Source: an archaeon (GTDB taxonomy: Archaea; Nanobdellota; Nanobdellia; Pacearchaeales; GW2011-AR1). From it: a DNA stretch of 64,000 nucleotides. Location of the stretch: the NCBI GenBank assembly GCA_027343665.1, contig DAHWKL010000002.1:109386-173385 (forward strand). The letters are read 5' to 3'. The position numbers were made by a program, and so were the translations under genes. The first letter of the stretch is position 1. Each line of letters starts with the position of its first letter. The notes beneath the pieces were generated by a model, which was not told the origin of the DNA, ran no database searches, and saw nothing but the letters and a program-made list of their open reading frames with translations. Positions 1-64,000 of the stretch are shown piece by piece.

Positions 1-2156
1 TAGCAAGAGTCTCATCAAAAGACATGAATGCGATGAATTTATCCCCGGGAGAAGTACTTCTGATAGAAGGGAAGATTCCTGTCATTGTGAAAGTTCTCAG
101 ATCCCTTGACGGAGACAAGTCGATAGGAAAAATAAGACTGGATGGAACAGTGAGATCAAATATAGGCTTTTCTATAGGAGACGATGTAAAAGTTGAAAAA
201 GTAGATGTCGCGCCTGCAGAGTCTATAACTCTTTCCCCAACACAGGAAGGAATACAATTCAGTGATAATCCTACGGAATTTTTCCACAATAAGCTTCTTG
301 AAAAACCCCTTGTCCTCGGACAAAAAATAGTCATTGATGTATTTGGAACAAGATTAAGCTATGCTGTCTCAAAAGTCTCTCCAAAAGGAAACGTTATAGT
401 TACTCCTTCAACCAAAATAACAGTCTCGGATGAGGTTTACAGCGGAGATTTAAGAGCTACAGGCATCAGCTATGAAGACATAGGTGGGCTTAAAGAAGAG
501 ATAGATGCGATAAGGGAAATGGTCGAACTTCCAATGAAACATCCGGAAGTTTTCCAAAAATTAGGCGTTGGAGCCCCAAAAGGAGTCTTGCTCACAGGAC
601 CTCCAGGGACAGGTAAAACTCTTCTTGCTAAAGCTGTTGCAACAGAGACAGATTCGGCGTTCTTCTCCATAGCAGGACCGGAGATAATGAGTAAATATTA
701 TGGCGAAAGCGAAAAACATATAAGAGAAGTTTTCGAAAAAGCTCAGAAGAATGCACCTTCTATCATTTTTATAGATGAAATAGATTCAATAGCTCCAAAA
801 AGAGGGGAGGGAACTGACCAGACAGAAAAAAGGATTGTTGCTCAGCTTCTCACTTTAATGGATGGACTCAAATCCCGGGGGCAACTTGTAGTCATGGCTG
901 CGACTAACAGACCAGATGACATTGATGAGGCATTAAGAAGACCAGGACGATTTGACAGGGAACTAAGAATCAATCCTCCGACGGAAGAAGGAAGAAAAGA
1001 GATTTTGCAGATACATACTCGTGGAATGCCTCTTGCACAGGATGTAGATTTTAATGAACTTGCTATGAGGACAATCGGATATACTGGTGCGGATTTGGAA
1101 GTTTTGTCAAAGGAAGCCGGATTAAAATCAATAAAACCTTTTTTCAATGATCTTAAAAAAATGCAGGAAAAAATCCCGACAGAAGTTCTTGATAAAATAA
1201 AAGTTTCAAGAAATGATTTTATTGAAGCATTGAAAAAAGTAGAACCCTCGGCTATGAGAGAGGTATTGATAAAAAAGCCACATGTGAAATGGGAAGACAT
1301 CGGAGGATTAAAAGAAGCGAAGGAAAGGTTAAGGGAACTTGTCGAGCTCCCACTAATGAGACCAGATTTGTACAAAGCTGCCGGAATAAAATCATCCAAG
1401 GGAATACTGCTCTATGGTCCACCAGGAACAGGTAAAACTCTTCTTGCTAAAGCTGTCGCAAACGAAGCGAATGCAAATTTTATCTCGGTAAAAGGACCTG
1501 AACTTATATCAAAATGGGTCGGAGAAAGTGAAAAACATGTAAGAGAAATTTTCAAGAAAGCAAAGCAGGTTGCTCCGGCGATAATCTTTTTTGATGAGTT
1601 TGATTCCATCTCAAAATCAAGAGGTTCATTTAATGATTCATCTGAAAAAGTTGTTAACCAACTGCTGACAGAACTTGATGGGGTTGAAGAATTAGAGAAT
1701 GTTATTGTAATAGCAGCTACAAACAGAAAAGATCTGATTGACCCTGCACTTCTTCGCCCGGGAAGGATAGATGCGCACGTAGAACTTCCGATGCCTGATG
1801 AAGAGACAAGAAAGGAAATTTTCAGGGTACACATGAAAGAGATGCCCGTGGAGAAAGATGTCAAAATCGACGAGATGGCAAAGATAACTGATTACTGGAC
1901 AGGAGCTGACATTGAAGCTGTCGTGAGATTCGCGGGTGTGAACGCAATAAAAAGGAATTACAACCTGAAAAAACCAAGTGAACTTAGGATAACAAAAGAG
2001 GACTTTGATCTTGCCATTAAGACTGTCGGATCCGATAAAGAGATCGTTCCGGAGCACGAGCACAATCACGTCGACATGAACGAGATAATGAAAGCTTTAC
2101 CGAAGTTGGATAAGAAAGACAAAAATTCCGAAGAAAAGAATCCTAAGAAAAAATAA
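1..2156 (+). CDS. cdc48: CDC48/VCP-type AAA+ ATPase, 5' end truncated by window edge
   Basis: Two AAA modules, each with Walker [16 protein letters not shown] and Walker B IIF(I/F)DE. The frame of the listed ORF (24..2156) stays open back to nt 3 (..[18 protein letters not shown]..). This resembles the conserved GIARxxxxxMxxLGxxPGD of Cdc48 N-domains, so the true start lies upstream of the window. Confidence 0.92.
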
Positions 2157-2158
2157 GG

Positions 2159-3037
2159 TTATTTAGAAGTGTTTACCACATTATCTTTCTCGATTAAAAA
2201 AGTGTTCTCAGACTGGGCAACTAATTTCCCTTTCTCTTCCGTAAGAATTGGATATTGATATAATATTCCTTCACCTTCAAGATGATTAAGAGCGAGTATA
2301 GCTCTTGCACCAAATTCTTTTACAACCCACCTAGAAGCAAAAGGCAAAGAACCATAATTATCTTTAACAAATTCCAGAATTTCCCTCCCTAAAGGGTCAC
2401 GTGTATTTTTGTCCTTTTGTAGGATGAAGATGTTCCCTTTTCTTCCTTCATGTATGAGCCCTTTCCCGTCAGTCGCAAAGGGTTCAATTGCATAAAGGCC
2501 TTCATCAAATTCAGTCTGGGAATTATTATCCACATTAGGAACAGTTATCCCAGCATGAAGGTCATATTGTTCCATTGAGTGACCTGAAAGGTTAGCTATA
2601 ACATTAAATCCATAAGATCTTATAGTTTTTTCAATTGCTTCCCCCACCTTACCCAGTGTAGTACTTGAAGACAGGATTTCCTCAGCATTTTTGAGTGCCT
2701 CTTCAGTTGACCTTATAAGTTCTTTGTTTGTTTCAGAATTTTCTAAATCAACAGAAAAAGAATTGTCTGCTATCCAGCCGTCAACTTCAACGCCAAAATC
2801 AACTTTCATAAGCCCTTGTGCAACAGATGTATCATCATATGAAGGAGTGTAATGTGCTGCGTATTCGTTTATTGATAAATTAACCGGAAAGGCTATTCCT
2901 CCTTTAAGTTCATGGATTTTCTTCTCGATTGTTTCAGCAAGTTCCAGGAGCGGGACACCTTTTTTCACTTTAGGCTTAACCCATGATTTGACCTCACTTG
3001 CTATTTTGCCTGCTTTGATTATCTTTTCCTTTTCCAT
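2159..3037 (-). CDS. map: methionine aminopeptidase, type 2 (archaeal/eukaryotic class)
   Basis: 292 aa with a pita-bread fold pattern (KAGKIASEV.., AAHYTP, DFGVEVDG, SGHSM, YAIEPF). Convergent with cdc48, 2-nt gap. Confidence 0.88.
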   Translation of the reverse strand: MEKEKIIKAGKIASEVKSWVKPKVKKGVPLLELAETIEKKIHELKGGIAFPVNLSINEYAAHYTPSYDDTSVAQGLMKVDFGVEVDGWIADNSFSVDLENSETNKELIRSTEEALKNAEEILSSSTTLGKVGEAIEKTIRSYGFNVIANLSGHSMEQYDLHAGITVPNVDNNSQTEFDEGLYAIEPFATDGKGLIHEGRKGNIFILQKDKNTRDPLGREILEFVKDNYGSLPFASRWVVKEFGARAILALNHLEGEGILYQYPILTEEKGKLVAQSENTFLIEKDNVVNTSK

Positions 3038-3095
3038 TTTTCTAGTCTTGATTAAAAGAAAAAACGATTTTTAAATGTTAAGATAGCCAAAATGG

Positions 3096-3581
3096 TCAAT
3101 TCTCAACATTCCGGTCTCTCAGTCTTCTGGATTTGGGGATGAAATTCGCAATTTTTTCGGCAGAAGCTTTTCCTGTCCCCAAAAAATCATCTTTATATTT
3201 TATTATAACAAATCCGCTTAACCCTGTCTTTTTCAAAAGCTCATGCCCCATCATCCAAGTCTCCATCTCGTCGCTGTTTAATTCAACAATGTTCCTCTTT
3301 ATTTCGTTTCCTATTACATGGGTCCCCTCTATTGATAATCTTACTCCGAATTCATCAACTTTAGCAAAATAAACTCCGGCTCTTTCTACAAAAGCAATTT
3401 TCTCCAGATCATTTAGATTTTTCCCATCAAGATTGCCGCTAAAAAGAAAAATCCTTTCCTTTCCCCTCATAATCAAAATACCTGGAACATTTTTAATGCC
3501 AAACTCCGCATCCAATTTTGAGATGAAATCTTTCCTTTCTTCACCTTCAAGAATTTTAAGCTGTTCTGCTTGAGGCTTCAT
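3096..3581 (-). CDS. NIP7-like pre-PUA/PUA domain RNA-binding protein
   Basis: 161 aa with a C-terminal PUA-like segment (GFVIIKYKDDFLGTGKA..ANFIPKSRRL). Its start overlaps the stop of the upstream NOL1/NOP2/Sun methyltransferase by 4 nt. Confidence 0.6.
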   Translation of the reverse strand: MKPQAEQLKILEGEERKDFISKLDAEFGIKNVPGILIMRGKERIFLFSGNLDGKNLNDLEKIAFVERAGVYFAKVDEFGVRLSIEGTHVIGNEIKRNIVELNSDEMETWMMGHELLKKTGLSGFVIIKYKDDFLGTGKASAEKIANFIPKSRRLRDRNVEN

Positions 3582-4597
3582 TTCACCCTCCTGAATTTCG
3601 CAAGAAAGAACCCTTCAGTATTATTATCCTGGGGGTATATCCTTTTGCTTTTCTTCACGCGCGCATCATATTTTTTTCCTTCCCATTCATTTATCCCTGC
3701 CCTTGTCTTAAGAGGCAGTTCGAAGTCAACTATTTCTATATTGTCACCAAATTCTTCAAGGATATCATTAACAACTCCTTCGTTCTCTTCAGGTGCATGT
3801 GTGCAAGTAGAATAAACAATTTCCCCCCCGACCCTAAGGCACAAAAAAGCATTCTCAAAAAGCTGCTTCTGAAGCTTCGGAAGCGATTTCACATTTTTTA
3901 TATTCCACATAAGGTAAGTTTTTGGAGAACTTCTGAGCGTTCCTTCACCTGAACATGGAGCATCAACCAGCACCTTATCTAACAAAAATTTTTCTTTTTG
4001 AAATTTTTTTGTTAAATCTCTGCCATCTTTTTTTGTCACTACGACATTCATTACTCCACAACGCTCAAGGTTCGATGCAAGTATTCTCATTCTGCCAAGT
4101 GAGACTTCATTAGCAATTATTACCCCGAGATTTTTCATTGAAGCTCCGGCTTGCGTTGTTTTACTTCCTGGAGAAGCACATAAATCTAAATATCTATCTC
4201 CCGGTAGAGGATTAAGCGCAATAACAGGAAGCATTGACGACAATTCCTGGATATAATAATAACCAAGAAGATGCTCCAAGGAGCGCCCAAGTTCCCCAGG
4301 TTCTAACTTAGCTATCCCATCTTCAATGATTTCCCTTACATTCCCCGTTGGTTTTTTTCCATCAACAATCATTATTTCAGGGAAGTTTTTCCATGGAACT
4401 CTTATTATCCAGCCATAATTTTCTAATTTTCTCCTTAATTCATCAGGAATTATTTTAAGTGTGTTAACCCTTATTGAGTTCACAGGCTCAAGCTTCACAA
4501 TTTCCCAATATTTCTCCCTGTCTTTCCTATCTGGCAACAATTTTTCCATCCTCTCAGCAAAAAGAGGTTTTGGCTCTGGAATCTTTCTTTCTTTCAT
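3578..4597 (-). CDS. NOL1/NOP2/Sun-family RNA (cytosine-C5)-methyltransferase
   Basis: 339 aa. SAM site DLCASPGSKT, motif IV DAPCSGEG and motif VI YSTCT supply the two catalytic Cys of RNA m5C methyltransferases. Confidence 0.9.
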   Translation of the reverse strand: MKERKIPEPKPLFAERMEKLLPDRKDREKYWEIVKLEPVNSIRVNTLKIIPDELRRKLENYGWIIRVPWKNFPEIMIVDGKKPTGNVREIIEDGIAKLEPGELGRSLEHLLGYYYIQELSSMLPVIALNPLPGDRYLDLCASPGSKTTQAGASMKNLGVIIANEVSLGRMRILASNLERCGVMNVVVTKKDGRDLTKKFQKEKFLLDKVLVDAPCSGEGTLRSSPKTYLMWNIKNVKSLPKLQKQLFENAFLCLRVGGEIVYSTCTHAPEENEGVVNDILEEFGDNIEIVDFELPLKTRAGINEWEGKKYDARVKKSKRIYPQDNNTEGFFLAKFRRVK

Positions 4598-4618
4598 GAA
4601 AATAAAGGTGCAAAATTG

Positions 4619-4626
4619 TTTATAAG
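4619..4626 (-). promoter_or_regulatory. TATA box for the NOP2/NIP7 operon (leaderless)
   Basis: Minus-strand CTTATAAA, centred 25.5 nt upstream of the ATG at 4597. Confidence 0.5.
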
Positions 4627-4651
4627 ATTAAGGTTTTCAAAAAGATAAAAA

Positions 4652-4659
4652 TTTATAAG
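4652..4659 (+). promoter_or_regulatory. TATA box for the 4681 gene (leaderless)
   Basis: TTTATAAG centred 25.5 nt upstream of the ATG at 4681. Confidence 0.5.
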
Positions 4660-4680
4660 AGATTAAATCTATTCAGAAAT

Positions 4681-5121
4681 ATGGATTTGGGAAAGGGAAT
4701 TATAGAAAAAGATTTTCTTTTGTATTCATCTTACCAAAGCACCCCGACCGATATCCAACAAGGTATGTCAAAAATTGAGGATGAATTCAAAGATTATTTG
4801 AAAGAGTTTATCTCTGATGAAAGGACCATTTTAAATGCTGTTGAGGGATCAAGACTTGAAGTGCATCTGAATGAATTCAGATATTTTGATTTTAGGGGGA
4901 TGAAAAGCTTCGACAGTATGAAGATGTACATTGATTTAACATCAAGATTCAAAGTAACAAGAATAGCTGAAATCGAAGGGCAGCCAGAATTCATGGTAAA
5001 AGAATTAAAGCCAAAATTAAAACTGAAGCTTTTCGGTGAAGATCCTGAAAAAGTTGAGGAGTTTTATGAAAAGTTAAAAGAGATTTATCACCCATTGGAG
5101 CTTTTCCGGAAAAAACGCTAG
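4681..5121 (+). CDS. hypothetical protein
   Basis: 146-aa ORF with no recognisable motif. Supported as a gene by a correctly spaced TATA box and protein-like composition. Confidence 0.5.
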   Translation: MDLGKGIIEKDFLLYSSYQSTPTDIQQGMSKIEDEFKDYLKEFISDERTILNAVEGSRLEVHLNEFRYFDFRGMKSFDSMKMYIDLTSRFKVTRIAEIEGQPEFMVKELKPKLKLKLFGEDPEKVEEFYEKLKEIYHPLELFRKKR

Positions 5122-7583
5122 AACCACTTCTTTAAATTTTCCTGTTTTTTACCATCGATAAAATCTTTGACATTTATCTTGAAAACTTGAAAGATATTTT
5201 CAACGGATGGAATTATCTGATTCTGGAGATAATAATTTATATCATAGCCACCTTTCTCATCTTTAAGTTTAACCTTATCTCTTATAAGTTTGCTTTTTGT
5301 TGATGATTCTGCAATGTAATATTCGACAGGAGTAAAAATGTCAAAAGGCATTTTTCTCTCTTTCATCTTGATAGCCGCAACAACATGGGGGGTTATGGAT
5401 CTGTATTCTTCTATTGGTTTTTTTATTTGTGAGCGTATGATGACTTCTTCCATAGCAACTTTTCTGGATTTCAGTTTTTCAACAGTATCCTCAAAAAATT
5501 TCATAGCCTCTTTTTCATCCCCGTTTTTCAGGATCAATTTTAATATATGGTCCTGCGTCTTTCTAGCAAGATCACACCAGTCTCTTCTTACAGTTTCAAA
5601 ACCTCTTATTTTTATCTTTCCTTCCTCATCAATCATGGCATATTTCTTCTTTGCACCAGTCTCACCTGAACGTGTCGTCACCCAGATACCCCTCTTAAAG
5701 AAGTCCTCAAGCTCCATATGCATAACGCCGGGAAGTTCCGAGTTGAGCCTGTCAAGGAGCAATTTTATATCTTTTTTCGAACTTTTTCCCATAGCAAAAG
5801 CGACAGAATCAGTATCGCCATAAATCACTTCATAACCAGCTTTTTCTATTTTTTTTATCGTTTCTATATTATACTTCCTGACAAAAGCGAGTATTGAAGA
5901 TGAAGCTTCCCATGAATAATATCTCGCTCCGAAGAATCCAATATAACCGTGCGCAGAAGCTGAAAGAACTTTAAAGGCGTTGCTCCTTGCTTTTGTGATT
6001 GCATTCGGATTCTTTTTATATTCATCTTTGAATTTTTTTCTTTTCTCAAATATTCCCATGAGCATTTCAGGAAAAAAACCACCTTCTCTGGAGAAATAAA
6101 AGACCTTATTTTTTCCTCCAACGTTTATCTCGGGGGAAGCTATGGAGTTTTTTATCGAATCTGTGAGGGTCTCTTTAGAAATATTATGTGAGATTATTAT
6201 TGATGTATGCATTGAAGTGAAATCAAACATCGCAAGATCCTCATACAACCCGGGTTTAGGCTCATAAACAAAAGCTCCCTCAACTGTTGCGGATCTTCTC
6301 CTGTTTTCAATCTCAGGATTTCCCGGACGTTTCTCTGGTATCTCATTAAACTCGTCCAAGTTGTGAAGAATATAAGATTCTATTTGTCTTGAAAGCCCGT
6401 TTCTTGAAATTTCAAAAGCAGGCTCTTTTATGATTTTTGAAAATTCGAGGATGTCCGGCCAAAATTTTTCAAAAAGACCAAAGGTAAGGAATGAATCATG
6501 AAGATTATATTCAAAATAAAGATCCCAATCTTTCACTTTTGAAGAATGCTTTATATCAAAATCTTTTTTCTTTTCCCCCAAAAATTCTTTCGAAACTTCA
6601 TTCAAAGAAAGCGACTCCGATTGCATATATTGCGAATAGGCCGTCTTTATGAATCTAAAAATATCAATGTGCGATATTCCGGTAATCTTAGCTCTTTCAG
6701 CAACTCCTCTAGAAATTTGTGGCTCACTTGAATCCAAACCAAGATATAATGGAATTTTTAATATTTTAGCACGAGTCTTTATGAAAGGGAGGTCAAAGTT
6801 GTCTGAATTGTAGCCGACAAGAAAATCCGGGGAAAATTTTTTTACTTCATCCACAAACTTCAGTAGCAATTCTCTTTCATCCTTAACAAATTCTACATAA
6901 TCTTGTTTCGAAGATTTGCCTTTCCAGCTTATAACTCTTTTGAAACCTTTTCCATAAAGTGAGATCATAAGTATCTCCCCTTTCTCCGGCTTCAGAGAAT
7001 CCGTTTCAATATCATAAGCAAGAACCCTTGGAGAAAATTTTTCATCTTTCTTTAGCTCTTCTTTTTTTTCAAGATTCACCACAAAATCAGCATCGATAAT
7101 CTGATCTATCCCACCATATTTATCGGTGGAACTCAGAATCTCGCCCGAAATTTTATACCACGAAAAAGGGCATAAATCCTTTTCAATAATATAAGAAGTT
7201 ATTAAATTCACATCATACCCTCTTCTTTTTTCTATTTCTGGGATGCCAAGATTATCAGCTATGCTGTGCAAATCTTTATGGTTTGTTGCGTAAACTTTGA
7301 TCGCTTTAACTTTTTTTCCCAAAAAATTCTTGTCAAGAAGTTCTGTCCTCTCTACTTTGGTTTCACGACCTTTTTCATGGAGAGAGATTGAATTTATGTA
7401 ATTAATCACTTCATCTGCCTTTTTATCATTAAGATTATCCTTGAGAATTGCCCAAAAGTAAGGCTCAAAGCTGTCTATCACACACACCCTTTTTCCTTCA
7501 CGATTTCGGCCAAAAATCTCTATATAGTTTCTGCCTTCATAATCAAAAGAATCATAGTCAATGGGAATAAATTCAGTTTCCAT
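5118..7583 (-). CDS. polB: family-B DNA polymerase (PolB), with non-canonical motifs A and B
   Basis: 821 aa. Exo I AYDIETD, Exo II YNSDNFDLPF and Exo III YNLHD are present, as are motif C YGDTDS and the KKKY motif. C-terminal PIP box QENLKKWF. Motif A reads DFTSMHTS and motif B reads KVLSASAHG (see findings). Confidence 0.93.
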   Translation of the reverse strand: METEFIPIDYDSFDYEGRNYIEIFGRNREGKRVCVIDSFEPYFWAILKDNLNDKKADEVINYINSISLHEKGRETKVERTELLDKNFLGKKVKAIKVYATNHKDLHSIADNLGIPEIEKRRGYDVNLITSYIIEKDLCPFSWYKISGEILSSTDKYGGIDQIIDADFVVNLEKKEELKKDEKFSPRVLAYDIETDSLKPEKGEILMISLYGKGFKRVISWKGKSSKQDYVEFVKDERELLLKFVDEVKKFSPDFLVGYNSDNFDLPFIKTRAKILKIPLYLGLDSSEPQISRGVAERAKITGISHIDIFRFIKTAYSQYMQSESLSLNEVSKEFLGEKKKDFDIKHSSKVKDWDLYFEYNLHDSFLTFGLFEKFWPDILEFSKIIKEPAFEISRNGLSRQIESYILHNLDEFNEIPEKRPGNPEIENRRRSATVEGAFVYEPKPGLYEDLAMFDFTSMHTSIIISHNISKETLTDSIKNSIASPEINVGGKNKVFYFSREGGFFPEMLMGIFEKRKKFKDEYKKNPNAITKARSNAFKVLSASAHGYIGFFGARYYSWEASSSILAFVRKYNIETIKKIEKAGYEVIYGDTDSVAFAMGKSSKKDIKLLLDRLNSELPGVMHMELEDFFKRGIWVTTRSGETGAKKKYAMIDEEGKIKIRGFETVRRDWCDLARKTQDHILKLILKNGDEKEAMKFFEDTVEKLKSRKVAMEEVIIRSQIKKPIEEYRSITPHVVAAIKMKERKMPFDIFTPVEYYIAESSTKSKLIRDKVKLKDEKGGYDINYYLQNQIIPSVENIFQVFKINVKDFIDGKKQENLKKWF

Positions 7584-7651
7584 TTTATTTGAAAGAATGG
7601 GAGTTTTATAAGTTTAATCTGGATAATGCAGGAAGTCCGGAAATCATAAGA

Positions 7652-7659
7652 TTTATATA
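7652..7659 (+). promoter_or_regulatory. TATA box for the 7681 gene (leaderless)
   Basis: TTTATATA centred 25.5 nt upstream of the ATG at 7681. A second box at 7604-7611 on the minus strand lies 24.5 nt upstream of the polB ATG (7583). Confidence 0.5.
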
Positions 7660-7680
7660 TCACTATTTAGTGGTTATAAT

Positions 7681-8187
7681 ATGGGAAAAGAGGCAAATAA
7701 CATGAGTACAGCTAAGGTTTACAGAGAAATTTATCACATAGTCAAGGGAAGAAATTTCATGGATATTGACTCAGAAGACAAAAAGAAGATTGTTAATCTC
7801 GCTTACGGATCTAATTATGGAAAAATGGAAATAGAGGAAATGGAACCTTTTCAAGTCATGGGACTTGCAAAACATGTTTATAACACCGCTATAAGAATAT
7901 ATGAAAATGAGGAAAGAAAAAAATCAAATATGCTTGAGAGAAAATCTATAAGCACAAATGGTCCAGGAAAAGGCTTAATGCCACAAATCAATTCAGAAGA
8001 AATAAAGAAGTTTGGCTCTTATGAGACAGAATTGTTCAATAAATTGTGGGACCTTATGGATGAAATATCAAATTATGATGAAGCCAGAAAAATGGCTCAA
8101 GAAGCAAAGGATATGTTATCTCAACTTCCCGGATCTCATCCCCTGAACGAATGGTACTTGAGACTTTCCAGAGAGTTAAATATTTAA
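7681..8187 (+). CDS. hypothetical protein (between polB and fen1)
   Basis: 168-aa ORF, charged and helical, with no recognisable motif. Confidence 0.5.
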   Translation: MGKEANNMSTAKVYREIYHIVKGRNFMDIDSEDKKKIVNLAYGSNYGKMEIEEMEPFQVMGLAKHVYNTAIRIYENEERKKSNMLERKSISTNGPGKGLMPQINSEEIKKFGSYETELFNKLWDLMDEISNYDEARKMAQEAKDMLSQLPGSHPLNEWYLRLSRELNI

Positions 8188-8209
8188 CATATTCGCCCTT
8201 TTTCTAACC

Positions 8210-9247
8210 ATGGGATTAAATATAAGGGAAATTGTCTCAAGAAAAGAACTAAATCTGCCCGAATTAAAAGGAAAAACCCTCTGTGTAGATGCCTTCAATG
8301 TTCTCTATCAGTTCCTATCTACAATAAGACAAGCAGACGGAACACCTTTGCAGGATGAAAAAGGAGAGATAACTTCCCATCTGTCGGGAATATTTTACAG
8401 GAATATTGCTCTTATGTCTGAAGGAATAAAGTTGATTTATGTTTTTGATGGTGAGCCACCTAAACTGAAAGATAAAGTGCATAAATTGAGGGGAGAGGCA
8501 CGGGAAATTGCAAAGGGAAAATATGAAGAAGCTGAAAGATTTGAAGATATTGGGGATATGAAGAGATATTCTTCACAGTTAATAAGGCTTGATGATAGAA
8601 TGATTGAAGAAGCAAAAGAGCTTCTGGAAGCCCTGGGTATATGTGTCATTCAGGCACCCGGAGAAGGGGAAGCTGAAGCGGCTTACTTATCAAGAGAAAA
8701 CGGAATTTACGGCGTTGTAAGTCAAGATTATGACTCCCTTGTTTTCGGAGCCCCAGTTCTTATAAGAAACCTGACAATATCAAGAAAAAAGAAGACTCCA
8801 GAAGGTTACGTTGAAGTTCTGCCTGAAAAGATTGTCTTGAAAGATTTTCTTTCTGAACTCGGAATAGATCAGGACCAATTGATATCACTCGCCGTTCTTG
8901 TCGGTACCGATTACAATCCAAAAGGTGTCCCGGGAATAGGCCAGAAAAAAGCCCTAAAAATTGTGAAAGAATTTGATAGCCCTAAAAAAATTTTCGATGC
9001 GATGAAAGAAAAAATGGATGAACTTTCCAATGAAGACAAGTTTGATTGGAAAGTAATTTTCAGCTTGATGAAGACACCAAAAACAAAAGATTTTGATATA
9101 AGATTTCCTGAAGCAGACTTTGAAAAGGTCAAGGAAATACTCGTGAAAAGGCACGGGTTCTCTGAAGAGAGGATTGACAATCAGCTTGAGAAACTGAATA
9201 AGACAAAAATCTCAAAAGACCAGAAGAATTTGAATAAATGGTTCTGA
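8210..9247 (+). CDS. fen1: flap endonuclease 1
   Basis: 345 aa. XPG-N (MGLNIREIV..CVDAFNVLYQFLS), XPG-I (GEGEAEAAYL) and H3TH (GTDYNPKGVPGIGQKKA) segments. C-terminal PIP box QKNLNKWF. Confidence 0.95.
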   Translation: MGLNIREIVSRKELNLPELKGKTLCVDAFNVLYQFLSTIRQADGTPLQDEKGEITSHLSGIFYRNIALMSEGIKLIYVFDGEPPKLKDKVHKLRGEAREIAKGKYEEAERFEDIGDMKRYSSQLIRLDDRMIEEAKELLEALGICVIQAPGEGEAEAAYLSRENGIYGVVSQDYDSLVFGAPVLIRNLTISRKKKTPEGYVEVLPEKIVLKDFLSELGIDQDQLISLAVLVGTDYNPKGVPGIGQKKALKIVKEFDSPKKIFDAMKEKMDELSNEDKFDWKVIFSLMKTPKTKDFDIRFPEADFEKVKEILVKRHGFSEERIDNQLEKLNKTKISKDQKNLNKWF

Positions 9248-9260
9248 AACACCTAAAGGA

Positions 9261-9758
9261 TTATTTATAAGACCTGTAAACCAGAGCTACGCCAAGAGCA
9301 ATCAAACCTAAAGCGCCCAAAAATAGTCCAGGAACTGAATTTGAAGATGAATTTGCTATCACATGACCGGAGACCGAGGAAAAATCAAAAGCGATTATTC
9401 CAACCCCAAAAAGGGCAAAGACGGCACCGATGATTCTTTTGAAAAGTTTGTAAGTGTCTCTGAAAGGATTTGGTTTTCCGAGAAGCTTAGATTGATTTCT
9501 GGATCCTGATCCTAGAACACGAGAGAGGTAATACTTAACTTCCGTAATTTTATTATTTTTATTTGTGTACCCTCTTACACTACCGTACTCAATCAACTTA
9601 CTTAAATTTTCATCGATATCCTTCAAAGTTGGAGCGGTTGAATATAAAGGTGTGACTAAATTTTTTATTTCAGCTTCTGTCAACCCATTTTCTTTGTCTT
9701 TCGCAAGAACCTTTAAAATATCTTTTTGAAGATCAGGCAAATTTTCAAGTCTTTTCAT
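9261..9758 (-). CDS. membrane-anchored winged-helix-like protein
   Basis: 165 aa. N-terminal HTH-like segment (LQKDILKVLAKDKENGLTEAEIKNLV) followed by two C-terminal hydrophobic helices. Confidence 0.45.
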   Translation of the reverse strand: MKRLENLPDLQKDILKVLAKDKENGLTEAEIKNLVTPLYSTAPTLKDIDENLSKLIEYGSVRGYTNKNNKITEVKYYLSRVLGSGSRNQSKLLGKPNPFRDTYKLFKRIIGAVFALFGVGIIAFDFSSVSGHVIANSSSNSVPGLFLGALGLIALGVALVYRSYK

Positions 9759-9779
9759 GAATTAAATAATCTTTGAAGA

Positions 9780-9787
9780 TATTTAAA
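9780..9787 (-). promoter_or_regulatory. TATA box for the 9758 gene (leaderless)
   Basis: Minus-strand TTTAAATA centred 25.5 nt upstream of the ATG at 9758. Confidence 0.5.
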
Positions 9788-9803
9788 GTTTATCAAAGGT
9801 AAC

Positions 9804-10670
9804 TTAAGGACTAGAGATTGTGGAATTATAACCATTATATAATGGGGCATTCCCTGCACTTTTCGCAGTCCCCCTTTTCTTCAAAAGAAGATATAAAACT
9901 GCTAAAAATATAACTAAAATACCAAAGACAATCATTCCGGAAGAAGATGCAACTATACCGATTATGATTAAGATTATACCCAGTATAAAAAATAAAGATT
10001 TTAACAAACCACCTTTGTTTCGGACAGCCTTTATCTTATTCCACTGTTCTGCACGTCGATCTTTCTTCCATTTTTTTAATGCTGCTCGCTTAGATTTAAA
10101 ATCCATCTGTTTATCAAGACTAAGCTCTTTGAAAGCTCTTCTCCTAAGTCCAAGATTGTGGATTATTAATGCAAGAATTATCAAAAATATCCCAAGAGTT
10201 AAGCCTGCACCTTGTTCATATATTATTCCTAGAAGCGAAATTCCAACAAAAAATATCCCTGCAAGAGCAAAAAAGGTTGCAATGAAATTCCTAAATCCAA
10301 ATTTCTTGAGAAGAAAAAGCGAAATAACAACCCCTACCATCCATAATATCGTCGGAAGTATGTCTGAACTTATACCCATGCTGTAAAGTAAATTTTCAAA
10401 TGAAAATCCTGTCGTGAAAATTCCATAAATTACAAATGAAGAAACACAAAGCGAGACTATAAACGAAACAGGTTTATTTCCATGAAAGATGCTTTTACCA
10501 AGAGCGAAATAAATTATTGCAAAAATTGCAACAAATAAGAGAGCATCAAGGTACATTCCGATATTAAGAGAAGAGAAAACTCCTCCGAAGTAAAAATCTC
10601 CAAAGCCCTGAGCAGAAACAAAGTTAAGTCCGATAATTAAAGGAAAAAATAAAGTCAGCCACTTTTTCAT
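9804..10670 (-). CDS. polytopic membrane protein, paralogue 1 (SAQGFGDFYFGG family)
   Basis: The track ORF starts at a TTG (10715). The ATG at 10670 (MKKWLTLFF) has a TATA-like box at 10692-10699, 25.5 nt upstream. About 50% identical by eye to the next gene over roughly 175 aa. It adds a basic cytosolic loop and two further TM helices. Confidence 0.65.
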   Translation of the reverse strand: MKKWLTLFFPLIIGLNFVSAQGFGDFYFGGVFSSLNIGMYLDALLFVAIFAIIYFALGKSIFHGNKPVSFIVSLCVSSFVIYGIFTTGFSFENLLYSMGISSDILPTILWMVGVVISLFLLKKFGFRNFIATFFALAGIFFVGISLLGIIYEQGAGLTLGIFLIILALIIHNLGLRRRAFKELSLDKQMDFKSKRAALKKWKKDRRAEQWNKIKAVRNKGGLLKSLFFILGIILIIIGIVASSSGMIVFGILVIFLAVLYLLLKKRGTAKSAGNAPLYNGYNSTISSP

Positions 10671-10723
10671 TTCAAAAATAAGTATTTCCGCCTTAAAAAC
10701 TTTCTCAGGAGCCAAGGCTTAAA

Positions 10724-11251
10724 TTAAGGGATAAATCTCCTTAAAATAAAAGATAGTATAAGCAAAATCCCCCCAATAACAATTCCAGCTCCTTGCTCGT
10801 ATATTATTCCTGTTAAAGAGAATATTATCAAAAGCAGACCTGAAAGAGCAACTAGCAGGGCGATGAAGTTCACAAATCCGAATTTTTGAATTAAGAAAAA
10901 AACTATCGCTACCCCAATTACCCAAAATATAATTGAAAGTAATCCTTGTGAAAGCCCAAGGCTATTTATAAGATTCTCAAGTGAAAAGCCGGTTGACAAT
11001 ACCCCATACATGACAAAAGACGAAACGGAAAATGAAACAACAAAACAGGTGCCTTCATTATCCTTGAGCTGACTTCTTTTAAGTGCAAAATGTACAAGGG
11101 CAAATACTCCGATAAAAAGCACAGCATCAAGGTACATTGAAAGATTGAAATATGAAAAAAGCCCCCCAAAATAAAAATCTCCGAATCCTTGCGCAGAAAC
11201 CATGTTGATATAAACTAAAAAAATAGTTAATAAAATTGGAATTTTTTTCAT
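10724..11251 (-). CDS. polytopic membrane protein, paralogue 2 (SAQGFGDFYFGG family)
   Basis: The ATG at 11251 (MKKIPILL) is supported by a TATA box at 11273-11280. Shares SAQGFGDFYFGG, YLDA(L/V)LF, GIIYEQGAG and other blocks with paralogue 1. Confidence 0.65.
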   Translation of the reverse strand: MKKIPILLTIFLVYINMVSAQGFGDFYFGGLFSYFNLSMYLDAVLFIGVFALVHFALKRSQLKDNEGTCFVVSFSVSSFVMYGVLSTGFSLENLINSLGLSQGLLSIIFWVIGVAIVFFLIQKFGFVNFIALLVALSGLLLIIFSLTGIIYEQGAGIVIGGILLILSFILRRFIP

Positions 11252-11272
11252 AAACACATCAAGATTATCTTT

Positions 11273-11280
11273 ATTATAAA
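11273..11280 (-). promoter_or_regulatory. TATA box for membrane paralogue 2 (leaderless)
   Basis: Minus-strand TTTATAAT centred 25.5 nt upstream of the ATG at 11251. Confidence 0.45.
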
Positions 11281-11294
11281 CATAACTAAAAAAA

Positions 11295-11675
11295 CTATTC
11301 ATACCTTTTCATCATCTCAATGAATATAAAAACAGATACAAACAGAACCCCGATAATTATAAGGGTTAAAGTGATTATATTTATCCCGGATCCGAGATAA
11401 TTCGAAATCATAAAATAACCTAAAACGATGAGCGGTATCAAGATTGCAAGAAATCTCCTGAACTCTGCCTTTTTCCTTTTTATAACACGCGGATGCTTTG
11501 GAATTTCAGCCTCTTTTATTTTCATGCCCTTTTTCTTTGATATTGAATATGAGGCAGATTCGTTATAGTTTTCAGCCTTATTTCTCTTTGACTTTCCTAA
11601 TAGCACCAAAAAAAGCAAAAATGCCATCATCTCAACAAAAGAAAGCTCTGCAAGTGCCGCAACTATAAAATCCAT
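11295..11675 (-). CDS. small membrane protein
   Basis: 126 aa. One N-terminal and two C-terminal hydrophobic helices flank a Lys/Arg-rich loop. Confidence 0.5.
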   Translation of the reverse strand: MDFIVAALAELSFVEMMAFLLFLVLLGKSKRNKAENYNESASYSISKKKGMKIKEAEIPKHPRVIKRKKAEFRRFLAILIPLIVLGYFMISNYLGSGINIITLTLIIIGVLFVSVFIFIEMMKRYE

Positions 11676-11750
11676 GAAAAAATTTGGAATAAGTTTTATT
11701 TAAGGTTTATTGGGATTAATAAGATATAAAGAAAGATATTTTAAAGATAA

Positions 11751-12554
11751 ATGTTTCAGCAGTTCATGGAACACAGATCGTTCAGTCTTTTAGGCAACAT
11801 TGCGATAGTGAATTTCCCGGAAAGAGCATCAGACGAAGAAAAGGCTGAATTCGCAAAAAACCTGCTTGAGAAAAACAGGAATGTGAAGACTGTCCTGGAA
11901 AAATCAGGAAAATTCCACGGAAGACTCAGAAAGCAGGAAACAAGATTTATCGCAGGGGTAAGAACAAAAGAAGTTCTTTACAAAGAAAATGGATGCGTAT
12001 TCAGATTTAATATAGATGAGACTTATTTTTCACCAAGACTGTCAAATGAAAGAAAAGAGATCGCGGGAAAAATAAAGAAAAACGATGAAGTTCTAGTAAT
12101 GTTTGCCGGAGTCGCACCTTTCCCTATAGTGATTGCAAAGAACGCCAAAGCGAAAAAAGTTTATTCGAATGAGCTTAACAGAAAAGCGAATGAGTATGCC
12201 AAAGATAATATTTCAAGGAATAAGCTTAAAGACAAAGTGGAACTTTTGCCCGGAGACATAAAGAGAGTCGCCTTGAAACTTCGAAATGATGGAAAAAAAT
12301 TTGAGGTCATTGTCATGCCACGTCCACAACTTAAAGATTCCTTTCTCAGGGAAGCTTTTGCACTTTCAAAGAAAGGGACAAAAATATATTATTACGATTT
12401 TTGCAAATCCGAAGATATACCTGAAAAGGTTAAGATGATAAAAGATGAAGCTCAAAAAGCAAAAAAGAAAATAAAGATTTTTAGTATAAAACATGCCGGG
12501 GAACTTTCACCTTCAAAAAGAAGGATAAGGGTGGATTTCAAAGTGGAAAATTGA
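11751..12554 (+). CDS. trm5: Trm5/Taw2-type (Met-10+ like) tRNA methyltransferase
   Basis: 267 aa. Carries FSLLGNIAIVNF, YFSPRLSNERKEI, the SAM site VMFAGVAPFPIVIAKN, NELN and GD blocks of the Trm5/Tyw2 family. Confidence 0.8.
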   Translation: MFQQFMEHRSFSLLGNIAIVNFPERASDEEKAEFAKNLLEKNRNVKTVLEKSGKFHGRLRKQETRFIAGVRTKEVLYKENGCVFRFNIDETYFSPRLSNERKEIAGKIKKNDEVLVMFAGVAPFPIVIAKNAKAKKVYSNELNRKANEYAKDNISRNKLKDKVELLPGDIKRVALKLRNDGKKFEVIVMPRPQLKDSFLREAFALSKKGTKIYYYDFCKSEDIPEKVKMIKDEAQKAKKKIKIFSIKHAGELSPSKRRIRVDFKVEN

Positions 12555-12555
12555 T

Positions 12556-12840
12556 ATGAAAGATGATACAATAACAGAAGAGAAACTGAAGAAATACTTC
12601 AGCGTGAGCGAGAAAGCTTTCGTAATAATAAATAAGAAGATAATAAAAGGCAAAGAAAAAGACGCAAAAGAGATAATTGCAATGGCTGGAAATTATATTT
12701 CAGATGCACACCATTTTTATGATAAAGAAGACTTTGTAAATGCCTTCGCCGCACTTAATTATGCTCATGGATGGATTGATTCTGGAGTGCGTCTTGGCAT
12801 TTTCGACGTTGATGACGATAAATTATTCACTATCCGATAA
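12556..12840 (+). CDS. DUF357-like small archaeal protein
   Basis: 94 aa. The helical pair YISDAHHFYDKEDFVNAFAALNYAHGWIDSGVRLG resembles DUF357. Starts 1 nt after the trm5 stop. Confidence 0.5.
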   Translation: MKDDTITEEKLKKYFSVSEKAFVIINKKIIKGKEKDAKEIIAMAGNYISDAHHFYDKEDFVNAFAALNYAHGWIDSGVRLGIFDVDDDKLFTIR

Positions 12841-13146
12841 ATTCAGTATTGCTTGGGTAATATAGACATCTTTAAAATGATTGTACACTCTTTCAGCTAA
12901 TTGCTTTCCATAATTTATTTCTTCCGGTGAAGTCTTATTTAAGGAATAATTATTTTCTATCAGGCTATCCAAACTTCTTCCAAAAATGCTGAATACTGCA
13001 GCCATCTCAACAGAGTCAAACTGCTCAGAAAAGATATAATATGGTGTACCTAAAGAATTCTCTTCATTAGTCCCAAAAAATAATTGATTAATATAAGTTC
13101 CAACAAGTTTGTCAAACTCATCCGAGTAGTTTTCACTCTTTTTCAT
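12823..13146 (-). CDS. hypothetical protein, downstream partner of the HerA-like ATPase
   Basis: The internal ATG (MKKSENYSDEF) lies 2 nt after the stop of the ATPase gene. 107 aa, no recognisable motif. Confidence 0.45.
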   Translation of the reverse strand: MKKSENYSDEFDKLVGTYINQLFFGTNEENSLGTPYYIFSEQFDSVEMAAVFSIFGRSLDSLIENNYSLNKTSPEEINYGKQLAERVYNHFKDVYITQAILNLSDSE

Positions 13147-13148
13147 TT

Positions 13149-14462
13149 TTATAATTCTTTTTTTTCGGGAACAGCCGAAGGAGCTTGACCACCATGCCAT
13201 GTAAAGCGCGGACGGACCCTCATCGGATAAATTCTCTCCGAATTGTCATCAAGAATTATAGCAGATCCTTTGAGTGAAGGAAGATCATTCATATAACCCT
13301 GGATTGTATCAGTAAGGTAACTTTGCATCATGCTGTTCAAAGCTCTCACATCCTGTTCTGAAGTCACCCTGTGAGAGATCACAAGGTCTGACTGCGTCAT
13401 CACATCTGTATGTATCTTTCCAGGCTGCTGCGTCGCAAGCACTATAGAAATCCCGGGCTGTCTTCCCTCCCTCAAAATTTGTATCAAAGCATCAGTCGAA
13501 ATTATCTTTTCATCCATTGGGAGAAATTCGTGAGCTTCATCGACAAAAAGCCAGACAAGAGGATAATCTTTTTTCTCAATAATCTCCGAATAATCAAGAC
13601 CTCTTGATATTGATTTTACTTCTTCTGTTCTTCTTTCCCTTGTTCTTTCCTCAAAAAGTTTTCTTGAAACAAGGCTTATCACAAGGGCTCGAACATTGAA
13701 AGCTCCTATAGAACTGTATGAGCTCAAATCAAGAACAGATGTCCTCCCTCCTTTAGCAAGATCCTTCGTAAGTGTTCCTCTTATTTTACCTTTTGCAAAT
13801 ATCCCCCATGTGTCTGCGGCTTCAAAAAGACCGACAGCGGCATTTATCGTTTCTTTTTCACTTTTTTTATCTTTATCCAAGACTTCAATTACATCTTTAA
13901 TCTCAAATCTTTTTTTCGACTCATTTAGAGAGGAAAGCGTCCTTTCAATAAGAGTCGAAACAGGATTTATCAGATTGAGGCCAAAAGTTGTGACCCAATC
14001 TTCAGCGGTGAGCTCTGAAGCTTCGAGCGCAAAGCTTTCATCCACAGGAATCCCTTTACTCACAAATTCATCGTAGTAACCAAAAGGAACAAAGACTCTC
14101 ACGGGAAGATTTGTCGGCTTCAGATCCCACTCCTCAAGGAGATCTTTGTCTTTTTCATTGCGATATTTCATTGTCCAGTAAATCCCCATTGTGTCAAAGA
14201 TAAGAGAGGCAATATTCTGAGACACTTCCTTTGGAAGACTTGAAATCTCCTCGGCAAGGACACCCAAGGTGTAGGATTTACCTGACCCTCTTTTTCCGGC
14301 AACAAGAATAACATGACTTCTGGCCACATCAAGATAAATTTTATTTGAAAGTGAAGTATATTGCCCCATTTTGACAAAACCTTTCCCTATGTAGATAAGC
14401 CCGCTTTTTCCAAGAGATTTCTTATCGGATTCGTTCCTGCCAAGAGTTATATCGTAGGGCAT
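13149..14462 (-). CDS. HerA/DUF87-type P-loop ATPase (short form)
   Basis: 437 aa. Walker A AGKRGSGKSYTLG, Walker B WLFVDEAHEF and an Arg-finger region QILREGRQPGISIVLATQ. No long HAS-barrel N-domain and no NurA neighbour. Confidence 0.75.
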   Translation of the reverse strand: MPYDITLGRNESDKKSLGKSGLIYIGKGFVKMGQYTSLSNKIYLDVARSHVILVAGKRGSGKSYTLGVLAEEISSLPKEVSQNIASLIFDTMGIYWTMKYRNEKDKDLLEEWDLKPTNLPVRVFVPFGYYDEFVSKGIPVDESFALEASELTAEDWVTTFGLNLINPVSTLIERTLSSLNESKKRFEIKDVIEVLDKDKKSEKETINAAVGLFEAADTWGIFAKGKIRGTLTKDLAKGGRTSVLDLSSYSSIGAFNVRALVISLVSRKLFEERTRERRTEEVKSISRGLDYSEIIEKKDYPLVWLFVDEAHEFLPMDEKIISTDALIQILREGRQPGISIVLATQQPGKIHTDVMTQSDLVISHRVTSEQDVRALNSMMQSYLTDTIQGYMNDLPSLKGSAIILDDNSERIYPMRVRPRFTWHGGQAPSAVPEKKEL

Positions 14463-14561
14463 TTATTAAGGAAGCAAAAGCTATTTTTAAGTTTTGGGAA
14501 TTTCCCCGAGCATGAATCTCCGAACCACAAACGTTTAAAAGCAACTTTTTCTTTTATATCT

Positions 14562-15281
14562 ATGGAGTTAAAAATTTTCAATCTCAACTGTTGGCTTCTT
14601 CCTCCGCCCTTTTCAGCAGAAAACAATGAAAGAATCAGAAAAATAATAAATCTCATAAAAAAGCATAACCCCGATATAATAACTTTGCAGGAAGTTTGGC
14701 TCAAAAAATACGCAAAAAAGATAAGAAACGGGCTGGAAGGTTACCTATTCTTCCAGTCTAGATCAAATATCTTTAATAAAAGCGGTCTCCTTTTTGGTAC
14801 AAAATTAAAACCAATCTCGTTTACAGAAGATTATTTTCCAGTCGAGAAAATACATAGTATACACGAAAAAATAGGGAAAAAAGGTTATCAGATAGCAGAA
14901 ATAAGGCCGGGATTTTATGTTATGAATACCCAACTTTACGCACCTGAAAAAAAAGGAGAGATAGAAATTTCAATTTCACAGTTCAGAATACTTGAGAAAA
15001 TATCAAGAGATAAAAGGACCATACTTTCCGGCGACTTGAATATACATGATGATCTTTTTGTGAAAATGAACAAAGCCTTCAAATACACACCGATTGGAAA
15101 ATTTACAGTATCATTGAAAAATAAATATGCCAACATGCGATTCAATAGACCACACCACGCGAATAAAACGATAGATTATATCATAGGTACAAAAAAGATG
15201 CATCATGTCAAGATAAAAGTTGTAAATCCGATCCAGGTTTCAGATCATTACGCCATGATTGGAAAGTTCAAAATAGATTAA
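14562..15281 (+). CDS. endonuclease/exonuclease/phosphatase (EEP) family protein
   Basis: The internal ATG (MELKIFNLNCW) is supported by a TATA box at 14534-14541. EEP motifs ITLQEVW, SGDLN and SDHY are present. The upstream part of the track ORF overlaps the herA-like gene. Confidence 0.75.
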   Translation: MELKIFNLNCWLLPPPFSAENNERIRKIINLIKKHNPDIITLQEVWLKKYAKKIRNGLEGYLFFQSRSNIFNKSGLLFGTKLKPISFTEDYFPVEKIHSIHEKIGKKGYQIAEIRPGFYVMNTQLYAPEKKGEIEISISQFRILEKISRDKRTILSGDLNIHDDLFVKMNKAFKYTPIGKFTVSLKNKYANMRFNRPHHANKTIDYIIGTKKMHHVKIKVVNPIQVSDHYAMIGKFKID

Positions 15282-16453
15282 TATTTCATAAGATATTCTA
15301 TCTCTTCCGCATCAAGTTTGAGCTGCTTTTGGACGAGCGAATTTTTGAGGATGTTACGAACTTCTTTCCATTCTTTCATAATCCTCTTTTCCCCTACATG
15401 AGTCGATGCAGAAAATTTCCCGGCAATTGTCTTTCTCTTTGCATGTTTCTGATTATTGAGCCATATCTTCAGGATCCTTTCTGGTTTAGAATATTTGTAA
15501 AATCCAGTTTTCTCTTTCTTTCCTTTAGCTTCTGAGATGCCATAACTCAAAAATGCATTTTCATAAACAAGAAACCTCCAATACTGCTGATGGTATATCC
15601 TGCCTTTGAAAAGATCAGCCTCACCAAGTCTCTCATATGCCCTGACAAGCTCTTTTCCTGAATAGACTCTAGGGATGTTCTCTTCTACCCAAAGCAAAAC
15701 ATCATCAAGAGGCATATCGACATTATCGAAGGCAGAAAGCATATTTTCGGAAACCTTATCCTGGAATATGTGTTTGAGAGTCTTGAAGATATCAACAGAC
15801 CTGTTCCTCTCATCTATATCAACAACTTCTGTTTCACCAATTTTTGAAGCGGATTCAAGATCATTTATAGCGCTCCTTAAGTCTCCGTTAGACTTCATTG
15901 CAATTCTATTAACAAGTTCTGCGTTGATTTTTGCATTCTCTTTTTTTATTATTGATGCGAGGATCTTTTTCACATCAGCAGGAGAAATCTCTTTCATTTC
16001 GATAATCTCACATTTTTTCCTTAAGGGAGCAAGTTTAGAGCTCCATGCATCATTTGCCGTGCAGATTATGGGATATTCAGATTCCTCTATAAGCGAAACA
16101 AGCTCTGTAACGCCCCCCCTGTCTTCACCAGATATTCCGTCAACTTCATCTATAAGTATAACCTTCCCAGATTCAAATAGTGATTTTTGCTCAAGAACAG
16201 GCTTAAGCCTTTCATTCAATGAGGATTTATTTCTCATATCAGAAGCATTTAGCTCATAAAGTTCATATTCCATATCGTAAGCAAGAACATGAGCAAGGGT
16301 CGTTTTTCCGGTTCCGGGGGGACCATTTAATATGACAGCTTTTTTCTTTAGCGGAAAATTCCTTAGGTAGTTCTCAAGCTTTTCAATTGCATTCTCCTGG
16401 CCTATCACTTCAGAAAGTTTTCTCGGCCTGTAAAATTCGCTCCAGTTTTTCAT
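15278..16453 (-). CDS. rfcL: replication factor C large subunit
   Basis: 391 aa. WSEFYRP, Walker [10 protein letters not shown], Walker B LIDEVDG and the clamp-loader box order. Confidence 0.9.
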   Translation of the reverse strand: MKNWSEFYRPRKLSEVIGQENAIEKLENYLRNFPLKKKAVILNGPPGTGKTTLAHVLAYDMEYELYELNASDMRNKSSLNERLKPVLEQKSLFESGKVILIDEVDGISGEDRGGVTELVSLIEESEYPIICTANDAWSSKLAPLRKKCEIIEMKEISPADVKKILASIIKKENAKINAELVNRIAMKSNGDLRSAINDLESASKIGETEVVDIDERNRSVDIFKTLKHIFQDKVSENMLSAFDNVDMPLDDVLLWVEENIPRVYSGKELVRAYERLGEADLFKGRIYHQQYWRFLVYENAFLSYGISEAKGKKEKTGFYKYSKPERILKIWLNNQKHAKRKTIAGKFSASTHVGEKRIMKEWKEVRNILKNSLVQKQLKLDAEEIEYLMKY

Positions 16454-16500
16454 TTTGCTTGTATAAAAGTTTAGTAATATGAATCTGTTTTGAAACCCAA

Positions 16501-17460
16501 TTATTTTCCAAGCCCAGCCAAAACAAAGCTTGCAATAAGTGCCTGAAGTTGTACAAAAGGATCTGAACCTTCCACGATTCTGAATTCAGCTTCACCCGTT
16601 TTTTCGGTCAGTTTCACCTTAAGTTCAGGCTCAACTTCAAGATTCCATATCTCTTTTTGCATTGATTTTATTATATCCTGGCCTGAAAGCGCTTCCTTAA
16701 GCATAAGGTCAAGAAGTTTATTTTTAGCATTCTCAAAATCCCCGGAAAGAGCATAATCAAGTATCACCCTCACCTCTTTAGGTTTAGCATCAGAAATAAT
16801 GGTCCCAACAAGTTCTTTTGTTATTTTTGGAGATATTGCAGCCAATGATTGCAGAAGATTCACTGAACGCCTGCAGTCTCCGTCGCTTCCTTCATATATT
16901 GCTTCAAGGGCTTCTTCACCTATTTCAAGATTCTCACCTTTTGCTATTCTTTCTATGACTTTTTTTACATCTTTTTTCTCAAGAAGTTTGAATCTGAAAA
17001 TAGCACACCTTGACTGTATGGGGTCAATTATCTTTGAGGAATAATTGCACGACATTATGAATCTGCAAGTTGAAGAATAATTCTCCATTGTCCTTCTCAA
17101 TGCCTGCTGGGCTTCAGGTGTAAGGGCATCAGCTTCATCAAGAAAGATTACTTTGAATGGAACATTTCCCAAAGACTTTGTTCTTGCAAAATCTTTCACT
17201 TTTTCGCGTACAATGTTTATCCCCCTTTCATCAGATGCATTTAGTTCAAGATAATTCTCTTTCCAGTTATCTCCGTAAAGTTCCTTGACAACTATAAGAG
17301 CAAGAGTTGACTTCCCTGTTCCTGCTGGACCGGCAAAAAGCAAATGAGGAATATTCATAGAATTGGTAAGAGATTTTACTCTCTTCAATATGGAATCCTG
17401 ACCAACCATCTCTTCGTACTTTTTAGGCCTGTATTTTTCCGTCCATATCTCACTTGACAT
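16501..17460 (-). CDS. rfcS: replication factor C small subunit
   Basis: 319 aa. WTEKYRP, GPAGTGKST, LDEADALT and the SRC motif (IQSRCAIFRF). Confidence 0.95.
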   Translation of the reverse strand: MSSEIWTEKYRPKKYEEMVGQDSILKRVKSLTNSMNIPHLLFAGPAGTGKSTLALIVVKELYGDNWKENYLELNASDERGINIVREKVKDFARTKSLGNVPFKVIFLDEADALTPEAQQALRRTMENYSSTCRFIMSCNYSSKIIDPIQSRCAIFRFKLLEKKDVKKVIERIAKGENLEIGEEALEAIYEGSDGDCRRSVNLLQSLAAISPKITKELVGTIISDAKPKEVRVILDYALSGDFENAKNKLLDLMLKEALSGQDIIKSMQKEIWNLEVEPELKVKLTEKTGEAEFRIVEGSDPFVQLQALIASFVLAGLGK

Positions 17461-17481
17461 GTTTATTTTAGGTTAGTCTGT

Positions 17482-17489
17482 CTTTTAAA
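17482..17489 (-). promoter_or_regulatory. TATA box for rfcS (leaderless)
   Basis: Minus-strand TTTAAAAG centred 25.5 nt upstream of the ATG at 17460. Confidence 0.5.
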
Positions 17490-17502
17490 GATTGCTTATT
17501 AT

Positions 17503-17940
17503 TCACAAAGAAGTACCTGGATATCTCCAATTTCCGTCAAAAAGTTCAAGGACTTGAAAATCTTCATAAACATAAAGCAATTTTGTAGTATCTCGTATAA
17601 AATTAAATGGGGCATATTGTAGGCCCGATTCCAGCTGTTTTCTCGCTTTTTCCCTGAATGGTTTTGCATCAACAGACTTGTACTCAACAAACGTACTGAT
17701 ATTCTTCCCAATAAAGATTAAATCCGGAGACATGACAGGGTTTCCATTTTGATCAAACAAGGAATATTCCCTTTTCACTTCCACAGATCCCTTTATTCCT
17801 ATAATCTCAGGATGTAAAATCATTGTAGAAAGTGCCAAAGAATGTTTTTCCTGCGGAGTTTTCTCAATTTTATATTTTTGAAATTTCTTAGGTATAGAGC
17901 GTATATCTTTTACAAGTTTATCAATCTCTTCAGGGGTCAT
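17503..17940 (-). CDS. hypothetical protein, possible PD-(D/E)XK nuclease fold
   Basis: 145 aa. SPDLIFIGKNISTFVEYKS matches the D-x(n)-E-x-K pattern, comparable to VDLVAGNGKKYLCIEVK of Hjc as I recall it. The N-terminal half is not Hjc-like. Confidence 0.35.
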   Translation of the reverse strand: MTPEEIDKLVKDIRSIPKKFQKYKIEKTPQEKHSLALSTMILHPEIIGIKGSVEVKREYSLFDQNGNPVMSPDLIFIGKNISTFVEYKSVDAKPFREKARKQLESGLQYAPFNFIRDTTKLLYVYEDFQVLELFDGNWRYPGTSL

Positions 17941-18004
17941 TTTTGATCATAAAATGAATGATATAGTGCAATATATATTTCACGATGTATATCTTACAAG
18001 AGAA

Positions 18005-18121
18005 CTATCTGGATCTTTCTCTTCTTATCTTTCTCTTACGTTTTTCTTTTCTGAGTCTTTTTCGCTGCCACTTCCATCTCATCTGATTTTTTTTCTTCCA
18101 GCGCCTTGAGCTTCTTTTCAT
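18005..18121 (-). CDS. rpl41e: ribosomal protein eL41-like hyper-basic peptide (38 aa), absent from the ORF track
   Basis: Hand translation gives MKRSSRRWKKKNQMRWKWQRKRLRKEKRKRKIRRERSR*. The RWKKK..MRWKW..KRLR pattern resembles eL41 (human [25 protein letters not shown]). A canonical AAACCTTTAAAAATA promoter lies 25.5 nt upstream. Confidence 0.6.
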   Translation of the reverse strand: MKRSSRRWKKKNQMRWKWQRKRLRKEKRKRKIRRERSR

Positions 18122-18142
18122 AGATTTTGGATGGAAAATTTA

Positions 18143-18150
18143 TTTTTAAA
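18143..18150 (-). promoter_or_regulatory. TATA box for the eL41-like ORF (leaderless)
   Basis: Minus strand reads CGAAACC-TTTAAAAA-TA. It has the same BRE-like/TATA context as the tbp and tRNA-Asn promoters and is centred 25.5 nt upstream of the ATG at 18121. Confidence 0.55.
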
Positions 18151-18216
18151 GGTTTCGGGAGGAAAAAGAATATCTTTTCTGATAACAGATAACATTTACC
18201 GACGGAAAAATAAACC

Positions 18217-19428
18217 TCAAGCTGCCATTGTAAGGGTTGAGACACCCTCTTTTCTTAGGACTGCAACCGCTTTTTCCACAGAATCACGACCAAGGAAACA
18301 AGCGACAATCTTATCTTTAAGCTTTGATTCAATGATTTCATGAGCAACTTTGAGAGGACTTGAAACAACCTGCGGAGTCAAAACGGCAAGAACCGAATCA
18401 TAAGTTTTCTTTGATCTTTCAACATTTTTAAGAGCTCTGCGATAACTCACTTCATTAGCATCATCCTGAAGAATCTCAAAGTCTACTTCATATCCTTTGC
18501 TTGAAAGCTCATCGGATAATACTGCAGCTGCACCACCAGAGTTGGAAACCATAAAAATTCTTTTTCCTTTTAATGAATAGATTATATGCTCCTCACGCAG
18601 TCCGAAAGCTCTTATCAATGATTCACTTTCTGTTACACCAGCCTGCCTGAATGCTCCGGAATAAATCTTCTTGTCCGACGGCAGGCTTCCCGTATGCAAC
18701 ATGGTAACTTTCCTTCCGGTCTCAGTTTTTCCTGCATTGACAACATAGATTTTCTTCTTCGAAACTTTGCATAAATCTATGAATCTTTTGCCGTCATCAA
18801 GCCTTTCAATATAACAGATTATCTTTTTTGTTTTCTTGTCTTTCTCAAAATATTCAAGCCAGTCGCAAAATCCCAGATCCGACATATTTCCAAGGGATAC
18901 AAAAGCCCTGAGGCCAAATCCATTGTCAAGGATGTAATTTGCAAGACCTGCACTCTGGCTCAAAAAAACAGTATCACCTTTTTTAAAATTAGATGGGGAA
19001 AGCGTGAGATCTATATTTTTTTTGGGATTGATTATCCCCCCGGAATTCGGTCCGAGAATATTCATATTATATTTGTCTTTTAATCTCACAATTTTTCTCT
19101 CAAGTTTATCCCTCCCGGATTCTGAAAACCCTGATGAAACGATTGCAGCATTTTTTATTCCTTTTTTGAAACATTCTTTCAAAATCCCGGGAACTTTCCT
19201 TGCCGGAAGGCAGATTACAGCAAGGTCGATGTTTTTTTCGTAATCTTTGAGTCTTTTATAACACTTCTTGCCTTCAATACTCTCTTCATGAGTGTTTATC
19301 GGGATTCTCACGCCTTTCTGATTCCTGAGCTTTCTGAATATAGCATTTCCGATTTTCTCCCTGTTGCTAGATGCTCCTATAACAGCAATGGATTTCGCAT
19401 TGAAAAAAGAGTCCAGATTTTCTTTCAT
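18217..19428 (-). CDS. acdA: ADP-forming acetyl-CoA synthetase, alpha-type subunit (CoA-binding and CoA-ligase domains)
   Basis: The start was moved to the ATG at 19428 (MKENLDSFFNAKSIAVIGASSN), which is the canonical CoA-binding N-terminus. A succinyl-CoA-synthetase-like flavodoxin domain follows. Confidence 0.8.
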   Translation of the reverse strand: MKENLDSFFNAKSIAVIGASSNREKIGNAIFRKLRNQKGVRIPINTHEESIEGKKCYKRLKDYEKNIDLAVICLPARKVPGILKECFKKGIKNAAIVSSGFSESGRDKLERKIVRLKDKYNMNILGPNSGGIINPKKNIDLTLSPSNFKKGDTVFLSQSAGLANYILDNGFGLRAFVSLGNMSDLGFCDWLEYFEKDKKTKKIICYIERLDDGKRFIDLCKVSKKKIYVVNAGKTETGRKVTMLHTGSLPSDKKIYSGAFRQAGVTESESLIRAFGLREEHIIYSLKGKRIFMVSNSGGAAAVLSDELSSKGYEVDFEILQDDANEVSYRRALKNVERSKKTYDSVLAVLTPQVVSSPLKVAHEIIESKLKDKIVACFLGRDSVEKAVAVLRKEGVSTLTMAA

Positions 19429-19445
19429 CAAGGTATTTCGAAAGA

Positions 19446-19457
19446 TATATATAAATA
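19446..19457. promoter_or_regulatory. two overlapping divergent TATA boxes for acdA and acdB
   Basis: TATATATA (19446-19453) is centred 25.5 nt upstream of the ATG at 19475. TATTTATA on the minus strand (19450-19457) is centred 25.5 nt upstream of the ATG at 19428. The whole spacer is 46 bp. Confidence 0.5.
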
Positions 19458-19474
19458 AGTTTTGTTTAGCTTTT

Positions 19475-20065
19475 ATGGAAGTATTTTCAGAAGCAAAAGC
19501 CGAGGATTTTCTAGAAAAAGAAGGTTTTCCGGTAGTTGAAAGAGACCTTTCAAGAGGCATCGGTGAACTGAGAGAATCTATAAAAAAAGTCGGGACGCCA
19601 TTCATAATGAAAGTTTCAGGCGAAAGGATATTCAAAAAAAGGGCTGCCAGGGGGATAAAGACAGATATAAAGACTTATACTCAAGCAGTCATGGAATTCA
19701 AGGATTTGAAAAAAATAGAAAGATCAAACGGGGTCCTTGTGCAAAAGAAAATCTCAGGAAAAGAATTCATAGCCGGAATGAAAAAAGCGCCCGAATTCGG
19801 ACATTCGATATTTTTTGGGAATATAGAAGAGAATTTCGTATTCAGAATCGCGCCTTTTGAGAAAGAAGAGGCAGAAAAGATGATAAAAGAATCAGCAGCT
19901 TTCCTTCCTAAAAAAGATGATGATGCAATATCCCTTATACTTTTAAAACTCTCAGAACTTTCAGGAAAACATCCTGAGATAAATGACGCAAAAATAAGAT
20001 TCATGATTCAGGATGACGGGAACCCAAAGATCATAGATGCTGAGATTTCTTTTGATAAAAGTTAA
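19475..20065 (+). CDS. acdB: ADP-forming acetyl-CoA synthetase, beta-type subunit (ATP-grasp)
   Basis: The start was moved to the ATG at 19475 (MEVFSEAKAEDFLEKEGFPV). ATP-grasp-like pattern (PFIMKVSG.., VLVQKKISGKEFIAG). Divergent from acdA. Confidence 0.7.
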   Translation: MEVFSEAKAEDFLEKEGFPVVERDLSRGIGELRESIKKVGTPFIMKVSGERIFKKRAARGIKTDIKTYTQAVMEFKDLKKIERSNGVLVQKKISGKEFIAGMKKAPEFGHSIFFGNIEENFVFRIAPFEKEEAEKMIKESAAFLPKKDDDAISLILLKLSELSGKHPEINDAKIRFMIQDDGNPKIIDAEISFDKS

Positions 20066-20074
20066 TTTCAAAGG

Positions 20075-22063
20075 TCATTTAACGAGAACCATCTTGCCAA
20101 GTTCAGATTCAACCTTTGAATCCTTTTCTTTCTCTTCGAGTCTGTAAAGATAAACTCCTGAAGGGAATCCTGTCATGTCGACTTCGAATCTGTATTCGCC
20201 CGGAACCTTATATCCGCCTTCAATTGCTTTTACTTTTTGTCCAAGGATATTGTAAATATCAATCCCTACTTCTCCTGGCTTTGCCAAATCATACATTATC
20301 GTCGTTGTAGGATTGAAAGGGTTTGGATAATTCTGATATATCTGAAATTTCTTTGGAAGAAGAGGGTCTCTCTCATTCACAGCAGTCACATTTTCCACTT
20401 CTATAAGCTCGTCAGCTGAAGCCTTCAGCGTATCGCCATATGTGGTCACGAAATCCGTGAAAGTCCTTGTGAATGCGTAAGCTGTGGTTTTGTGAGTCTT
20501 ATCGGGGGATAATGTTGTATCTGCCCACACAGTATCATGATCGGTGTAATAAAGCCCCAAAGGAGCGGTTGTGTTCACTTTTGAAGTGTCAGGGAAAGCG
20601 TCAGGATATCCGTTTTGGAAAAGATATTGCGGAGTGAGAGCCTGACCTGAAGGGACTCTTCCTGCATCAACTACGAGAGTGTCAAGACTAGAACCATTTT
20701 TGTTTTTTATATCAACTTTCACAGCTGAACTTAAAATATTCCCATATTTCACATTTGTAGAAGCTGATGAATCCACTTTTGTGACTCCACCTGAAGTTAT
20801 CCATGTGTAAAATCTGTATGGAACAATCATGCTTGTGCTGTCAGCTGACCAGGTTGTGTCTCCCGTCACATAGGAAAGATTAGGAGGAAGTTTTGTGCTG
20901 TCAGCAGATATTGAAGGCACGACATTGAACCCAAGATTCTCAAGGCCCGAAAGGCTCATATCTGCTTTTGACGGAACTTTTGATCCGTCAACATCAACAC
21001 TGTCAGGCAATCCGCTTTCATGAACCCGAATGATATTTGGATTGTCCATAACAAAAGAATTTTCGGGATGATTTCGAGCATTATAATAACTAACCATTGT
21101 TCCTTCTCCATTCTTTAATTTAAATACAACGATTCCTGGCATATAACCAAAATACTTATTATGATTCTCTGCATCTTGAAGATAGGTATATTTCCCAATA
21201 AATACAGCCGAATCTGGATTCATATCATTACTACCTGGAGTAACATGATAAAGATAATAATTTCCGACAGTTCCCCCAATATAAAATGCATATATATTAG
21301 AAAAAGTCGTATCGGGTTTATCCACAAAAACTCCCGCAACAGCATGAGGACTTCCCCCAACATCATAATCATTCACTGTAAAAACGGGAATATTAAATCT
21401 TGCAGGAGTAACTTCACCACTTAAATCAATGCCTGTATTTTCTTTATACCAAGTTAGAAATGCACTTTGATTCGAGACACCATAAAAATCATCTTCATAT
21501 CTGGCTACAAAATTCTGGCAAAGCCAATCTTTAGTATCCCCTGCAGTAGGATAACCTGGGGGCATTGCAGATTCAATTTTCATCATTTTCTCAAGCCAAG
21601 AAACTCTCTCAGCCCTTGTGGTCAAAGAGTCCCAATATCCTGGAAGATAAGGTATTGTGTGATTTAGGTACTCTTGAATCAAATCTGCATCAGATTGGTT
21701 GACAACGCCATCGCCGTTTACATCTGCTCTGTCAAGATCCTGTGGGGGGACATTTCCGGATTCAATAATCTTGACATCTGTTGAATCAACTTTCCCGTCA
21801 TCATTTACATCTCCTGAGCCATACCAATCAAGAGGCCCTCTTCCAAGTTGTACTTGTATATTTGGCTGTGAATAAGGATTCATGAGTACTGGCCATGGCG
21901 TAGGACCATTGACAGTCATCTGAGGAATTGCAGTTGAGGGAGCAGGCCCGATTATCGGATTGCTGTCAAGAAACTGCTGCGCTTTTGCTTTTATAGGCAT
22001 AAGCGTTGCTAACGCGATAGCGCCGACCCCGAGATATTTAGCTAAACCTCTTAACTTTTTCAT
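20075..22063 (-). CDS. secreted dockerin-repeat protein with T9SS/FlgD-Ig-type C-terminal domain
   Basis: 662 aa with a signal peptide (..PIKAKAQQ). Two Ca-binding dockerin loops, DVNDDGKVDSTD and DVNGDGVVNQSD (nt 21668-21814). The last 95 aa (nt 20075-20362), QNYPNPFNPTTTIMYDL..IDIYNILGQKV..SGVYLYRLE, match the Por/T9SS C-terminal sorting-domain pattern. Confidence 0.8.
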   Translation of the reverse strand: MKKLRGLAKYLGVGAIALATLMPIKAKAQQFLDSNPIIGPAPSTAIPQMTVNGPTPWPVLMNPYSQPNIQVQLGRGPLDWYGSGDVNDDGKVDSTDVKIIESGNVPPQDLDRADVNGDGVVNQSDADLIQEYLNHTIPYLPGYWDSLTTRAERVSWLEKMMKIESAMPPGYPTAGDTKDWLCQNFVARYEDDFYGVSNQSAFLTWYKENTGIDLSGEVTPARFNIPVFTVNDYDVGGSPHAVAGVFVDKPDTTFSNIYAFYIGGTVGNYYLYHVTPGSNDMNPDSAVFIGKYTYLQDAENHNKYFGYMPGIVVFKLKNGEGTMVSYYNARNHPENSFVMDNPNIIRVHESGLPDSVDVDGSKVPSKADMSLSGLENLGFNVVPSISADSTKLPPNLSYVTGDTTWSADSTSMIVPYRFYTWITSGGVTKVDSSASTNVKYGNILSSAVKVDIKNKNGSSLDTLVVDAGRVPSGQALTPQYLFQNGYPDAFPDTSKVNTTAPLGLYYTDHDTVWADTTLSPDKTHKTTAYAFTRTFTDFVTTYGDTLKASADELIEVENVTAVNERDPLLPKKFQIYQNYPNPFNPTTTIMYDLAKPGEVGIDIYNILGQKVKAIEGGYKVPGEYRFEVDMTGFPSGVYLYRLEEKEKDSKVESELGKMVLVK

Positions 22064-22084
22064 ATTGTTACTACTGTTTAGTTA

Positions 22085-22092
22085 TTTATAAA
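22085..22092 (-). promoter_or_regulatory. TATA box for the dockerin/CTD gene (leaderless)
   Basis: Palindromic TTTATAAA centred 25.5 nt upstream of the ATG at 22063. Confidence 0.5.
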
Positions 22093-22203
22093 CTTTTTGC
22101 CTTAACGATTTTTATATTTGATTATATTTAAGATAAAGGAGATATAAATTTTATGGATTTTGTAACCCGATAAAAAATGCTTTTATGCATTTTTAGAAAC
22201 TTT

Positions 22204-25098
22204 TTACCTTCTCTTCGTAGTTTTTCTTCTAATGGCAAAAGTCTTCTTTCTTTTGGCTTTTACCTCAAACAAAATATAAAGAACAAAGATTATCAAAACA
22301 GCGACGATTGCATTCTGCCAATCAAAGAAACTCAGCTGAACCTGAGCGGGGCAAGGTATAACCGCGCTTCCGCTTTCACATGAGAATCCATTTGGAAGAC
22401 AGTGATAAGAGGTTGTACCATATAATCCGCAGATTCCATTGCTACAAACTCCGTTGCAATTAGCATTTGTGTAAGTATTATTATCCCAGACAATCTGAGC
22501 AGTCCATGAGGAATTTATCAGCTGACTGTTAGAGCAATCTTCACTCACAGGATTTTGAGTTATCTGGCATGAGACTCCTGTTCCTTGTGCAGCACTTCCG
22601 CCTGAAGTTCCAAGACCGCAAGCGCCAGCAGCACTATTCCACGAGCAAAAAGCATTCACTCCTGCAGGAGGATTTGAACCATAATCAACAAGATATGTGG
22701 CAAGTGAAACATTGCATCCGCCTACTCCATTCACATCTGCATTGCACCAGCTTTGCGCATTTGATAGTCCTACATTTGTTGAGGTATAATCAGTGCAGAA
22801 GCTTACAGAAGCACATTGCGACTTATTGACGGGTGCTGGAGAGCATTGCCCTCCACAACTGGAATCAGCATAGCAGCCATTTCCGACAGAATTACATGAA
22901 GGATCAACTTCACACAATCCGCCACCGCTTCCACTACAAGAATAATATGTTTGTGCTGAGCTTGTCACACTCAGCGTCGGGCTCGTATAACTTCCCAGTA
23001 CAAAAAAGAAATTGTATGTCCCGCTGTTTGAGGTTACCGCAGGATTATTCAAAACATTGCTGTTAAGAGTCCATGTATTGCTGCTCACAGTGTCAGAACC
23101 GCTCACTCCGCCTGAGAATGTTCCTAAGTTAACATTGTTATAAAAAGAGCAGGCAAGGAATCCACAGGAATAATTCTTTTCATAAAGGGTGAAAGTTCCG
23201 CCAGAAGCATAATTCTGAGCATAAAGGTATAAGGGTATTCCACTTGAAACAGAAGAGCTTGAATAAGAAGATTGTGATGGAGTTCCTGAACCATCAATTG
23301 CAAAATACAAACTTGGCGGAACGCAGGCAGAGCCGTCCCAGGTATATCCAGAGTTACACAGATAACATTGCTGTCCTACAGTTGAGCAATAATAGGATGC
23401 ATTATTATAAGCATTTGTAGGATTTGAGGGATTTCCGACATAACCACAAAAACCCGTATAAACTGTACCTTTTTGGGCGAGAGGACACTCAGGGAGGCAC
23501 ACTGTTCCGTTGTAAGTAAATCCAGGGTTACAGAAATAACAACTTTGGCTTGAGGGGCATAAATAGGAAGAATTGAGTTGCGCATTTTGAATAGGTGAAG
23601 AAGAACATCCCGCATTTCCTGTTCCGATAGTAGCAGAAGGACATGAAGTTCCGCAAGAAGTTGTAGAAGCTACTGCTGTAGCACTTAACGGACCACATGC
23701 ATTATTTGATCCCCCACATGCCTGAGCTTGATAACTATAAGTTGTCCCGCAATTCAACCCAGTATTATAATAAGATGCACCAGAAGGAACCGTTTTTATT
23801 AATGTGCCATTCCTGAAAACATTATAACTAGTAGCCCCCGAAACTTGTTGCACTGAGACATATATTGATGTTTGATAGGGAGTTAAACTCGGAGCGAGAA
23901 GACTGCATGCTCCAAGACCCCCTGCAACTGAAGAGCATCCATTACTACAGATATAACCCGAATTAGTGCCCAAAGTGCCTCCCCCGAATGTACCACTACT
24001 GCAATAATATTCCGTTAATTCAATCCTTGTAGAACATTGATCCGGATAGGGTGAATTTGTAGAAACCCCAGTCATATAACCTTGAGGACTTACCTGGTAA
24101 GTTGTCAGCGTTGCAGTTCCTGGGATATATGGATAATTCCCGTCCGTATCAGAGCACAAAGAAGTTGGAAGGCATTGATAATTGTAAGTCTGATTCACAT
24201 CATAACACCCTTGACTTGAATAAGCGGAACATTGACTTTGGGTAAATCCATAGCAACTCGTATTATATGAATATGTAGATTGAGGGTTCCATGTGCAACC
24301 TGCCGTATTCATACATGTAGTCTTGTCAAGACCCCCGCAGGTATTAGTAGCTAAAGGAGTATAACTGTTGGGAACATTTGGATTACTAGATAATGTACCT
24401 GTAGGTGTTCCCGTACAGTAAGCAGGGACGATTGAAGTCGTGACATACTGACCTCCGCAATAAGAGAACGTTGGGCTTGTTTGATTTAAAGCTGTTCCCG
24501 AAGGACATAAACAGGAATATTGAGGAGTACACCCAGAAGTGGATCTGCACGAAGTTTCATCCGGTATGCTACTGCATGAAGAAGATGAACTAGGTAACCA
24601 TGTACAATATGGCTGGTTTGACAAACATTGTGAAGAATCATAGGAATAACAATAAATACCATTAGCTATTGCAGCGGATTTGCAAGTCACATTGCCGCAC
24701 ATCGCATTTGCAAAATCACAACTACCGCTGTATGAAGTCCATGAACAAGGATTTGTAGTTCTCGAAGTGCAACCGATAGGGCAATTTGGACTCATGAAAG
24801 ATGAGCAAGGTTCATTGCCTGTTGTTGTCGTGGTTCCACCACAAGTGTCATAATAAGAAGCAGTACATTGAGATTGACTCAAGCCACTGCAAAAATTGGA
24901 ATCATAAGTGCTACCAGTATAACTTGAGCTTAGTGTACAAGAGGAACCTGTATAATATCCGCTACAACCAAGATAACTGACAGTCTGACCTTGGGTACAC
25001 GTCGTCGCGGAGACATTTTTCGCCATTGAAACGACTGATAAAAATAGGAAGAATGCTAATAACAGAAATAAACTAAACAATTTCACACTCTTTTTCAT
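22204..25098 (-). CDS. giant Cys/Ser/Thr/Gly/Tyr-rich surface protein with C-terminal TM anchor
   Basis: 964 aa. Signal peptide, about 74 Cys by hand count, and almost no Lys/Arg/Glu outside the termini. One FN3-like module (SGATSYNVFRNG..GTTYSYQAQA). Tandem EGF/furin-like repeats of the form Y(L/Y)C..Q(S/Q)CY(F/L)CN(P/S)G(F/Y)T(Y/W)(N/D)G..C(L/V)P. C-terminal TM helix plus a KAKRKK..RRKTTKRR tail. Confidence 0.8.
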   Translation of the reverse strand: MKKSVKLFSLFLLLAFFLFLSVVSMAKNVSATTCTQGQTVSYLGCSGYYTGSSCTLSSSYTGSTYDSNFCSGLSQSQCTASYYDTCGGTTTTTGNEPCSSFMSPNCPIGCTSRTTNPCSWTSYSGSCDFANAMCGNVTCKSAAIANGIYCYSYDSSQCLSNQPYCTWLPSSSSSCSSIPDETSCRSTSGCTPQYSCLCPSGTALNQTSPTFSYCGGQYVTTSIVPAYCTGTPTGTLSSNPNVPNSYTPLATNTCGGLDKTTCMNTAGCTWNPQSTYSYNTSCYGFTQSQCSAYSSQGCYDVNQTYNYQCLPTSLCSDTDGNYPYIPGTATLTTYQVSPQGYMTGVSTNSPYPDQCSTRIELTEYYCSSGTFGGGTLGTNSGYICSNGCSSVAGGLGACSLLAPSLTPYQTSIYVSVQQVSGATSYNVFRNGTLIKTVPSGASYYNTGLNCGTTYSYQAQACGGSNNACGPLSATAVASTTSCGTSCPSATIGTGNAGCSSSPIQNAQLNSSYLCPSSQSCYFCNPGFTYNGTVCLPECPLAQKGTVYTGFCGYVGNPSNPTNAYNNASYYCSTVGQQCYLCNSGYTWDGSACVPPSLYFAIDGSGTPSQSSYSSSSVSSGIPLYLYAQNYASGGTFTLYEKNYSCGFLACSFYNNVNLGTFSGGVSGSDTVSSNTWTLNSNVLNNPAVTSNSGTYNFFFVLGSYTSPTLSVTSSAQTYYSCSGSGGGLCEVDPSCNSVGNGCYADSSCGGQCSPAPVNKSQCASVSFCTDYTSTNVGLSNAQSWCNADVNGVGGCNVSLATYLVDYGSNPPAGVNAFCSWNSAAGACGLGTSGGSAAQGTGVSCQITQNPVSEDCSNSQLINSSWTAQIVWDNNTYTNANCNGVCSNGICGLYGTTSYHCLPNGFSCESGSAVIPCPAQVQLSFFDWQNAIVAVLIIFVLYILFEVKAKRKKTFAIRRKTTKRR

Positions 25099-25120
25099 TT
25101 AACAGATTAAATCATCGGCT

Positions 25121-25128
25121 TTTATAAA
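25121..25128 (-). promoter_or_regulatory. TATA box for the Cys-rich surface protein gene (leaderless)
   Basis: TTTATAAA centred 26.5 nt upstream of the ATG at 25098. Confidence 0.5.
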
Positions 25129-25228
25129 TATTTTGTTGATAAGAGCTTTGTTTAATAAGTAGTTTTTGTTTAAAATTTCATTAAAAGATATATGAAAGAT
25201 TTTTATAGCTTTATCAGTTAAAAATTGC

Positions 25229-26137
25229 GTGAAAGCAAAAAAGACATTGACTTCCTTTTTGAGTTCTGCAATGATATTGACATTGACAGAAAGAGCAATT
25301 GCGCAAAATAAAGCTAATACTCTAGACATAGGAAAAAATCCGCACCAGACAGAACAGATTCTTGGCTTGAATGATGATTTCAAGATGGATTACAGTACCA
25401 AGGTGTCTGTTCCAATCCTGCCGGCTGGAAGGAGCACGGCAATATGGGAGAGTGAATCATGTGATTCTATTCCGAGCATGAAAGAAAATCATAGTGTCAT
25501 GAAAGTTCTCAATGGGGAAGCGACGCTTGTTATACCAATATTCTTCCTTAAGAATGTGAAAGTCCAATACAGGACATACGTTGACAGCCTCGGAAGGCCA
25601 ATTGAAAGCATGCTTGTCGATTATAACTGCTCCCAGCATGAATTTTCACATCTTGACAGCACAATAATAAAAGAAGAATTCCCGGAAAGATGGAAAGACA
25701 TAAGAGGCTTTTACAGAGACCAGTTCAATTATAAAGAAGGTATCATCACTGACAGCCACGGGAAAGAACATCCGCTGGATTCATCATTCACAGACGTGCA
25801 GACAACTTATTTTTCCGTATGCAATATGATAAAAGATGCTCAATCCGGAAAGATTCAAATGCCTTTTGACACGACACTCAATATTTTTGATGATTCTGTA
25901 GCGTACAAATTCCGTCTAAAGGCAGAGAATGGTGAAAAGAAAGATAGTAATTATATAAAAGCTTCAGCAAGATTGGAAAGTTTAAGCGGAGGAAAACCTT
26001 CATTCATTATGAAGAGCATAGATAATATCACTTTCTTCATAAACAAGAAAAATTATATTCCAGAACGCATAAAAGTTAATCTGTTCTCAGGAGCAGCATC
26101 CGCAGACATCAGATTAAAAAGCTATGAAATAAAATAA
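25229..26137 (+). CDS. secreted hypothetical protein
   Basis: 302 aa with a GTG start and a signal-peptide-like N-terminus (..ILTLTERAIAQ). A TATA-like TTTTATAG at 25201-25208 lies 24.5 nt upstream. No recognisable domain. Confidence 0.55.
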   Translation: MKAKKTLTSFLSSAMILTLTERAIAQNKANTLDIGKNPHQTEQILGLNDDFKMDYSTKVSVPILPAGRSTAIWESESCDSIPSMKENHSVMKVLNGEATLVIPIFFLKNVKVQYRTYVDSLGRPIESMLVDYNCSQHEFSHLDSTIIKEEFPERWKDIRGFYRDQFNYKEGIITDSHGKEHPLDSSFTDVQTTYFSVCNMIKDAQSGKIQMPFDTTLNIFDDSVAYKFRLKAENGEKKDSNYIKASARLESLSGGKPSFIMKSIDNITFFINKKNYIPERIKVNLFSGAASADIRLKSYEIK

Positions 26138-26140
26138 ATT

Positions 26141-27541
26141 TCATCCTATTATAACTATAAAAGGTTTTAACTTTGCGACTTTTTTCGAGATTCCCAAAGC
26201 TTCAACAACTTTGACAACACCCTCGATATCTTTGTAAACTTCTGGGGATTCTTCAGCAATGAGCCTCGAACTTCCTGATTTCACTATTATATTCTTTTCA
26301 AGAAGTTTTTTCCTTGTGGATTCACCTTTAAGAGTCCTGACTGCATTTGACCTTGACATTTTCCTGCCAGCTCCGTGGACAGATGAACCGAAAGTCAGGT
26401 CTTCTGACCTCTTCTCACCTGCAAGAACATAAGATGCTGTTCCCATCGAACCAGGGATTATAACAGGCTGTCCTACAGATTTGTATTTTTTTGGTATTTC
26501 TTTTCTTCCGGGCCCGTAACTTCTCGTAGCGCCTTTCCTGTGCACGCACAGTTTCATCTTCCTGCCGTTCACTGAATATTCCTCGATCTTTGCGATATTG
26601 TGGCACACTTCATAAAGAACTTCTATTTTCGCTTCCGGGAAATGGTTTTTCATTTCTTCCCTTAGAAAATAGAGAAGGATCTGCTTGTTCGCAAAGGCGA
26701 AGTTCGCGGCGGCGGCCATAGCGGCGAGATATTCCCTGCCCAACTTTGAATCGACAGGCGCCGCCGCTAATTCTCTATCAGGAAGATTTTCTATACCATA
26801 CTCATCTTCCATTTTTTTTATATAATCGGATGCGACCTGATGCCCTAAGCCACGTGAGCCGCAATGAATCAGTATGACAACCTGGCTTTTTTTTAACCCA
26901 TAAACTTTCGCAACATCAGGGTCAAATATTTTCTCGACAGACAAAAAATCAAGAAAATGGTTTCCTGCACCTATTGTTCCGAGCTGACCTATCCCTCTTT
27001 TTTTCGCTTTCTGCGAGACTAAAGATGAGTCAGCTCCGGGCATACACCCTTCTTCTTCACAATAGATATAATCGTCAGGAATACCATAACCTTTCTCGAC
27101 CATGTATTTAGCTCCTTTTTTCAAAACTTCGTCAAGTTCTTTGTAAGTTATCTGGAAAGGACTTCCTCGCCCTACGCCTGAAGGAATTTTTTTGTTCATG
27201 GCTTCGGCAAAAACTTCTTCTTTTCCCTTGAAATCTTTAATGGACAGGTTTGTCTTGAGAAGGAGGACTCCGCAATTGATGTCATAACCCACCCCCCCAG
27301 GAGAAATAACACCTTTTTTTATATCAAAAGCTGCAACACCGCCTATGGGAAAACCATACCCCCTATGGCAATCTGGAAGTGCAATGGACTCGCCGATTAT
27401 TCCGGGAAGCTTTGCGACATTTTTCACCTGTTCAATTGTCTTGTCTTTTTTTATCTCTTCATAATCTTCTTCTGAAGAATAGACAATTCCCGGAACATTC
27501 ATCCCAGCTTCTTTAACGATATCATGACGGTAATTTTCCAT
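26141..27541 (-). CDS. rtcB: RNA-splicing ligase RtcB
   Basis: 466 aa. GGVGYDINCG, GAGNHF, HCGSRGLGHQ and HGAGR metal/GMP-His motifs. Confidence 0.95.
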   Translation of the reverse strand: MENYRHDIVKEAGMNVPGIVYSSEEDYEEIKKDKTIEQVKNVAKLPGIIGESIALPDCHRGYGFPIGGVAAFDIKKGVISPGGVGYDINCGVLLLKTNLSIKDFKGKEEVFAEAMNKKIPSGVGRGSPFQITYKELDEVLKKGAKYMVEKGYGIPDDYIYCEEEGCMPGADSSLVSQKAKKRGIGQLGTIGAGNHFLDFLSVEKIFDPDVAKVYGLKKSQVVILIHCGSRGLGHQVASDYIKKMEDEYGIENLPDRELAAAPVDSKLGREYLAAMAAAANFAFANKQILLYFLREEMKNHFPEAKIEVLYEVCHNIAKIEEYSVNGRKMKLCVHRKGATRSYGPGRKEIPKKYKSVGQPVIIPGSMGTASYVLAGEKRSEDLTFGSSVHGAGRKMSRSNAVRTLKGESTRKKLLEKNIIVKSGSSRLIAEESPEVYKDIEGVVKVVEALGISKKVAKLKPFIVIIG

Positions 27542-27562
27542 GCATTAATCCGGTAAAAGATG

Positions 27563-27570
27563 TTTAAATA
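27563..27570 (-). promoter_or_regulatory. TATA box for rtcB (leaderless)
   Basis: Minus-strand TATTTAAA centred 25.5 nt upstream of the ATG at 27541. Confidence 0.5.
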
Positions 27571-27594
27571 AGTTGGTTCTAATCCCCCAGAATG

Positions 27595-28281
27595 TCAAAA
27601 TTTTTTGGAAAGCATTTTTATTCTTTCTATCTCCATTACTCTTGCAAAATCCATTGCCCCCCGGATTTCATTTCCAAATTCATAGATGCCTTTTTTTGTC
27701 AGAATCACAAGATCAAGTCCGTTTGTGTGGATATCTTTAGAAGCTCTTTCAAGAGCAGAGGCAACAAGGTTAATCCCATCTTCAATAGAAGTCAATTGAG
27801 ATATTAAACTGCTTTTGCTCTCTAAGTAATCTATGGCATATTGACTGCCTGATCCGTCAGCATCATAAGGTTTCTCCTCAACCTTGCCAAGTTGCCAGCA
27901 CAGGTAAAGTTTTGGCTCCCCAAAGCGTGTAGCAAGAAAAGATCTGTTATAATTACTATCTGGCTCCTTATCCTCCCACCTCGCCATATTCAATCCGACA
28001 AGCTCGGGAAAGAATCTATCTCTTATTATTTTTTTCAGATTGAATCTTCCTTCTATGAATCTGCCCATAAACTCTGCATAAGAATTATCTTCAATGCCCG
28101 TCAAGCCCAAAACAGCAGTCCGGTCATTATTGATATAAATTTTCTGGTGATCAGATTTTGTTTCTTCCCTATAGGTTACCTCTCCGTCATCTTTTGAATT
28201 TATGGTAGTCATATTCCTGTCAGATCCGAGTATCACAGAACTTTTTCCTTTTTTGGTGACTAGACCGACCAAAGTTGTCAT
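27595..28281 (-). CDS. divergent proteasome beta-type Ntn-hydrolase homologue (no propeptide)
   Basis: 228 aa. M-TTLVGL..SVILGSDR.. matches TTTVG..V(I/V)LA(A/S)D. HQKIYI fits the K33 region after an insertion, and DGSGSQYA matches the GSGS.YA loop. Thr would be exposed directly after Met removal. Confidence 0.55.
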   Translation of the reverse strand: MTTLVGLVTKKGKSSVILGSDRNMTTINSKDDGEVTYREETKSDHQKIYINNDRTAVLGLTGIEDNSYAEFMGRFIEGRFNLKKIIRDRFFPELVGLNMARWEDKEPDSNYNRSFLATRFGEPKLYLCWQLGKVEEKPYDADGSGSQYAIDYLESKSSLISQLTSIEDGINLVASALERASKDIHTNGLDLVILTKKGIYEFGNEIRGAMDFARVMEIERIKMLSKKF

Positions 28282-28302
28282 AAAGATTTATTTGATAGAC
28301 AT

Positions 28303-28310
28303 TTTTTAAA
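28303..28310 (-). promoter_or_regulatory. TATA box for the proteasome-beta homologue (leaderless)
   Basis: Minus-strand TTTAAAAA centred 25.5 nt upstream of the ATG at 28281. Confidence 0.5.
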
Positions 28311-28341
28311 GATTTATATTCAAAAATGACCAAGATTTAGA

Positions 28342-28752
28342 CTAGACATCGAGAACGACCTGAGCAACCCATCTGCCTTTTTCTCTTCTGATAATCATAT
28401 CACTGTATGTGACTGATTTTATATGGGAATAAATTTTGTATTTTTCTCCTGAATCGCCGTAAAGTTCTCCGGTGAGTTTTAATTTTTTCCTGTCAATTTT
28501 CAGGTTCAAAATCTTAGAAGGGAAAAAATTTTTTGAATCTATAAAAAAAAGTATTTCTTCAAGAAAATTGTAAAAGAGACTTTCGTAATCTTTCCCTGAA
28601 GAACTCACTTCAATCTTTTTTTCCGGAGAGATTCTTTCCTCTGAGACTGAACTTGCAAGTGCAAGAAGCGAATTGGAAAAAACTTCTTCGAGCGTCTTTC
28701 CATAAGCCTTGAATTTTAAATCCGCTGTATGTGACAAAAATTTGAACTTCAT
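28342..28752 (-). CDS. archease (RtcB activator)
   Basis: 136 aa. The N-terminal F(L)SHTADLKFKAYG signature and family-typical length. Confidence 0.88.
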   Translation of the reverse strand: MKFKFLSHTADLKFKAYGKTLEEVFSNSLLALASSVSEERISPEKKIEVSSSGKDYESLFYNFLEEILFFIDSKNFFPSKILNLKIDRKKLKLTGELYGDSGEKYKIYSHIKSVTYSDMIIRREKGRWVAQVVLDV

Positions 28753-28773
28753 GCATCAAAGTAGTCACAATTC

Positions 28774-28781
28774 TTTAAAAA
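28774..28781 (-). promoter_or_regulatory. TATA box for archease (leaderless)
   Basis: Minus-strand TTTTTAAA centred 25.5 nt upstream of the ATG at 28752. Confidence 0.5.
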
Positions 28782-28803
28782 TTGAACGATAAAACAGAAA
28801 AAA

Positions 28804-29223
28804 TCAATGACAGGATAGTTTGACCTTTCGTGGAGAATAATAAGTCGAGTTTGAAAAGACCAGTATCTCTGAAGAATAAACGTCCCCGGCAATATTACTG
28901 TAAATTGGACAATTGTCCTCAAAAGAGCATATGCCCATTTCGCATGAATATCCCAAAAATGAATTATTATCTAGATAATATGAGATGTCAGGAGGAAAAC
29001 TCGTATTATCTGAATATGAAGGCAGCTTAGCTGAAAGCACAGAATTTCGCAAGGTGCTGTTTGTTTCCACGGCGTTCAAAATATTTGTTATACTGTTTTC
29101 GACCCCGACACTGTTTACTTCAGATGCATTGTGATTCCCGATTATAATCATCAAAAACCCCAAGAGGAAGATAAGTGACATGAAAGCTTCTATTATTTTT
29201 ATCCATCCTTTTTTATTCACCAT
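28804..29223 (-). CDS. type IV pilin-like protein (class III signal peptide)
   Basis: 139 aa. MVNKKG/WIKIIEAFMSLIFLLGFLMII: a short basic leader ending in KKG, then a hydrophobic helix. Confidence 0.6.
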   Translation of the reverse strand: MVNKKGWIKIIEAFMSLIFLLGFLMIIIGNHNASEVNSVGVENSITNILNAVETNSTLRNSVLSAKLPSYSDNTSFPPDISYYLDNNSFLGYSCEMGICSFEDNCPIYSNIAGDVYSSEILVFSNSTYYSPRKVKLSCH

Positions 29224-29900
29224 ATCTTCACCCCGAATGTCCCTGTTTCATAAGACCCGTTAAATGAGAGATAGTTTAGTTCAATTGATCCTGCATAGAC
29301 ATTTGTCTCCGGAGTTGGGACACCACCACCTATGATGGTCCCGTTTTTATATTTAAATTCTATATCCATGTCCATGCCGGATGGGACCCCCAGAGCATTT
29401 TTCGTCACATCATAATTCTGGGAAAAGTTTGAAATGAGAGAGATTATATTTTCCTGAAGAACCATTTCCTCTTTCACTTCACTGTCGGGAGAGATAAAGA
29501 TACACCCTGAGCCTGAGAAAGGTTTGCTGTTAACTATTTTGTTTGAATAAAATATTTTTATAAATCCTGTCCCATTAAATGAGACATTCTTGCCGTTCAC
29601 TTGCGAATAAACCGGACCAGAATTACCAATCCCTTCTGATTGACCTCCTGCAATTAATTCGGGGAGGGTGGATTCAAAACACGTCGGACTGCTCGTATTA
29701 TAAAATCTGAGTACCCAAACTTCAGAGGAGACAGAGCTGATTATATTTCCTTCAACAGTTCCAAGGGAATTTTTAGCATTATTTGGATTAATGATTAATG
29801 AAGTCACTAGAAAATATATGAACATGAGCGCGGTTATGAAGAGGGTAAAAGATATTATCATATCCATCTGTGATCCTTTTTTGTTAGATTGGGTTTTCAT
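29217..29900 (-). CDS. type IV pilin-like protein (class III signal peptide)
   Basis: 227 aa. ..SNKKG/SQMDMIISFTLFITALMFIYFLV. Its start overlaps the upstream platform gene by 4 nt. Confidence 0.55.
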   Translation of the reverse strand: MKTQSNKKGSQMDMIISFTLFITALMFIYFLVTSLIINPNNAKNSLGTVEGNIISSVSSEVWVLRFYNTSSPTCFESTLPELIAGGQSEGIGNSGPVYSQVNGKNVSFNGTGFIKIFYSNKIVNSKPFSGSGCIFISPDSEVKEEMVLQENIISLISNFSQNYDVTKNALGVPSGMDMDIEFKYKNGTIIGGGVPTPETNVYAGSIELNYLSFNGSYETGTFGVKIW

Positions 29901-30742
29901 TTTCCGAAGAGAAGATTGGCCAAAGTTGAGACGATAAAGGATATAATCATAAGTGAGAAAGAGTGTTTAACTCCTGCTTTGAAATTACCTTCAGAAAGCT
30001 TTCCGATGGTAATGCCGGTAAAAAAACCCTGAACAAGTATAAGGTAAAGGAATGCGTCTGAGATTTCGGCCTGACTAGTTGACGGATTAACTGGTGTTAT
30101 TCCGGTACCTATTCCAAGAGTTCCCCCAACATTCCCAATTCCGGACACCATGGGAATTATCTGAAATTGAAGGACAAGAATTATGACGATAAAAACAAGG
30201 AATATTATGTATCCTTGGCTCACAAGCGAGGATATTGTTGATTTTCTTTCTTTCTTCAGTCTATCAGTCATGCTTACGGCATTTGCAACCGCATCAAGTA
30301 TACCCCCTATATCACCTCCGGATCTTTCCGCTTGACCAATAAGAATTAAAGACCTAGAGATTGTACTATTGTTCACATCTTTTGAAAAAACATCAAGCGC
30401 TACATTCAAAGAGATCCCAAGAGAAATTTGATTAGCAAGTTTTTTTATGTGAGGGGTAAGATGTCCATAATTTTTATCGGCCATTATCATTATGCTCTTG
30501 CTTATTGGTGTTCCGGTCTTTACGCTTTCAACAAGATTTCTGGCGAATTCCAGGAACATTGCTTCTTTCTCTTGTGAAACTTTGTTTTCATAAAGTATTC
30601 TTATGACAATAGGCAAAGAGCCGAATATAACCGCCAAACCTGCAATAAGAGGGAATATTTTTGCGGGAAGAAGGAATCTGCCTGCCGCTAGCACAGCAAC
30701 AGCTATTCCAACCCCAATTATATCTTTGTCTTTAAGTTCCAT
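29897..30742 (-). CDS. pilus platform protein, TadC/FlaJ-like (T2SS-F domain), second half
   Basis: 281 aa. N-terminal TM pair, a cytoplasmic helical T2SSF-like domain, and C-terminal TM helices. Confidence 0.7.
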   Translation of the reverse strand: MELKDKDIIGVGIAVAVLAAGRFLLPAKIFPLIAGLAVIFGSLPIVIRILYENKVSQEKEAMFLEFARNLVESVKTGTPISKSIMIMADKNYGHLTPHIKKLANQISLGISLNVALDVFSKDVNNSTISRSLILIGQAERSGGDIGGILDAVANAVSMTDRLKKERKSTISSLVSQGYIIFLVFIVIILVLQFQIIPMVSGIGNVGGTLGIGTGITPVNPSTSQAEISDAFLYLILVQGFFTGITIGKLSEGNFKAGVKHSFSLMIISFIVSTLANLLFGK

Positions 30743-32058
30743 TATTTATTCCCCTTCATTTGTAAAAATGCAAGAAATATAATATTAACAACAGAGACAA
30801 CAAGACTTATCACAAAAGATATTGACAGAAAACTCATTGAAACCCCAAGACCACTTATTTTCATTATTATCAAAAGGAGCATAAGGATCATTGGAGCAGC
30901 AATCAAAGTGCTGATGTAGATATCCATAAAAGTCTCAGCGGATCTTGATGCTTTTTCCTGAGCAATTTTGTAGTTGAACAAAAGCGTTTGGGACCTTTCA
31001 TCAAAAAATTCAGCGAGATCGCCCCCGGAAGTTATCGTCGTGGCAAGGCCTGTCAAAAGCTCTGAAAGCTCTTTGCTAGGGCTGTTTTTTGCGGTGTTCT
31101 TCAGTGCGCTAACAAGATCATAACCATACAAATTTATTTCATTTATCATTTTAATGAACTCTTTTTTCAGGGCTGGATATTCATTTGTCATTATGAGTAT
31201 CTCGAAAATTCTGACTGGATCCATCATTGATCCGGATATTGCAGACATGCTTATCGTCGCGAAAGGAAGTTCGGCGTTTATAGCACCAGATGCACTCTCT
31301 TTCTCAAGAGTTGGATAAACATACATGAAAGCAAAAGTGGCTACTGGGCCAACAATTAATATCCAAAAAGTTTCAAAAAAACGCACGTTTATGGGCTGAG
31401 TAGCTCTGGATATTATCGGAAGAGTCGCGGAGAAATTGAAGAAAAGAAAAAAGAGAAATATGAATCCTGAAATGAATATAGAAAGAAAAGTGGTCATGAG
31501 AATTATAGATACATATCCTACAGGGGTATAATTTAAATTTGCCTTTAAGAGTTCATCTTCCATCTTAGCAAAAGAATTTTTGGATAAGAGTTTCAGTGAA
31601 ACTTTGGAAAAAAATCTTGATGAAACCTTTGTGTAATATGATGAATCTTTCTTCTTTTTTTTCAACTCTTCTTCTTTTTCTTTTTGCTTCTTCTTTTTTA
31701 TTCTCTTGACAGTTTCATTCTCAAGCTCATCAGGGAGTATTTCCTTGAGAGAGAATATTTTTCCTCCTTTTGTCATCAGTTTAGAATCAGAATCAGGTCT
31801 AAGGGAATCTTTATCAAGTTCTTTTTCTATCTGCGTCGGATCCAAAAGTTTCTCAAAAAGGATTCGGTCAAAAAAAACTTTAAACTCGGAGAGGACATCC
31901 TTGAATTTCTTTTCAAGACTTTTCATATGAGAGTCAAATATTCTCTTCTCAGAATCACTTTTTGACATATCACGGAATTTTGAAGTTTTTTCGACTTCAG
32001 CAAAAGCTATTTTGACTTTTTCAATAGATTCAAGAGATTGCCTGTATTCTTCTATCAT
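30742..32058 (-). CDS. pilus platform protein, TadB/FlaJ-like (T2SS-F domain), first half with coiled-coil N-extension
   Basis: 438 aa. About 170 aa of K/E-rich soluble N-terminus, then TM helices, a T2SSF-like cytoplasmic domain and more TM helices. Confidence 0.7.
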   Translation of the reverse strand: MIEEYRQSLESIEKVKIAFAEVEKTSKFRDMSKSDSEKRIFDSHMKSLEKKFKDVLSEFKVFFDRILFEKLLDPTQIEKELDKDSLRPDSDSKLMTKGGKIFSLKEILPDELENETVKRIKKKKQKEKEEELKKKKKDSSYYTKVSSRFFSKVSLKLLSKNSFAKMEDELLKANLNYTPVGYVSIILMTTFLSIFISGFIFLFFLFFNFSATLPIISRATQPINVRFFETFWILIVGPVATFAFMYVYPTLEKESASGAINAELPFATISMSAISGSMMDPVRIFEILIMTNEYPALKKEFIKMINEINLYGYDLVSALKNTAKNSPSKELSELLTGLATTITSGGDLAEFFDERSQTLLFNYKIAQEKASRSAETFMDIYISTLIAAPMILMLLLIIMKISGLGVSMSFLSISFVISLVVSVVNIIFLAFLQMKGNK

Positions 32059-32243
32059 TTCTTTGCTTTACCCACATTACTGTTTAATATGTCTTCAATT
32101 TTTTTCACAGAATCGAGAATGCTTCTCTTACTCTGATTAAATCCTTCTTCGTCACCAGATTTCATAACACCTTTCATCTTTTTCAGATTATCATCGATAG
32201 ATGCAATCAGGCCTTTCACAGAAATTACTTCTTCATTTTCCAT
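32055..32243 (-). CDS. small coiled-coil protein in the pilus operon
   Basis: 62 aa, charged and helical. Overlaps the next gene by 4 nt and starts 5 nt after the ATPase stop. Confidence 0.45.
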   Translation of the reverse strand: MENEEVISVKGLIASIDDNLKKMKGVMKSGDEEGFNQSKRSILDSVKKIEDILNSNVGKAKK

Positions 32244-32248
32244 TTTGT

Positions 32249-33802
32249 TTAGTTCACCCCGAATTTTGCAAGAACTTCCTGGGGCTTTTTGTAATACTCA
32301 TTTATTACATCCTGGACTTCCCTAAAACCAAAAACTTTCTTCTGATAAAGCCTATAAAGAAGCTCTGCCCTTCTCCTGAATTCGACTGAAAGAGCCTCTG
32401 GTGTTATGCCATACCTGTGGTATATCTTCTGGAAAAGACGGCTTTCTTTTTTAAAATAAAATTTATCGTCGGCAGAGTCCCATACGAAGGGGGTATTTGT
32501 GAGAGCTACATCATTTTCTCCTATATTTACCACTTCAACAATTTCACGAAGTTTTCTTGTCTCCTGATTTTTTACTATTGCATGGGTCATGACACACATG
32601 CTATCAAGAACATTCAATAAAGTTGGGGAAAGCTCAATGGGAGGCGTTTCAAGTCTCTTGATAACAGTTTCTATGGAATCAGCGTGAATTGTTGAGATAG
32701 AAGAGTGTCCCGAAGCCATACCCTGAAACAGAACAGAAGCCTCTTTACCTCTCACTTCACCTACAATAACATAATCCGGATTCTGCCTGAATGAAGCTCT
32801 TAAAAGTTCAAACATGTCAATTTCCCCCAGGCCCTTTGTCCCCGTAGCTGAACGAGCGACACTTGGAAGCCAGTTATCTCTCGGAAGGTTAAGTTCACGT
32901 GTATCTTCAATCGAAACAACCCTTGCTTCAGGAGGGATAAAAAAAGCTATTGCATTTAGGAGTGTTGTCTTGCCCGATGCCGTTCCTCCGACAATCAAAA
33001 GGTTCATTTTGTATTGGACTAAAAGCCACATGTAAGCGAGCATCTCCGGACTAAGAGTGTTGAAAGAGATAAGCTGAGGAGGGGTCCAAGGAGTCTTTGT
33101 GAATTTACGTATTGTAAAAGTCGGGCCTTTCGAAGTTACATCTTTTGTATAAGTGGCATTCACCCTTGACCCATCTGGCAAACTCCCATCGAGGATTGGC
33201 TCTGCGTAAGATATGTATTTACCACATCTTTGCGCAAGTTTTTCGACAAAACTTTCAAGAGATTCATTGTCTTTGAATATGAGATTAGTTTTCAGATTTC
33301 TGAAAATTCTATGGACAAGATAAACAGGAGTATTTGCACCATTACATTCTATATCTTCAACAAAATAATCACGGAGGAGAGGCTCGACTTCATTAAACCC
33401 CATAAAGTCTCTCACAAGATAATAATATATTTTTTTGTAGCTTTCGTAGGTAAGTTCTATACCCATCTCTATTGCAAGAAGCTTGAATCTCTTGTCTATA
33501 TATTCAAAAAGAGTCTCATTGCTTCCGCCGATAATCTCCTTGAAATTTATCATACTCCTCATAGCTTTCACCACTTTGTCCCTTGCAGTTTCCTCTTCAT
33601 CTGTTAGTATTGGCTCTTCTATTTCATAGATAACCTCATATTCTTTAGGATCCCAGTAGATATGGACATACGCAAAGGGGGAAATCAGACAATACCTTAT
33701 ATCAATTTTTGTTTTATCATCTATCTTTTTTATGGGGGGGATCCTGGGCGTGAAATCAACAGACACCATCGGATAATCAAGTATTCCAATTTTCTTGGGC
33801 AT
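32249..33802 (-). CDS. type IV pilus/archaellum-type secretion ATPase (FlaI/TadA/GspE superfamily)
   Basis: 517 aa. Walker A GGTASGKTTLLNA, Asp box VSIEDTRE, Walker B DYVIVGEVRG and His box SGHSSISTIHA. Confidence 0.9.
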   Translation of the reverse strand: MPKKIGILDYPMVSVDFTPRIPPIKKIDDKTKIDIRYCLISPFAYVHIYWDPKEYEVIYEIEEPILTDEEETARDKVVKAMRSMINFKEIIGGSNETLFEYIDKRFKLLAIEMGIELTYESYKKIYYYLVRDFMGFNEVEPLLRDYFVEDIECNGANTPVYLVHRIFRNLKTNLIFKDNESLESFVEKLAQRCGKYISYAEPILDGSLPDGSRVNATYTKDVTSKGPTFTIRKFTKTPWTPPQLISFNTLSPEMLAYMWLLVQYKMNLLIVGGTASGKTTLLNAIAFFIPPEARVVSIEDTRELNLPRDNWLPSVARSATGTKGLGEIDMFELLRASFRQNPDYVIVGEVRGKEASVLFQGMASGHSSISTIHADSIETVIKRLETPPIELSPTLLNVLDSMCVMTHAIVKNQETRKLREIVEVVNIGENDVALTNTPFVWDSADDKFYFKKESRLFQKIYHRYGITPEALSVEFRRRAELLYRLYQKKVFGFREVQDVINEYYKKPQEVLAKFGVN

Positions 33803-34317
33803 TATTCGAGCGAAAAGTCAATGTTTTGACTTGCACCTCCATTATTTGAAACGATTAAATTATAAGATGACGAAGAACCTGTTATAACCCCTGAAGTTTT
33901 CTTGCCATTATAAGTAAGATTGAAATTCGGATAATCCCTCTCTATATAAACTGTGTATTCCGAACCGGATTGTGTCGTTATAATCTTGAAATTTCCATCC
34001 ATATAGACTTTCCCCAGCTCACTGTACATATAAGTTCCCTTAAAAAGGAAATCAATTGAATCGGAACTTGAATTTATTGTAAGTGTCCCTTGGGACAAAG
34101 TTAGATCAAGAACCCTTTTGTTTCCCACACCGCTTTGATAGACCTCATTAACTATCGAATCAATCTGCTGAAGAACATTCAAAGACTGATCTATTGTTGC
34201 TTTATCCTGGAGCTCATCTATTTTCGGTTTGACGAAAGCCAAAACAAGACCTATCAATATAAAAGCGATAAGCGTGTAAGTCACAGTTTCCACCCACACT
34301 TGCCCTTTTTTTTTCAT
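33802..34317 (-). CDS. type IV pilin-like protein (class III signal peptide), first gene of the locus
   Basis: 171 aa. MKKKG/QVWVETVTYTLIAFILIGLVLAFV, with Glu at +5 after the predicted cleavage site as in bacterial T4 pilins. Confidence 0.65.
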   Translation of the reverse strand: MKKKGQVWVETVTYTLIAFILIGLVLAFVKPKIDELQDKATIDQSLNVLQQIDSIVNEVYQSGVGNKRVLDLTLSQGTLTINSSSDSIDFLFKGTYMYSELGKVYMDGNFKIITTQSGSEYTVYIERDYPNFNLTYNGKKTSGVITGSSSSYNLIVSNNGGASQNIDFSLE

Positions 34318-34440
34318 ACTTTTTGTATCCCTCTTTAGTTATGATAAATAATAAATTTAAATTTAAATAGTTAATGTTTAAGAAAGTCGAAAGGGATGAG
34401 AATCCATAATGAATAAAAAGCCAAAAATACAAAAAGACAT

Positions 34441-34983
34441 ATGAGAAGAATACTTATAATTGGTCCTCCGGGCTCCGGAAAAGGGACACAGGCAAAACTC
34501 TTGGGAAATTATGGCATAAAACAGATAAGCACGGGAGATTTGATAAGAGCATCGAAAGACCCGAAAATTGTAAAGTATCGAAATGAAGACTATAATGAAG
34601 GGAAACTTCTTCCTGACGACCTAATATTCGGATTAATAAAAGATGAGATATCAAAACTACCAAAGAATTCTCCGGGTTATATTCTTGATGGGGCTGTAAG
34701 GACTGTTTCTCAAGCAGAATATGCTCATAAAAATGGTCTTGTGAAAACTGTCCTTTACCTTAACTTAAATGAGAAAAATGCGACAAGAAGGATACTATCA
34801 AGAGGCGAAGGAAGATCTGATGATAACACCGAATCTGTAAAGAAGAGATTCGCTGAATACAAGGCAAAAACTGAACCGGAATTACCTTACCTGAAAAAAA
34901 ATTTTGATTTTTACGAAGTCAATGCTTCAAAAACTATAGAAGAAGTAAATAAGGAAGTTTTGAAGATTCTGAAACTTAAGTGA
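34441..34983 (+). CDS. adk: adenylate kinase (short-lid type)
   Basis: 180 aa. P-loop IIGPPGSGKGTQA, STGDLIR and a short LID (RGEGRSDDN). Confidence 0.9.
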   Translation: MRRILIIGPPGSGKGTQAKLLGNYGIKQISTGDLIRASKDPKIVKYRNEDYNEGKLLPDDLIFGLIKDEISKLPKNSPGYILDGAVRTVSQAEYAHKNGLVKTVLYLNLNEKNATRRILSRGEGRSDDNTESVKKRFAEYKAKTEPELPYLKKNFDFYEVNASKTIEEVNKEVLKILKLK

Positions 34984-35021
34984 GAATTAAATTTATTAAC
35001 TGCTTCACCCTTCTAGGACTT

Positions 35022-36722
35022 ATGAATGATTTCGTCTTTGAAACCGTTAAAAAAACTATAAAGAAGCTTAAGGTAAATATTAATGACAATGAGATAAAAT
35101 CTTTGATTGAAGTGCCCAAAGATTATTCAAGGGGAGATTTTGCTTTCCCGTGCTTCGCACTTGCTAAAATTATGAAAATGCCGCCCCATGAAATTGCAGT
35201 GAGTTTAAGAGAATCAATGGGAAGTTTTCCATCGGTATTTAAAGATATATCTGTTGAAGGGGCATACCTGAATTTTTTTCTTGACAGGAAAAAGGTCATC
35301 TACGATCTAATAAAAAGGACTGAAAAGGAAAAAGATAATTTCGGCAATAATGAAATGGGAAAAGAGACAGTTACAATGATTGAATTCTCACAGCCGAACA
35401 CCCATAAGGCTTTCCATGTGGGGCATATAAGGGGAACTTCTATAGGTGAAAGTTTGTCAAGGATATCAGAATACAACGGTGAAAAAGTCATAAGGGCAAA
35501 TTACAGCGGTGATACGGGGATGCACATCGCAAAATGGATATGGTGCTATAGGAAATACCATTCAAGGGAAGAACCAAGAGACGATGAAAAATGGATTGCA
35601 TCAATTTATGTTGAGGCTATCAAAAAAATACCCAAGTTAAAGACAGCACAAAAAGAAGTCGATGAGATAAACAGAAAAATTGAATCAAAAGAAGACCCCG
35701 AGATAAATGCTATTTGGGAAAAGACGAGAAATCTTTCTATAAAATCATGGGAGAAGATATACAAAGAACTTGACACGGATTTTAATGTCCATTTTTTTGA
35801 GAGTGAAGTTGAAAAGAGGGGGAAAGAAATAGCGATGGAACTTGTTAAGAAAAAGATCGCAAAAATTGATGACGGAGCCACAATAATAAAATTTGAAGAT
35901 AAGAATCTTGGGACGTGGGTTCTTTTAAGAAAAGACGGAACAGTACTTTATTCGGCAAAAGACCTTGCACTTGCGGAGATAAAATTCAAAAAGTACAACA
36001 TTGAGAAAAGCATTTATATAATAGGAGCAGAGCAATCCCTTCATGTCACACAGCTTTTCAAGACACTTGAGCTTATGAAATTCAAAAACGCCGATAAATG
36101 CAGGTTCATTCCTGTTTCAGAAGTAAGGTTACCGACAGGCAAAATGTCTTCCAGAACGGGTGATAATGTTCTTTACTCAGAATTCATGGAAGAGATGGTA
36201 AAATTTGCAAAAGAAGGTGTAAAAAAAAGAGATAAAAAAATAGCGAAAAAAGAGCTTGAAGAAAGAGCTCTTGTAATATCAATTGCTGCGATAAAATATT
36301 CGATGCTTAAACAGGATTCTAACAGGAACATAATTTTCAGAAAAGAAGAATCTTTCAACTTTGACGGAAACACCGGCCCTTACTTACTTTATTCATATGC
36401 GAGAGCATCATCAATAATAAATAAATCAAAATTTATGGGAGACCTCTCTCCAGATTTTGAGCCGGAAGATAAAGAAACACAACTTGCCCTAAAAATGAAA
36501 GAGTTCCCAGACATCGTGAAAAAATCTTACGAATCACTTGACCCTTCCGAAATCGCAAATTATTCCTACGAACTTTCAAAAATTTTCAATGAGTTTTATC
36601 ATTCATCTGAAGTCTTAGGTTCAGATAAAGAAAATTTCAGGCTCCATCTTGTAAATGCTTTCAGGCAAGTCCTGAAAAATTCGCTTTATCTTCTGGGAAT
36701 CAAAGTTTTGGAGAAAATGTAA
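35022..36722 (+). CDS. argS: arginyl-tRNA synthetase
   Basis: Class I HIGH variant (AFHVGHIRG), a KMSSR-type loop (GKMSSRTG) and a DALR-like anticodon-binding C-terminus. The ATG at 35022 is preferred over the GTG at 34980, which overlaps the adk stop. The start remains uncertain. Confidence 0.88.
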   Translation: MNDFVFETVKKTIKKLKVNINDNEIKSLIEVPKDYSRGDFAFPCFALAKIMKMPPHEIAVSLRESMGSFPSVFKDISVEGAYLNFFLDRKKVIYDLIKRTEKEKDNFGNNEMGKETVTMIEFSQPNTHKAFHVGHIRGTSIGESLSRISEYNGEKVIRANYSGDTGMHIAKWIWCYRKYHSREEPRDDEKWIASIYVEAIKKIPKLKTAQKEVDEINRKIESKEDPEINAIWEKTRNLSIKSWEKIYKELDTDFNVHFFESEVEKRGKEIAMELVKKKIAKIDDGATIIKFEDKNLGTWVLLRKDGTVLYSAKDLALAEIKFKKYNIEKSIYIIGAEQSLHVTQLFKTLELMKFKNADKCRFIPVSEVRLPTGKMSSRTGDNVLYSEFMEEMVKFAKEGVKKRDKKIAKKELEERALVISIAAIKYSMLKQDSNRNIIFRKEESFNFDGNTGPYLLYSYARASSIINKSKFMGDLSPDFEPEDKETQLALKMKEFPDIVKKSYESLDPSEIANYSYELSKIFNEFYHSSEVLGSDKENFRLHLVNAFRQVLKNSLYLLGIKVLEKM

Positions 36723-36731
36723 TTGGAAGAT

Positions 36732-37034
36732 TCAGAAAAAAGAATCGTAACGAGTATTATCATGAACACGCCCAGGTTTTCCACGAGGGGGAGATTTTTT
36801 CGCAGGGGGTATAGGATCATAAGGGACTGAAGTGGGGTCTTCCTTCCATGGAGTGTAAGGATGAACGACTCTTAATGGCTCCTTAAGATAAGGTTTTATT
36901 TTTTCCATCAGTTCATTGAATTCTTCAACTCTTTTCATAGCATAATCTGAAAGTCGGATATATCCTTCCATCTCATGAAATTTCTTTTTTGTCATCCCGG
37001 AATTTTTCAGGAATTTTTCAGCTAATGATTTCAT
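36732..37034 (-). CDS. hypothetical protein
   Basis: 100 aa with a Pro-rich C-terminal half. Supported by a TATA box at 37056-37063. Confidence 0.45.
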   Translation of the reverse strand: MKSLAEKFLKNSGMTKKKFHEMEGYIRLSDYAMKRVEEFNELMEKIKPYLKEPLRVVHPYTPWKEDPTSVPYDPIPPAKKSPPRGKPGRVHDNTRYDSFF

Positions 37035-37055
37035 GTTAAAACCAGCTCAAGATTT

Positions 37056-37063
37056 TATATAAA
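37056..37063 (-). promoter_or_regulatory. TATA box for the 37034 gene (leaderless)
   Basis: Minus-strand TTTATATA centred 25.5 nt upstream of the ATG at 37034. Confidence 0.45.
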
Positions 37064-37083
37064 TCTTTTCAGAGACCACAAAT

Positions 37084-37091
37084 TATTTAAA
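37084..37091 (+). promoter_or_regulatory. TATA box for sod (leaderless; supports start at 37113)
   Basis: TATTTAAA centred 25.5 nt upstream of the in-frame ATG at 37113. That start gives the canonical SOD N-terminus MTYTLPPLGYSYDALEP. Confidence 0.45.
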
Positions 37092-37112
37092 CGTATGAAC
37101 GCTTTTTCATTT

Positions 37113-37718
37113 ATGACATATACATTGCCCCCATTAGGTTATTCTTATGATGCACTTGAGCCCTATATAGACAAAGAGACGATGGAAGTTCATTACTCAA
37201 AACACCATCAGGGCTATGTGAACAAATTGAATGCAGCCGTAGAAAAAGAAAAAAAGATATCTGAAATGTCTGTTGAAGATCTTTTAAAAAACCTGAAGAA
37301 AATTCCGGCAAAGATAAGACAAGCTATCATAAACAACGGAGGCGGAGTTTACAATCACTCTTTTTTCTGGCCAATATTGAAAAAAAATGTCGAAGCGAAA
37401 GGCGAAATAGTTGATGAGATGAACAGAACTTTTGGCTCATTCGAAGAATTCAAAAAGCAGTTTTCGGATGCTGCAGCAACACTTTTCGGGAGCGGATGGG
37501 CATGGCTCGTCTTGAAAGACGGAAAACTTGAGATTGTGCAGACGCATAATCAGGAATCACCTATTTCATCAGGACTTGTCCCCTTGATAGGAATTGATGT
37601 TTGGGAACATGCATATTACCTAAAATATCAGAACAGAAGACCGGAATATATTGAAAACTTTTTCCATATAATCAATTGGGAAAAAGTGAACGAACTCTTT
37701 CTTGAAGCTAAGAAATAA
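37113..37718 (+). CDS. sod: Fe/Mn superoxide dismutase
   Basis: LPPLGYSYDALEPYID..HYSKHH, WEHAYYL and DVWEHAYY metal-ligand motifs. The track ORF begins 18 nt further upstream, at 37095. Confidence 0.92.
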   Translation: MTYTLPPLGYSYDALEPYIDKETMEVHYSKHHQGYVNKLNAAVEKEKKISEMSVEDLLKNLKKIPAKIRQAIINNGGGVYNHSFFWPILKKNVEAKGEIVDEMNRTFGSFEEFKKQFSDAAATLFGSGWAWLVLKDGKLEIVQTHNQESPISSGLVPLIGIDVWEHAYYLKYQNRRPEYIENFFHIINWEKVNELFLEAKK

Positions 37719-37770
37719 TTTTGAAATCTGAAAAATCATATTTAAAAACTCCAAAATCCTGTTCTTTCCC

Positions 37771-38031
37771 ATGAATGAGGTGGTTTACAGAATCATTGCG
37801 ATCGCTGGTCTGATACTCACAATACTTGGAAATTATTTTTCGCTCAAGGCAAGAACCAGAAAAAAATTTACTTATCTCTTTTTTACTATAGGAGCAACAA
37901 CTCTTCTTATATATTCAATAAGCATAAGGGATGTTATATTCATAGTTCTTCAATCAGCAGTTATTATCACTTCAATATATGAATATTATCTTGTCCATAT
38001 AAAAAAGGCAAAAAGCCCGAAGATAAAATAA
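37771..38031 (+). CDS. small three-helix membrane protein
   Basis: 86 aa with three hydrophobic segments. A TATA box at 37741-37748 lies 26.5 nt upstream. Confidence 0.45.
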   Translation: MNEVVYRIIAIAGLILTILGNYFSLKARTRKKFTYLFFTIGATTLLIYSISIRDVIFIVLQSAVIITSIYEYYLVHIKKAKSPKIK

Positions 38032-38070
38032 CCCCACAACTATTAAAAACTTATTTTTCTTAAGGTTATT

Positions 38071-39786
38071 ATGAGATATGAGAAGCTCGCTGAAGCTTAT
38101 GAGAAGCTCGCTTCAACAACAAAGAGGCTTGAAAAGATAGACATTCTTTCAAAATTTTTGGAAGATGTAAAAAGAGAAGATTCTGATATTATGTACCTTC
38201 TCGAAGGAAGAATATATCCTTCCTACGATGAAAGAAATATAGGGATTTCGAATCAGCTTGCAATAAAAGCTATTTCAAAATCTACGGGAACTCCTGCAAA
38301 AAAAGTCATCTCTTTATGGAAAAAGATAGGAGACCTTGGCGAAGTTTCAAAAGAGCTAACAAAAACAAAAAAACAAATGACCTTGTCAAGCCATGTGCTC
38401 ACGACGCAGAAAGTCATCGACAATCTGAGAAAACTGCCTGAACTTGAAGGAAAAGGCACAATCGAAAAAAAATTATCCTTAATAACTGAGCTTCTGACTT
38501 CAGCAAGCCCGGTGGAATCACTTTATCTTATAAGAACACTTATAGGAGACTTAAGGATAGGTGTCCAGGAATCAACAATAAAATATGCCATGCTTAAGGC
38601 TTTCTTCAAAGACAACAAAGACTATGAAGAAGATATCCAGAATGCAATTGACAGATCAAACGACTTAAGGGAAGTTTTCGAAGCGGCTATGGAAAAAGAA
38701 GCCAAAAGCCTTGAAAAGATAAAACTTGAAGTTGGAAAACCCATAAAAGCCATGCTCGCACAAAAAGCAAAAGATATTGATGATGCATTCAAGCATCTTG
38801 GAGCTCCTCTTTGCGTTGAGTACAAATACGACGGATTCAGGCTCCTAATCCATAAGAAAGGCGATAAGATAACACTTTTCACAAGGAGCCTTGAAAATGT
38901 GACAAAACAATTTCCAGAGGTCATTGGTTACATAAAAGAGTTCATAAAAGGTGATTCTTTCATACTGGACTCAGAAGCTGTAGGTTATGACAAGAAAACA
39001 AAAAAGTACACTGACTTTCAGGCGATATCACAAAGGATAAGAAGAAAATATGACATAGGGAAGCTCTCTGACAAACTTCCTGTAGAAGTCAATGTCTTTG
39101 ACATACTTTATTATAACGGAAAGAGTGAACTTGAAACACCTTTCAAAAAAAGGACTGAACTTTTGAGAGGGATAATAAAAGAGCACCCTTACAAGCTCAT
39201 AGCTTCAAAGATGATAATTACCTCGGAAAAAAAAGAGGTGGAAATTTTCTATAAGAAAGCTCTTAAGGACAATCAGGAAGGAGTCATGTTCAAGAATCTT
39301 GAATCTCCTTATAAACCGGGAAGGAGGGTTGGAAACATGCTTAAAATGAAACCTGAAGAAAACGAAATTGATCTTGTAATAACGGGCGGCGAATGGGGAA
39401 CAGGAAAGAGATCAGGATGGATATCCTCTTTCAATTTATCATGCAAAAGCGGCGATGAATATCTTGAAATAGGAAAAGTGGGAACAGGAATAGGAGAAAA
39501 AGAGAATGAGGAAAATAAAGTCACATTTGATGAACTCACAAACCTCTTAAAACCGCTGATTACAAAAGAGAAAGGAAAAGAGATAATCGTTAAACCAAAA
39601 CTCGTTGTCACTGTGCATTATCAGGATGTGCAGAAATCACCCAATTACAAATCCGGCTGGGCTCTGAGATTTCCGAGAATAACCTCAATAAGAGAAGGCG
39701 ACAAACCATTGTCCGAAATTGCAACATTGGATGAAGTTGAAAAGGCTTTCTTAGAGCAGAGAAGTAGAAATTATAAATATGGATAA
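38071..39786 (+). CDS. lig: ATP-dependent DNA ligase
   Basis: 571 aa. Adenylation motif I VEYKYDGFR, motifs III-V (FILDSEAV, EGVMFK, LKMK) and an OB domain. Confidence 0.95.
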   Translation: MRYEKLAEAYEKLASTTKRLEKIDILSKFLEDVKREDSDIMYLLEGRIYPSYDERNIGISNQLAIKAISKSTGTPAKKVISLWKKIGDLGEVSKELTKTKKQMTLSSHVLTTQKVIDNLRKLPELEGKGTIEKKLSLITELLTSASPVESLYLIRTLIGDLRIGVQESTIKYAMLKAFFKDNKDYEEDIQNAIDRSNDLREVFEAAMEKEAKSLEKIKLEVGKPIKAMLAQKAKDIDDAFKHLGAPLCVEYKYDGFRLLIHKKGDKITLFTRSLENVTKQFPEVIGYIKEFIKGDSFILDSEAVGYDKKTKKYTDFQAISQRIRRKYDIGKLSDKLPVEVNVFDILYYNGKSELETPFKKRTELLRGIIKEHPYKLIASKMIITSEKKEVEIFYKKALKDNQEGVMFKNLESPYKPGRRVGNMLKMKPEENEIDLVITGGEWGTGKRSGWISSFNLSCKSGDEYLEIGKVGTGIGEKENEENKVTFDELTNLLKPLITKEKGKEIIVKPKLVVTVHYQDVQKSPNYKSGWALRFPRITSIREGDKPLSEIATLDEVEKAFLEQRSRNYKYG

Positions 39787-39841
39787 AAACCGGACATTTT
39801 GGGATTTTGCCTGTTTGTGCAAGACCAAAGCCCCTGAAACC

Positions 39842-39849
39842 TTTATAAA
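39842..39849 (+). promoter_or_regulatory. TATA box for tbp (leaderless)
   Basis: GAAACC-TTTATAAA, centred 26.5 nt upstream of the ATG at 39872. Confidence 0.55.
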
Positions 39850-39871
39850 CCCCCTCGGCCTTTAAAAATAA

Positions 39872-40453
39872 ATGGCAGAGAAAACAAAGGCTCCGTCCAA
39901 GAAAGATTCTGAATACAAGATACAAAATATTGTGGCTACCACTTCGCTTGAAAAGCCAGTTCCTTTGACAAAGTTAGCCAGAACTCAGCCAAACACAGAA
40001 TATAATCCTGAGACCTTTCCTGGTCTTGTCCTTAGGATAAAAGAACCAAAATCAGCAGTTTTGGTCTTCTCGTCAGGAAACCTTGTATGCACAGGAACAA
40101 AATCACTGACCCAAGTAAGAAAAGTCATAGATGAAGTGATAAAACAATTGAAAAAAGTCAATGTAAAGATCACAATAACCCCTAAGATTACCGTACAAAA
40201 TATAGTTGCTTCAGGAACAATAAATTTGCAGCTTAACCTTAACTATCTGGCTCTTGAAATGGAGAACACGGAATATGAACCTGAACAATTTCCGGGTCTT
40301 GTTTACAAGCTCGAAGATTCCAATGCAACTTTCCTTCTCTTCTCAAACGGAAAACTTGTATGCACAGGAACAAAAAACAAACAGCAACTTGAAGATTCTA
40401 TGACCCAGCTTTTGAAGAATATAAAGAATATTCTGAAAGATTACAAGAAATAG
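39872..40453 (+). CDS. tbp: TATA-box binding protein
   Basis: 193 aa. Two direct TBP repeats (IQNIVAT..FPGLV.R....A.L(V/L)FSSGKLVCTG), repeated twice. Confidence 0.95.
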   Translation: MAEKTKAPSKKDSEYKIQNIVATTSLEKPVPLTKLARTQPNTEYNPETFPGLVLRIKEPKSAVLVFSSGNLVCTGTKSLTQVRKVIDEVIKQLKKVNVKITITPKITVQNIVASGTINLQLNLNYLALEMENTEYEPEQFPGLVYKLEDSNATFLLFSNGKLVCTGTKNKQQLEDSMTQLLKNIKNILKDYKK

Positions 40454-40498
40454 TTTTCAATATATTTTCCCAAAACCACTCCCCAGTCTACAACTATT

Positions 40499-40506
40499 TT
40501 TATAAA
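40499..40506 (+). promoter_or_regulatory. TATA box for mcm (leaderless)
   Basis: TTTATAAA centred 25.5 nt upstream of the ATG at 40528. Confidence 0.55.
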
Positions 40507-40527
40507 TAAACCACTCATAATTTTTTC

Positions 40528-42606
40528 ATGGATGAGCTGGATTTAAACACAGAACCTGAAGAGGCGGTAACGGAATCTAAAAGACCTGAGCAGACCTCAA
40601 AACAGGAAGAGCTGATTTTAGAATCTAAACGTTTCATAGATTCTTACAAGAAGAAACTGAAATCCTCTATGAGAGATGAGAATAATGTAGTATACATTGA
40701 TTTCATGGAAATAGCCGAGGAGTCACCTGTTCTTTCAGAAGAGATAATAAAAAATCCGGAAGAAGCTCTTAGGATAATTGAAATAGCAATAGAAGAAATG
40801 GGCCTTATTGAAAATGTAAGGGTAAGGCTGTTCAATCTTGAGAAATCCGATGAAGTTCTTATAAGGGACATTCGTTCAAAGCATTTAAACGAACTTATAA
40901 TGATAGAGGGTATAATCAGGCAATCTTCAGATGTCAGGCCACAGGTTGTGAATGCAAAGTTCGAATGCCCAAGTTGCGGAACAATAATTTCAGTTCTGCA
41001 GATTGAAAGAAAATTCAGGGAGCCGACAAGGTGCTCATGCGGAAGAAGAGGAGGATTTAAATTGATTTCCAAAGAGATGGTAGATACCCAAAGACTTATC
41101 GTTGAGGAAGCACCAGACATGCTAAGTGGTGGTGAACAGCCAAAAAGAATAAATGTTTTTGTCAAAGAAGATTTGGTTGATCCGAAAATGGAAGAGAGAA
41201 CAACCCCTGGGGCAAGAGTTAGAGTAATAGGGGTTCTAAAAGAAGTTCCAGTTCCATTGTCTACGGGCGGGATGTCAACAAGATTTGAGCTCGCAGTAGA
41301 GGTGAATAATATAATCCCACTAGAAGAGACTTTTGAAGAACTGGATATTTCAGAGGAAGATGAACAGCAAATCCAAGAACTTGCAGCTGATCCGGAGGTC
41401 TTTGATAAACTCAGAGAGAGCATAGCCCCAAGCGTGTGGGGATATAAAGAGATAAAAGAATCCCTTCTTCTCCAGCTTTTCGGAGGTGTTCAGAAAGAAA
41501 AACCAGATGGTCAAAAGACAAGAGGAGATATGCATATCATGATGATAGGTGATCCCGGAGTCGCAAAATCAGTGATACTTACTTTTATGGCAAATGTTTC
41601 GCCTAAAGGGCGTTATGTCGTCGGAAAATCGACTTCAGGAGCAGGACTTACAGCCTCAGTTGTCCGTGACGAGTATCTTAAAGGATGGTCTCTTGAGGCA
41701 GGCGCAATGGTCCTGGCTAATAAAGGACTTGTATGTATAGATGAACTCGAAAAGATGGATCCGACAGACCAGTCTGCCATGCACGAAGCTATGGAACAGC
41801 AGACAGTCACAATTTCGAAAGCAAATGTTCAGGCAACACTTAAAGCACAGACTTCGGTTCTTGCAGCCGCTAACCCGAAGTTCGGCCGCTTTGATCCGAC
41901 ACAAAGTATTCCGCAGCAGATAAATTTGCCCCCCGCATTGATTAATAGATTTGACCTGATTTTCACGATGAGGGATATTCCCAATCTTTCAAATGATACA
42001 AAAGTTGCGGATCATATTCTTGAGGAACACCAAAAAGAAGCAAAAGAGATGCTTATTGAAAAGGAACTTTTCAGGAAATATATAGCTTACGCAAGGCAAA
42101 GAGTCCAGCCAAAGCTCACTGACGATGCGGTTCTGGAAATGAAAAAGTTTTATGTTGGCCTGAGAAACAGGCCCATGATAGAAGGGCAGGAAATGAGAAC
42201 AATTCCGATTTCGGCCAGGCAGCTAAACTCATTAATAAGGATGGCCGAAGCGGCAGCAAAACTCAGGATGTCCGACAAAGTCGAAAAGAAAGATGCTGAA
42301 GCTGCGATAGGCCTTTTGAAATATTATCTCGAGCAGGTCGGGTTCGACGAGGAGACGGGCGAGATAGATATAGATAAGATATCCGGAAAGATAAAATCAA
42401 GCCAAAGAAACAAAATCTTCATAGTCCGGGACACAATATATTCACTTTCCAAAGAACTCGGCGAGGCTGAGTCAATTCCCGTAGAGAAGATAGAGGAAAA
42501 ACTTGAAGGAAAACTCTCTCATGAAGATATTGAAGACTCGATAGAAAGATTAAGACGTGAAGGCACGATCTTCCAGCCCAAAAAAGGTTTTGTCCAAAAA
42601 GTTTAA
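40528..42606 (+). CDS. mcm: MCM replicative helicase
   Basis: 692 aa. Zn finger CPSCG..CSCG, Walker A IGDPGVAKS, Walker B CIDELEKM, arginine finger NRFDLIF and a C-terminal winged helix. Confidence 0.95.
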   Translation: MDELDLNTEPEEAVTESKRPEQTSKQEELILESKRFIDSYKKKLKSSMRDENNVVYIDFMEIAEESPVLSEEIIKNPEEALRIIEIAIEEMGLIENVRVRLFNLEKSDEVLIRDIRSKHLNELIMIEGIIRQSSDVRPQVVNAKFECPSCGTIISVLQIERKFREPTRCSCGRRGGFKLISKEMVDTQRLIVEEAPDMLSGGEQPKRINVFVKEDLVDPKMEERTTPGARVRVIGVLKEVPVPLSTGGMSTRFELAVEVNNIIPLEETFEELDISEEDEQQIQELAADPEVFDKLRESIAPSVWGYKEIKESLLLQLFGGVQKEKPDGQKTRGDMHIMMIGDPGVAKSVILTFMANVSPKGRYVVGKSTSGAGLTASVVRDEYLKGWSLEAGAMVLANKGLVCIDELEKMDPTDQSAMHEAMEQQTVTISKANVQATLKAQTSVLAAANPKFGRFDPTQSIPQQINLPPALINRFDLIFTMRDIPNLSNDTKVADHILEEHQKEAKEMLIEKELFRKYIAYARQRVQPKLTDDAVLEMKKFYVGLRNRPMIEGQEMRTIPISARQLNSLIRMAEAAAKLRMSDKVEKKDAEAAIGLLKYYLEQVGFDEETGEIDIDKISGKIKSSQRNKIFIVRDTIYSLSKELGEAESIPVEKIEEKLEGKLSHEDIEDSIERLRREGTIFQPKKGFVQKV

Positions 42607-42610
42607 ACAA

Positions 42611-42865
42611 TCATTTTTCTTTTTTTACTGGGCTTACATTAAGACCTATTGAATATCTGCTCGGTAAGCGCCCTTTCTTTGCATCATCAATTATTTTTCC
42701 AAGTAATCTTTCAAGATTACCCCCATTAACAGATTCTACAAACCCCCCCTTCTTCCAGGTCATAAAATATTTTATTATACATTCCCAGAAAATAAGCTTT
42801 ACGGAGAAAATTAGCTTCTTCAATTGCTTATTCAAAGGATGAAACTTTGACAAAGGACGTTTCAT
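42611..42865 (-). CDS. questionable small ORF / possible decayed gene
   Basis: The 84-aa frame has an odd N-terminal half. A properly spaced TATA (42926-42933) instead serves a 24-aa ORF (ATG at 42902) in another frame that overlaps this one (see finding). Confidence 0.2.
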   Translation of the reverse strand: MKRPLSKFHPLNKQLKKLIFSVKLIFWECIIKYFMTWKKGGFVESVNGGNLERLLGKIIDDAKKGRLPSRYSIGLNVSPVKKEK

Positions 42866-42966
42866 AGGCAACAATTTTCCCCTTAATGTTTCGTTTGATC
42901 ATTTCAAATACAAAAGTAGAGAGAATTATAAAAATTATCTTAATCACTCATCCATCCATATAAATC

Positions 42967-42974
42967 TTTAAAAA
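42967..42974 (+). promoter_or_regulatory. TATA box for the RPA2-like gene (leaderless)
   Basis: TTTAAAAA centred 25.5 nt upstream of the ATG at 42996. Confidence 0.5.
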
Positions 42975-42995
42975 CCGATTCACATTTTTAAGTGA

Positions 42996-43625
42996 ATGTC
43001 AGACCAATACAAAAGGAATGTTGCATATAAATTGAGGATAGGAGATATTCTCTTAGGAAAACCCATTTTTGATAGCGATAAATTTGTACACTTAGAATTA
43101 GGGGCAAAGAACATAGTAAGGACAAACATTGTTGGGAATATCATTGATAAATATGAAAGTGAAGGCGAGAAGAAATATCTTTTTTTCACGCTTGACGATG
43201 GTTCCGGTCAGATAAAACTGAAAATTTTCGGGGAAGATGACGCCAAAAAATTCAGAGGGATCGGGCAAGGCGAAACAGTTGTAGTTATTGGAGTTGTCAG
43301 AAACTGGAACAATGAAACTTACATTCAGCCGGAAATAATTTCTGGGAGGGACCCTAAATATCTTCTCGTAAGGAAACTTGAGCTTGAAAAGCAAAAAAAA
43401 GATACGACAAAGCCTGTAAAGGACAAAAAAGAAGTCCAAGCAATAAAAGATAGGATACTTGAAAGAATAAAGAACGCGGAAAATGACGGCGGGATAGACT
43501 CAGAGAAAATAATCTTGGAATTCAGAGATGTTTCGCCTGATACAATAAATGAAGAAATAACAAAACTTCTCGAGGAAGGGATTATCTTCGAGCCAAGACC
43601 GGGAAGGCTGAGATATCTGGGATAA
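42996..43625 (+). CDS. OB-fold plus C-terminal winged-helix protein (RPA2/Stn1-like, RPA-associated type)
   Basis: 209 aa. OB pattern (VRTNIVGNIID..YLFFTLDDGSGQIKLKIFG..GETVVVIGVVRNWNNE), a K/E linker and a wH-like end (EEITKLLEEGIIFEPRPGRLRYL). Confidence 0.5.
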   Translation: MSDQYKRNVAYKLRIGDILLGKPIFDSDKFVHLELGAKNIVRTNIVGNIIDKYESEGEKKYLFFTLDDGSGQIKLKIFGEDDAKKFRGIGQGETVVVIGVVRNWNNETYIQPEIISGRDPKYLLVRKLELEKQKKDTTKPVKDKKEVQAIKDRILERIKNAENDGGIDSEKIILEFRDVSPDTINEEITKLLEEGIIFEPRPGRLRYLG

Positions 43626-43642
43626 ACAGTTAGGAGAAGCTT

Positions 43643-44350
43643 ATGGAAGAAAGAATAGTGGTCTATCCCGCGAACGCATTGCAGCATCCTGAAAGAAATA
43701 TTCTTAACTCGGAGGTCGCTCAAGGCTTGGAAAAGATGGGCTACCGGGCATATTTTGCCCAAAGAGACGGATTTGATTTTCCTGATTTAAAAAAAGCTCT
43801 TTCAAAGGAACTTAAAGAAAAATCTGTTGATTCTGCCGCCAAAAAAATAACTTATTGCTTAGATCTAGGAAAATTCATGCCAAAAAGTGATATTATCCTC
43901 ATAAACTACAATCAACCTCTAGATGGGAACATCGTAATGGAATCGTTTTATGCAAAAAAATTCGGAAAGTTCACAATTGGATTTGGAGAAGAGTCAAAAA
44001 AAAGCCAGACAGACAATCACAAAATGCACCATGAAACCAATCAATATCCTGCATTCAGATTCAGTGTTTCCGTTCCTTACTCTGCAGACAAAGAAACTTC
44101 AGAAAAAGATCTTGCAAAATCTCTTGTTTACAGAATCAACCAAATGGTGACAGATCGCGGCACGTACCATAATGAAACACTGTCTAGATATGTGAAAAGT
44201 AATTCTGATTTAATCCCTTTTTTTGATGGATCCGCAATATTATTCCATAACATCGAAGAAATTCGCTCCAAAAAAAGCCTTGAAAAAATCGTGTCAAGAT
44301 ATATGAAGAATAAGAAATTCTTCGACGGGATAAGGTTAATAAAAGAATGA
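43643..44350 (+). CDS. hypothetical protein with nucleoside 2-deoxyribosyltransferase-like N-terminal pattern
   Basis: 235 aa. VVYPANAL..N..V...L.K.GY.AYF.QRDG and SDIILINYNQPLDGNIVMESFYAKKFGK resemble the NDT/Rossmann-like family. AGGAG lies upstream of the start. Confidence 0.3.
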   Translation: MEERIVVYPANALQHPERNILNSEVAQGLEKMGYRAYFAQRDGFDFPDLKKALSKELKEKSVDSAAKKITYCLDLGKFMPKSDIILINYNQPLDGNIVMESFYAKKFGKFTIGFGEESKKSQTDNHKMHHETNQYPAFRFSVSVPYSADKETSEKDLAKSLVYRINQMVTDRGTYHNETLSRYVKSNSDLIPFFDGSAILFHNIEEIRSKKSLEKIVSRYMKNKKFFDGIRLIKE

Positions 44351-44685
44351 CAAAAGATTTTGTTTCATCAGTGCTGAGGAAAATTCCAGAAAATTCCAAA
44401 GAGTTCATGTCTTCTGACATTAAAAAAGTGAAAGAAAATTACGAAATCCTCAAAGAGTTATATGAAGACCTTCTACCTGATTTAGAAACTAGCGCGTATA
44501 ACACTCTTTCAGTGAATTCTGCCTGCCAAGAAATAAAAGCGATGAAATTTAGTTTAAAAGATGCTAAAGAAGGATATAATTTTGCTTATGACCTGTACAA
44601 GATTGAAAATATAGAAAGTATATTGAACGACCTTGCATTCCTTGAAAAGTATTTTTCGTCAAGACACAAAAGTCCAAACTCTTAA
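44347..44685 (+). CDS. hypothetical protein
   Basis: 112 aa, helical. ATGA overlap with the upstream gene. Confidence 0.4.
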   Translation: MTKDFVSSVLRKIPENSKEFMSSDIKKVKENYEILKELYEDLLPDLETSAYNTLSVNSACQEIKAMKFSLKDAKEGYNFAYDLYKIENIESILNDLAFLEKYFSSRHKSPNS

Positions 44686-44709
44686 AAACCCCCCGTTTCT
44701 CTTTATTTT

Positions 44710-45120
44710 ATGGAATCTTATGAACAATTGCTCGATAGGGCTTATGAAAAAGTGAAGGTTATAGAAGGAAATGGTGAGAGATTCGAGATGCCTAAAATTG
44801 AAGGACATTTTGAAGGCAAAAGAACGATTCTTACAAATTTTTTTCACATTGCGTCTTACCTAAGAAGGGACCCGGATCATTTTCTGAAATTTCTTACCAA
44901 GGAACTGGCAGCAAAGGCCGTTACTGAAGGAGAGAGAATTATCCTTAATATGAAAGTCCCTTCAAAAAAGATAAATCCTAAAATAGAACAGTATGTCGAG
45001 GATTTTGTCCTTTGTAAAGAATGCAAAAAACCGGACACGGAGCTTTTGAAAGAAGGAAAATTCACTGTTTTGCACTGTCTTGCATGCGGAGCAAAGCATC
45101 CGATCCAATCAAAGATTTAA
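44710..45120 (+). CDS. eif2b: translation initiation factor aIF2 beta subunit
   Basis: 136 aa. YEQLLDRAYEKV, T.L.NF..IA..L.R and the C4 Zn ribbon CKECKKPDT..CLACG. Confidence 0.92.
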   Translation: MESYEQLLDRAYEKVKVIEGNGERFEMPKIEGHFEGKRTILTNFFHIASYLRRDPDHFLKFLTKELAAKAVTEGERIILNMKVPSKKINPKIEQYVEDFVLCKECKKPDTELLKEGKFTVLHCLACGAKHPIQSKI

Positions 45121-45187
45121 CTTGAACTCGGTTCCAGAAGCTTTAAAAAACGGGATAAATTTAGTAAATTACTGAATACAACGATAA

Positions 45188-45192
45188 GGAGG
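45188..45192 (+). promoter_or_regulatory. Shine-Dalgarno (GGAGG) for the 45202 gene
   Basis: TAAGGAGGTC lies 9 nt upstream of the ATG. The TATA box at 45142-45149 predicts a leader of about 30 nt, which is an exception to the leaderless rule. Confidence 0.5.
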
Positions 45193-45201
45193 TCAAAAAA
45201 A

Positions 45202-45393
45202 ATGGTACAAGGAAGATGTATGAAGTGCAAGGCGCAGGTTGATATAAAAGACCCAGCGATTACACAAACTGCGAGGGGAGGATTCATGGCTAAGGGAACG
45301 TGCCCGCACCACCCTGAAACAACTGTTTGTGCAATGATGTCAAAAGACAATGCTGAAAAAGCGATAAAGGCAGGAGCTAAAAAAGCTTACTGA
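45202..45393 (+). CDS. small Cys-containing protein (DUF5679-like)
   Basis: 63 aa. CMKCK..(24)..CPHHPETTVC with a strong SD. Preferred over the antisense ORF 45117..45350. Confidence 0.5.
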   Translation: MVQGRCMKCKAQVDIKDPAITQTARGGFMAKGTCPHHPETTVCAMMSKDNAEKAIKAGAKKAY

Positions 45394-45444
45394 ATAAATT
45401 GATTTTTATTTTATTTTTATTGTAAATAAAAAAAGGAGATACCA

Positions 45445-45750
45445 ATGTTTGTTAATATAATTGAAGCGTACAGGAATGTTGTTGCAATAGCAGATGATAA
45501 TCTAATAGGAAAACAGTTCTTTGAAGGCAAAAAGCAGCTTGATGTGAAAGAATCTTTTTACAAAGGGGGGAATTCAGAGCCTCTCTCCAAAGAGGAAGTC
45601 CTCGACATAATCTTAGATATGAACCGCGAGGACGCGACATTTAATATAGTTGGAGAGGAATCTGTCGCATGTGCCATAGAAGCTGGCATAATCACAGAAG
45701 AGAGCATTTTGACAATTGATGGGATCCCTTACGGGATGGTTTTATTGTAA
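45445..45750 (+). CDS. DUF424-like archaeal protein
   Basis: 101 aa. The N-terminal pattern V.A.CD..L(I)GK.F.EG...L.V.E.FY.G is typical of DUF424. GGAG SD lies 6 nt upstream. Confidence 0.55.
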   Translation: MFVNIIEAYRNVVAIADDNLIGKQFFEGKKQLDVKESFYKGGNSEPLSKEEVLDIILDMNREDATFNIVGEESVACAIEAGIITEESILTIDGIPYGMVLL

Positions 45751-46188
45751 ATGGAAGCCATTGCGATTATTTTAATCGTATGGGCTGCTATGCTAGCGGC
45801 ATCTTTCTGGGAATCAAGGGTAGAAGGAAGAAATTCCTGGGGAAGAAAAAAGCTTGGATGGAAAATCAAATTCGGAAAATATTCTCTTCCTGAATACCAC
45901 TTCTGGCTTTTTATTGTAATGTTTCCTTTGCTTGTTATCATTCTTCCGCTTGCGATAGATGGATGGAGCCTGAGACTTTTCGGGGTTCTTGTGAGTGCTT
46001 ATTCTGTCGGGCTTGTTTTGGAGGATTTCGGATGGTTTGTCGTGAACCCGGTAGTCAAAATGAAAGAATGGGATTCAAAATTTGCAGATTGGTATCCTTG
46101 GCTTAAAATCAAGAGATTCAGGTTCCCCATCCCTTACATTATAGGAATCCTTGTGGCGATTTTGTCATGGATTCTTTTCTGGAGATAA
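45751..46188 (+). CDS. membrane protein
   Basis: 145 aa with 3-4 hydrophobic helices. The ATG directly follows the upstream stop. Confidence 0.5.
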   Translation: MEAIAIILIVWAAMLAASFWESRVEGRNSWGRKKLGWKIKFGKYSLPEYHFWLFIVMFPLLVIILPLAIDGWSLRLFGVLVSAYSVGLVLEDFGWFVVNPVVKMKEWDSKFADWYPWLKIKRFRFPIPYIIGILVAILSWILFWR

Positions 46189-46194
46189 TAAAGA

Positions 46195-46584
46195 ATGAAT
46201 GGGTCCAGCGACACCAAGACTTATAAACAACTTCTTTCAATTATTAATATGGCGGGATACAAGAAAAATAAGTTCGGTCAGAATTCAGACGAACCTTCTA
46301 TGACGAGAGCTCCGCTCCCAAGAGGACGCGAGGTCATAGGAATAATAGAGCAGCGTTACGGCGGGAACAAGATGAAGGTCAACTGTTTGGATAAAAAAGA
46401 AAGGGTCGGAAGGGTTCCGGGAAGGCTCAAGAGAGAATTATGGTTAAGGCCAGGGGACATAATAATCATAGAACCGTGGGAACTCGACGACACAAAAGGT
46501 GAAATACTCCTTAAATACAAACCCAGCCAGGTCGCATGGCTGAAAAAGAACGGCTACCTCGAAAAAGAGGACGAAGAATTCTGA
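46195..46584 (+). CDS. eif1a: translation initiation factor aIF1A
   Basis: S1-like OB core (EVIGIIEQRYGGNKMKVNCLD..RVGRVPGRLKRELWLRPGDIIIIEPW). The alternative start at the ATG 46249 (MAGYKKNK) is equally plausible. Confidence 0.88.
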   Translation: MNGSSDTKTYKQLLSIINMAGYKKNKFGQNSDEPSMTRAPLPRGREVIGIIEQRYGGNKMKVNCLDKKERVGRVPGRLKRELWLRPGDIIIIEPWELDDTKGEILLKYKPSQVAWLKKNGYLEKEDEEF

Positions 46585-46653
46585 AAATTTGTAGTAATTA
46601 CGAAGTTACTATATGAGAAAAGATTTATAAATTTTGAAAATCATTAGAGGTTC

Positions 46654-47139
46654 ATGGAACTAAATGCGCCAATAGATGAAATTGAAATTTATTCACAAAC
46701 CCGGTTACAAGATTTTATTAATATTTTAAAATCAGAAAATTCGCCAGTTTATATTTCAAAAAGAGATGAAAGAGACGGCGAAGAAATACACCATAGCGTT
46801 TTTTTGGGGAACAATAGTTTCGCGACAGGTTTAGTTGAAGAATATGAAGATTATAACAGGACAAAATTATTTGGAGAACTGGAAGAAAAATTACAATCCC
46901 AGATGAGGAATAAATTAAGAAAGATAAAAACCGAAATGTGGATAGATGAAGGTGTCGAGCATGAGAATTTTATCAGATTCTACAAACCCGTCATTTCTTT
47001 CCTGAAATCAAAAAGAATAAATTTCGCCATCGTAGGAAGAGAGGATAATGATTATCCGCATTTAATAGGTTACCATGTAGACAAAAGAACAGAAATCAAT
47101 CCTGATTTCAGATATGAGCATAGGAAACTCCTCGAATGA
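46654..47139 (+). CDS. hypothetical protein
   Basis: 161 aa with no motif. A TATA box at 46624-46631 lies 26.5 nt upstream. Confidence 0.45.
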   Translation: MELNAPIDEIEIYSQTRLQDFINILKSENSPVYISKRDERDGEEIHHSVFLGNNSFATGLVEEYEDYNRTKLFGELEEKLQSQMRNKLRKIKTEMWIDEGVEHENFIRFYKPVISFLKSKRINFAIVGREDNDYPHLIGYHVDKRTEINPDFRYEHRKLLE

Positions 47140-47178
47140 ATTCAGATAACTCTTTAATTTCCCACTCTTCAAATTTTA

Positions 47179-47646
47179 ATGACCATAAAACTAAGGAAAT
47201 ACAAAAAATCTGACCTGAAAAGGCATCTTGAGATTTTTCTGATGAACGGAATCTACAAAAAAATAAATCCGAAAATTGAGAAGCAGGAAAAAGAATGGCT
47301 AGATAAAGCGATTGAGAATTACAAGAAGGAGAAACCAGGATTTTACGTTCTTGCAATAACCCTTGATGGAAAATTGATTGGAAACTGCATAGCCGAAAAG
47401 ATAGACTACAAAGGAAAAACTGCAGAGATCGGGTTCTGGATAGGAAAAGATTATTGGAACAAAGGATACACTACAAAAGCCCTTGGATTATTTTTTAAAA
47501 GGATAAAAGACAAATTAGATTTGAAGAAAGTTCATGCAAAGCATGAAAGGGGTAATCCTGCATCAGGGAGAGTGCTTGAAAAAGACGGTTTTACGTTTGA
47601 AGAAGAAAAAGGAAAATTAATTGCTTACTCAAAGACTCTGAAATAA
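47179..47646 (+). CDS. GNAT-family N-acetyltransferase (RimJ/RimL-like)
   Basis: 155 aa. The acetyl-CoA motif region IGFWIGKDYWNKGYTTKAL and a C-terminal N..S.RVLEK.GF. Confidence 0.75.
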   Translation: MTIKLRKYKKSDLKRHLEIFLMNGIYKKINPKIEKQEKEWLDKAIENYKKEKPGFYVLAITLDGKLIGNCIAEKIDYKGKTAEIGFWIGKDYWNKGYTTKALGLFFKRIKDKLDLKKVHAKHERGNPASGRVLEKDGFTFEEEKGKLIAYSKTLK

Positions 47647-47751
47647 ACAGCTCATTATCATTTCTTAACGAAGCATCTCGCCAAAGGCTGATGCGAAGCC
47701 ATCCATCCGCGAAGCGCAAATCTTATAACCCCCTCCTTTTTCTCATAAATC

Positions 47752-48258
47752 ATGGAAAAGCTAATCTGTGATAAGATAGTAAGAATTGTAAAAAATCGAA
47801 AGAAGTTAGAAGAAGCCCTCAAGGTAAAGCTGACAAATGATAAAAGTGAGGTCTCAATAGAGGGAGAAGCCCAAAATGAATATGAAGCTGTAAAAGTCAT
47901 TGACGCGCTTAATATGGGGTTCAGCTTTTCAGACGCAATCTCGATAAAGAAAAATGAACTTGAATTTGGTAAAATAAATGTGAAGGAATACTCGAGGAGC
48001 AGTTTAGAAAGGATAAAAGGAAGACTTATAGGCAAAGACGGAAAAGTTCTCAAAACCCTCTCGACACTCACAAACTGCTCTCTTGAAGTAAAGGGAAATG
48101 AAATCGGTATAATAGGAAATCCTGATGACATGAAAACTGCAATAGATTCGATAATCCAGATAATTCAGGGCTCAAAACATGCAAATGTCTACAAAGGACT
48201 TGAAAAAAGAAAAGAGGAACCAATTGTAGACTGGGGATTGAAGGAGAAAGAGAAATAG
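47752..48258 (+). CDS. KH-domain RNA-binding protein (Pno1/Dim2-like)
   Basis: 168 aa. The type-I KH GxxG loop (RLIGKDGKVLKTL) is preceded by a degenerate KH. Confidence 0.7.
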   Translation: MEKLICDKIVRIVKNRKKLEEALKVKLTNDKSEVSIEGEAQNEYEAVKVIDALNMGFSFSDAISIKKNELEFGKINVKEYSRSSLERIKGRLIGKDGKVLKTLSTLTNCSLEVKGNEIGIIGNPDDMKTAIDSIIQIIQGSKHANVYKGLEKRKEEPIVDWGLKEKEK

Positions 48259-48346
48259 CTACCCCTTCAGTTAATCAACTTCCCAGATTAACCCTCACTC
48301 TTTCCCATATGATACCAAATAAATATAAAATTCCACAACGAAAACC

Positions 48347-48354
48347 TTTAAATA
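48347..48354 (+). promoter_or_regulatory. TATA box for tRNA-Asn
   Basis: CGAAAACC-TTTAAATA, centred 28.5 nt upstream of tRNA position 1. Confidence 0.55.
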
Positions 48355-48378
48355 AGAATTTTCTTAAAGAATTATATT

Positions 48379-48451
48379 GTCCTGGTAGCTCAGTTGGTAG
48401 AGCGAACGGCTGTTAACCGTTAGGTCGTAGGTTCGAGTCCTACCCGGGACG
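48379..48451 (+). tRNA. tRNA-Asn (anticodon GUU), no intron, CCA not encoded
   Basis: Hand-folded cloverleaf. Acceptor GTCCTGG/CCGGGAC (one G-U), D arm GCTC/GAGC, anticodon stem AACGG/CCGTT with loop CTGTTAA, T arm GTAGG-TTCGAGT-CCTAC, discriminator G, followed by T5. Confidence 0.93.
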
Positions 48452-48472
48452 TTTTTCTTTTTGGATAAAAAT

Positions 48473-49435
48473 TTAGAAATAAACAAACTTATGTTCTTTT
48501 GAGATTGTTATGATATCGACTTTTGAGATAAGATCTGAAAATTTATCTTTCATGTCTGTGAGATACTTATCAAATTCCTCTTCTGAAAATACTTCGAACT
48601 CCGGCTCGTAATCCCAGTCACCTATGACTTTCACATTGTGTATAATGTTCTCATGCATCACAAAATAGTCGACAAGTTCGGATATCCTTTTTTCATTTAT
48701 ATTCCCAAGGTAAACGAGACACTTATAGAATTTTATTCCGAGTTTCTCATAACCAAGAGCGATTTTATAGCCGAGGATGACATTTTGTTTCTCAAGAGAC
48801 TTTATCCTGTAATTGATCACACGAGGGGTAGATTTCAACTCTTCAGCGAGGTCAACTATAGATTTCCTTGAGTTCTTCGTGAGATTTTTCAGGATTTGCA
48901 TGTCAAGTTCATCAAGTTCGACAATGCTGTCTTTTTTCATCACAGCTCTCGAATTGATAGCATTCTTACCGTCAATCAAAAAATTCCTATTGTAAGTCTC
49001 GGCCTCGACTAATATTGAGAAGGATTTCTTGATTATGTGGTTTCCAAAAAAGCCCAGAATTTTCAGTTTTATCTCGTCTGCCGATTCAACTGAATCCGTC
49101 TCGACAGTTATTATCAGGTCCCATCCCCCTCGCGAAGAGACAATCCATTTCACTTCTTCCATTTTCTTAAGTCTTGTGATCATCTCATTGAGCTTTTCTG
49201 AATTAAGATGCTGGAAAGATAGGAATATCTTGAAATGAAAGATCCCCAGCTTAGCGAGATTCACGATAAGCTGATAATTTGTTATTATCCCTTCCTTCTC
49301 AAAGCGTTTTATTCTGTAATTGACTCCCTCAGGTGTGAGACCGACTTTCTTTGCTATCGATGAACTGGGCATTCTCGCATCCTTGTCAAGCTCGTAAAGT
49401 ATTTTCCTGTCTTTCAGGTCAAACTTTGTCTCCAT
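48473..49435 (-). CDS. Lrp/AsnC-family regulator, tandem-duplicated (two HTH and ligand-domain modules in one chain)
   Basis: 320 aa. LKDRKILYELDKDARMPSSSIAKKVGLTPEGVNYRIKRFEKEGII and a second LDMQILKNLTKNSRKSIVDLAEELKSTPRVINYRIKSLEKQNVI. Each is followed by an AsnC-type alpha/beta domain. Confidence 0.8.
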   Translation of the reverse strand: METKFDLKDRKILYELDKDARMPSSSIAKKVGLTPEGVNYRIKRFEKEGIITNYQLIVNLAKLGIFHFKIFLSFQHLNSEKLNEMITRLKKMEEVKWIVSSRGGWDLIITVETDSVESADEIKLKILGFFGNHIIKKSFSILVEAETYNRNFLIDGKNAINSRAVMKKDSIVELDELDMQILKNLTKNSRKSIVDLAEELKSTPRVINYRIKSLEKQNVILGYKIALGYEKLGIKFYKCLVYLGNINEKRISELVDYFVMHENIIHNVKVIGDWDYEPEFEVFSEEEFDKYLTDMKDKFSDLISKVDIITISKEHKFVYF

Positions 49436-49546
49436 TTTTTTATAATTCTTACATATTTTATAAACTTATTGTATTTTTACTAATATTTTCAAAAATAAGT
49501 TTTATATATAATACATTTCTTACTACTACAAGATAACAAAAAGAAG

Positions 49547-50329
49547 ATGTTCTCTTCTGGTTATCTGAGAAACATAAACAACAAAAAAGCAAACAAGAAA
49601 ATGAAAACACTAATGAACAGACTAAGAGAAAGGCTGGACGAAAGAAGGCTTAAGAAAGCCGCTCCTGGGTGGACAGAAATGCAGAGAAAACTCGGAGAGA
49701 TGGAGTCGGTCAATCCTTCAGAGAGCCTGAAGTACACAACAGCTCAAGAGCAAGAGAAGCAGTATGAAAAATTTAGGGGAAATTTAGGAAATACAACAAA
49801 GTCAAACAAGCGGTTGAGAAAAGAATTAAACCAGATTATCATTCATACTTATTTGATCCCTCGAAAAACTTACAAAGTTACAATAGACAAAGAAGAAAAT
49901 AGCCTCTATGTTGAAGCCAAAAGAGAGTTCGAGGATTATTTTGTCACAGAAGTCACTGCGTCCATTGATGGAAAACTTTTCAAGAAGGAGATAACTGAAG
50001 GTAATCTTCTCAAATTCCCAAATACAAAAAAGATTTCTTACAATGTGATCCTCAGTCAAGAGCGAAAAAATCTATATTTCAAAAATGGATATGATCTTGG
50101 ATTTGTCGAAAAAAGATTTGGAGGAGGAGGCTTTGGTGGCGGACCTGCTTCAACAATAATAGGAAAATCGGAATTTGATTTCTATAACCGGAAGGGGGTT
50201 CTCCCAGCACTCAAGATAGCAGAATCCGTGCTTGGAAGGAGGCTTATTAAAGACGAAGATTATGTTCTTGCGCCGGGAGACTTCAATCTAGTTAACAAAT
50301 ATCTTTACACTGTGGAGGTAAGAGAATGA
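49547..50329 (+). CDS. hypothetical protein (orphan operon, gene 1)
   Basis: 260 aa. Basic coiled-coil N-terminus and a GGGGFGGG tract. The start is uncertain (alternative ATG at 49601, MKTLMNRL). Confidence 0.45.
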   Translation: MFSSGYLRNINNKKANKKMKTLMNRLRERLDERRLKKAAPGWTEMQRKLGEMESVNPSESLKYTTAQEQEKQYEKFRGNLGNTTKSNKRLRKELNQIIIHTYLIPRKTYKVTIDKEENSLYVEAKREFEDYFVTEVTASIDGKLFKKEITEGNLLKFPNTKKISYNVILSQERKNLYFKNGYDLGFVEKRFGGGGFGGGPASTIIGKSEFDFYNRKGVLPALKIAESVLGRRLIKDEDYVLAPGDFNLVNKYLYTVEVRE

Positions 50330-50664
50330 AAGCATTGTCAGAGTATGAAAAAGAAATTAGATATATAACAAAATATAATATCAAAAAGGATGATTTGGTA
50401 AAGCTTAATAAAATCATACTTAAGGGATTATCCCCATTGGTCATTTTAGTCGGATTTTTTGCAACACTTTATTACGTGACACATGGAGACAACCAAGAAT
50501 CTTATATCACTCCACAAAACGTCCAAACTAACTACCAAAAAATATCAGAAAGAGGGAAGACCATTCTTGATTCAATCTACCAAGTAAGAGCAGATTCGAT
50601 AAAGCAAGCTTTCGAGAACAAACTTGAAAGAGAAATCAAAAAGGAGGAAACAAAAAGAAAATGA
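50326..50664 (+). CDS. hypothetical single-pass membrane protein (orphan operon, gene 2)
   Basis: 112 aa with one TM helix (LSPLVILVGFFATLYYV). ATGA overlap with gene 1. Confidence 0.45.
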   Translation: MKALSEYEKEIRYITKYNIKKDDLVKLNKIILKGLSPLVILVGFFATLYYVTHGDNQESYITPQNVQTNYQKISERGKTILDSIYQVRADSIKQAFENKLEREIKKEETKRK

Positions 50665-51092
50665 TAAAGATAATCATAGGTAAAAAACCAAAATGGGAAA
50701 AAGTTTTAGACAAAGATTTGAACCTTTATGAAACCCAAGAATTGATAAAGTCGCTAGATGAATCAACGAAAATACAAGCAAATTGCAACATAGGTTCATA
50801 CAAAAAAGAGTTCAAAGATAAAACCCCTTCAGAGACTTACAATTTTATCAATGACAAGTTTAATCCTAAGCAACTCACGGACGTATATTTCGAAGCAAAT
50901 CATAAAGTTTGGCTAAAAGGGAGTATTGAAAACCATCAGTTATACACAGCACAGGGATGTATTGAGGCAAAGTTTGGAGATGAAATGATAAAGGGCATAC
51001 CTTACAGAGAAGCGACATTTGAATACTCAATAAGTCAGAAAAATCCTGATCAGCCCCAGAGCAAACTTGAGAAAAAAATCGGATATCAATAA
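50661..51092 (+). CDS. hypothetical protein (orphan operon, gene 3)
   Basis: 143 aa. ATGA overlap with gene 2. Confidence 0.45.
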   Translation: MIKIIIGKKPKWEKVLDKDLNLYETQELIKSLDESTKIQANCNIGSYKKEFKDKTPSETYNFINDKFNPKQLTDVYFEANHKVWLKGSIENHQLYTAQGCIEAKFGDEMIKGIPYREATFEYSISQKNPDQPQSKLEKKIGYQ

Positions 51093-51202
51093 GATCTCAC
51101 GAACTAAAACCCCAAATTTATTTTATTTTTTATTTCCTTAAACTTCAAAACCTAGAATAGGGAATCCAAAACCCTTAAAACTCTTACCGTTCATCTAATC
51201 TT

Positions 51203-51667
51203 ATGTCAAAAGAATTCGAAAGATTATTTGGAGAAGATCAAAAAGCGATTGAAACCTGGTCAGCAGGAAAAATGTCAGACAAGGAGTTCAACAAAATCAA
51301 TTCTAAGTTAATAAATGAAGTTGAAAAGCTACTAAAATCCCAAAAGAAAATTTCAGGAAAAGATTATTTCACTGCAGCGATTATTTTTCATCATATGTAC
51401 AAATTACCTTTTTCTAAGAGAGCGGTTGAGTTCGCAAAGATGAGCCATGAATTAGGGTACAAAAAAGGAAAATGGCTCATAACTTCAACGACAGACAGGC
51501 TCTTACAATTAGAGGGTAAACCTCAAAAATTCGGAACCCAAGTTGTGAATATGAAAGCAAAAAGACTAAAACTCTACAAACTCAACCCAAAAACAACAGA
51601 CAAAGAAAGAAAAGAATATGGTCTCCCAACACTCAAACAAATTAAAAAAGAATATAGAGTAAAATGA
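51203..51667 (+). CDS. hypothetical protein, first gene of the mnmA operon
   Basis: 154 aa, helical. A TATA-like CTTAAAAC at 51174-51181 lies 25.5 nt upstream. The stop overlaps the mnmA ATG (ATGA). Confidence 0.45.
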   Translation: MSKEFERLFGEDQKAIETWSAGKMSDKEFNKINSKLINEVEKLLKSQKKISGKDYFTAAIIFHHMYKLPFSKRAVEFAKMSHELGYKKGKWLITSTTDRLLQLEGKPQKFGTQVVNMKAKRLKLYKLNPKTTDKERKEYGLPTLKQIKKEYRVK

Positions 51668-52791
51668 AAACTCCCTTCTCAAGGAAGAAAAAAGAAAAAA
51701 TTCTCCTAGCTATGTCGGGAGGAGTCGACTCATCTGTAGCTGCACTGCTCCTAAAAAAACAAGGTTATGAAGTCTATGGCGCATTCATGAAAAACTGGTC
51801 TGACACTAAAAATAAGATAACAGGTGAATGCACCTGGGTCGGAGAAAGAGAGCATGCAATAAAAATAGCAACTAAACTTGGAATCCCTTTTGTGACTCTT
51901 GATTTCGAGAATGAATACAAAAAACTTGTCGTTGACGAGATGTTCAAGAAGTACAAAGCTGGAATAACTCCCAATCCTGACATAGATTGCAATGAGAAAA
52001 TAAAATTTCCCCTCTTAATAAAAGCCGCAAAAAAAGCAGGGATAAATTTGATTGCAACAGGACATTATGCAAGAATAAAAAAGAAAGGCAATAAATACGA
52101 ACTCCATCGCGCAAAAGATGAATCAAAAGACCAGTCATATTTCCTTTACAGGCAAAGCCAGGAAGATCTTTCACACACAATTTTTCCGATAGGAAATCTG
52201 ACAAAAAAGAAAGTAAGAGAAATTGCAAGAAAAAACGGCTTTCAGAATGCAGACAAAAAGGGGACTGTGGGAATCTGTTTCATAGGAAAAATAAACCTGA
52301 AAGATTTTCTTTCAAAGAAAATAAGACCAAAAAAAGGGAAGATATTTGATCCGGACGGAAAAATAATAGGGGAACATGACGGAATTTACTTTTATACTAT
52401 AGGACAAAGGCTAGGTCCAAGATATGGCTTCGAAGTGGAAAGGCAAGACCCAAACACCAAAAGAATGAGCAGATGGTACGTCGCAAAAAAGAATGCAAAA
52501 ACAAATGTTCTTATTGCTGCACCTGAAGGGCATTCATTACTCCTGAGAAAAGAGATAACTGTGAAAGAACTCCATCTGATAGATGAGGTAAAAGAAAATT
52601 TCCTAAAACATAAAAAAGTCTTTTCAAGGATAAGGCAAGTCGGAGAACTGATTCCTTCAACAGTTTACAAAAAAAACGGGAAAATAAAAGTCACCTTGGA
52701 CAAAGGAATAACAGGAGTCTCAGAAGGTCAGGCAATAGTTCTTTATGATAAAACAAAATGCCTCGGAGGAGGGGTCATAGCCTTTGATTAA
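51664..52791 (+). CDS. mnmA: tRNA-specific 2-thiouridylase MnmA (bacterial type)
   Basis: 375 aa. PP-loop LAMSGGVDSSVAA, the catalytic Cys regions (NPDIDCN, GICFIG) and a C-terminal barrel. Confidence 0.9.
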   Translation: MKTPFSRKKKEKILLAMSGGVDSSVAALLLKKQGYEVYGAFMKNWSDTKNKITGECTWVGEREHAIKIATKLGIPFVTLDFENEYKKLVVDEMFKKYKAGITPNPDIDCNEKIKFPLLIKAAKKAGINLIATGHYARIKKKGNKYELHRAKDESKDQSYFLYRQSQEDLSHTIFPIGNLTKKKVREIARKNGFQNADKKGTVGICFIGKINLKDFLSKKIRPKKGKIFDPDGKIIGEHDGIYFYTIGQRLGPRYGFEVERQDPNTKRMSRWYVAKKNAKTNVLIAAPEGHSLLLRKEITVKELHLIDEVKENFLKHKKVFSRIRQVGELIPSTVYKKNGKIKVTLDKGITGVSEGQAIVLYDKTKCLGGGVIAFD

Positions 52792-52792
52792 C

Positions 52793-53836
52793 ATGCCAAG
52801 AGCCCCAAAGAAACCCATAATATACAATGAAAAGATAAATCTTCCAAAAAAGATAATAAGATTCTCAACCCCAAAGGAAGCTGCTCTGCACAGAGCAGAA
52901 AGATTAAAATGCAGCAGACTTGCGGAGATAGGTTCTGGGGTAGCTGCACAAACTATTGCATTCTCACTTAAATGCGGGAAAGTTCTGGGGATAGAAATAA
53001 ATCCTCTTTCATTAAAGATTGCAAGAGACAACATAAAAAAAGCAGAGGCAAAAAATATTGAACTCATAGAAGGCGATGCCCTTGATGAAGATTTGATAAA
53101 AAAAGTTGAAGAATTCATGCCTGAAATAATATTCTGCGACACGCAAAGACCTGAAAGATCAAAAAGAACATTATCTGATATAAAACCTAATATCTTAGCT
53201 TTAATTGAAAAATATTCAAAGATAACTGACAAAATCGCAATAGAAATACCTCCTTACACAAATGACATTGAAAAATTATCTTACAAATTCCCATTAGAAA
53301 AAGAGTTTATCTCCATTGACGGAAAACTGAACAGGCTGACTCTTTATTTCGGCTCACTAAAAACATGCGAAATATCCGTAATAGAAGCAAAAACCGAGGA
53401 AAAAATATCAGGAAGTCCAAAAAATGTGGATGAGAATAAGATGATCCTCTCGGAAATTCCAAGAACCGGAAAATACCTTGGAGTGATAAACCCAGCAATT
53501 TCCATTTCAGGAATGACTGCTAATTTATGTGAGAAGATGGATTCCAAGTTGATTTCACTTGAAGACAAAGAATACCTCATTTCAGACAAGATCCAAAAAA
53601 CAGCTTTCGCGGAATATTATAAGATCTTGAGTTCATCCGATAAAAATAAAAAAAACATTTCAAAAAAATTAATCGAACTTAAAGCAAAACACGCAGTTAT
53701 AAGATATAAGATTTCTCCTGAAGATTATTGGAAAGAAAGAAAAGAGCTTGAGAAAGGCCTTGATGGACTGAAAACTGTCCATTTATTTAAGTGCAAAGAT
53801 AAAATCGTTTTTTGTGAAAAAGCAGACAAAATTTAA
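52793..53836 (+). CDS. class I SAM-dependent methyltransferase with long C-terminal extension
   Basis: Motif I AEIGSGVAAQTIAF, an acidic-loop analogue GIEIN and post-II GDAL. The ATG lies 2 nt after the mnmA stop, whereas the track ORF starts at a TTG (52784). Confidence 0.6.
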   Translation: MPRAPKKPIIYNEKINLPKKIIRFSTPKEAALHRAERLKCSRLAEIGSGVAAQTIAFSLKCGKVLGIEINPLSLKIARDNIKKAEAKNIELIEGDALDEDLIKKVEEFMPEIIFCDTQRPERSKRTLSDIKPNILALIEKYSKITDKIAIEIPPYTNDIEKLSYKFPLEKEFISIDGKLNRLTLYFGSLKTCEISVIEAKTEEKISGSPKNVDENKMILSEIPRTGKYLGVINPAISISGMTANLCEKMDSKLISLEDKEYLISDKIQKTAFAEYYKILSSSDKNKKNISKKLIELKAKHAVIRYKISPEDYWKERKELEKGLDGLKTVHLFKCKDKIVFCEKADKI

Positions 53837-54495
53837 CCAATCTTGTAAAAAAAGACTTTATCATAAGGGATGAACCATTTTGAGGCTTCTTCCCTTGAGG
53901 CTTTTTCGAAAATCTTTCTGAAAATCCTGATTGAATTCCCATGAGCGGAGATTGCAACATTGACTTTGTTCTTTTTTACATAATCCTTAAGCCAGACAAT
54001 AAAAGGCCCGACTCTTTTTTCTACATCAGCGAAAGATTCACCTTTGGGAACACGAACATTGTAGCCCCTGTGGATAGCTTCATATTCCTTTTCCCCTATA
54101 AAATTTTCTATTTCTTTCGTAAGTTTCGGATCAGTTATATTTTCGAGAGCATCTCCATAAACCAGAAGGTTGTATGCCTTTCTGCCTATCTTTTTCATGA
54201 AAGCTTCGTGAGTCGTGCCTTCAAGAACTCCATAACTCCTTTCAATCATTCTGTCATCTTCAATCGTTTTTTCGCATTCAGGATGATATTTCAGGACGAT
54301 ATTCAAAGTCTCTTTGGAACGTGAAAGCCTTGTGCAAATTGCAACGTCAATTCTTTTATTTTTCAATCTTGAAGCAATCTCCAGAGCATTCTTTTTTCCT
54401 TTAGAAGTTAAATGTGCATCCTTCCATCCCGTAAATTTCCCGTCCCGGTTGTAAGTCGATTGTCCGTGCCGGAAAAGATAGATATAATTCACCAT
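53833..54495 (-). CDS. histidine-phosphatase superfamily protein (dPGM-like)
   Basis: 220 aa. The catalytic RHGQSTYN motif at the N-terminus, with a later H (SAHGNSIR). Confidence 0.85.
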   Translation of the reverse strand: MVNYIYLFRHGQSTYNRDGKFTGWKDAHLTSKGKKNALEIASRLKNKRIDVAICTRLSRSKETLNIVLKYHPECEKTIEDDRMIERSYGVLEGTTHEAFMKKIGRKAYNLLVYGDALENITDPKLTKEIENFIGEKEYEAIHRGYNVRVPKGESFADVEKRVGPFIVWLKDYVKKNKVNVAISAHGNSIRIFRKIFEKASREEASKWFIPYDKVFFYKIG

Positions 54496-54576
54496 GAATC
54501 ATTAACAAAAAAAGGATAATTAAATCTTTCCCATTTGTTTCTAAAAACTTAAAAACATCAACCCCTTGGATATTTT

Positions 54577-55152
54577 ATGGAATTAAAGGAAGCAATTGAA
54601 GGAAGAAAAAGTGCAAGAAAATTCTCGTCAAAAAAGGCGGACTGGAGGAACATAATTGAAGCTATACATTCAACCCAATATGCCCCTATGGCAGGAAGCA
54701 TTTTCCCTTTCAAATTTGTGGTAATCGATAACAAAGAGCTTATCGAGGAAATTGCAGGATGGGCAGAACAGGATTTCATAAAACAGGCAAAATATGCAGT
54801 TGTCGTTGTCTCTGATGAAGATATGGTGAAATCTTCTTTTCCAAAAAAAAGCGGAGTCTTCACGCATCAGGAAGCCGGTGCGGCTATGGAGAATTTTATC
54901 CTGACTTTAGGGGATTTTGGACTTTCAACCTGCTGGATTGGACATTTTAATGAGGAAAAGATAAAAAAAGCTCTCAAAATACCAGAAGAAAATTGCATTG
55001 AAGCAATCTTTCCAATAGGATACTCATCTGAAAAAACAAAAAAGCCAAAAGCTAAATCCAATATTTACAATATCCTTTATTTTAATAGATGGGAACATGA
55101 CAGGATGAGGAAAGTGGAAAAAATTGAATCAAGAGGTCCTGAAGGCTATTGA
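54577..55152 (+). CDS. nitroreductase-family protein
   Basis: 191 aa. EAIEGRKSARKFS, QEAGAAMENF and the typical length. Confidence 0.8.
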   Translation: MELKEAIEGRKSARKFSSKKADWRNIIEAIHSTQYAPMAGSIFPFKFVVIDNKELIEEIAGWAEQDFIKQAKYAVVVVSDEDMVKSSFPKKSGVFTHQEAGAAMENFILTLGDFGLSTCWIGHFNEEKIKKALKIPEENCIEAIFPIGYSSEKTKKPKAKSNIYNILYFNRWEHDRMRKVEKIESRGPEGY

Positions 55153-55424
55153 AATTTAAAATCCCTTAGAATATTCTCAAGTTTTTCATTGCCATTTGTC
55201 CAGATAGTTTCTCCATTAAGCTCCCCAATCTCGTCATATCCTGATTCGGACGGGAATTTTATCGAGTAAACATCTCTATCCCAATAGGTTCTCCTAACAG
55301 TGTAACCTAAACCTCTTAAAAAATCAATAAGTTTTTCTGATCTTATTTCAAGAACTCCTGGAATATCCTGCTTGTCTGCTTCGTTTTCATTGAATAAGCA
55401 AAAAACTTTCCCTTTTTCAATCAT
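55146..55424 (-). CDS. hypothetical protein
   Basis: 92 aa from the ATG at 55424 (MIEKGKVF). The track ORF starts at a TTG (55442), which would sit inside the TATA-to-start spacer. Confidence 0.45.
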   Translation of the reverse strand: MIEKGKVFCLFNENEADKQDIPGVLEIRSEKLIDFLRGLGYTVRRTYWDRDVYSIKFPSESGYDEIGELNGETIWTNGNEKLENILRDFKFQ

Positions 55425-55445
55425 GAAAAAAGATTGTTTCAAAGA

Positions 55446-55453
55446 TTTATAAA
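55446..55453 (-). promoter_or_regulatory. TATA box for the 55424 gene (leaderless)
   Basis: Palindromic TTTATAAA centred 25.5 nt upstream of the ATG at 55424. Confidence 0.5.
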
Positions 55454-55480
55454 ATTTTCCTGGAAAAACAAAAAAGAAAT

Positions 55481-55504
55481 CGAGGCGGATGAAAATCCGC
55501 CTCG
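55481..55504 (-). terminator. intrinsic-terminator-like hairpin downstream of ftsZ
   Basis: Perfect 10-bp stem CGAGGCGGAT/ATCCGCCTCG with a 4-nt loop. On the ftsZ (minus) strand it is followed by ATTTCTTTTTTGTTTTT. It is a GC-rich island within an AT-rich spacer. Confidence 0.7.
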
Positions 55505-55536
55505 GAGCTAAAAAATAAAGTTAAAAATTTTTTGGA

Positions 55537-56616
55537 TTAACCGTAGATGTCTATTCCAAGGTCAGACATCTCTTTTGAAACCGGCATCGAAGTTTCTTCA
55601 AGGTCTCTGCCAAGAACATAAGGAGATTTAACTCCTGTCATTATCGTGATAACACGAACTTTTCCGACAAAGTCCTTTGCAATTCTCGCACCGATGATAA
55701 CCTGAGCATCGTTACTAAGGTTTTCTGAAACTGTTCTACCAATCACATCAAATTCTTCTAACTTTAAATCAGGTCCGCACGTTATGTGCACCAAAGCTCC
55801 GCTAGCACCTTTGTAATCCACGTCAAGTAGAGGATGAGTAAGGGCTTGCTTAACTGATTCCTGCACACGATCAGCAGCGTCTGATTCTCCGATTCCTATA
55901 ACTGCAACTCCACCGTTTTTCATAATAGCTGAAACATCAGCGTAGTCTAAGTTAATTAAAGAAGGCAATGTTATTGTCTCAACGATTCCTTTTACCATAG
56001 TAGATACAAGCTCATTTGCCACAGCAAAAGCCTGTTCCAATGGAAGCTGTCCGGCGATATCAACTAATCTGTTGTTATCTAGGACTATGCATGTGTCTGT
56101 CGCCTCTCTTAATTCCTGCAATCCAAATTCTGCCTTGTCAATTCTTGCCTTTTCAGACTCGAATGGCATGGTAACAACACCGATAACCACTGCTCCGGTC
56201 TCTTTAGCGAGCTGCGCAACAACTGGAGCTGAACCCGTTCCTGTTCCTCCGCCTTCACCGGCAAGTACAAAAACCATATCAGAATTGCTTACAGCTTTTT
56301 TAAGATCAACTAAAGACTCTTTAGCGGCTTCTCTTCCTCTTGTAGGTTTTCCGCCTGCACCAAGTCCTCTTGTCAACTCTTTGCCCAAAAGAATCTTTTC
56401 ATCAGCTTTAGTCACACTAAGGTGAAGAGCATCTGTATTGGCTGCATATATTGTAGCCCCGTTGATTCCTTTGTTAAAAAGCCATGTAACCATATTAGAT
56501 CCGCAACCACCCATTCCGATAACTTTAATCGCAGCTTTTCCTGCTTTAAGCTCGTCAAAATTTATGCTGTGCGTCTCTGCGTTTTGGATTGCTTCTTTTG
56601 CAAAATCAAGTACCAT
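55537..56616 (-). CDS. ftsZ: cell division GTPase FtsZ
   Basis: Start at the ATG 56616 (MVLDFAKEA), preceded by AGGAGGG. Tubulin signature GEGGGTGTGSAPVVA, and a G box GMGGCGSNMV. Confidence 0.93.
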   Translation of the reverse strand: MVLDFAKEAIQNAETHSINFDELKAGKAAIKVIGMGGCGSNMVTWLFNKGINGATIYAANTDALHLSVTKADEKILLGKELTRGLGAGGKPTRGREAAKESLVDLKKAVSNSDMVFVLAGEGGGTGTGSAPVVAQLAKETGAVVIGVVTMPFESEKARIDKAEFGLQELREATDTCIVLDNNRLVDIAGQLPLEQAFAVANELVSTMVKGIVETITLPSLINLDYADVSAIMKNGGVAVIGIGESDAADRVQESVKQALTHPLLDVDYKGASGALVHITCGPDLKLEEFDVIGRTVSENLSNDAQVIIGARIAKDFVGKVRVITIMTGVKSPYVLGRDLEETSMPVSKEMSDLGIDIYG

Positions 56617-56623
56617 ATTTTGT

Positions 56624-56630
56624 CCCTCCT
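56624..56630 (-). promoter_or_regulatory. Shine-Dalgarno (AGGAGGG) for ftsZ
   Basis: Lies 7 nt upstream of the ATG at 56616. It implies a leadered ftsZ mRNA. Confidence 0.55.
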
Positions 56631-56762
56631 TTTTATTTTTATTTATCTTTGCTATGCAAAGCTCCCTATATTGCAAGAATTAATTAAACCCTCTTTAAAT
56701 ATATTTATATTAGTAAATATATTTTCAAAAGAGTTTATAAAAATCTAATCAAATGAATCTTA

Positions 56763-56981
56763 TTAGGGCAAATTCTCATCCCAACCTTCTATAGATTCGG
56801 ATTTTTCCTCTTTTGGTTCCTCTTTTCTTTCAGAAAACTCCTTGAGATGCAGCCTTGAAATGGCAGCATTTATATCATAATCAAAAAATCCCCTTGCAAG
56901 AAGCTGTTCTTTTATTTCCTCTATGGAAAGACCTCTTTGAAGATTGGAGGTTATGTACCTTCCAATATCGTTTTTATCCAT
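56763..56981 (-). CDS. hypothetical small protein
   Basis: 72 aa (RGLSIEEIKEQLLARGF..) with an acidic tail. A TATA box at 57002-57009 lies 24.5 nt upstream. Confidence 0.45.
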   Translation of the reverse strand: MDKNDIGRYITSNLQRGLSIEEIKEQLLARGFFDYDINAAISRLHLKEFSERKEEPKEEKSESIEGWDENLP

Positions 56982-57001
56982 TATTTATAAAAGAAGAAAG
57001 A

Positions 57002-57574
57002 TTATAAAAGATTTACTGAATTCTCAAATTTTTTTATCAGCTCCCAGCCCTTAACGATCTTCTGGTTGCATTTCTCTGAAATTAGGTTCAAAAATTCGCT
57101 GCTTACCAGAATTTTCCCATGATTTATAATAGGAAACTCCAATTTCTCTGTCCCGCGAATTTCAACAACAATATTTTTCCCCACGCTGATTATTCCTGAA
57201 TTTTTCCATCCCGTTTTGAAACCTAATTCAAGGAATCTCTTTGCATCCTTAAGGGTTTTGCAGACTACATGAACTATGGGGGGATCAAGTTTAAACTTAA
57301 CAGAGCCTTCGTCGGAAAACCTCTCGACTTCTTTTTTCAGATCTTCAGGCACTGTCTTTTCATGATTTGTCCACAAAAAAAGTTCCTTATCTTTAACAGG
57401 TTTATCGATCATCATGAGAATTCTGCCTGAACAAGAAGAGGTAGTATAATAGTTGCTTTTCCGATTGATTCTTTTACAAAGGTTTTCTATTTTTCCATCC
57501 CACTTCCCTGCATAAGATTTATCATCTTTCTTTAGGATATCATTCTTTCGCTGTTCGAAATTGTACTCAGTCAT
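57002..57574 (-). CDS. taw3: tRNA wybutosine-synthesizing protein 3 homologue (Taw3/TYW3)
   Basis: 190 aa. D..I..L...IN....YYTTSSCSGRI is the TYW3 signature. Confidence 0.8.
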   Translation of the reverse strand: MTEYNFEQRKNDILKKDDKSYAGKWDGKIENLCKRINRKSNYYTTSSCSGRILMMIDKPVKDKELFLWTNHEKTVPEDLKKEVERFSDEGSVKFKLDPPIVHVVCKTLKDAKRFLELGFKTGWKNSGIISVGKNIVVEIRGTEKLEFPIINHGKILVSSEFLNLISEKCNQKIVKGWELIKKFENSVNLL

Positions 57575-57625
57575 AAGGATAAGATAAAAAATGTAGTTAA
57601 AAAGATATCTTAAAACAGGGATATT

Positions 57626-57633
57626 TTTATAAA
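57626..57633 (+). promoter_or_regulatory. TATA box for the 57656 gene (leaderless)
   Basis: TTTATAAA centred 26.5 nt upstream of the ATG at 57656. Confidence 0.5.
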
Positions 57634-57655
57634 AGAAGAAGATATAAAAAGAAGC

Positions 57656-58171
57656 ATGAGAGAATCTTTGACAGAAAAATTTGAAAACGCAAAACCCGGA
57701 GATATTTTCCTATTGGACTTGTATGACCCTGAATCTAGTCCTCCCCCAGTAATCGGAATTTACGAATCATTCCGCTACGCCGGAGAATCAAAGTATTCTA
57801 ATTTGAAATTAAAGGATCAAGATAGCAAAAAAGATTATCTCTTAGTTCCAAGAGGTAATTCACTAGAACTCCGATTGCCTATAGAAAAAAACGGGAAAAT
57901 CTTTGCAGATTACAGGATCATAAGTTTGCATCAGTTTATGGATGAAGTTTTCTCACCTCAGGGGGTATATATTGGAAAGGACGAGATAATAAAAATCCTT
58001 AAGGAGCATTCATTCAGAAACATGAGACATTATGCAGATATGCTTGAGAAAGATATTCTCACAGAGTCACCAACAATGTTTGAAAGATTCCTCACCAATT
58101 TCGCTTTTCCTGAGCGTATGAATTCGAATGGGCTCAGGTTTCGGAACAGACCTTTGAAATTAATGCCTTAA
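57656..58171 (+). CDS. hypothetical protein
   Basis: 171 aa with no motif. Confidence 0.45.
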   Translation: MRESLTEKFENAKPGDIFLLDLYDPESSPPPVIGIYESFRYAGESKYSNLKLKDQDSKKDYLLVPRGNSLELRLPIEKNGKIFADYRIISLHQFMDEVFSPQGVYIGKDEIIKILKEHSFRNMRHYADMLEKDILTESPTMFERFLTNFAFPERMNSNGLRFRNRPLKLMP

Positions 58172-58177
58172 AATTTA

Positions 58178-58828
58178 TTAATTCTTAGCTAAGAAAGGCA
58201 ATAATTTATTTTCTGCCCTGCGCAGGCTTTCCTGGAAACTCTGTTTTGAGATTCCGGCTGCTTTCGAAAGCTTATTCAAATCGGTCCTGCGGGGAAAAGA
58301 ATAATAACCGTTTTTTATCGCGAGGTTCATTGCTTTTCTCTGTTTATCAGATATCCCGGGCTGGACCTGAGGCAAAAACAGGTCCGACTTCTTTAGTTTC
58401 CCGACAGAAACAATCTTCATGTCAAAATGCGAGTTGTCCATCACTTTCATGAGGGCATCCTTGTCCCATGAAGCGAGTTCCCAGTCTTCGTAACCATCCA
58501 CCCTCTGGACTACCGGCTTCACATAGATTATCCTTCTGTCGAATATCGCCCAGTATTCGGAGGATTCCTTCTTGCTCAATTTGTTCAGTGTGAATATCCA
58601 ATTGTCCTCTGTCTCGAACTTGGAGAGAGTTTTCTCTTTCTTGAAATCACGGATGAACTTTTTTACATTAGATTCATCCCCCTCGAGAATATGCAGCTCA
58701 GTGTAACAAAATTTCCCTTTCTCTTCCCAGGAGTTCAGGAGATAGACATAATCATCCACTTTGAACTTGACACATCTCGGGCGTATCACGCAGTCCTTGT
58801 GCCAATTTTTGAATTTCGCTACCCACAT
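58178..58828 (-). CDS. HTH_10 (bacterio-opsin activator-type) DNA-binding protein
   Basis: 216 aa. The C-terminal SDKQRKAMNLAIKNGYYSFPRRTDLNKLSKAAGISKQSFQESLRRAENKL is the HTH_10 signature. Confidence 0.75.
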   Translation of the reverse strand: MWVAKFKNWHKDCVIRPRCVKFKVDDYVYLLNSWEEKGKFCYTELHILEGDESNVKKFIRDFKKEKTLSKFETEDNWIFTLNKLSKKESSEYWAIFDRRIIYVKPVVQRVDGYEDWELASWDKDALMKVMDNSHFDMKIVSVGKLKKSDLFLPQVQPGISDKQRKAMNLAIKNGYYSFPRRTDLNKLSKAAGISKQSFQESLRRAENKLLPFLAKN

Positions 58829-58849
58829 GAAAAAGCTAAGGAAAACAAC

Positions 58850-58857
58850 TTTTTAAT
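58850..58857 (-). promoter_or_regulatory. TATA box for the HTH_10 gene (leaderless)
   Basis: Minus-strand ATTAAAAA centred 25.5 nt upstream of the ATG at 58828. Confidence 0.45.
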
Positions 58858-58949
58858 TCTTACGAATCAGCCCTGACATATCAGGTAAAAATTTGATATA
58901 ATGATTGTGCATGTAGTTATTATAAAGCGATTAAATTTGCAGGAGAAAA

Positions 58950-59051
58950 ATGAAAACAGAAGCACAAAAACAAATCATATTCAAAACAAGCTTCGCATTT
59001 AGTGCGAACGGGAAATGGAGTGGAATAAGGGAAGAAATAAAAAGAAAATGA
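58950..59051 (+). CDS. 33-aa ORF, truncated SGxW-family copy (absent from the ORF track)
   Basis: Hand translation gives MKTEAQKQIIFKTSFAFSANGKWSGIREEIKRK*. It is the first ATG after the TATA-like ATTATAAA (58919-58926). The stop overlaps the next ATG (ATGA). NGKWSG resembles the SGQWSG and SGSWGS of the two larger paralogues. Confidence 0.35.
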   Translation: MKTEAQKQIIFKTSFAFSANGKWSGIREEIKRK

Positions 59052-59401
59052 GAACTCTTGATGGACTTTTTATCGGGGAAGCACAAAAAATTGCCGAAGG
59101 AATTGAAAAATGGGAGGAAAATAACTTTGGGTTTAGGGGATTATCGGAGGAGGGACTGGAATTTTATATAAAAAATGTTGAATACCATAGTGGACAATGG
59201 AGCGGAGGAGGATTCAATATGTCTGTAAAGTATAAGGGAAAAACCCTGTCAACCTTTGAGTCGAGTATATTTAGAGATGACGAAGAATACGACCTCTTGA
59301 GTAGAATATTCTATTCAGCAAAAGATAAGTACGAAGCCTCTAAGAAGAGTAACATTGAGATCCAAGAGGCTATAAGGAAAGCCTTGGAGAGGACAAAATG
59401 A
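59048..59401 (+). CDS. orphan cassette protein A (SGxW family)
   Basis: 117 aa from the ATG at 59048 (the track ORF starts at 59015, inside the 33-aa ORF). Paralogous to protein C: IEKWEE/IKNWEK, Y(I/K)K(N/H)VE..SG.W, and a conserved C-terminal Y.A...(Y/F)E.SKK...IQ..I.K. Confidence 0.5.
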   Translation: MRTLDGLFIGEAQKIAEGIEKWEENNFGFRGLSEEGLEFYIKNVEYHSGQWSGGGFNMSVKYKGKTLSTFESSIFRDDEEYDLLSRIFYSAKDKYEASKKSNIEIQEAIRKALERTK

Positions 59402-59916
59402 AAACAATAGAATCAAGAATTGACGAAGTGAAATCAAGAGGGCAAATAGCAAAAGCTATAGCAAAAAGTGTAGGTTCGGATATTCATGGTCTTGCAAAAA
59501 ATGGCTTGAAGGCAACAGAATCTGCTGCAAAAAATATTAATGACAACGCCTATAAGGTTGCAAAGGCCAGTCTGAAAGCGGCAGGTTACATTGTTACTGC
59601 TCCAGTAATCGGAAACATGAGTGGCGCTGTTAGAGAAGAGTTTTACGGGGAAATTAAACACAACCTTTCAGGTGACGAGCACATGAGCCCAAACTCTTTA
59701 TCAAAATGGATTGGAACCTTATCCGAAATTGTTGGGGGATTATATCTTACTGCAATAAACGACAGAATCGATGTGGGGGGAATTGTCGGATTGGGTCTCG
59801 TCGTTGATGCACTCATCTCTAAGAATAGGGATAGTTCTCTCATTGGATATCTACCCTCTAAAGCATACGAATATTTGAAGAGCAAATACGAAGCTGCAAA
59901 AGGAGAAAGAAAATGA
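59398..59916 (+). CDS. orphan cassette protein B (amphipathic N-terminus and Gly-zipper hydrophobic C-half)
   Basis: 172 aa. An Ala/Lys-rich amphipathic region, then WIGTLSEIVGGLYLTAINDRIDVGGIVGLGLVVDALI. ATGA overlaps on both sides. Confidence 0.5.
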   Translation: MKTIESRIDEVKSRGQIAKAIAKSVGSDIHGLAKNGLKATESAAKNINDNAYKVAKASLKAAGYIVTAPVIGNMSGAVREEFYGEIKHNLSGDEHMSPNSLSKWIGTLSEIVGGLYLTAINDRIDVGGIVGLGLVVDALISKNRDSSLIGYLPSKAYEYLKSKYEAAKGERK

Positions 59917-60290
59917 AAACTTTAACAGAAAAACTAACGAAGGAAGATGTCGCGAACTTAGCAGAAAGGATAAAAAATTGGGAGAAAGACGGCAATTCTT
60001 ACACAGGAAAAACAAATGGCGTAACGGTGGAAATTTACAAACATGTGGAAACAATATCGGGGAGCTGGGGGTCTCAAGACAGATCTAGCTATAATCTTGA
60101 AATCATAAGCAGCGGTAGGGATATTCCTTATGAAGAAGGATATGCGATAGAGGGAGGAGGCATATCTGTTGAAGCTGACGTGTGGTATACAGCCGAAGAA
60201 GCTTTTGAAAAATCCAAAAAGCGCAAATACAACAAGTCAATACAAAAAGACATAGCAAAAATCAAAAAAATCGCGAGAGGCAAGGGTTAA
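59913..60290 (+). CDS. orphan cassette protein C (SGxW family)
   Basis: 125 aa. Paralogue of protein A. Confidence 0.5.
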   Translation: MKTLTEKLTKEDVANLAERIKNWEKDGNSYTGKTNGVTVEIYKHVETISGSWGSQDRSSYNLEIISSGRDIPYEEGYAIEGGGISVEADVWYTAEEAFEKSKKRKYNKSIQKDIAKIKKIARGKG

Positions 60291-60305
60291 CTAAGTACTC
60301 CAAGG

Positions 60306-60971
60306 TCATTCCTTCTTCAAAATTTCAACACTGATCCCTTCGTGCTCGCAGAGTTCCTTGAATTCTTCGGCATCTTTTTCAGTCCCGACAATTGTTCCCC
60401 AATGCATGGGAATCGCGATCCCTGGCTTGATTATCTTTGCGGCTTCAGCCGCTTCCTCAGCGCTCATCGTGAACCTGCCACCGACAGGAAGTAAAGCAAC
60501 AAATTTTTTATCCGGCTGATTGTACCCGGTTAGTTTCTGCATTTCAGGTATCACATCTGTGTCTCCTGCATGGTAGATTATCACATCGTTCGTCTTAACA
60601 ACATATCCGACAAGATCTTCCTCTTTTGTATGAAAAGTCTTATCGATGTTATAAGCCGGAACAGTTGATACCTTCACGGTTCCGAAATCAACTTCCTGAT
60701 TCGGCGAGACTACTTCCATCCTGATAGGAACCTGAAAACGCGCGATTTTGCTCTGCGAATCGGCAGTCATTATTATCTTTGTGCCTTCCTTGACAATTTT
60801 CCCAAGATCTTCATAGCTACAATGATCATAATGTCCGTGTGTAATAAGAATTAAATCCGCTTTTGGAAGCCCATCAGAAATCTTGAAAGGATCTATGTAG
60901 ATTATTTTTGAATTTTGTATCAAAAAACCTGCGTGGCCAAGCCAGCGCAAATCAATTTCCCCTATTTTCAT
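60306..60971 (-). CDS. metallo-beta-lactamase-fold hydrolase (UPF0173-like)
   Basis: WLGHAGFLI, ITHGHYDH and later H/D ligands. The ATG at 60971 (MKIGEIDL) is supported by a TATA-like box at 60994-61001, whereas the track ORF starts at a TTG (60986). Confidence 0.8.
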   Translation of the reverse strand: MKIGEIDLRWLGHAGFLIQNSKIIYIDPFKISDGLPKADLILITHGHYDHCSYEDLGKIVKEGTKIIMTADSQSKIARFQVPIRMEVVSPNQEVDFGTVKVSTVPAYNIDKTFHTKEEDLVGYVVKTNDVIIYHAGDTDVIPEMQKLTGYNQPDKKFVALLPVGGRFTMSAEEAAEAAKIIKPGIAIPMHWGTIVGTEKDAEEFKELCEHEGISVEILKKE

Positions 60972-61018
60972 AATTCTGTAAAACAAAAAACGGTTTTTAA
61001 GGTTTTATATCCATGAGG

Positions 61019-61071
61019 CTTTGCACGGAAATTTAAGTCTGCACGATAATTAATCTGTTTTGCACGAAAAT
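61019..61071 (+). repeat. three direct copies of T(T/C)TGCACG(G/A)(A/T)AAT upstream of the GmrSD-like gene
   Basis: TGCACG cores lie at 61022-61027, 61040-61045 and 61061-61066 (spacing 18 and 21 bp). They end about 10 bp before the TATA-like TTAAAAAT at 61080-61087. Confidence 0.6.
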
Positions 61072-61107
61072 AGAAATAGTTAAAAATTGGGCATTCCACT
61101 TGTTTAA

Positions 61108-63282
61108 ATGGCAGATATTTTCAAGCCCGACAGTTTGTCCATAAAACAGGTATTTGATGCTGACAATTATTATCAAGTTCCTTCTTACCAAAGACCATAT
61201 AGTTGGGATAATGAACAAATTGATGAACTTTGGGATGACCTTTTTAGTGCTTTTGAAGAAGGAAAGGAGGAATACTTTTTAGGTTCAATTATTGTATCTA
61301 AGGGAGAAAAAGAAAAATATCTTGATGTTATTGATGGTCAACAGAGACTAACAACCCTAATGATTCTTTTTTGTGTCTTAAGAGACTTGTATTATAAAGA
61401 CCATAAAGAAAAAAATAGTATCCTTGGAAGAATAAGAAGCCTTGAGGATTCTGAGAATAGATTAAAATTAAGAACACAAATTCATAACCAGAATCATTTT
61501 GAACAAGATATTTTGAATGGAATAGATTTCACTAAGAAAAGAAAAATCTCCGAAATAAAAGCAGACAAATTCATAAATGCTGCACTTCGTTTTAAGGAAA
61601 AAGTAGATTCTATAACAGGAGATAAAGAAAAGATTGAAGGATTTAAGGAGTATATATTAGAAAAAGTTAAAGTAATTTTAGTAAAATGTTCAGACCCAAC
61701 TTTTGCTATGAAACTTTTTGAAGTCCTTAATACAAGAGGTCTTGATTTAACAGCTGCAGACATAATAAAAAGTAATTTAATGGGCAGACTTAAACAAGAA
61801 GATTGGGAGACTTTTGAACAAGAATGGATTTCAATGGAGGAGAAAGCCAAACAATCAGAGGAAAGCATCAGTAACTTGCTTACATATTATGAATATTACA
61901 TTCTTGCAAAAAATCCAAAAAAAACTCTACAAGAAGAATTAATAAAGGAATTTGGAAAAGGAAATTCATTAAAAATAATTAGTGAAATTAAGAAATTTTT
62001 TGATTTCTATCTTTCTATTTTTGACAAAAAGTCTAAGATTTTCTATTCTTTAAGATACTTAAAACATGATGTTTATTGGAAATCAATCGTTCTTTCAGCA
62101 AAGATGGAAGGGTGGGACGATGATGATGTAGAAGATTTGGGGGAAGCATTGAGAAAGTTTTATTATTTATATTGGATGGCAGATTACACAACATCCAAAA
62201 CCAAACAAACATCATTCAACATCATCTCTTGGATAAAGTCTGGAAAAGAATTGGACTTTATAGAAAAAGAAATTGAAAAGAAAATTTTGGAAGATAAAAT
62301 TGTAACAAGACTTTATGAAGGATTGAATGGAAATACATATGATTCTGCTTGGTGTAAACCACTACTTATTCTAATTGAATATGAACAAATTGACACTCCA
62401 AGACAAGATTTTATGGAGATTGACAGGAACATTCAAGTTGAGCATATTTTACCGAGAGAATACAAAAAAGACAAGTATTGGTTAGAAAATCAAAGATTTA
62501 CAGAGGAATCAGCGGACTTATTTGTTAATACTATTGGAAATCTGACACTTCTTTCGGGAAAAAAGAATATTGCTGCAAGTTGTCATTCATTTCCTTCCAA
62601 ATTGAAAAATAATTATAAAGGAAATGGTGAAGATGGCACTACTGGTTTTTTAGTTACTCAGAAAATTATTCATGACGCTGTAGAAGAAAAATCTTTAGAG
62701 TGGAATGAAGAAAAAATTAAGAAAAGGAAACAATGGATATTGGAACAGATTGAAGATATATTTGACATAGAGTTTGAAAATGCTGATGGTAACGAAAAAG
62801 AATTTTTAAAATATGGAAAAATCCTTGAAGGAAAATCAGAATGGAAAGATAAAGGAGTTCTTTTGTGGAGAAAAAATAAATTGGCTGCTTCTGATGTGGA
62901 AAGAAGCCCTGCAGGAAATGTCACGGGAAGATTAAAATTAGTTAAATCAAATTTCAAAGTTGGAGATAAACTCATTGACCAAACTTCTTATTTTAGGGAA
63001 AAAGTTTTTGGAAACCTTGAATGGGCTCCCAAAGAGCACACTGAAAAAGAAATCGCAGAAGCAATTTTTGTTATCAAGGTTATGGGAGAAGACTTAGGAG
63101 TCCATAGATTAACCATCGGTCACAATCCATACGGAGAAGCAGGTCAAAATAACTATACTACTCACATTTCATGGGGGGGTTTGTCTGATAAAATAAAAAA
63201 GTTGAACCTTGAAGGAAAAATGTTCTCAATTTATGCTCCTCCAGAAGGTCAAAGGGAACCCTTTTATATTGAAATTAAATAA
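61108..63282 (+). CDS. GmrSD-like (DUF262 and DUF1524) type IV restriction enzyme homologue with extra C-terminal domain
   Basis: 724 aa. DUF262/ParB-like N-terminus (YQVPSYQRPYSW, IDGQQRLTT) and a DUF1524 His-Me finger region (VEHILPRE..NTIGNLTLL..KN). About 200 additional C-terminal residues have a beta-rich, B3/EcoRII-N-like look. Confidence 0.8.
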   Translation: MADIFKPDSLSIKQVFDADNYYQVPSYQRPYSWDNEQIDELWDDLFSAFEEGKEEYFLGSIIVSKGEKEKYLDVIDGQQRLTTLMILFCVLRDLYYKDHKEKNSILGRIRSLEDSENRLKLRTQIHNQNHFEQDILNGIDFTKKRKISEIKADKFINAALRFKEKVDSITGDKEKIEGFKEYILEKVKVILVKCSDPTFAMKLFEVLNTRGLDLTAADIIKSNLMGRLKQEDWETFEQEWISMEEKAKQSEESISNLLTYYEYYILAKNPKKTLQEELIKEFGKGNSLKIISEIKKFFDFYLSIFDKKSKIFYSLRYLKHDVYWKSIVLSAKMEGWDDDDVEDLGEALRKFYYLYWMADYTTSKTKQTSFNIISWIKSGKELDFIEKEIEKKILEDKIVTRLYEGLNGNTYDSAWCKPLLILIEYEQIDTPRQDFMEIDRNIQVEHILPREYKKDKYWLENQRFTEESADLFVNTIGNLTLLSGKKNIAASCHSFPSKLKNNYKGNGEDGTTGFLVTQKIIHDAVEEKSLEWNEEKIKKRKQWILEQIEDIFDIEFENADGNEKEFLKYGKILEGKSEWKDKGVLLWRKNKLAASDVERSPAGNVTGRLKLVKSNFKVGDKLIDQTSYFREKVFGNLEWAPKEHTEKEIAEAIFVIKVMGEDLGVHRLTIGHNPYGEAGQNNYTTHISWGGLSDKIKKLNLEGKMFSIYAPPEGQREPFYIEIK

Positions 63283-64000
63283 CCCTATTTCTATTCAATC
63301 TTCTTCTCTGCAATTTTTTCCAGATTGAATTTGCCATCCGAATGTCTTCCTCAGAAAATCCATAATTCTTTTTTAAGATTATATTGTCTGTAAAATTTAG
63401 TATAGAGTCTATATCTTTATTATCTCTGAACATCTCATCAATTTTTTCTGAAAGCTCTTCGTTATTTTTATGATAGGGTATCAAAATATTTTCTGCCTCA
63501 CTTGGCATTAATTCCAAAACTCCCCCTCCATGACTCCTTCCGAAAAGTTCTGCCAATGCAAAAGAGAGGGAATTATAATAACTTCCGATTAATGCATCAA
63601 TTTTTATGGGCTCCTTATTTTTATTTAATGAAACTCTATGCATAGTGTCTGTGGTATAAACTTTGGCTTTATTATTAATTAATCTAGGGAACAAATTGTT
63701 TCTTCGTATAAATAATGCATCAGAAATCCAAGCAGAAGGAACTATTTGCCACTCATCTCTTATACGGCATTTATACCATTTATTTATTCCTTTTTCTTCT
63801 CCAATCTTTATATAATTCATCGCTTTCTTATTTGACTTCAATTTGTTAAGTGAAGGAAATTGAATGAAAAATGCTCTTGCACCTTCAATGGCATTTTTTT
63901 TCCAGTCGCTTTTTGTGAAAACATTACCTTGAGATTGTACGCTTCTTCCGACAAGAGGGAAAGCATACTCTGATAAATTATACTCCTCAACAATCTGTTT
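63275..64000 (-). CDS. DNA methyltransferase / type IIG R-M C-terminal target-recognition region (5' end beyond window)
   Basis: By hand translation the frame of the track ORF 63275..63841 (TTG start) stays open to nt 64000 (..KQIVEEYNLSEYAFPLVGRS..). ..YKCRIRDEWQIVP.. and ..GRSHGGGVLELMPSEAENILIP.. resemble TaqI-like C-terminal specificity domains of gamma-class N6-adenine methyltransferases. Confidence 0.45.
   Translation of the reverse strand, partial: KQIVEEYNLSEYAFPLVGRSVQSQGNVFTKSDWKKNAIEGARAFFIQFPSLNKLKSNKKAMNYIKIGEEKGINKWYKCRIRDEWQIVPSAWISDALFIRRNNLFPRLINNKAKVYTTDTMHRVSLNKNKEPIKIDALIGSYYNSLSFALAELFGRSHGGGVLELMPSEAENILIPYHKNNEELSEKIDEMFRDNKDIDSILNFTDNIILKKNYGFSEEDIRMANSIWKKLQRRRLNRNRVI

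Follow-up and report, generated by a model that had tools for sequence, protein, structure and literature searches.

A cysteine-rich, membrane-anchored protein family of DPANN archaea with a conserved stalk and a strain-variable head, a candidate for surface recognition or adhesion

Background

The VSPs of Giardia form a large repertoire that is switched by expression, and the part conserved among them spans about 38 residues. As far as an analogy with the protein described here can be drawn, both would be type I membrane proteins with a high cysteine content and CxxC-G-[FY]-type motifs, in which the C-terminal TM helix and its short basic tail are conserved, the ectodomain is variable and the variation is concentrated in the exposed part. 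In the Sulfolobales, the gene of SlaB, a C-terminally TM-anchored, S/T-rich stalk that is rich in coiled coils and poor in cysteine, adjoins that of its secreted and unanchored partner, SlaA. To our knowledge, how the Woesearchaeales- and Pacearchaeales-type DPANN archaea recognize cells and attach to them is essentially unknown, because few of these organisms have been cultured; a search of the literature for Cys-rich surface proteins of DPANN archaea or Woesearchaeota returned nothing specific.

In this work we analyzed a gene for a 964-aa protein in a 64-kb stretch of archaeal DNA, hereafter the window, which also carries the archaeal genes for CDC48, PolB, MCM, an ATP ligase and RtcB. The likeness to the VSPs is an analogy only, and the organism that encodes the 964-aa protein is an archaeon: no sequence relationship is detectable (the Pfam VSP model has no match at E <= 10), the variation is found in a strain-differing cassette at one syntenic locus instead of a switched repertoire, and the conserved part is an extracellular module of 200 aa. 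The neighbouring gene for an unanchored secreted protein recalls the SlaB/SlaA pair; however, the proteins match neither in sequence nor in fold, the two genes stand in the reverse order of slaA-slaB, and in contrast with SlaB the 964-aa protein is Cys-dense with a hypervariable head.

Results

Composition and architecture of the 964-aa protein

The open reading frame 22204-25098 on the minus strand of the window starts with ATG and encodes 964 aa, of which 74 are cysteines (7.7%); S (16.1%), T (11.0%), G (10.2%), N (7.7%) and Y (7.2%) are also abundant. The 49 other ORFs of the window have 0.59% Cys and 29% DEKR, and the binomial probability of finding at least 74 Cys in the protein is 5e-56. 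All 74 cysteines lie within aa 34-916, so that the signal peptide, the TM helix and the tail have none. The ectodomain (aa 32-925, 894 residues) contains 20 D, 9 E, 6 K, 4 R and 1 H, that is, 4.4% charged residues. These values agree with the original prediction of a secreted protein with a signal peptide, a C-terminal TM anchor with a poly-basic tail, almost no charge and an even number of about 74 cysteines. The locally higher GC content that had been perceived by eye was also recovered, 42.0% in the ORF against 36.8% in the window; the excess is an effect of the amino-acid composition and falls entirely on codon position 2 (GC2 = 0.58, GC3 = 0.30). A foreign origin of this DNA was rejected because GC3 equals that of the genome, and it also resembles that of the neighbouring genes.

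The features of the protein and its surroundings are as follows (window coordinates, strand in parentheses):

20075..22063 (-), downstream partner gene encoding a 662-aa secreted protein, from Pfam and NCBIfam
22083-22092 (-), putative TATA-like box of the 662-aa gene, read from the sequence
22172..22194 (-), hairpin AAAAATGC/GCATTTTT and T-run directly 3' of the stop codon, possibly terminator-like, read from the sequence
22207..22257 (-), predicted poly-basic cytoplasmic tail, aa 948-964, 10 K/R in 17 residues
22258..22323 (-), predicted TM helix, aa 926-947, a hydrophobic stretch with an invariant Tyr in the family alignment
22324..22950 (-), membrane-proximal Cys-rich module that defines the family, aa 717-925, 20 Cys, ending in the juxtamembrane motif PCPAQVQLSFFDWQN
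22951..23316 (-), Ig-like beta-sandwich, aa 595-716, AF2 pLDDT 75-93, 8-9 strands
23233..24732 (-), strain-variable cassette, aa ~123-622, without blastn similarity to the sister strain
23317..23655 (-), two furin/VSP-like mini-modules, CxxC-N-x-G-[FY]-T-[YW]-[ND]-G-x2-C, aa 482-594, 13 Cys
23656..23898 (-), FN3-like module, aa 401-481, from phmmer matches to FN3 arrays over aa ~400-510
23899..24162 (-), 'CSDTDG' module, aa 313-400, 6 Cys, from the BLASTP alignment to modules of the homologue P0009
24163..25005 (-), N-terminal Cys-rich region, aa 32-312, 30 Cys, with loose C-x7-C-x5-7-C-x-W motifs
25006..25098 (-), predicted signal peptide, aa 1-31, MKKSVKLFSLFLLLAFFLFLSVVSMA/KNVSA, a basic N-terminus followed by a hydrophobic core
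25120..25128 (-), putative TATA-like box TTTATAAAA, 22-30 nt 5' of the ATG, read from the sequence
25229..26137 (+), divergent gene for a secreted protein of 302 aa that matches DUF3108 weakly (E = 8.5e-5 in Pfam, under the cut-off)

The whole protein gave no match when its sequence was searched against Pfam, NCBIfam and PDB, and Pfam searches with six sub-segments at E <= 10 returned only EGF_3 (E = 0.17) and RGI_lyase (0.037); the known family with a defined function that had been named as the refuting outcome was found in neither Pfam nor NCBIfam. AF2 models the Ig-like sandwich, the C-terminal module (mean pLDDT 73) and the TM helix (aa 927-949 in the model) confidently, and most of the head scores below 50. 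The sandwich carries the family consensus W...YEFYF and, in Foldseek, matched only generic Ig-like sandwiches (E = 5e-3 to 5e-2), as did the full-length model; the C-terminal module had no match at E <= 0.001 in PDB or BFVD. A cohesin in the protein was discarded because Foldseek on the sandwich returned these generic matches and no cohesin; no cohesin was matched in Pfam at E <= 10 either.

The signal peptide forms an AF2 helix at aa 4-24 and is 88% identical in P0002. The N-terminal Cys-rich region is of low AF2 confidence, and a word-indexed search with aa 32-401 alone returned no homologues. The strict motif C-x2-h-x3-6-C-x3-8-C-x-W is not claimed as a repeat, since its two occurrences are not significant against 0.67 expected in shuffles. 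The 'CSDTDG' module has no Pfam match and occurs in 1-5 copies in other family members, as counted by C-x-D-[ST]-D-[GN]. The FN3-like module suggested originally was located at aa ~401-481, where two FN3 repeats of P0003 are 43-45% identical (E = 5e-11); its homology to Pfam-annotated FN3 arrays is clear, yet the Pfam fn3 model has no match at E <= 10 and AF2 gives only three strands (aa 412-438, pLDDT 65-74). It shares the motif SY.(V/I).RNG...Y.DTGL...T.Y.Y with the FN3 arrays of bacterial and archaeal surface proteins, but it is a single copy placed between Cys modules and has 3 Cys.

The pattern C-x2-C-N-x-G-[FY]-T-[YW]-[ND]-G-x2-C matches at aa 520 and 578 and is also present in P0002 (three times), P0021, P0036, P0132 and P0009. 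The two-copy repeat that had been described therefore exists and recurs in homologues, although the x4 spacer holds for the copy at aa 578 only; in the one at aa 520 it is x3. Its comparison with EGF/furin-type repeats did not hold as a class assignment. The mini-modules have in common with the EGF, furin-like and GCC2_GCC3 families the short CxxC...G-[FY]...C design and a Cys spacing of 3-15 residues; nevertheless, the best Pfam match, EGF_3, reached 12.5 bits against a cut-off of 28.5, Furin-like, GCC2_GCC3 and other Cys-repeat families gave no match at E <= 10 on the segments and none on the whole protein, and the AF2 confidence of the mini-modules is below 50.

An unnamed family defined by its membrane anchor

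As judged by sequence comparison, the 964-aa protein is not an orphan and belongs to an undescribed, unnamed family that is dark to Pfam and NCBIfam. About 35 clusters at 50% identity share its C-terminal module (phmmer E of 1e-10 to 1e-42 for the C-terminal stretch), and 73 loci were collected, 12 in GTDB genomes and 61 more in JGI metagenomes. The 12 GTDB loci all belong to MAGs of Nanoarchaeota, Woesearchaeota or Pacearchaeota, so the proposed search for DPANN homologues was productive and, together with the archaeal genes of the window, bears out the DPANN-like cell that had been surmised. A profile search of the word-indexed database with an alignment of 25 family members (A1) returned only 2 proteins, and no close alleles were found in the JGI metagenomes.

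The signature of the family is a Cys-rich membrane-proximal module of about 200 aa, followed by CPAQ(V/I)QLxFFxWxN, the TM helix and a poly-K/R tail that is present in all members; in our protein the juxtamembrane motif and the TM helix are followed by the tail KAKRKKTFAIRRKTTKRR. The consensus of the module is C.DY.....CN.D.C.VA...C.W...IGSC...DGFLSYSW..W.W. In A1, nine Cys are invariant together with W, Y, G, N and CPAQ(V/I)QL, and the 964-aa protein holds every invariant column. The heads differ between members, which carry an NHL propeller, fn3, Dicty_CTDC or DUF4215.

An N-terminal signal peptide and an even number of cysteines are further marks of the family, and the 964-aa protein has both. 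Each of the 25 distinct full-length members (42 sequences altogether) has an even count, within a range of 20 to 86 Cys; under random parity this would be expected with a probability of about 3e-8, which argues for complete disulfide pairing. The ectodomain of our protein would then contain about 37 intramolecular bonds. Where the sequence diverges, this scaffold of cysteines persists: 29 of 42 Cys align, against 28% identity at the other residues. It had been stated that a disulfide-dense, charge-free ectodomain is unusual for archaea; this is true of the near-zero charge, which is rare given that D+E amount to 10-19% in most members, but not of the cysteines, since this DPANN clade has many Cys-rich relatives.

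The order of short conserved motif, TM helix and basic cluster is that of the C-terminal sorting signals PGF-CTERM (archaeosortase A), PEP-CTERM, LPXTG, Heimdall-CTERM and GG_III-CTERM; however, CPAQ(V/I)QLxFFxWxN is a different motif, and in the AF2 model it constitutes the last strand of the folded module. None of the NCBIfam sorting-signal models examined (PGF-CTERM, PEF-CTERM, LPXTG, Heimdall-CTERM, GG_III-CTERM) scored above its cut-off; the sub-threshold matches (Heimdall-CTERM 14.3 vs 24, GG_III-CTERM 13.2 vs 22, LPXTG 12.7 vs 15.9) cover the TM stretch only and none appears with the full-length protein. The window showed no sortase-like gene.

The locus and its neighbours

The TATA-like box upstream of the ATG is a putative archaeal promoter that would give rise to a short-leader or leaderless mRNA. 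Because the 662-aa gene has a TATA-like box of its own and the hairpin with its T-run lies between both genes, they may not form an operon. In the 662-aa protein, a type I dockerin was recognized at aa 84-134 and a C-terminal beta-sandwich of the Por_Secre_tail / FlgD-Ig-like kind at aa 579-648 (Por_Secre_tail 34.6 bits vs 27 in Pfam, TIGR04183 31.8 vs 23); the protein has no TM helix and a single Cys. The T9SS is a bacterial system and none of its components was seen in the window; here the C-terminal domain is probably no more than an Ig-like module.

In the closer relatives the gene order RtcB, this gene and a secreted dockerin/T9SS-CTD-like gene is conserved at at least 20 loci, and the same-strand pair noted in the original prediction is thus a lasting arrangement; more distant family members lack the RtcB/Por_Secre_tail context. 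In these closer relatives the gene appears to be single-copy and has a fixed place among housekeeping genes. At the syntenic loci the housekeeping neighbours are 55-86% identical, whereas the 964-aa protein is about 30-35% identical and only in its C-terminal third. In genomes as small as those of DPANN archaea, however, a gene order can be conserved without the neighbouring genes being functionally coupled. The 302-aa orphan, which had been included in a surface island with both genes, was found by tblastn only in the closest strains (L001 and L018) and is outside the conserved unit. In one of these strains (L018), an island of 5.2 kb that contains an IS and a restriction-modification system lies immediately upstream of the gene; a GmrSD restriction gene is present elsewhere in the window.

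A cassette that differs between sister strains

The flanks of the cassette are 83-90% identical to the sister strain, with dS of 0.2-0.5; the central 1.5 kb (aa ~123-622) is deeply divergent and carries indels, and the frame stays intact. Here dS is saturated (>= 1.5) and dN is 0.4-1.0, as compared with dS 0.28 / dN 0.03 for RtcB and dS 0.42 / dN 0.09 for the C-terminal part of the protein; dN/dS is 0.2-0.4 in the alignable parts. The same break in similarity was observed in contigs from other runs. The strain comparison suggested for detecting hypervariability thus revealed a replaced cassette, and its saturated dS shows allele replacement, not positive selection. The gene was rejected as a target of a diversity-generating retroelement because no repeat in the window involves the ORF and the divergence consists of whole-cassette replacement with indels, not of adenine-specific substitutions.

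Discussion

Given that the head is replaced as a cassette from strain to strain, we read the 964-aa protein as a surface recognition/adhesion molecule, built as a type I membrane protein whose stalk and anchor are conserved and whose head can be exchanged, and we consider this reading probable. The signal peptide would export the protein, and the single C-terminal TM helix with the poly-basic cytoplasmic tail would hold it in the membrane, its 894-residue ectodomain exposed at the surface and stiffened by the disulfides. The Ig-like sandwich, the module of about 200 aa and the CPAQ(V/I)QLxFFxWxN-TM-tail would constitute the constant stalk and anchor, and the membrane-distal half would be a variable head of small disulfide modules (CSDxDG, FN3-like and CxxC-G-[FY] mini-modules) that is swapped between strains. 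Possible ligands of the protein are host cells, particles and polymers, and viruses would have the same access to it; in addition, the stalk may keep the neighbouring secreted dockerin/CTD protein at the surface. Episymbiosis of this Woesearchaeales/Pacearchaeales-like archaeon is assumed from its clade. A bolder version, which we regard as rather unlikely, is that of a new archaeal anchoring/docking device, with a fold not yet in PDB and maybe a sorting signal, that would hold the dockerin/CTD partner, while the disulfide-knotted head would pick the host or partner cell.

The ORF could be no gene but an artefact, either of low complexity, a concern raised at the outset, or of assembly; this explanation is effectively refuted. 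In its favour, an orthologue (L008) looks split into ORFs of 373 and 585 aa, and in three metatranscriptome runs of the same study no contig matches the 8-kb region, an uninformative result given that RtcB is likewise uncovered. On the other hand, an open frame spans 2.9 kb and stays open in the sister strain through the fully divergent centre, the alignable parts have the dN/dS values given above, homologues occur at 73 further loci, Cys parity is even across the family, no DNA repeats or low-complexity tandem arrays underlie the ORF in the window, and a further contig (X1) is identical across the whole gene region; the ORF is a real gene. A role in a two-component envelope analogous to an S-layer, with the 964-aa protein as SlaB-like stalk and the 662-aa protein as SlaA-like outer partner, would make it part of the main surface layer and not a specific adhesin. 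The adjoining anchored and unanchored proteins at 20 loci or more, the fixed and apparently single-copy place among housekeeping genes, the S/T/N-rich ectodomain of low charge with 14 N-x-S/T sequons, like those of glycosylated archaeal envelope proteins, and a weak Foldseek match (E = 0.014) to one of the Ig domains in 7ptp, a Haloferax S-layer protein, speak for this role. Nevertheless, the protein matches no S-layer family in Pfam or NCBIfam, the 7ptp match is one among many generic Ig-like ones, the sequons are not in excess of the approximately 19 estimated from composition, and some genomes or contigs have two family members (L014/L016, L045/L060). Moreover, a lattice protein is not expected to tolerate the replacement of half its ectodomain between close strains, nor a lattice former to have different head modules in each lineage, and we hold this role to be unlikely.

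It is quite improbable that the variation is mainly virus-driven, the protein being a virus receptor or decoy whose head is replaced to escape adsorption, with adhesion as a secondary role. The cassette replacement with saturated dS, the island next to the gene in L018 and the GmrSD gene would fit such a history, but nothing ties any virus to the protein, viral contigs contain no member of the family, the search of BFVD brought up no viral protein of similar fold, and the idea is compatible with recognition or adhesion and hence no true alternative to it. We regard as very unlikely that the protein is a membrane-bound scaffoldin which binds the dockerin of the neighbour and organizes, as in a cellulosome, the degradation of extracellular polymers. 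That dockerin is well supported here (42 bits against the Pfam threshold of 22.9) and likewise in L018, yet it is weak or undetectable in distant orthologues of the 662-aa protein (E = 0.06 in L002, none in L003); the 964-aa protein has no cohesin by Pfam or Foldseek, and neither of the two proteins showed a glycoside hydrolase domain.

Conclusions

With recognition and adhesion as the preferred reading, the locus offers a concrete candidate for attachment in these archaea that can be tracked by its genome position: the closer relatives appear to have a single copy per genome, the anchor can be found by profile or by CPAQVQL, and the head differs between strains. The strictly even Cys number in 25 members makes the family a clear-cut example of abundant extracellular disulfides in archaea whose genomes are tiny, and raises the question of which oxidoreductase makes the bonds. 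If the protein were only a structural component of the envelope, it would still represent a family not annotated in Pfam or NCBIfam that covers dozens of 'hypothetical proteins'; if the anchoring/docking version were true, cassette exchange at one locus would set the host range.

Results

Composition of the Cys-rich protein

The genes considered here are:
22204-25098 (-), Cys-rich protein of 964 aa, ATG start (ORF listing)
20075-22063 (-), p662, neighbouring protein of 662 aa
25229-26137 (+), p302, secreted protein of 302 aa

A recount of the 964-aa protein gave exactly 74 Cys (7.7%), the even number that the original prediction had approximated by hand, all of them within residues 34-916; the binomial probability of at least 74 Cys in this protein is 5e-56, and the 49 other long ORFs of the window contain 0.59% Cys and 29% DEKR. 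Ser, Thr, Gly, Asn and Tyr make up 52% of the protein, whereas D, E, K and R total 56 residues, 17 of which lie in the signal peptide, the TM flank or the tail. The ectodomain is indeed nearly chargeless, given that aa 32-925 (D20, E9, K6, R4, H1) are 4.4% charged; in the neighbouring secreted proteins charge depletion is only moderate (20-26% DEKR). Heavy glycosylation of the ectodomain, or its adaptation to mine-drainage water chemistry, could account for so extreme a scarcity of charge. As predicted, the ORF is richer in GC (42.0%) than the window (36.8%); nonetheless, its GC3 of 0.30 falls inside the range of its neighbours (0.23-0.38), and GC2 alone is raised (0.58). The excess thus comes from the codons for Ser, Thr, Cys, Gly and Ala and does not point to foreign DNA. 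Beneath the ORF there are no DNA repeats, whether direct, inverted or tandem. That the ORF is an artefact is excluded with practical certainty.

Architecture and fold

The protein is organized as follows:
aa 1-31, signal peptide
aa 32-312, Cys-rich region with 30 Cys
aa 313-400, CSDTDG module with 6 Cys (relatives carry 1-5 copies)
aa 401-481, FN3-like module (phmmer, identity to P0003 repeats)
aa 482-594, two CxxC-G-[FY] mini-modules
aa 595-716, Ig-like sandwich (AF2 pLDDT 75-93)
aa 717-925, conserved Cys-rich module (AF2 pLDDT ~70-87 within the whole protein, mean 73 for the module by itself)
aa 926-947, TM helix (AF2)
aa 948-964, basic tail

Of the claimed Cys-rich repeat two copies are present (CYFCNPGFTYNGTVC at aa 520 and CYLCNSGYTWDGSAC at aa 578), and their membership of the EGF/furin-type families failed in the Pfam test. 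The FN3-like module was recovered by phmmer matches to FN3 arrays that span aa ~400-510, two FN3 repeats of P0003 being 43-45% identical to this stretch. Across most of the head, i.e. the membrane-distal variable half, the AF2 pLDDT is below 50. Foldseek gave no match for the C-terminal module against PDB and BFVD (best E = 0.6 and 0.4), and for the sandwich only generic Ig-like matches (E = 5e-3 to 5e-2). No known C-terminal sorting-signal model reached threshold on the protein.

A family defined by its C-terminal module

The protein is not the lone find that it had appeared to be. P0002 (949 aa, 45% identity) was the only full-length homologue returned by a word-indexed search, which also gave P0006 and P0009, both partial; an exhaustive HMMER search yielded 474 matches of two classes, FN3 arrays aligned to aa 400-510, and ~35 clusters (50% identity level) aligned to aa ~650-963, and 61 more family loci were found in JGI metagenomes. 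No member was found in the viral contigs searched. Family members are named only 'hypothetical protein' or 'DUF4215 domain-containing protein'; most of them lack any Pfam match, and the head domains recognized by Pfam (fn3, NHL propeller, Dicty_CTDC, DUF4215) occur sporadically, in single members. An alignment of 25 C-termini contains 9 invariant Cys, and its consensus is C..N.C.DY.....CN.D.C.VA..TPP.AG.G....C.W......C....G..IGSC.....D.C.DGFLSYSW...W.W, which continues directly as ...N....H.DP......C..GS.TIPCPAQ(V/I)QLSFFDW.N; beyond it, the TM helix contains an invariant Tyr and is followed by the poly-K/R tail. Most members are acidic (D+E 10-19%), and low charge (D+E 3-6%) is confined to the query, P0002, P0015, P0036 and P0132; therefore a high Cys content is a trait of the family, and a near-zero charge of a few lineages only.

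Each of the 25 distinct full-length members that have a signal peptide (42 sequences in total) contains an even number of Cys (range 20-86), an outcome with a probability of ~3e-8 under random parity, and odd counts appear only in fragments or in sequences with a doubtful start. P0002 has 72 Cys; in the region where it diverges from the query, 29 of 42 Cys align while non-Cys identity is only 28%, the former figure being an upper bound because the aligner favours Cys-Cys pairs. Even parity and the exclusively extracytoplasmic location of the Cys are strong indirect evidence that each of them would be paired within the molecule, which in the query would make 37 disulfides and leave no thiol free.

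Organism and genomic context

The window carries genes for CDC48, family B DNA polymerase, MCM, ATP-dependent ligase, RFC, FEN1, RtcB and FtsZ, and is therefore archaeal; its sequence recurs at 100% in a run labelled 'mine drainage metagenome'. All genome loci encoding relatives are labelled Nanoarchaeota, Woesearchaeota, Pacearchaeota or plain 'archaeon', and the named members of the homologue clusters are Pacearchaeota or Nanoarchaeota, labels that support the 'DPANN-like' cell proposed earlier; an episymbiotic lifestyle is assumed from this clade. A gene for Fe/Mn superoxide dismutase (37095-37718, +) suggests that this DPANN cell meets oxygen, which is relevant to extracellular disulfide formation.

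Many loci of relatives (L002-L009, L018-L020, L022-L028 and L036) share a gene order that runs T2SSE, T2SSF, T2SSF, a p227-like gene, sometimes archease and a proteasome-like gene, and then RtcB, the Cys-rich protein and a Por_Secre_tail protein homologous to p662; the RtcB/Por_Secre_tail context is absent around more distant family members. In these relatives the housekeeping neighbours are 55-86% identical to their window counterparts, whereas the Cys-rich protein is ~30-35% identical, in its C-terminal third only. The neighbour p662 has a signal peptide, a type I dockerin (42 bits; weak or missing in distant orthologues) and a C-terminal Por_Secre_tail / FlgD-Ig sandwich, with a single Cys and no TM helix. 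A TTTATAAA-type box precedes the ATG of each of these two same-strand genes by 22-31 nt, and behind the stop codon of the 964-aa gene there is a hairpin with a T-run; because of these separate signals co-transcription is not evident. The third gene of the supposed surface island, p302, does not belong to the conserved unit, being found only in the window and in L001 and L018.

Upstream of RtcB, the T2SSE ATPase, two T2SSF membrane proteins and a 227-aa protein (29217-33802, -) form a type IV pilus or archaellum-like assembly set, whose position relative to the Cys-rich gene is kept in many relatives. In more distant relatives (L002:14505-17153, L003:8528-11173, L008:10875-13520) the Por_Secre_tail gene is followed by one for a third secreted protein (~880 aa, PKD domain), and then by GTPase, OapB and OapC; this block is missing from the window, where acyl-CoA synthetase genes stand instead. 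In L008 (5772-8720; an 'archaeon' MAG) the orthologue is split in two ORFs of 373 and 585 aa (P0073, P0042), a split that a frameshift, pseudogenization or faulty assembly could explain.

Strain comparison

The loci L001 (ENA) and L018 (Logan) come from sister strains and are syntenic, and the comparison of strains for hypervariability that the original prediction had suggested did reveal it. By blastn 26599-24733 aligned at 90% identity and 23232-22201 at 83%, and no alignment was obtained between 24733 and 23232. Protein identity is ~80% for aa 1-100 and ~90% for aa 620-945, but only 10-45%, with large indels, for aa 100-600, across which the reading frame is intact in the sister strain.

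Table. Nei-Gojobori estimates for the sister-strain comparison
RtcB: dS 0.28, dN 0.029
p302: dS 0.20, dN 0.022
964-aa protein, aa 620-945: dS 0.42, dN 0.093
964-aa protein, aa 100-600: dS 1.5 or more (saturated), dN 0.44-0.97
p662, N-terminal part: dS 0.45, dN 0.19

Saturation extends to the synonymous sites, so recent point mutation did not produce the centre: it is an old, divergent allele that arrived by recombination or replacement. The same 'skip' recurs, at 23317-24778, in contigs of two other runs. Those contigs of run X2 (contig-level data, depth only 3-8x) that match the window identically break off at 23533 and restart at 24728, near the boundaries of this cassette (about 23233 and 24732); two cassette alleles may coexist in the X2 sample and interrupt its assembly.

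A 5.2-kb island (L018:4762-9892, ~ window 25135-25168) separates the p302 gene from the start of the Cys-rich gene in L018; it encodes a DDE_Tnp_1 transposase, DUF1828/1829, DUF6978, an N6_N4 methyltransferase and an MvaI/BcnI-type endonuclease, and its joint has a 34-nt overlap.

Other observations in the window

Side by side at 9804-11302 (-) lie ORFs of 303 and 192 aa, both without Pfam match and of low charge (14.9% and 8.9% DEKR); they have a 126-nt segment in common (10500-10625 and 11081-11206; 71% identity) and may encode paralogous small secreted or pilin-like proteins. At 18217-20065 an ADP-forming acyl-CoA synthetase is encoded by convergent genes (CoA-binding/ligase subunit, minus; ATP-grasp_5 subunit, plus), whose listed ORFs overlap by 272 nt, so that their TTG starts are probably placed too far upstream. 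A 111-nt direct repeat (39992-40375; 70% identity, 273 nt apart) inside the 193-aa ORF 39872-40453 indicates an internal protein repeat. The gene for a GmrSD-type restriction endonuclease (61108-63282, +) stands in the lowest-GC part (GC 0.30-0.31, GC3 0.23), likely an acquired defence island.

Discussion

The 964-aa protein has an export signal, a single TM helix with a positive-inside tail, and Cys placed only outside, in even number; its topology is near certain, as is its membership of the family. It combines a conserved stalk with an exchangeable modular head, evolves faster than its neighbours and has a conserved secreted partner gene, p662. All these features would suit an exposed protein of surface recognition or adhesion. 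The main rival to a role in recognition or adhesion is a structural one, in which the protein and p662 would form a two-component envelope by analogy with SlaB/SlaA; this is unlikely, being weakened by the wholesale replacement of the head and by head modules that are specific to lineages. Variation of the head driven by viruses, to which we give a still smaller chance, would be compatible with surface recognition or adhesion and not exclusive of it. A cellulosome-like scaffold is highly improbable, for it would be one without cohesin, a fold that was not among the Foldseek matches to the sandwich.

The family, its C-terminal module, the juxtamembrane CPAQVQL motif and the conserved gene pairing had no description in the domain libraries or literature searched; Cys-rich modular type I surface proteins with a variable head are a kind already known from other organisms. 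Taken as a whole, the 964-aa protein is probably an exposed surface recognition or adhesion protein, the chances of its predicted binding function being about even.

Follow-up and report, generated by a model that had tools for sequence, protein, structure and literature searches.

Why does a gene for a proteasome-like hydrolase stand between rtcB and archease? We addressed this question in a 64,000-nt stretch of archaeal DNA (hereafter the window), part of a 308,676-nt contig, where an earlier note had placed a 228-aa N-terminal-nucleophile (Ntn) hydrolase between the two genes. Three open reading frames and their Pfam matches confirmed this placement. All three genes are co-directional; along the minus strand, archease (the upstream neighbour) is followed by the Ntn gene and then by rtcB (the downstream neighbour):

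26141–27541, minus strand: rtcB (3'-phosphate RNA ligase), 466 aa; PF01139, E 2.7e-157 (Pfam)
27595–28281, minus strand: propeptide-less proteasome-beta-like Ntn hydrolase, 228 aa; PF00227, 26.4 bits
28342–28752, minus strand: archease, 136 aa; PF01951, E 7.7e-34 (Pfam)

The arrangement was as compact as had been described, with intergenic gaps of 53 nt (rtcB/Ntn gene) and 60 nt (Ntn gene/archease).

We examined the start and active site of the 228-aa protein, whose N-terminus reads MTTLVGL. No start codon lies between the in-frame upstream stop and ATG 28281, so a propeptide cannot be encoded, in agreement with the propeptide-less M-TT start claimed earlier. Given this M-T-T start, normal removal of the initiator methionine, not autocatalytic cleavage of a propeptide, would expose Thr1. 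The motif blocks listed in the earlier note were found at residues 18–21 (LGSD), 46–48 (QKI, K33-like) and 143–149 (GSGSQYA). The proteasome-like catalytic set consists of an N-terminal Thr/Ser nucleophile with Asp17, Lys33 and the oxyanion Gly47 (Fuchs, Alva & Lupas 2021; PMC8665760). By alignment, T2, D21, K47 and G62 were the equivalents of Thr1, Asp17, Lys33 and Gly47; G143-S144-G145 formed the GSG motif, and D183 and T186 corresponded to Asp166 and Ser169.

The protein belongs to a family of 136 representative clusters, ~220–250 aa in length and nearly all with an M-T start. Among 111 family proteins of at least 200 aa, 101 had an M/V-T/S start, and in 6 of the remaining 10 the motif lay a few residues inward. 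In the family alignment (86 sequences), Thr1 was retained in 85, the Asp17 equivalent in 86, Lys33 in 84 and Gly47 in 86, while the G-S-G residues were present in 85, 79 and 84, the Asp166 equivalent in 81 and Ser/Thr169 in 84. The 228-aa gene product is thus a putative Thr peptidase of the proteasome-like superfamily, presumably catalytically competent and, as we propose, accessory. Of 201 genomes sampled in the phylum, 10 (~5%) had a full-length family match above 100 bits. All 23 organism-labelled family loci came from archaeal DPANN MAGs, and the hosts seen were Woesearchaeota, Pacearchaeota, Nanoarchaeota and Parvarchaeota MAGs. A locus search with the family representative P0117 returned four DPANN loci, and one with the representative P0086 returned no loci. 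The only names on family members, in cluster look-ups and a profile search, were 'hypothetical protein' and '20S proteasome alpha/beta subunit'.

Two readings had been offered for this protein: another lineage of non-canonical proteasome homologues, or a core beta subunit that has diverged strongly. The data favoured the former. The PF00227 match covered only residues 121–188, and the score against the PsmB equivalog model TIGR03634 was 32.2 bits, below the cut-off of 224. Beta subunits from related genomes were ~23–28% identical to the protein. In a 99-row tree, a branch with SH-aLRT support of 97 set the family apart. In a 43-row tree from a careful search, support was 96–97/81–89 for the family branch and 97/94 for the beta clade, and the window protein and the protein of locus L002 were sisters (99/95). 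The references in these trees were DPANN alpha, DPANN beta and one HslV only; rooted on the single long HslV branch, both trees put the family outside beta, as the sister group of alpha and beta combined, and for this reason a derivation from beta is not given by the trees. The hhalign E-value was 5.9e-21 between family and beta (probability 99.3%), 7.2e-8 between family and alpha, and 8.4e-19 between beta and alpha, by which measure the family and alpha appear about equally distant from beta. Canonical PsmB was ruled out as an identity by the TIGR03634 score (32 vs 224 bits) and by the position of the family clade outside beta.

The reading as a core beta subunit found no support when we looked for the ordinary proteasome. 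A canonical alpha subunit and a propeptide-bearing canonical beta subunit were present in all five related genomes examined, and a canonical-beta-level match in all ten sampled family-carrying genomes; these findings speak against the protein being the sole beta subunit of its genome. Judged from these related genomes and sampled carriers, the family is most readily taken as an extra paralogue beside psmA and psmB. Within the 64,000-nt window, to which the psmA/psmB search in this organism was confined, the other 72 ORFs scanned gave no PF00227 match and tblastn with the alpha and beta subunits of the closest relative gave no match at E ≤ 0.01, consistent with the earlier remark that no alpha subunit is nearby. 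That note had held that its proposal would fall if the protein nested inside ordinary PsmB, with psmA elsewhere and the rtcB/archease linkage not conserved. We did find psmA elsewhere in relatives and a linkage that is not conserved (see below), but no nesting inside PsmB.

The AF2 model of the protein (pLDDT 95.9, pTM 0.90) had a beta-type subunit fold. Together with the structure search, it revealed the four-layer alpha-beta-beta-alpha architecture of the proteasome-like (T1) Ntn superfamily, with an S1–S11 core and flanking helices. Foldseek returned at least 500 matches at E ≤ 0.001, the best 50 of which were all 20S beta subunits. VIA Z scores were 19.0–19.2 for 20S beta (for example 6z46_H, with 168 residues at rmsd 2.5), 17.8 for Anbu, 16.7–16.9 for alpha, 15.9 for BPH, 15.4 for HslV and 11.8 for Connectase, and the 19 rows after the top match were proteasome-family chains throughout. 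A sequence-profile search of the PDB gave near-equal scores for the M. jannaschii beta (66 bits) and alpha (65 bits) subunits, which does not agree with the clear beta preference in hhalign, where small DPANN alignments were compared. No HslV, Anbu, BPH or Connectase chain was among the best 60 profile matches; because these proteins were matched structurally, this is no evidence against relatedness.

The insertions reported after the first strand pair were also recovered. Relative to canonical beta subunits, the turn of the first hairpin is three residues longer, and the S3/S4 hairpin (model strands 23–32 and 35–44), which in the model sits next to the active site, is extended by 11 residues. 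The hairpin residues T25, G33 and Y37 are conserved in the family, and in the closest relative the hairpin is four residues shorter and very different. The H1/H2 region, which in 20S structures forms the interface with the alpha ring, is remodelled in the model, with a shorter H1 and an additional short helix (model helices 66–76, 82–88 and 92–102). The C-terminus, described earlier as atypical, forms a helix (203–226) that extends ~20 residues beyond the end of beta. The lengthened hairpin, remodelled H1/H2 and long C-terminal helix suggest that the protein may act outside the canonical 20S, in its own particle or a small oligomer, with a narrower choice of substrates.

Some archaea with two beta genes make 20S proteasomes of altered specificity, and the protein could by analogy be an alternative beta subunit ('beta2') that joins the canonical alpha ring, either by itself or together with PsmB. 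Structurally it best matches 20S beta subunits, and hhalign places the family far closer to beta than to alpha, but identity to beta is only ~23–28% and alpha is no farther from beta than the family is. The complete catalytic set is retained in the family, whereas the shortened H1 and inserted short helix of the model fall on the face expected to contact the alpha ring, and the hairpin by the active site is 11 residues longer. The family always co-occurs with canonical beta (10/10 sampled carriers) and its gene is no more than a few kb from psmB–FttA in loci L007, L009, L018 and L044, yet the family occurs in only ~5% of sampled genomes. In line with a beta2 role, archaeal propeptides are described as having no known function (PMC8665760). 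On balance, we regard a beta2 role as unlikely, and prefer an accessory peptidase that may work outside the 20S.

We then compared the family with known systems. PsmB (PF00227, TIGR03634) shares its fold, its catalytic residues and the best Z scores (19.0–19.2) with the 228-aa protein, but the latter has no propeptide, a longer S3/S4 hairpin, a remodelled H1/H2 and a C-terminal helix ~20 residues longer, and its family is a separate, patchy clade (10/201 genomes) that coexists with true PsmB. WPH, ACC and PHI are archaeal proteasome homologues described as uncharacterised (Fuchs, Alva & Lupas 2021; PMC8665760), represented there by WP_040339656.1, WP_161937350.1 and WP_012956871.1. Compared by description only, they resemble the family in being archaeal and propeptide-less, in keeping the catalytic triad, in a predicted long C-terminal helix (for WPH, ACC and some PHI, the prediction is a coiled coil), and in having neither an informative gene context nor an AAA+ partner. 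Their hosts as given in that survey include Euryarchaeota and Crenarchaeota, whereas the organism-labelled members of our family were all DPANN MAGs; the words DPANN, Woesearchaeota, Pacearchaeota and Nanoarchaeota do not occur in PMC8665760. None of the family members carried the accession of a WPH, ACC or PHI representative or one of these specific names.

Anbu, the bacterial 'ancestral beta subunit' (PDB 5LOY), ranked second among the structural classes (Z 17.8, with 185 residues at rmsd 3.0). It is likewise propeptide-less and has a long C-terminal helix like that of our model (203–226); in Anbu, this helix (H5) is described as pairing across the dimer with the opposite subunit, in a coiled coil (PMC8665760). 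Anbu is listed as bacterial (PMC8665760, Table 1), whereas the 228-aa family is archaeal, with 23 of 23 labelled loci in DPANN. HslV, also bacterial (E. coli b3932; PDB 1M4Y), resembles the protein in its M-T-T start and as a small stand-alone Thr protease, but its Z was only 15.4, it has neither the C-terminal helix nor the insertions, its chain is ~50 residues shorter, and it was a distant outgroup in both family trees. HslV is a compact subunit that has no S12/H5 elements and pairs with the AAA+ protein HslU. Group I proteins are described as having no C-terminal helix (PMC8665760), whereas the 228-aa model has one.

Connectase (MJ0548, PDB 6ZW0) is, like our protein, a propeptide-less Thr1 homologue with a narrow archaeal distribution and an insertion at the S3/S4 site, but it had the lowest Z among the proteasome-like matches (11.8). 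According to PMC8665760, it lacks H1/H2, carries a two-helix lid between S3 and S4 and often has an extra C-terminal domain; the 228-aa model has H1/H2 and a beta-hairpin insertion, with neither a two-helix lid nor an extra domain. The presence of H1/H2, the beta-hairpin in place of two helices and the low Z ruled out Connectase itself. A Connectase-like activity is a separate matter: instead of a general peptidase, the protein would be a transpeptidase, ligase or amidase with sequence specificity, and the S3/S4 hairpin a substrate-selecting lid. We consider this quite improbable. The main family insertion does lie where Connectase has its specificity-determining insertion (PMC8665760), although it is a hairpin rather than two helices, H1/H2 is present and Connectase is structurally the farthest homologue (Z 11.8 vs 19 for beta). 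Conservation of T25, G33 and Y37 would fit a lid, but in the closest relative the hairpin has four residues fewer and differs greatly, which speaks against a finely adjusted lid. The sparse, lineage-restricted distribution recalls that of Connectase (PMC8665760, Table 1), but no candidate substrate gene was conserved near the family loci. An accessory peptidase remained our preferred reading.

The earlier note implied a link between the hydrolase and RtcB/archease. The compact, co-directional genes and their 53- and 60-nt gaps could speak for a functional module of the three proteins, for example one in which the hydrolase processes or controls the RNA ligase. The same three-gene order was found in a contig from another study that is ~95.6% identical to the window, and in locus L002 the Ntn–rtcB adjacency was kept, but there an opposite-strand MetRS gene separates archease from the Ntn homologue. 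rtcB was near the family gene in L002 only, and the adjacency was missing from the other 30 of 31 related loci (L033 and L038, one place fetched twice, were counted once). The link is shallow: beyond the window, only its closest relative and a population of ~95% identity show it. About 95% of sampled genomes of the phylum do not have the family, and archease was present in 58 of 61 sampled genomes. Elsewhere in the phylum, rtcB was directly adjacent to archease in 18 of 30 archease loci (scored within a 1.5-kb flank), with gaps of ~10–270 nt and no room for a third gene. The ligase pair would thus work without the 228-aa gene. The module is largely refuted by this distribution, and we give it very little credence.

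The promoter-like sequences also bear on this point. The earlier note had assigned each gene its own TATA box and concluded that the three are not one operon. We found an A/T run 20–31 nt upstream of each ATG:

28301–28310, minus strand: A/T run TTTAAAAAAT, 20–29 nt upstream of the ATG of the 228-aa gene; candidate TATA box of a predicted leaderless mRNA
27563–27571, minus strand: A/T run TTATTTAAA, 22–30 nt upstream of the rtcB ATG; candidate TATA box
28774–28783, minus strand: A/T run AATTTTTAAA, 22–31 nt upstream of the archease ATG; candidate TATA box

Across the window, A/T content peaked at −34 to −22 from the ATG, and an all-A/T octamer occurred in the −34 to −19 region of 32 of 72 genes, compared with 6.9 ± 2.5 at random positions. 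A separate promoter for each of archease, the 228-aa gene and rtcB is therefore plausible. Such separate promoter-like boxes count against an RtcB module. A sigma-70 promoter and terminator scan gave counts at shuffle level, the sigma-70 model being unsuited to an archaeon.

TrmB and SPP (a presenilin-like protease) flanked the family gene in 6–7 of 18 loci, and FttA and psmB followed it in 3 of 18. In L044, the family gene lies directly upstream of psmB and FttA in the same direction. Proximity to psmB–FttA was limited to the four loci named above and could be inherited synteny. PemK, MazE, LAGLIDADG and PD-(D/E)XK nucleases were occasional, inconsistent neighbours. PADLOC matched none of six family members, PHROGs gave weak 'peptidase HslV family' matches for three of six, and none of 33 viral-contig stretches matching a search pattern encoded a relative of the family. 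On these results for six members and the 33 viral-contig stretches, and on the inconsistent neighbours, we rejected a mobility or defence role.

Taken as a whole, we think it fairly probable that the protein is an accessory, predicted-active, beta-derived Thr peptidase of DPANN archaea, unrelated to RNA ligation. The clade is sparse, seen here only in DPANN, and would descend from the proteasome beta side while coexisting with psmA and psmB. Its place between archease and rtcB probably reflects a recent, lineage-specific insertion into a usually tight pair, with no functional meaning. The older home of the family was apparently beside psmB–FttA, which would fit an origin by duplication of psmB. 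More tentatively, the family may be a so-far unnamed, DPANN-restricted subfamily (WPH, ACC and PHI were compared by description only) that arose by psmB duplication beside psmB–FttA and supplies a third proteasome-type component, either its own methionine-aminopeptidase-activated particle or a modifier of the 20S, in hosts whose proteomes are minimal.

Proteasome evolution is usually told through alpha, beta, HslV, Anbu, BPH and Connectase. The 2021 survey describes many further propeptide-less homologues, none with a known function (PMC8665760). To these the 228-aa clade adds a well-defined case of 136 clusters, in which the model is of high confidence, the active site is intact and the host range is restricted, in ultra-small archaea that also keep a standard proteasome. 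At 228 aa and propeptide-less, the protein is a tractable target for the role of accessory Thr proteases. For annotation, the rtcB–Ntn–archease order should not be taken as an RNA-repair module.

Two further genes of the window were recorded. An M24-family peptidase, of the family that includes methionine aminopeptidases, is encoded at 2159–3037, and a CDC48-type AAA ATPase, a kind ubiquitous in archaea, at 24–2156.

The gene under study lies between two co-directional genes, with intergenic gaps of 60 and 53 nt by the ORF calls:

28342-28752, minus strand: archease, 136 aa (Pfam Archease, E 7.7e-34)
27595-28281, minus strand: proteasome-fold homologue, 228 aa (PF00227, 26.4 bits, residues 121-188 only)
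26141-27541, minus strand: rtcB, 466 aa (Pfam RtcB, E 2.7e-157)

Judged by these Pfam matches, the identity of the two outer genes is beyond doubt; archease is the activator of RtcB. The window (G+C ~36%) has the gene content of an archaeal host, with CDC48, PolB, FEN1, RFC, MCM, TBP, eIF1A/eIF2-beta, FtsZ and archaeal pilus genes. The Pfam scan gave no PF00227 match among the other ORFs of the 64-kb window, and tblastn with the alpha and beta subunits of the closest relative found nothing there.

The homologue begins with MTTLVGL, encoded from the earliest start codon possible in its frame, so there is no room for an encoded propeptide. Among 111 proteins of at least 200 aa from its family (the homologue and its relatives), 101 start with M/V-T/S and 91 with M/V-T-T; in six of the other ten the motif was found a few residues downstream, probably because of mis-called starts. 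Methionine preceding threonine is removed, and here methionine aminopeptidase would expose Thr1; the window contains a gene for an M24 peptidase (2159-3037).

The family residues that align with the proteasome catalytic apparatus are near-invariant in our alignment of 86 sequences. In beta numbering, Thr1 was kept in 85, Asp17 in 86, Lys33 in 84, Gly47 in 86, G-S-G in 85/79/84, and the equivalents of Asp166 and Ser/Thr169 in 81 and 84, respectively. Ser129, Asp166 and Ser169 belong to the catalytic apparatus of the proteasome. The homologue is predicted to be an active threonine peptidase. The catalytic triad and Gly47 of proteasome-like enzymes are listed in PMC8665760. An AlphaFold2 model built from this alignment reached a pLDDT of 95.9 and a pTM of 0.90, and all 50 top Foldseek matches were 20S beta subunits. 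Searched against representative structures, the model scored Z 19.0-19.2 with 20S beta subunits (rmsd 2.5 A over 168 residues with that of S. acidocaldarius), 17.8 with Anbu, 17.2 with mycobacterial PrcB, 16.7-16.9 with 20S alpha subunits, 15.9 with BPH, 15.4 with HslV and 11.8 with Connectase. The top match among PDB sequences was M. jannaschii beta (E 1.6e-5). ORFs, start, fold and catalytic set together confirmed the earlier description of a propeptide-less proteasome-beta homologue between rtcB and archease.

That note had offered two readings, a non-canonical lineage or a highly diverged core beta subunit, and the results favoured the former. Against the archaeal PsmB equivalog TIGR03634, the homologue scored 32 bits (cut-off 224). 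In a quick IQ-TREE analysis of 99 rows (86 family members, 7 beta and 5 alpha subunits of DPANN origin, and the outgroup E. coli HslV), all family rows fell on one side of a single branch with SH-aLRT 97. In a careful search on 43 rows from the loci, support was 96-97/81-89 for the family, 97/94 for beta and 100/99 for alpha. The family lay outside alpha and beta in both trees, the rooting being by a single long outgroup branch. Profile-profile comparison gave E 5.9e-21 (probability 99.3%) for family against beta, 7.2e-8 (94.6%) for family against alpha and 8.4e-19 for beta against alpha. These values place the family nearer to beta than to alpha, at a distance from beta similar to that of alpha itself. 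Caveats are its position in the two trees and the nearly equal match of its profile to the M. jannaschii beta and alpha sequences (66 and 65 bits).

Canonical subunits coexist with the family, which argues against a diverged core beta. All five examined genomes behind family loci had two strong PF00227 matches (140-190 bits), which translate to canonical alpha (MGYDR...TMFSPEGHLLQVEYA) and to beta with a propeptide ending ...KTG/TT; one of the five beta genes sits at a contig edge. Among 201 genomes sampled evenly across the phylum, 10 had a full-length match to the family profile at >100 bits, and each of these also had a canonical-beta-type match (57-74 bits); the family is therefore a sparse third paralogue in ~5% of sampled genomes. 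Three further genomes (G106, G138 and G140) gave partial or weak candidates. As far as relatives can show, the homologue is not its organism's beta subunit.

A word-index search returned 17 close relatives of 222-232 aa, and phmmer, run exhaustively against 1.84 billion representatives, returned 136 clusters at E <= 1e-3, 79 of them at E <= 1e-10. Among 49 scanned members, 42 matched PF00227 at E <= 0.01 (17-59 bits; 30 above cut-off), seven had no match at all in this Pfam-type scan, and none matched another proteasome-like family. All 19 loci in one-genome-per-species contigs came from DPANN MAGs labelled Woesearchaeota, Pacearchaeota, Nanoarchaeota or 'archaeon', and a distant subclade adds hosts among Woesearchaeota, Nanoarchaeota and Parvarchaeota. 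Members are annotated in public records either as 'hypothetical protein' or as '20S proteasome alpha/beta subunit'. No virus or defence-system link was found in PHROGs, PADLOC or viral contigs.

The homologue belongs to a known kind, the stand-alone propeptide-less proteasome homologues, as a well-defined clade. Fuchs, Alva and Lupas (2021; PMC8665760) describe 22 new such homologues, including archaeal WPH, PHI and ACC, predict C-terminal coiled coils for WPH, ACC and some PHI, and report finding neither informative gene context nor an AAA+ partner. Its main text contains none of the terms DPANN, Woesearchaeota, Pacearchaeota or Nanoarchaeota. Our clade may be one of the subfamilies described there or may have been lumped with archaeal beta. 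Our literature search turned up no publication about a proteasome paralogue specific to DPANN; a Nanobdellota preprint of 2026 makes passing mention of 'a proteasome subunit'.

Compared with beta subunits of related genomes, the family has a first hairpin turn longer by three residues and an S3/S4 hairpin (strands 23-32 and 35-44), adjoining the active site, longer by 11. H1 is shorter, with an additional short helix after it (66-76, 82-88, 92-102), the H3-H4 link gains three residues, and a C-terminal helix (203-226) extends ~20 residues beyond the end of beta. The specificity lid of Connectase occupies the site of the longer S3/S4 hairpin, and the long C-terminal helix may be compared with H5 of Anbu, a coiled coil (PMC8665760). 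In the model, the changed H1/H2 face, longer hairpin and long helix suggest that the enzyme acts outside the standard 20S proteasome, where it might be a ring, an Anbu-like dimer assembly or a monomer. An alternative beta subunit, which the beta-type fold would suit and the changed face would not, is unlikely. A specific enzyme of the Connectase kind would fit the hairpin, but given the low structural score we consider it more doubtful still.

The notion of a functional tie to RtcB and archease did not hold up. With the window's proteins as tblastn queries, both were found in one of 19 loci (three of them short), L002, and near the family gene in none of 13 further loci; the sets comprise 31 distinct loci, L033 and L038 being one place counted once. 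Of 61 genomes sampled across the phylum, 58 have archease, and rtcB lay within its 1.5-kb flank at 18 of 30 fetched archease loci, with no homologue between them, the gaps (roughly 10-270 nt) being too small for a 690-nt gene. This is most simply explained if the homologue entered, once and recently, an archease-rtcB pair that is normally tight, and a partnership with RtcB/archease, suggested by adjacency, is very improbable.

L002 is from a close relative (T2SSF 90%, RtcB 82%, archease 69% and homologue 48% identical), and the two homologues are sisters (99/95 in the 43-row tree). There, an opposite-strand MetRS gene separates archease from the homologue. The 48% against 82% and 90% suggests that the homologue is evolving unusually fast in this branch. 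The L002 protein (6001-6675) has an S3/S4 hairpin four residues shorter and different at nearly all positions. An archaeal type IV pilus-like cluster (28804-34317, minus strand; two small pilin-like ORFs, two T2SSF-type membrane proteins and a T2SSE ATPase) lies directly upstream of archease, as this block also does in L002. Another study yielded a 20,338-nt contig that is collinear with 25135-30000 (212 differing letters, 3 gaps), so a ~95.6% identical population has the same arrangement. At 25135-25168 this contig has a joint whose sides are separated by 5,184 other letters, a ~5.2-kb insertion or replacement in the sister population, between the genes for a 964-aa secreted protein and a DUF3108-like protein.

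Elsewhere the family gene has other neighbours. Among the 18 loci with callable neighbours, a presenilin-like signal-peptide peptidase gene (PF06550) is convergent with and abuts it in six (L001, L007, L009, L011, L015 and L018) and is nearby in L016; a TrmB-type regulator is divergent upstream in 6/18; and FttA/aCPSF1 and a canonical proteasome subunit follow in three (L007, L009 and L018). A second, evenly drawn set had diverse neighbours: tRNA synthetases, ABCE1-like, NFACT, Lon (two genes away) and PD-(D/E)XK nucleases. In L044, psmB and FttA follow the family gene immediately and in the same direction. The contexts with TrmB and the signal-peptide peptidase, some also with FttA-psmB, are scattered over several branches of the large subclade, to which L044 is sister in the 43-row tree. 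From these few loci we infer an older location beside psmB-FttA, inherited synteny being also possible; such a site fits an origin by psmB duplication. L044 (6065-9826 of G137:C2), with short gaps along the row, was the sole locus allowing possible co-transcription of the paralogue with psmB.

Of the three separate promoters claimed earlier, candidate boxes were found for all, and their function is plausible but unproven. An all-A/T run lies 20-31 nt 5' of the ATG of archease, the homologue and rtcB. Upstream of window genes, A/T content peaks at -34 to -22, and 32 of 72 genes have an A/T box (neighbouring slots 12-16; random positions 6.9 +/- 2.5), the pattern expected of TATA boxes on leaderless archaeal mRNAs.

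Other window features were also observed. The 964-aa protein (22204-25098, minus strand), rich in Cys/Ser/Thr/Gly, with an N-terminal signal-like segment, a C-terminal membrane anchor and no Pfam match, is probably a DPANN surface protein. A 662-aa protein (20075-22063, minus strand) combines a type I dockerin domain with a C-terminal sorting domain of the Por/T9SS type (PF18962), by its profile match a bacterial-style secretion tag within an archaeal genome. A GmrSD-type restriction endonuclease (724 aa) beside a fragment similar to an Eco57I-type methyltransferase in its C-terminal part (61108-63841) forms a predicted small defence island at the end of the window. An MnmA-type tRNA 2-thiouridylase (51664-52791, plus strand; PF03054, E 1.7e-74), which we take to be a tRNA modification enzyme of bacterial type, is followed by a methyltransferase gene, and the window also holds TYW2/Trm5 (11751-12554) and TYW3 (57002-57574) genes.

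What the first reader, a model, noticed from the sequence alone, without database searches (positions are those of the whole stretch)
58829..60290. Four translationally coupled orphan genes (SGxW paralogue family around a Gly-zipper membrane protein) next to an HTH_10 regulator: candidate novel toxin/immunity or defence-type cassette
After a divergent spacer shared with an HTH_10 regulator, four ORFs are chained by ATGA overlaps. Each junction has the same AAAATGA(A/G)AAC sequence, at 58946, 59044, 59394 and 59909. ORF1 (33 aa, not in the track), ORF2 (117 aa) and ORF4 (125 aa) share a motif set. The set comprises an MxTL start, I(E/K)xWE(E/K), hydrophobic-K-x-VE-x2-SGxW(S/G), and in ORF2 and ORF4 a conserved C-terminal helix Y-A-x3-(Y/F)E-SKK..IQ..I-K. 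They are therefore paralogues, with ORF1 a truncated copy. They bracket ORF3 (172 aa). ORF3 has an Ala/Lys amphipathic N-half and a glycine-zipper hydrophobic C-half (IVGGLYL..VGGIVGLGLVV), as seen in small pore-forming or membrane-disrupting proteins. I recognise no known domain in any of them. The spacer holds a CCTGA-N4-TCAGG inverted repeat (58872-58885) between the two TATA boxes, which is a possible operator. The cassette lies 0.8 kb from a GmrSD-like enzyme and a methyltransferase gene, in the most AT-rich and accessory-looking part of the window. A membrane effector flanked by duplicated soluble partners suggests an immunity, chaperone or sensor arrangement.
Basis: partly seen in the sequence, partly recalled or inferred. 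Interest (0 to 1): 0.7.

Follow-up and report, generated by a model that had tools for sequence, protein, structure and literature searches.

The report
Regulator-linked operon of archaeal orphan genes
Four overlapping small genes next to a DNA-binding regulator are real, but the only part found in other archaea is the regulator plus the third gene, a rare helical protein of unknown function, and nothing links the cluster to toxins or anti-virus defence.

Summary
The four + strand ORFs (58950-60290) exist and are chained by ATGA stop/start overlaps. ORF2 and ORF4 are true paralogues (27% identity, z=10). ORF1's paralogy is not established. The junction motif is this genome's usual operon junction, not a cassette signature. 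The cassette is not AT-rich (GC 0.39-0.41; the GmrSD gene is 0.30).

No curated library (Pfam, PADLOC, PHROGs, NCBIfam, PDB sequences) matches any of the four products. An exhaustive HMMER search gave ORF3 a very small family: seven other members, in DPANN-type archaea where a source is named. All eight loci carry a transcription-factor gene immediately upstream. It is an orthologous HTH_10 protein in two loci, a tandem Lrp/AsnC protein in five and a TrmB protein in one. The co-transcribed partners differ in every lineage. ORF2 and ORF4 occur nowhere else.

ORF3's hydrophobic half is only marginally membrane-like and has no canonical glycine zipper. Neighbours in most related loci are housekeeping genes.

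Best reading: an operon controlled by its adjacent regulator. It encodes a conserved, probably membrane-peripheral helical protein plus lineage-specific partners. The toxin/immunity or defence reading is unsupported but not excluded. Interest is modest.

The parts
58178..58828 (-). HTH_10-family transcription regulator (216 aa). The N-terminal ~155 aa have no known domain. It is the proposed local regulator of the operon.
   Evidence: Pfam PF04967 at residues 160-210, E=4.3e-18, 65 bits against a cut-off of 23. It is 34% identical over its full length (E=3e-35) to the HTH_10 protein encoded next to ORF3's closest relative in L001.
58829..58949 (.). Divergent promoter spacer (121 nt). It holds A/T-rich TATA-like boxes at about 58850-58858 (for the - strand gene) and about 58896-58903 (for the + strand operon), with the palindrome between them.
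   Evidence: Read directly from the sequence. The TATA assignments are inferred from position and were not tested.
58872..58885 (.). Palindrome CCTGACATATCAGG (6 of 7 positions self-complementary). It is a candidate operator for the HTH_10 protein.
   Evidence: Present and unique in the window. Its role is argued by analogy with L001. There the exact 17-nt box ATATATCGGAATATTCC, which contains the palindrome GGAATATTCC, precedes both the orthologous regulator gene and its target operon. It is not significant on its own.
58950..59051 (+). ORF1 (33 aa). It is a possible leader or upstream small ORF, and its coding status is uncertain.
   Evidence: AGGAGA lies 3 nt upstream of the ATG, and its stop overlaps the ORF2 start as ATGA. 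It has no homologues and no significant similarity to ORF2 or ORF4. Weak hints link it to the ORF2 5' end: an in-frame shared 12-mer GAAGCACAAAAA and a gapped alignment with p about 0.005-0.03. The database gene call instead extends ORF2 to 59015 (P0003, 128 aa).
59048..59401 (+). ORF2 (117 aa). It is a soluble orphan with predicted alpha/beta secondary structure (low-confidence model) and a paralogue of ORF4.
   Evidence: BLASTP against ORF4 gives E=4e-6, and z=10 against shuffles. The start at 59048 is supported by alignment with the ORF4 N-terminus. AF2 gives pLDDT 54 with order helix, four strands, two helices. No hydrophobic segment was found. No relatives were found in 5.8 billion proteins by word-indexed search.
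59398..59916 (+). ORF3 (172 aa). It is the conserved core protein and is predicted all-helical by a low-confidence model. It has an N-terminal amphipathic Ala/Lys region with 11-residue periodicity, the motifs Y-x2-(T/S)AP-x-IG and RE-x-FYG, two moderately hydrophobic small-residue-rich helices, and the C-terminal motif G-Y-(I/L)-P-S-K-x3-Y-x3-K-Y-x2-A-K.
   Evidence: Exhaustive HMMER found relatives P0004-P0007 (E=5e-9 to 4e-4). P0008, P0009 and L011 were added later. Alignment A3 shows the motifs. AF2 gives pLDDT 52, all helices. Hydropathy is marginal. Lag-11 identity is the maximum of all lags tested.
59913..60290 (+). ORF4 (125 aa). It is a soluble orphan, a paralogue of ORF2 and the last gene of the operon.
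   Evidence: AGGAGA lies 6 nt upstream of its ATG. The convergent MBL-fold gene ends 15 nt downstream, at 60306.

Best explanation
This is a single operon (ORF1-ORF4) under the control of its adjacent regulator, in the chromosome of an archaeon that is probably DPANN-type.

The conserved unit is the pair 'transcription factor + ORF3-family protein'. The divergently encoded HTH_10 protein most likely binds the palindrome in the 121-nt spacer. From there it would control both its own leaderless gene and the operon.

ORF3 is a helical protein with an amphipathic N-terminal region built on an 11-residue period and two weakly hydrophobic helices. I infer that it sits at the membrane surface or dips into it, rather than spanning it as a pore.

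ORF2 and ORF4 arose by a tandem duplication specific to this lineage. I infer that they are soluble accessory subunits of ORF3. They occupy the position that unrelated small proteins, mostly anchored by an N-terminal TM helix, hold in other lineages.

The stop/start overlaps, with Shine-Dalgarno-like GGAG embedded in the preceding gene's last codons, would keep the products at coupled ratios.

Shown: the gene structure, the paralogy, the family, the conserved adjacency to a regulator, and the absence of defence signatures. Inferred: the operator function, the membrane-peripheral location, complex formation, and the physiological role (a condition-dependent envelope or membrane function).
For: - Gene chain and overlaps.
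- SD-like GGAG before ORF1, ORF3 and ORF4. In this window SD-like motifs precede only 13 of 71 gene starts.
- ORF2/ORF4 paralogy.
- ORF3 family of 8 members.
- All eight loci have a transcription-factor gene directly upstream, either adjacent or separated by co-directional operon genes (one in L001 and L013; ORF1-ORF2 in the window). The window and L001/L002 have HTH_10. L003/4, L005-8, L009, L010 and L013 have tandem Lrp/AsnC proteins that are 54-64% identical among the four compared. L011 has TrmB. That makes three unrelated DNA-binding families.
- The window and L001 regulators are orthologous (E=3e-35).
- L001 has an exact 17-nt palindrome-bearing box before both the regulator gene and the target operon.
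- Accessory genes differ in every lineage.
- Most accessory proteins elsewhere have clear N-terminal TM helices, whereas ORF3-family hydrophobic segments score 4-7.7 kcal/mol on a simple Hessa sum. The TM helices of co-operonic and neighbouring proteins score -4 to 2.6, with one at 4.5.
- 11-residue periodicity in the ORF3 N-terminal region.
- The chromosomal context is housekeeping: FtsZ, TYW3, MCM, PolB.
Against: - No experiment or transcript data exist.
- Both structure models are of low confidence (pLDDT 52 and 54), so fold, location and interactions are guesses.
- The window palindrome differs in sequence from the L001 box and is not significant alone.
- The family is tiny, and five of its eight loci share orthologous regulators, so the regulator association rests on about three independent events.
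- ORF3's best 19-residue window reaches Kyte-Doolittle 1.59, at the conventional TM threshold, so an integral hairpin cannot be ruled out.
- A GmrSD gene lies 0.8 kb away.
- TA-type genes lie within 1-5 kb in two related loci: RHH/PIN in L001 and NTase/HEPN in L009.
Confidence: 0.5

Rival explanations
1. Toxin/immunity or defence cassette. ORF3 would be a membrane-disrupting effector. ORF2 and ORF4 would be duplicated immunity, chaperone or sensor proteins. The HTH_10 protein would keep the cassette repressed until it is triggered.
For: - ORF3 has hydrophobic, Gly-rich helices, and its best window is at the Kyte-Doolittle TM threshold.
- Duplicated, fast-evolving partner genes, and a similar 'paralogues bracket another gene' layout with unrelated sequences in L010.
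- GmrSD and a methyltransferase lie 0.8-3 kb downstream.
- RHH/PIN and NTase/HEPN pairs lie within a few kb in L001 and L009.
- The partners are rare and lineage-specific, as expected for arms-race genes.
Against: - No PADLOC, Pfam or PHROGs match for any product.
- ORF2 and ORF4 are absent from every other ORF3-family locus, so there is no conserved effector-immunity pair.
- One family member (L003/L004) stands alone with its regulator and has no partner gene.
- The neighbourhoods are mainly housekeeping.
- No hits in viral contigs.
- The cassette's GC (0.39-0.41) matches the chromosome, while the GmrSD gene (0.30) does not, and a convergent MBL-fold gene separates them.
- No canonical glycine zipper.
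- Hydrophobic segments are too short and too polar for standard TM helices.
Confidence: 0.12
2. Signal-transduction pair. The ORF3-family protein would be a membrane-associated co-regulator, an anti-activator or sensor, that binds or sequesters the adjacent transcription factor in response to membrane state. This would resemble PspA/PspF or anti-sigma arrangements. ORF2 and ORF4 would act as modulators.
For: - Invariable adjacency of the family to a transcription-factor gene in 8 of 8 loci.
- An amphipathic helical N-terminal region that could switch between the membrane and a protein partner.
- In L003/L004 the pair stands alone with no other operon genes.
Against: The partner regulator belongs to three unrelated families (HTH_10, tandem Lrp/AsnC, TrmB). 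This is easier to explain by replacement of a local regulator at a promoter than by a conserved protein-protein interface. No interaction data exist.
Confidence: 0.15
3. Partly non-functional sequence. ORF1 would be a chance ORF or a decayed remnant. ORF2's true start would be the upstream ATG at 59015, as in the database gene call. The cassette would then be three genes.
For: - ORF1 has no homologues and no significant similarity to anything.
- The gene caller behind the protein database chose 59015 for ORF2 (P0003, 128 aa).
- ORF1 is only 33 codons long, so no statistical test has power.
Against: - ORF1 has the same AGGAGA-spacer-ATG context as ORF3 and ORF4, and an exact ATGA overlap with the ORF2 start.
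- That ORF2 start aligns with the ORF4 N-terminus: MRTL against MKTL.
- The 59015 ATG has no spaced SD.
- An in-frame shared 12-mer with ORF2 suggests that ORF1 derives from the ORF2 5' end.
Confidence: 0.2

Closest known systems
Divergently transcribed local regulator plus target operon, as in Lrp/AsnC-, TrmB- and HTH_10 (Bat-type)-controlled operons of archaea
   Same: A transcription-factor gene lies back-to-back with a small operon, with a palindrome in the shared spacer. In the orthologous locus L001 the same box is repeated before the regulator gene and before the target. That layout is the classic signature of autoregulation combined with target control (my own knowledge of these families).
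   Different: The target genes belong to no described family. The regulator's N-terminal ~155 residues match no domain. Its ligand or signal is unknown, and no binding has been shown.
Glycine-zipper and small pore-forming membrane proteins (GxxxGxxxG helices; Pfam Gly-zipper families; small membrane toxins)
   Same: ORF3 has a Gly/Val/Leu-rich stretch (VGGIVGLGLVV) containing one GxxxG, and it is a small protein.
   Different: There is no GxxxGxxxG in the hydrophobic half, and no Pfam Gly-zipper hit even at E<=1. The stretch is not conserved in relatives. The hydrophobic segments are about 15 residues long and interrupted by Asp, Glu or Arg. Their insertion-energy sums are well above those of most TM helices in proteins of the same loci.
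Toxin-immunity and polymorphic-toxin cassettes with duplicated immunity genes; type II TA modules
   Same: Small, tightly coupled genes, duplicated partner genes, an adjacent HTH regulator, and rapid turnover of partners between lineages.
   Different: There is no recognisable toxin or immunity domain. The partner genes are not conserved together with the putative effector. One family member has no partner at all. The context is a core chromosome rather than an island.
Exchangeable lipid-binding proteins with 11-residue-repeat amphipathic helices (apolipoproteins, alpha-synuclein, perilipins, group 3 LEA proteins)
   Same: The ORF3 N-terminal region shows four successive 11-mers with Ala-Lys at the same position, and identity peaks at lag 11. 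Relatives have two such units.
   Different: This is a resemblance of periodicity only. There is no sequence homology, lipid binding is untested, and the comparison rests on my own knowledge of those families.

Membership tests
HTH_10 transcription regulators (Pfam PF04967) - applies to the neighbouring gene 58178-58828 | C-terminal HTH_10 domain scoring above the Pfam gathering threshold | tested here: met
   65.3 bits against a cut-off of 23.1, E=4.3e-18, residues 160-210 covering profile positions 2-52 of 53.
Glycine-zipper membrane proteins | GxxxGxxxG (or (G/A/S)xxxGxxxG) motif within a transmembrane helix | tested here: not met
   A regular-expression scan finds only GxxxG at 127-131 in the hydrophobic half. 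The sole zipper-pattern hit (68-76, APVIGNMSG) lies in the conserved TAPxIG motif. The pattern is absent from P0004, P0009 and L011.
Glycine-zipper membrane proteins | Match to a Pfam Gly-zipper family | tested here: not met
   No such family appears for ORF3 at E<=1, nor for the other six members of alignment A3.
Integral membrane protein (ORF3) | At least one hydrophobic segment of about 19-21 residues compatible with membrane insertion | tested here: inconclusive
   The maximum Kyte-Doolittle 19-residue window is 1.59 for ORF3 and 1.18-1.66 across the family, against the conventional threshold of 1.6. Simple Hessa sums are 4.0-7.7 kcal/mol, compared with -4.1 to 2.6 (one at 4.5) for TM helices of proteins encoded in the related loci. 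No dedicated TM predictor was available.
Known anti-phage defence systems (PADLOC-DB v2) | Any component matching a defence-system model | tested here: not met
   There are 0 families for ORF1-ORF4 and for the regulator at E<=1. Only the separate GmrSD and methyltransferase genes match.
Defence-island gene (guilt by association) | Recurrent co-localisation of family members with defence genes across genomes | tested here: not met
   Of 8 loci, only the window has a restriction-type gene within 1 kb. L001 has RHH/PIN at about 1 kb and L009 has NTase/HEPN at about 4 kb. The others are flanked by ribosomal proteins, SRP54, RIO1, DHH, RNase P p30, helicase, PCNA and GatB. The sample is small.
Toxin-antitoxin / toxin-immunity module | Effector and cognate immunity gene conserved as a pair across genomes | tested here: not met
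   ORF2 and ORF4 have no relatives anywhere, and none among the neighbours of the seven other ORF3-family genes.
Toxin-antitoxin / toxin-immunity module | Growth inhibition by the effector, relieved by the partner | not testable with these tools
   This requires expression experiments.
Translationally coupled operon | Same-strand genes whose stop and start codons overlap, with a ribosome-binding motif inside the upstream gene | tested here: met
   ATGA overlaps lie at 59048-59051, 59398-59401 and 59913-59916. GGAG-type motifs lie 3-6 nt upstream of the ORF1, ORF3 and ORF4 starts, and the one before ORF2 is weaker. Actual coupling was not measured.
ORF2/ORF4 'SGxW' paralogue family | Significant full-length similarity between members | tested here: met
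   For ORF2 against ORF4: BLASTP E=4e-6, phmmer E=1.4e-7, and SW z=10.
ORF2/ORF4 'SGxW' paralogue family | ORF1 is a (truncated) member | tested here: inconclusive
   Standard tests are negative. Permissive gapped alignment to ORF2 gives p about 0.005-0.03, and a shared in-frame 12-mer gives p about 0.01. An unrelated control protein reached a similar p.

The most novel reading that the evidence does not exclude
The ORF3 family together with its dedicated transcription factor is a previously undescribed envelope module, apparently restricted to DPANN-type archaea. A conserved, membrane-surface-binding helical protein would recruit fast-evolving, lineage-specific partners: soluble ORF2/ORF4 here, and N-terminally anchored extracytoplasmic proteins elsewhere. 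The module could serve the symbiont-host interface or a membrane-stress response. Alternatively, it could be a new regulator-gated membrane toxin with private immunity proteins.
Probability: 0.15. Interest if true: 0.6.

Novelty: new variant of a known kind. Interest (0 to 1): 0.3.

Why it matters
If the pairing holds up, it defines a very small protein family: eight members recovered from searches of billions of predicted proteins. The family has a clear genomic rule (always beside a transcription factor) and a testable operator. That gives a handle on one piece of the large 'hypothetical' fraction of DPANN-type archaeal genomes. It could point to a regulated membrane or cell-surface function in organisms that live attached to hosts. 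The practical result for the scan is negative: the cassette should not be counted as a candidate defence or toxin system on present evidence. Its striking junction motif is simply the way this genome joins operon genes.

Tried and rejected
- Curated libraries for ORF1-ORF4: Pfam, PADLOC, PHROGs and NCBIfam gave nothing below E about 0.05.
- PDB sequence searches. ORF3 alone and the 7-member profile gave nothing meaningful. The ORF2/ORF4 profile gave weak nanobody hits (best E=0.004) centred on an SGGG-type stretch. I treat these as compositional chance.
- Word-indexed searches of 5.8 billion proteins returned only the window's own proteins for ORF3 and for the ORF2/ORF4 profile.
- AlphaFold2 on ORF3 (7-sequence alignment) and ORF2 (2-sequence alignment) gave pLDDT 52 and 54. 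Foldseek against the PDB gave no match at E<=0.001 and TM-scores below 0.4. I rejected both as evidence.
- Profile-profile comparison of ORF2/ORF4 with the L010 paralogue pair and with the L010 227-aa protein gave probability 0.2%. All-against-all BLASTP and phmmer of the accessory proteins found no cross-locus homology.
- Genome-collection scan with the regulator found no relative. The metagenome scan with ORF3+P0004 found nothing. Viral-contig scans with the ORF3 subfamily and with ORF2/ORF4 found nothing.
- Exact look-up of ORF3 in the assembly index: not on record.
- No second copy of any cassette gene exists elsewhere in the window (tblastn).
- Rfam and tRNA scans found nothing in or near the cassette.
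- The sigma-70 and terminator consensus scan is not applicable to an archaeon and gave nothing above the shuffle expectation.
- One literature search found nothing relevant.
Full report
**What is there**

The + strand between 58950 and 60290 carries four ORFs:
- ORF1, 58950-59051, 33 aa
- ORF2, 59048-59401, 117 aa
- ORF3, 59398-59916, 172 aa
- ORF4, 59913-60290, 125 aa

Each junction is a 4-nt ATGA stop/start overlap. A 121-nt spacer separates ORF1 from a divergent 216-aa gene (58178-58828, - strand). The C-terminus of that gene's product is a clear HTH_10 domain (E=4e-18). Downstream, a convergent MBL-fold hydrolase gene (60306-60986) ends 15 nt after ORF4. It is followed by a GmrSD-type gene (61108-63282) and the C-terminal part of a type II methyltransferase.

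The rest of the window is ordinary archaeal chromosome. It encodes CDC48, PolB, MCM, DNA ligase, ArgRS, FtsZ and TYW3.

*Junction motif.* The word AAAATGA(A/G)AAC does occur at all four starts, at 58947, 59045, 59395 and 59910. That is one base to the right of the reported positions. The window holds 7 copies against 0.6 expected. One of the three copies outside the cassette lies in a gene start (49598). The other two lie at 4-nt operon overlaps (29893 and 51661). My crude gene set finds nine ATG-bearing stop/start overlaps of 1-8 nt elsewhere in the window, six of them 4-nt. The word is therefore this A-rich genome's usual operon junction: a Lys-rich C-terminus, a stop overlapping ATG, then Lys-Thr.

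GGAG-type motifs lie 3-6 nt before the ORF1, ORF3 and ORF4 starts. Only 13 of 71 starts in the window have such a motif. This fits internal operon genes that use Shine-Dalgarno pairing. It also explains why unrelated proteins in this and related loci end in G-E-(T/R)-K.

*Paralogy.* ORF2 and ORF4 are real paralogues. BLASTP gives 27% identity over the full length, E=4e-6. The Smith-Waterman score is 90 against a shuffle mean of 32 (z=10, 0 of 1000 shuffles).

ORF1 is not demonstrably a member. There is no BLASTP alignment. The z scores are 1.2 and 0.5, and 103 of 500 shuffles reach its score against the ORF2/ORF4 profile. Two weak hints remain:
- The 12-mer GAAGCACAAAAA occurs only twice in the window. 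Both copies are in frame as E-A-Q-K, at ORF1 codons 4-7 and ORF2 codons 11-14.
- A gap-tolerant alignment of ORF1 to ORF2 gives p about 0.005-0.03. An unrelated control protein reached a similar p.

I call this inconclusive.

*Base composition.* The cassette is not in the AT-rich part of the window. Its GC is 0.39-0.41, while the GmrSD gene is 0.30.

*Palindrome.* CCTGACATATCAGG is present at 58872-58885 and is unique in the window. A 5+5 palindrome in a spacer is not significant by itself.

**Are the products orphans?**

Pfam, PADLOC, PHROGs, NCBIfam and PDB sequence searches give nothing credible for any of the four. Word-indexed searches of 5.8 billion proteins return only the window's own products.

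The exhaustive HMMER search of 1.84 billion cluster representatives found four distant relatives of ORF3: P0004-P0007, E=5e-9 to 4e-4, 144-171 aa. A profile search added P0008 and P0009. A genome scan added L011. That makes eight members in all.

One member is annotated as coming from a 'Nanoarchaeota archaeon' and one from an uncultured archaeon bin. The sources of the others are unnamed.

The alignment shows these conserved motifs:
- Y-x2-(T/S)-A-P-x-I-G
- R-E-x-(F/I)-Y
- C-terminal G-Y-(I/L)-P-S-K-x3-Y-x3-K-Y-(D/E)-x-A-K

ORF2 and ORF4 have no relatives anywhere.

**Context of the family**

| Locus | Regulator | Operon genes |
|---|---|---|
| Window | HTH_10, divergent | ORF1, ORF2, ORF3, ORF4 |
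| L001/L002 | HTH_10, same strand | 360-aa orphan, then P0004 (ATGA overlap) |
| L003/L004 | Tandem Lrp/AsnC (323 aa), divergent | P0005 alone |
| L005-L008 | Tandem Lrp/AsnC, divergent | P0006, then 161-aa and 76-aa TM proteins |
| L009 | Tandem Lrp/AsnC, divergent | P0007, then a 71-aa TM protein and a HEAT-repeat protein |
| L010 | Tandem Lrp/AsnC, divergent | P0009, then four coupled orphans |
| L011 | TrmB-type, divergent | Family member, then a 138-aa N-terminally anchored protein |
| L013 | Tandem Lrp/AsnC, divergent | 199-aa orphan, then P0008 |

In L010, two of the four coupled orphans (112 and 118 aa, each with an N-terminal TM helix) are paralogues of each other and flank a 227-aa protein.

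Three conclusions follow:
- All eight loci have a transcription-factor gene directly upstream. The factors come from three unrelated DNA-binding families.
- The window's regulator is orthologous to L001's (34% identity over the full length, E=3e-35).
- The accessory genes share no detectable similarity between loci.

Flanking genes are mostly housekeeping: ribosomal proteins, SRP54, RIO1, DHH, RNase P p30, PCNA and GatB. TA-type pairs lie nearby in two loci, RHH/PIN in L001 and NTase/HEPN in L009. No relatives were found in viral contigs.

**The operator idea**

In L001 an exact 17-nt box, ATATATCGGAATATTCC, contains the palindrome GGAATATTCC. It occurs twice in 1 kb. One copy lies just upstream of the HTH_10 gene and one lies just upstream of the 360-aa/P0004 operon. 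This is what one expects for a regulator that controls both itself and its neighbour.

In the window the two promoters are back to back, and a single palindrome sits between the two A/T boxes. The half-sites differ (CCTGA(C/T)A against TCGGAAT), as could be expected for regulators that are 34% identical.

**What kind of protein is ORF3?**

AlphaFold2 with the 7-sequence alignment gives an all-helical model of low confidence (pLDDT 52). Foldseek finds nothing.

The N-terminal region shows four successive 11-mers with Ala-Lys in the same position, and identity peaks at lag 11. Relatives have two such units, so ORF3 carries a roughly 23-residue expansion.

The hydrophobic half does not look like standard transmembrane helices:
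- The best Kyte-Doolittle 19-residue window is 1.59 for ORF3 and 1.18-1.66 across the family.
- Simple Hessa sums are 4-7.7 kcal/mol. TM helices of proteins encoded in the related loci score -4.1 to 2.6, with one at 4.5.
- There is no GxxxGxxxG, only a single GxxxG at 127-131. The stretch is not conserved in the family.

I infer a membrane-peripheral or shallowly inserted helical protein. An integral hairpin cannot be excluded.

The ORF2 model (pLDDT 54) has the order helix, four strands, two helices, with no hydrophobic segment. It has no significant fold match.

**Interpretation**

The conserved unit is a transcription factor plus an ORF3-family protein. ORF2 and ORF4 are a lineage-specific tandem duplication around ORF3. 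They fill the slot that unrelated small proteins, mostly membrane-anchored, fill in other lineages.

The most economical reading is an operon controlled by its adjacent regulator and encoding a membrane-associated complex of unknown physiological role (confidence about 0.5). Rival readings and my confidence in each:
- ORF3 as a co-regulator of the adjacent factor, about 0.15. This is disfavoured because the factor family changes between loci.
- Toxin/immunity or defence cassette, about 0.12. It lacks every positive signature that could be tested here. Toxicity was not testable.
- ORF1 as a non-coding or decayed ORF, about 0.2. This affects only the first 100 nt of the cassette.

**Novelty and interest**

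The proteins belong to no described family, and the ORF3 family's strict pairing with a regulator is a clean new observation. However, a locally regulated operon of lineage-specific hypothetical proteins is a common kind of locus in DPANN-type genomes, and no new mechanism is demonstrated. I rate it a new variant of a known kind, with interest 0.3.

Noticed in passing
window 61108-63841: The GmrSD-type gene (724 aa) has GC 0.30, against 0.39-0.41 for its neighbours. It also carries about 175 residues beyond the GmrSD_C domain. The adjacent - strand ORF 63275-63841 matches only the C-terminal third of type II methyltransferase models, so the methyltransferase may be split, frameshifted or truncated. 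Together they look like a separately acquired restriction islet.
   Followed up: partly
L001 4175-4191 and 4865-4881: The exact 17-nt repeat ATATATCGGAATATTCC, containing the palindrome GGAATATTCC, lies upstream of the HTH_10 gene and again upstream of the 360-aa/P0004 operon. It is a strong candidate operator for the orthologue of the window's regulator.
   Followed up: partly
L010 2903-4274: Downstream of the ORF3-family gene, two paralogous proteins (112 and 118 aa, E about 1e-6, z=11), each with an N-terminal TM helix, flank a 227-aa orphan. This is the same 'paralogues bracket another gene' layout as ORF2/ORF3/ORF4 in the window, but with unrelated sequences.
   Followed up: partly
L001 4922-6004: The 360-aa protein co-transcribed upstream of P0004 gives a weak match to polyprenyl synthetase (Pfam E=0.023, residues 114-291). 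It appears to lack the canonical Asp-rich motifs. It may be a degenerate isoprenoid-synthase fold.
   Followed up: no
window 20075-22063 (- strand): A 661-aa protein combines a Dockerin_1 domain with a Por_Secre_tail (type IX secretion C-terminal sorting) domain. This is an unusual pairing for an archaeal chromosome.
   Followed up: no
window 22204-25098 (- strand): A 963-aa ORF has no Pfam match at E<=1e-5. It is another large orphan.
   Followed up: no
window 59443-59607 (ORF3 residues 16-70): This region is built on an 11-residue period, with Ala-Lys at the same position in four successive units. Relatives have two units, so ORF3 carries a roughly 23-residue internal expansion.
   Followed up: partly
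window 58959-58970 and 59078-59089: The 12-mer GAAGCACAAAAA occurs only at these two places in 64 kb. Both copies are in frame as E-A-Q-K near the starts of ORF1 and ORF2. This hints that ORF1 derives from a partial duplication of the ORF2 5' end.
   Followed up: partly
window 57656-58171 (+ strand): A 171-aa ORF convergent with the regulator gene has no match in Pfam, PADLOC, PHROGs or NCBIfam. It is another orphan next to the cassette, and whether it belongs with the cassette is unknown.
   Followed up: partly
L002 and L010 (both from run SRR32414324): The same metagenome holds both the HTH_10-linked and the Lrp-linked subfamilies of the ORF3 family, on different contigs. The two subfamilies therefore coexist in one community.
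   Followed up: no
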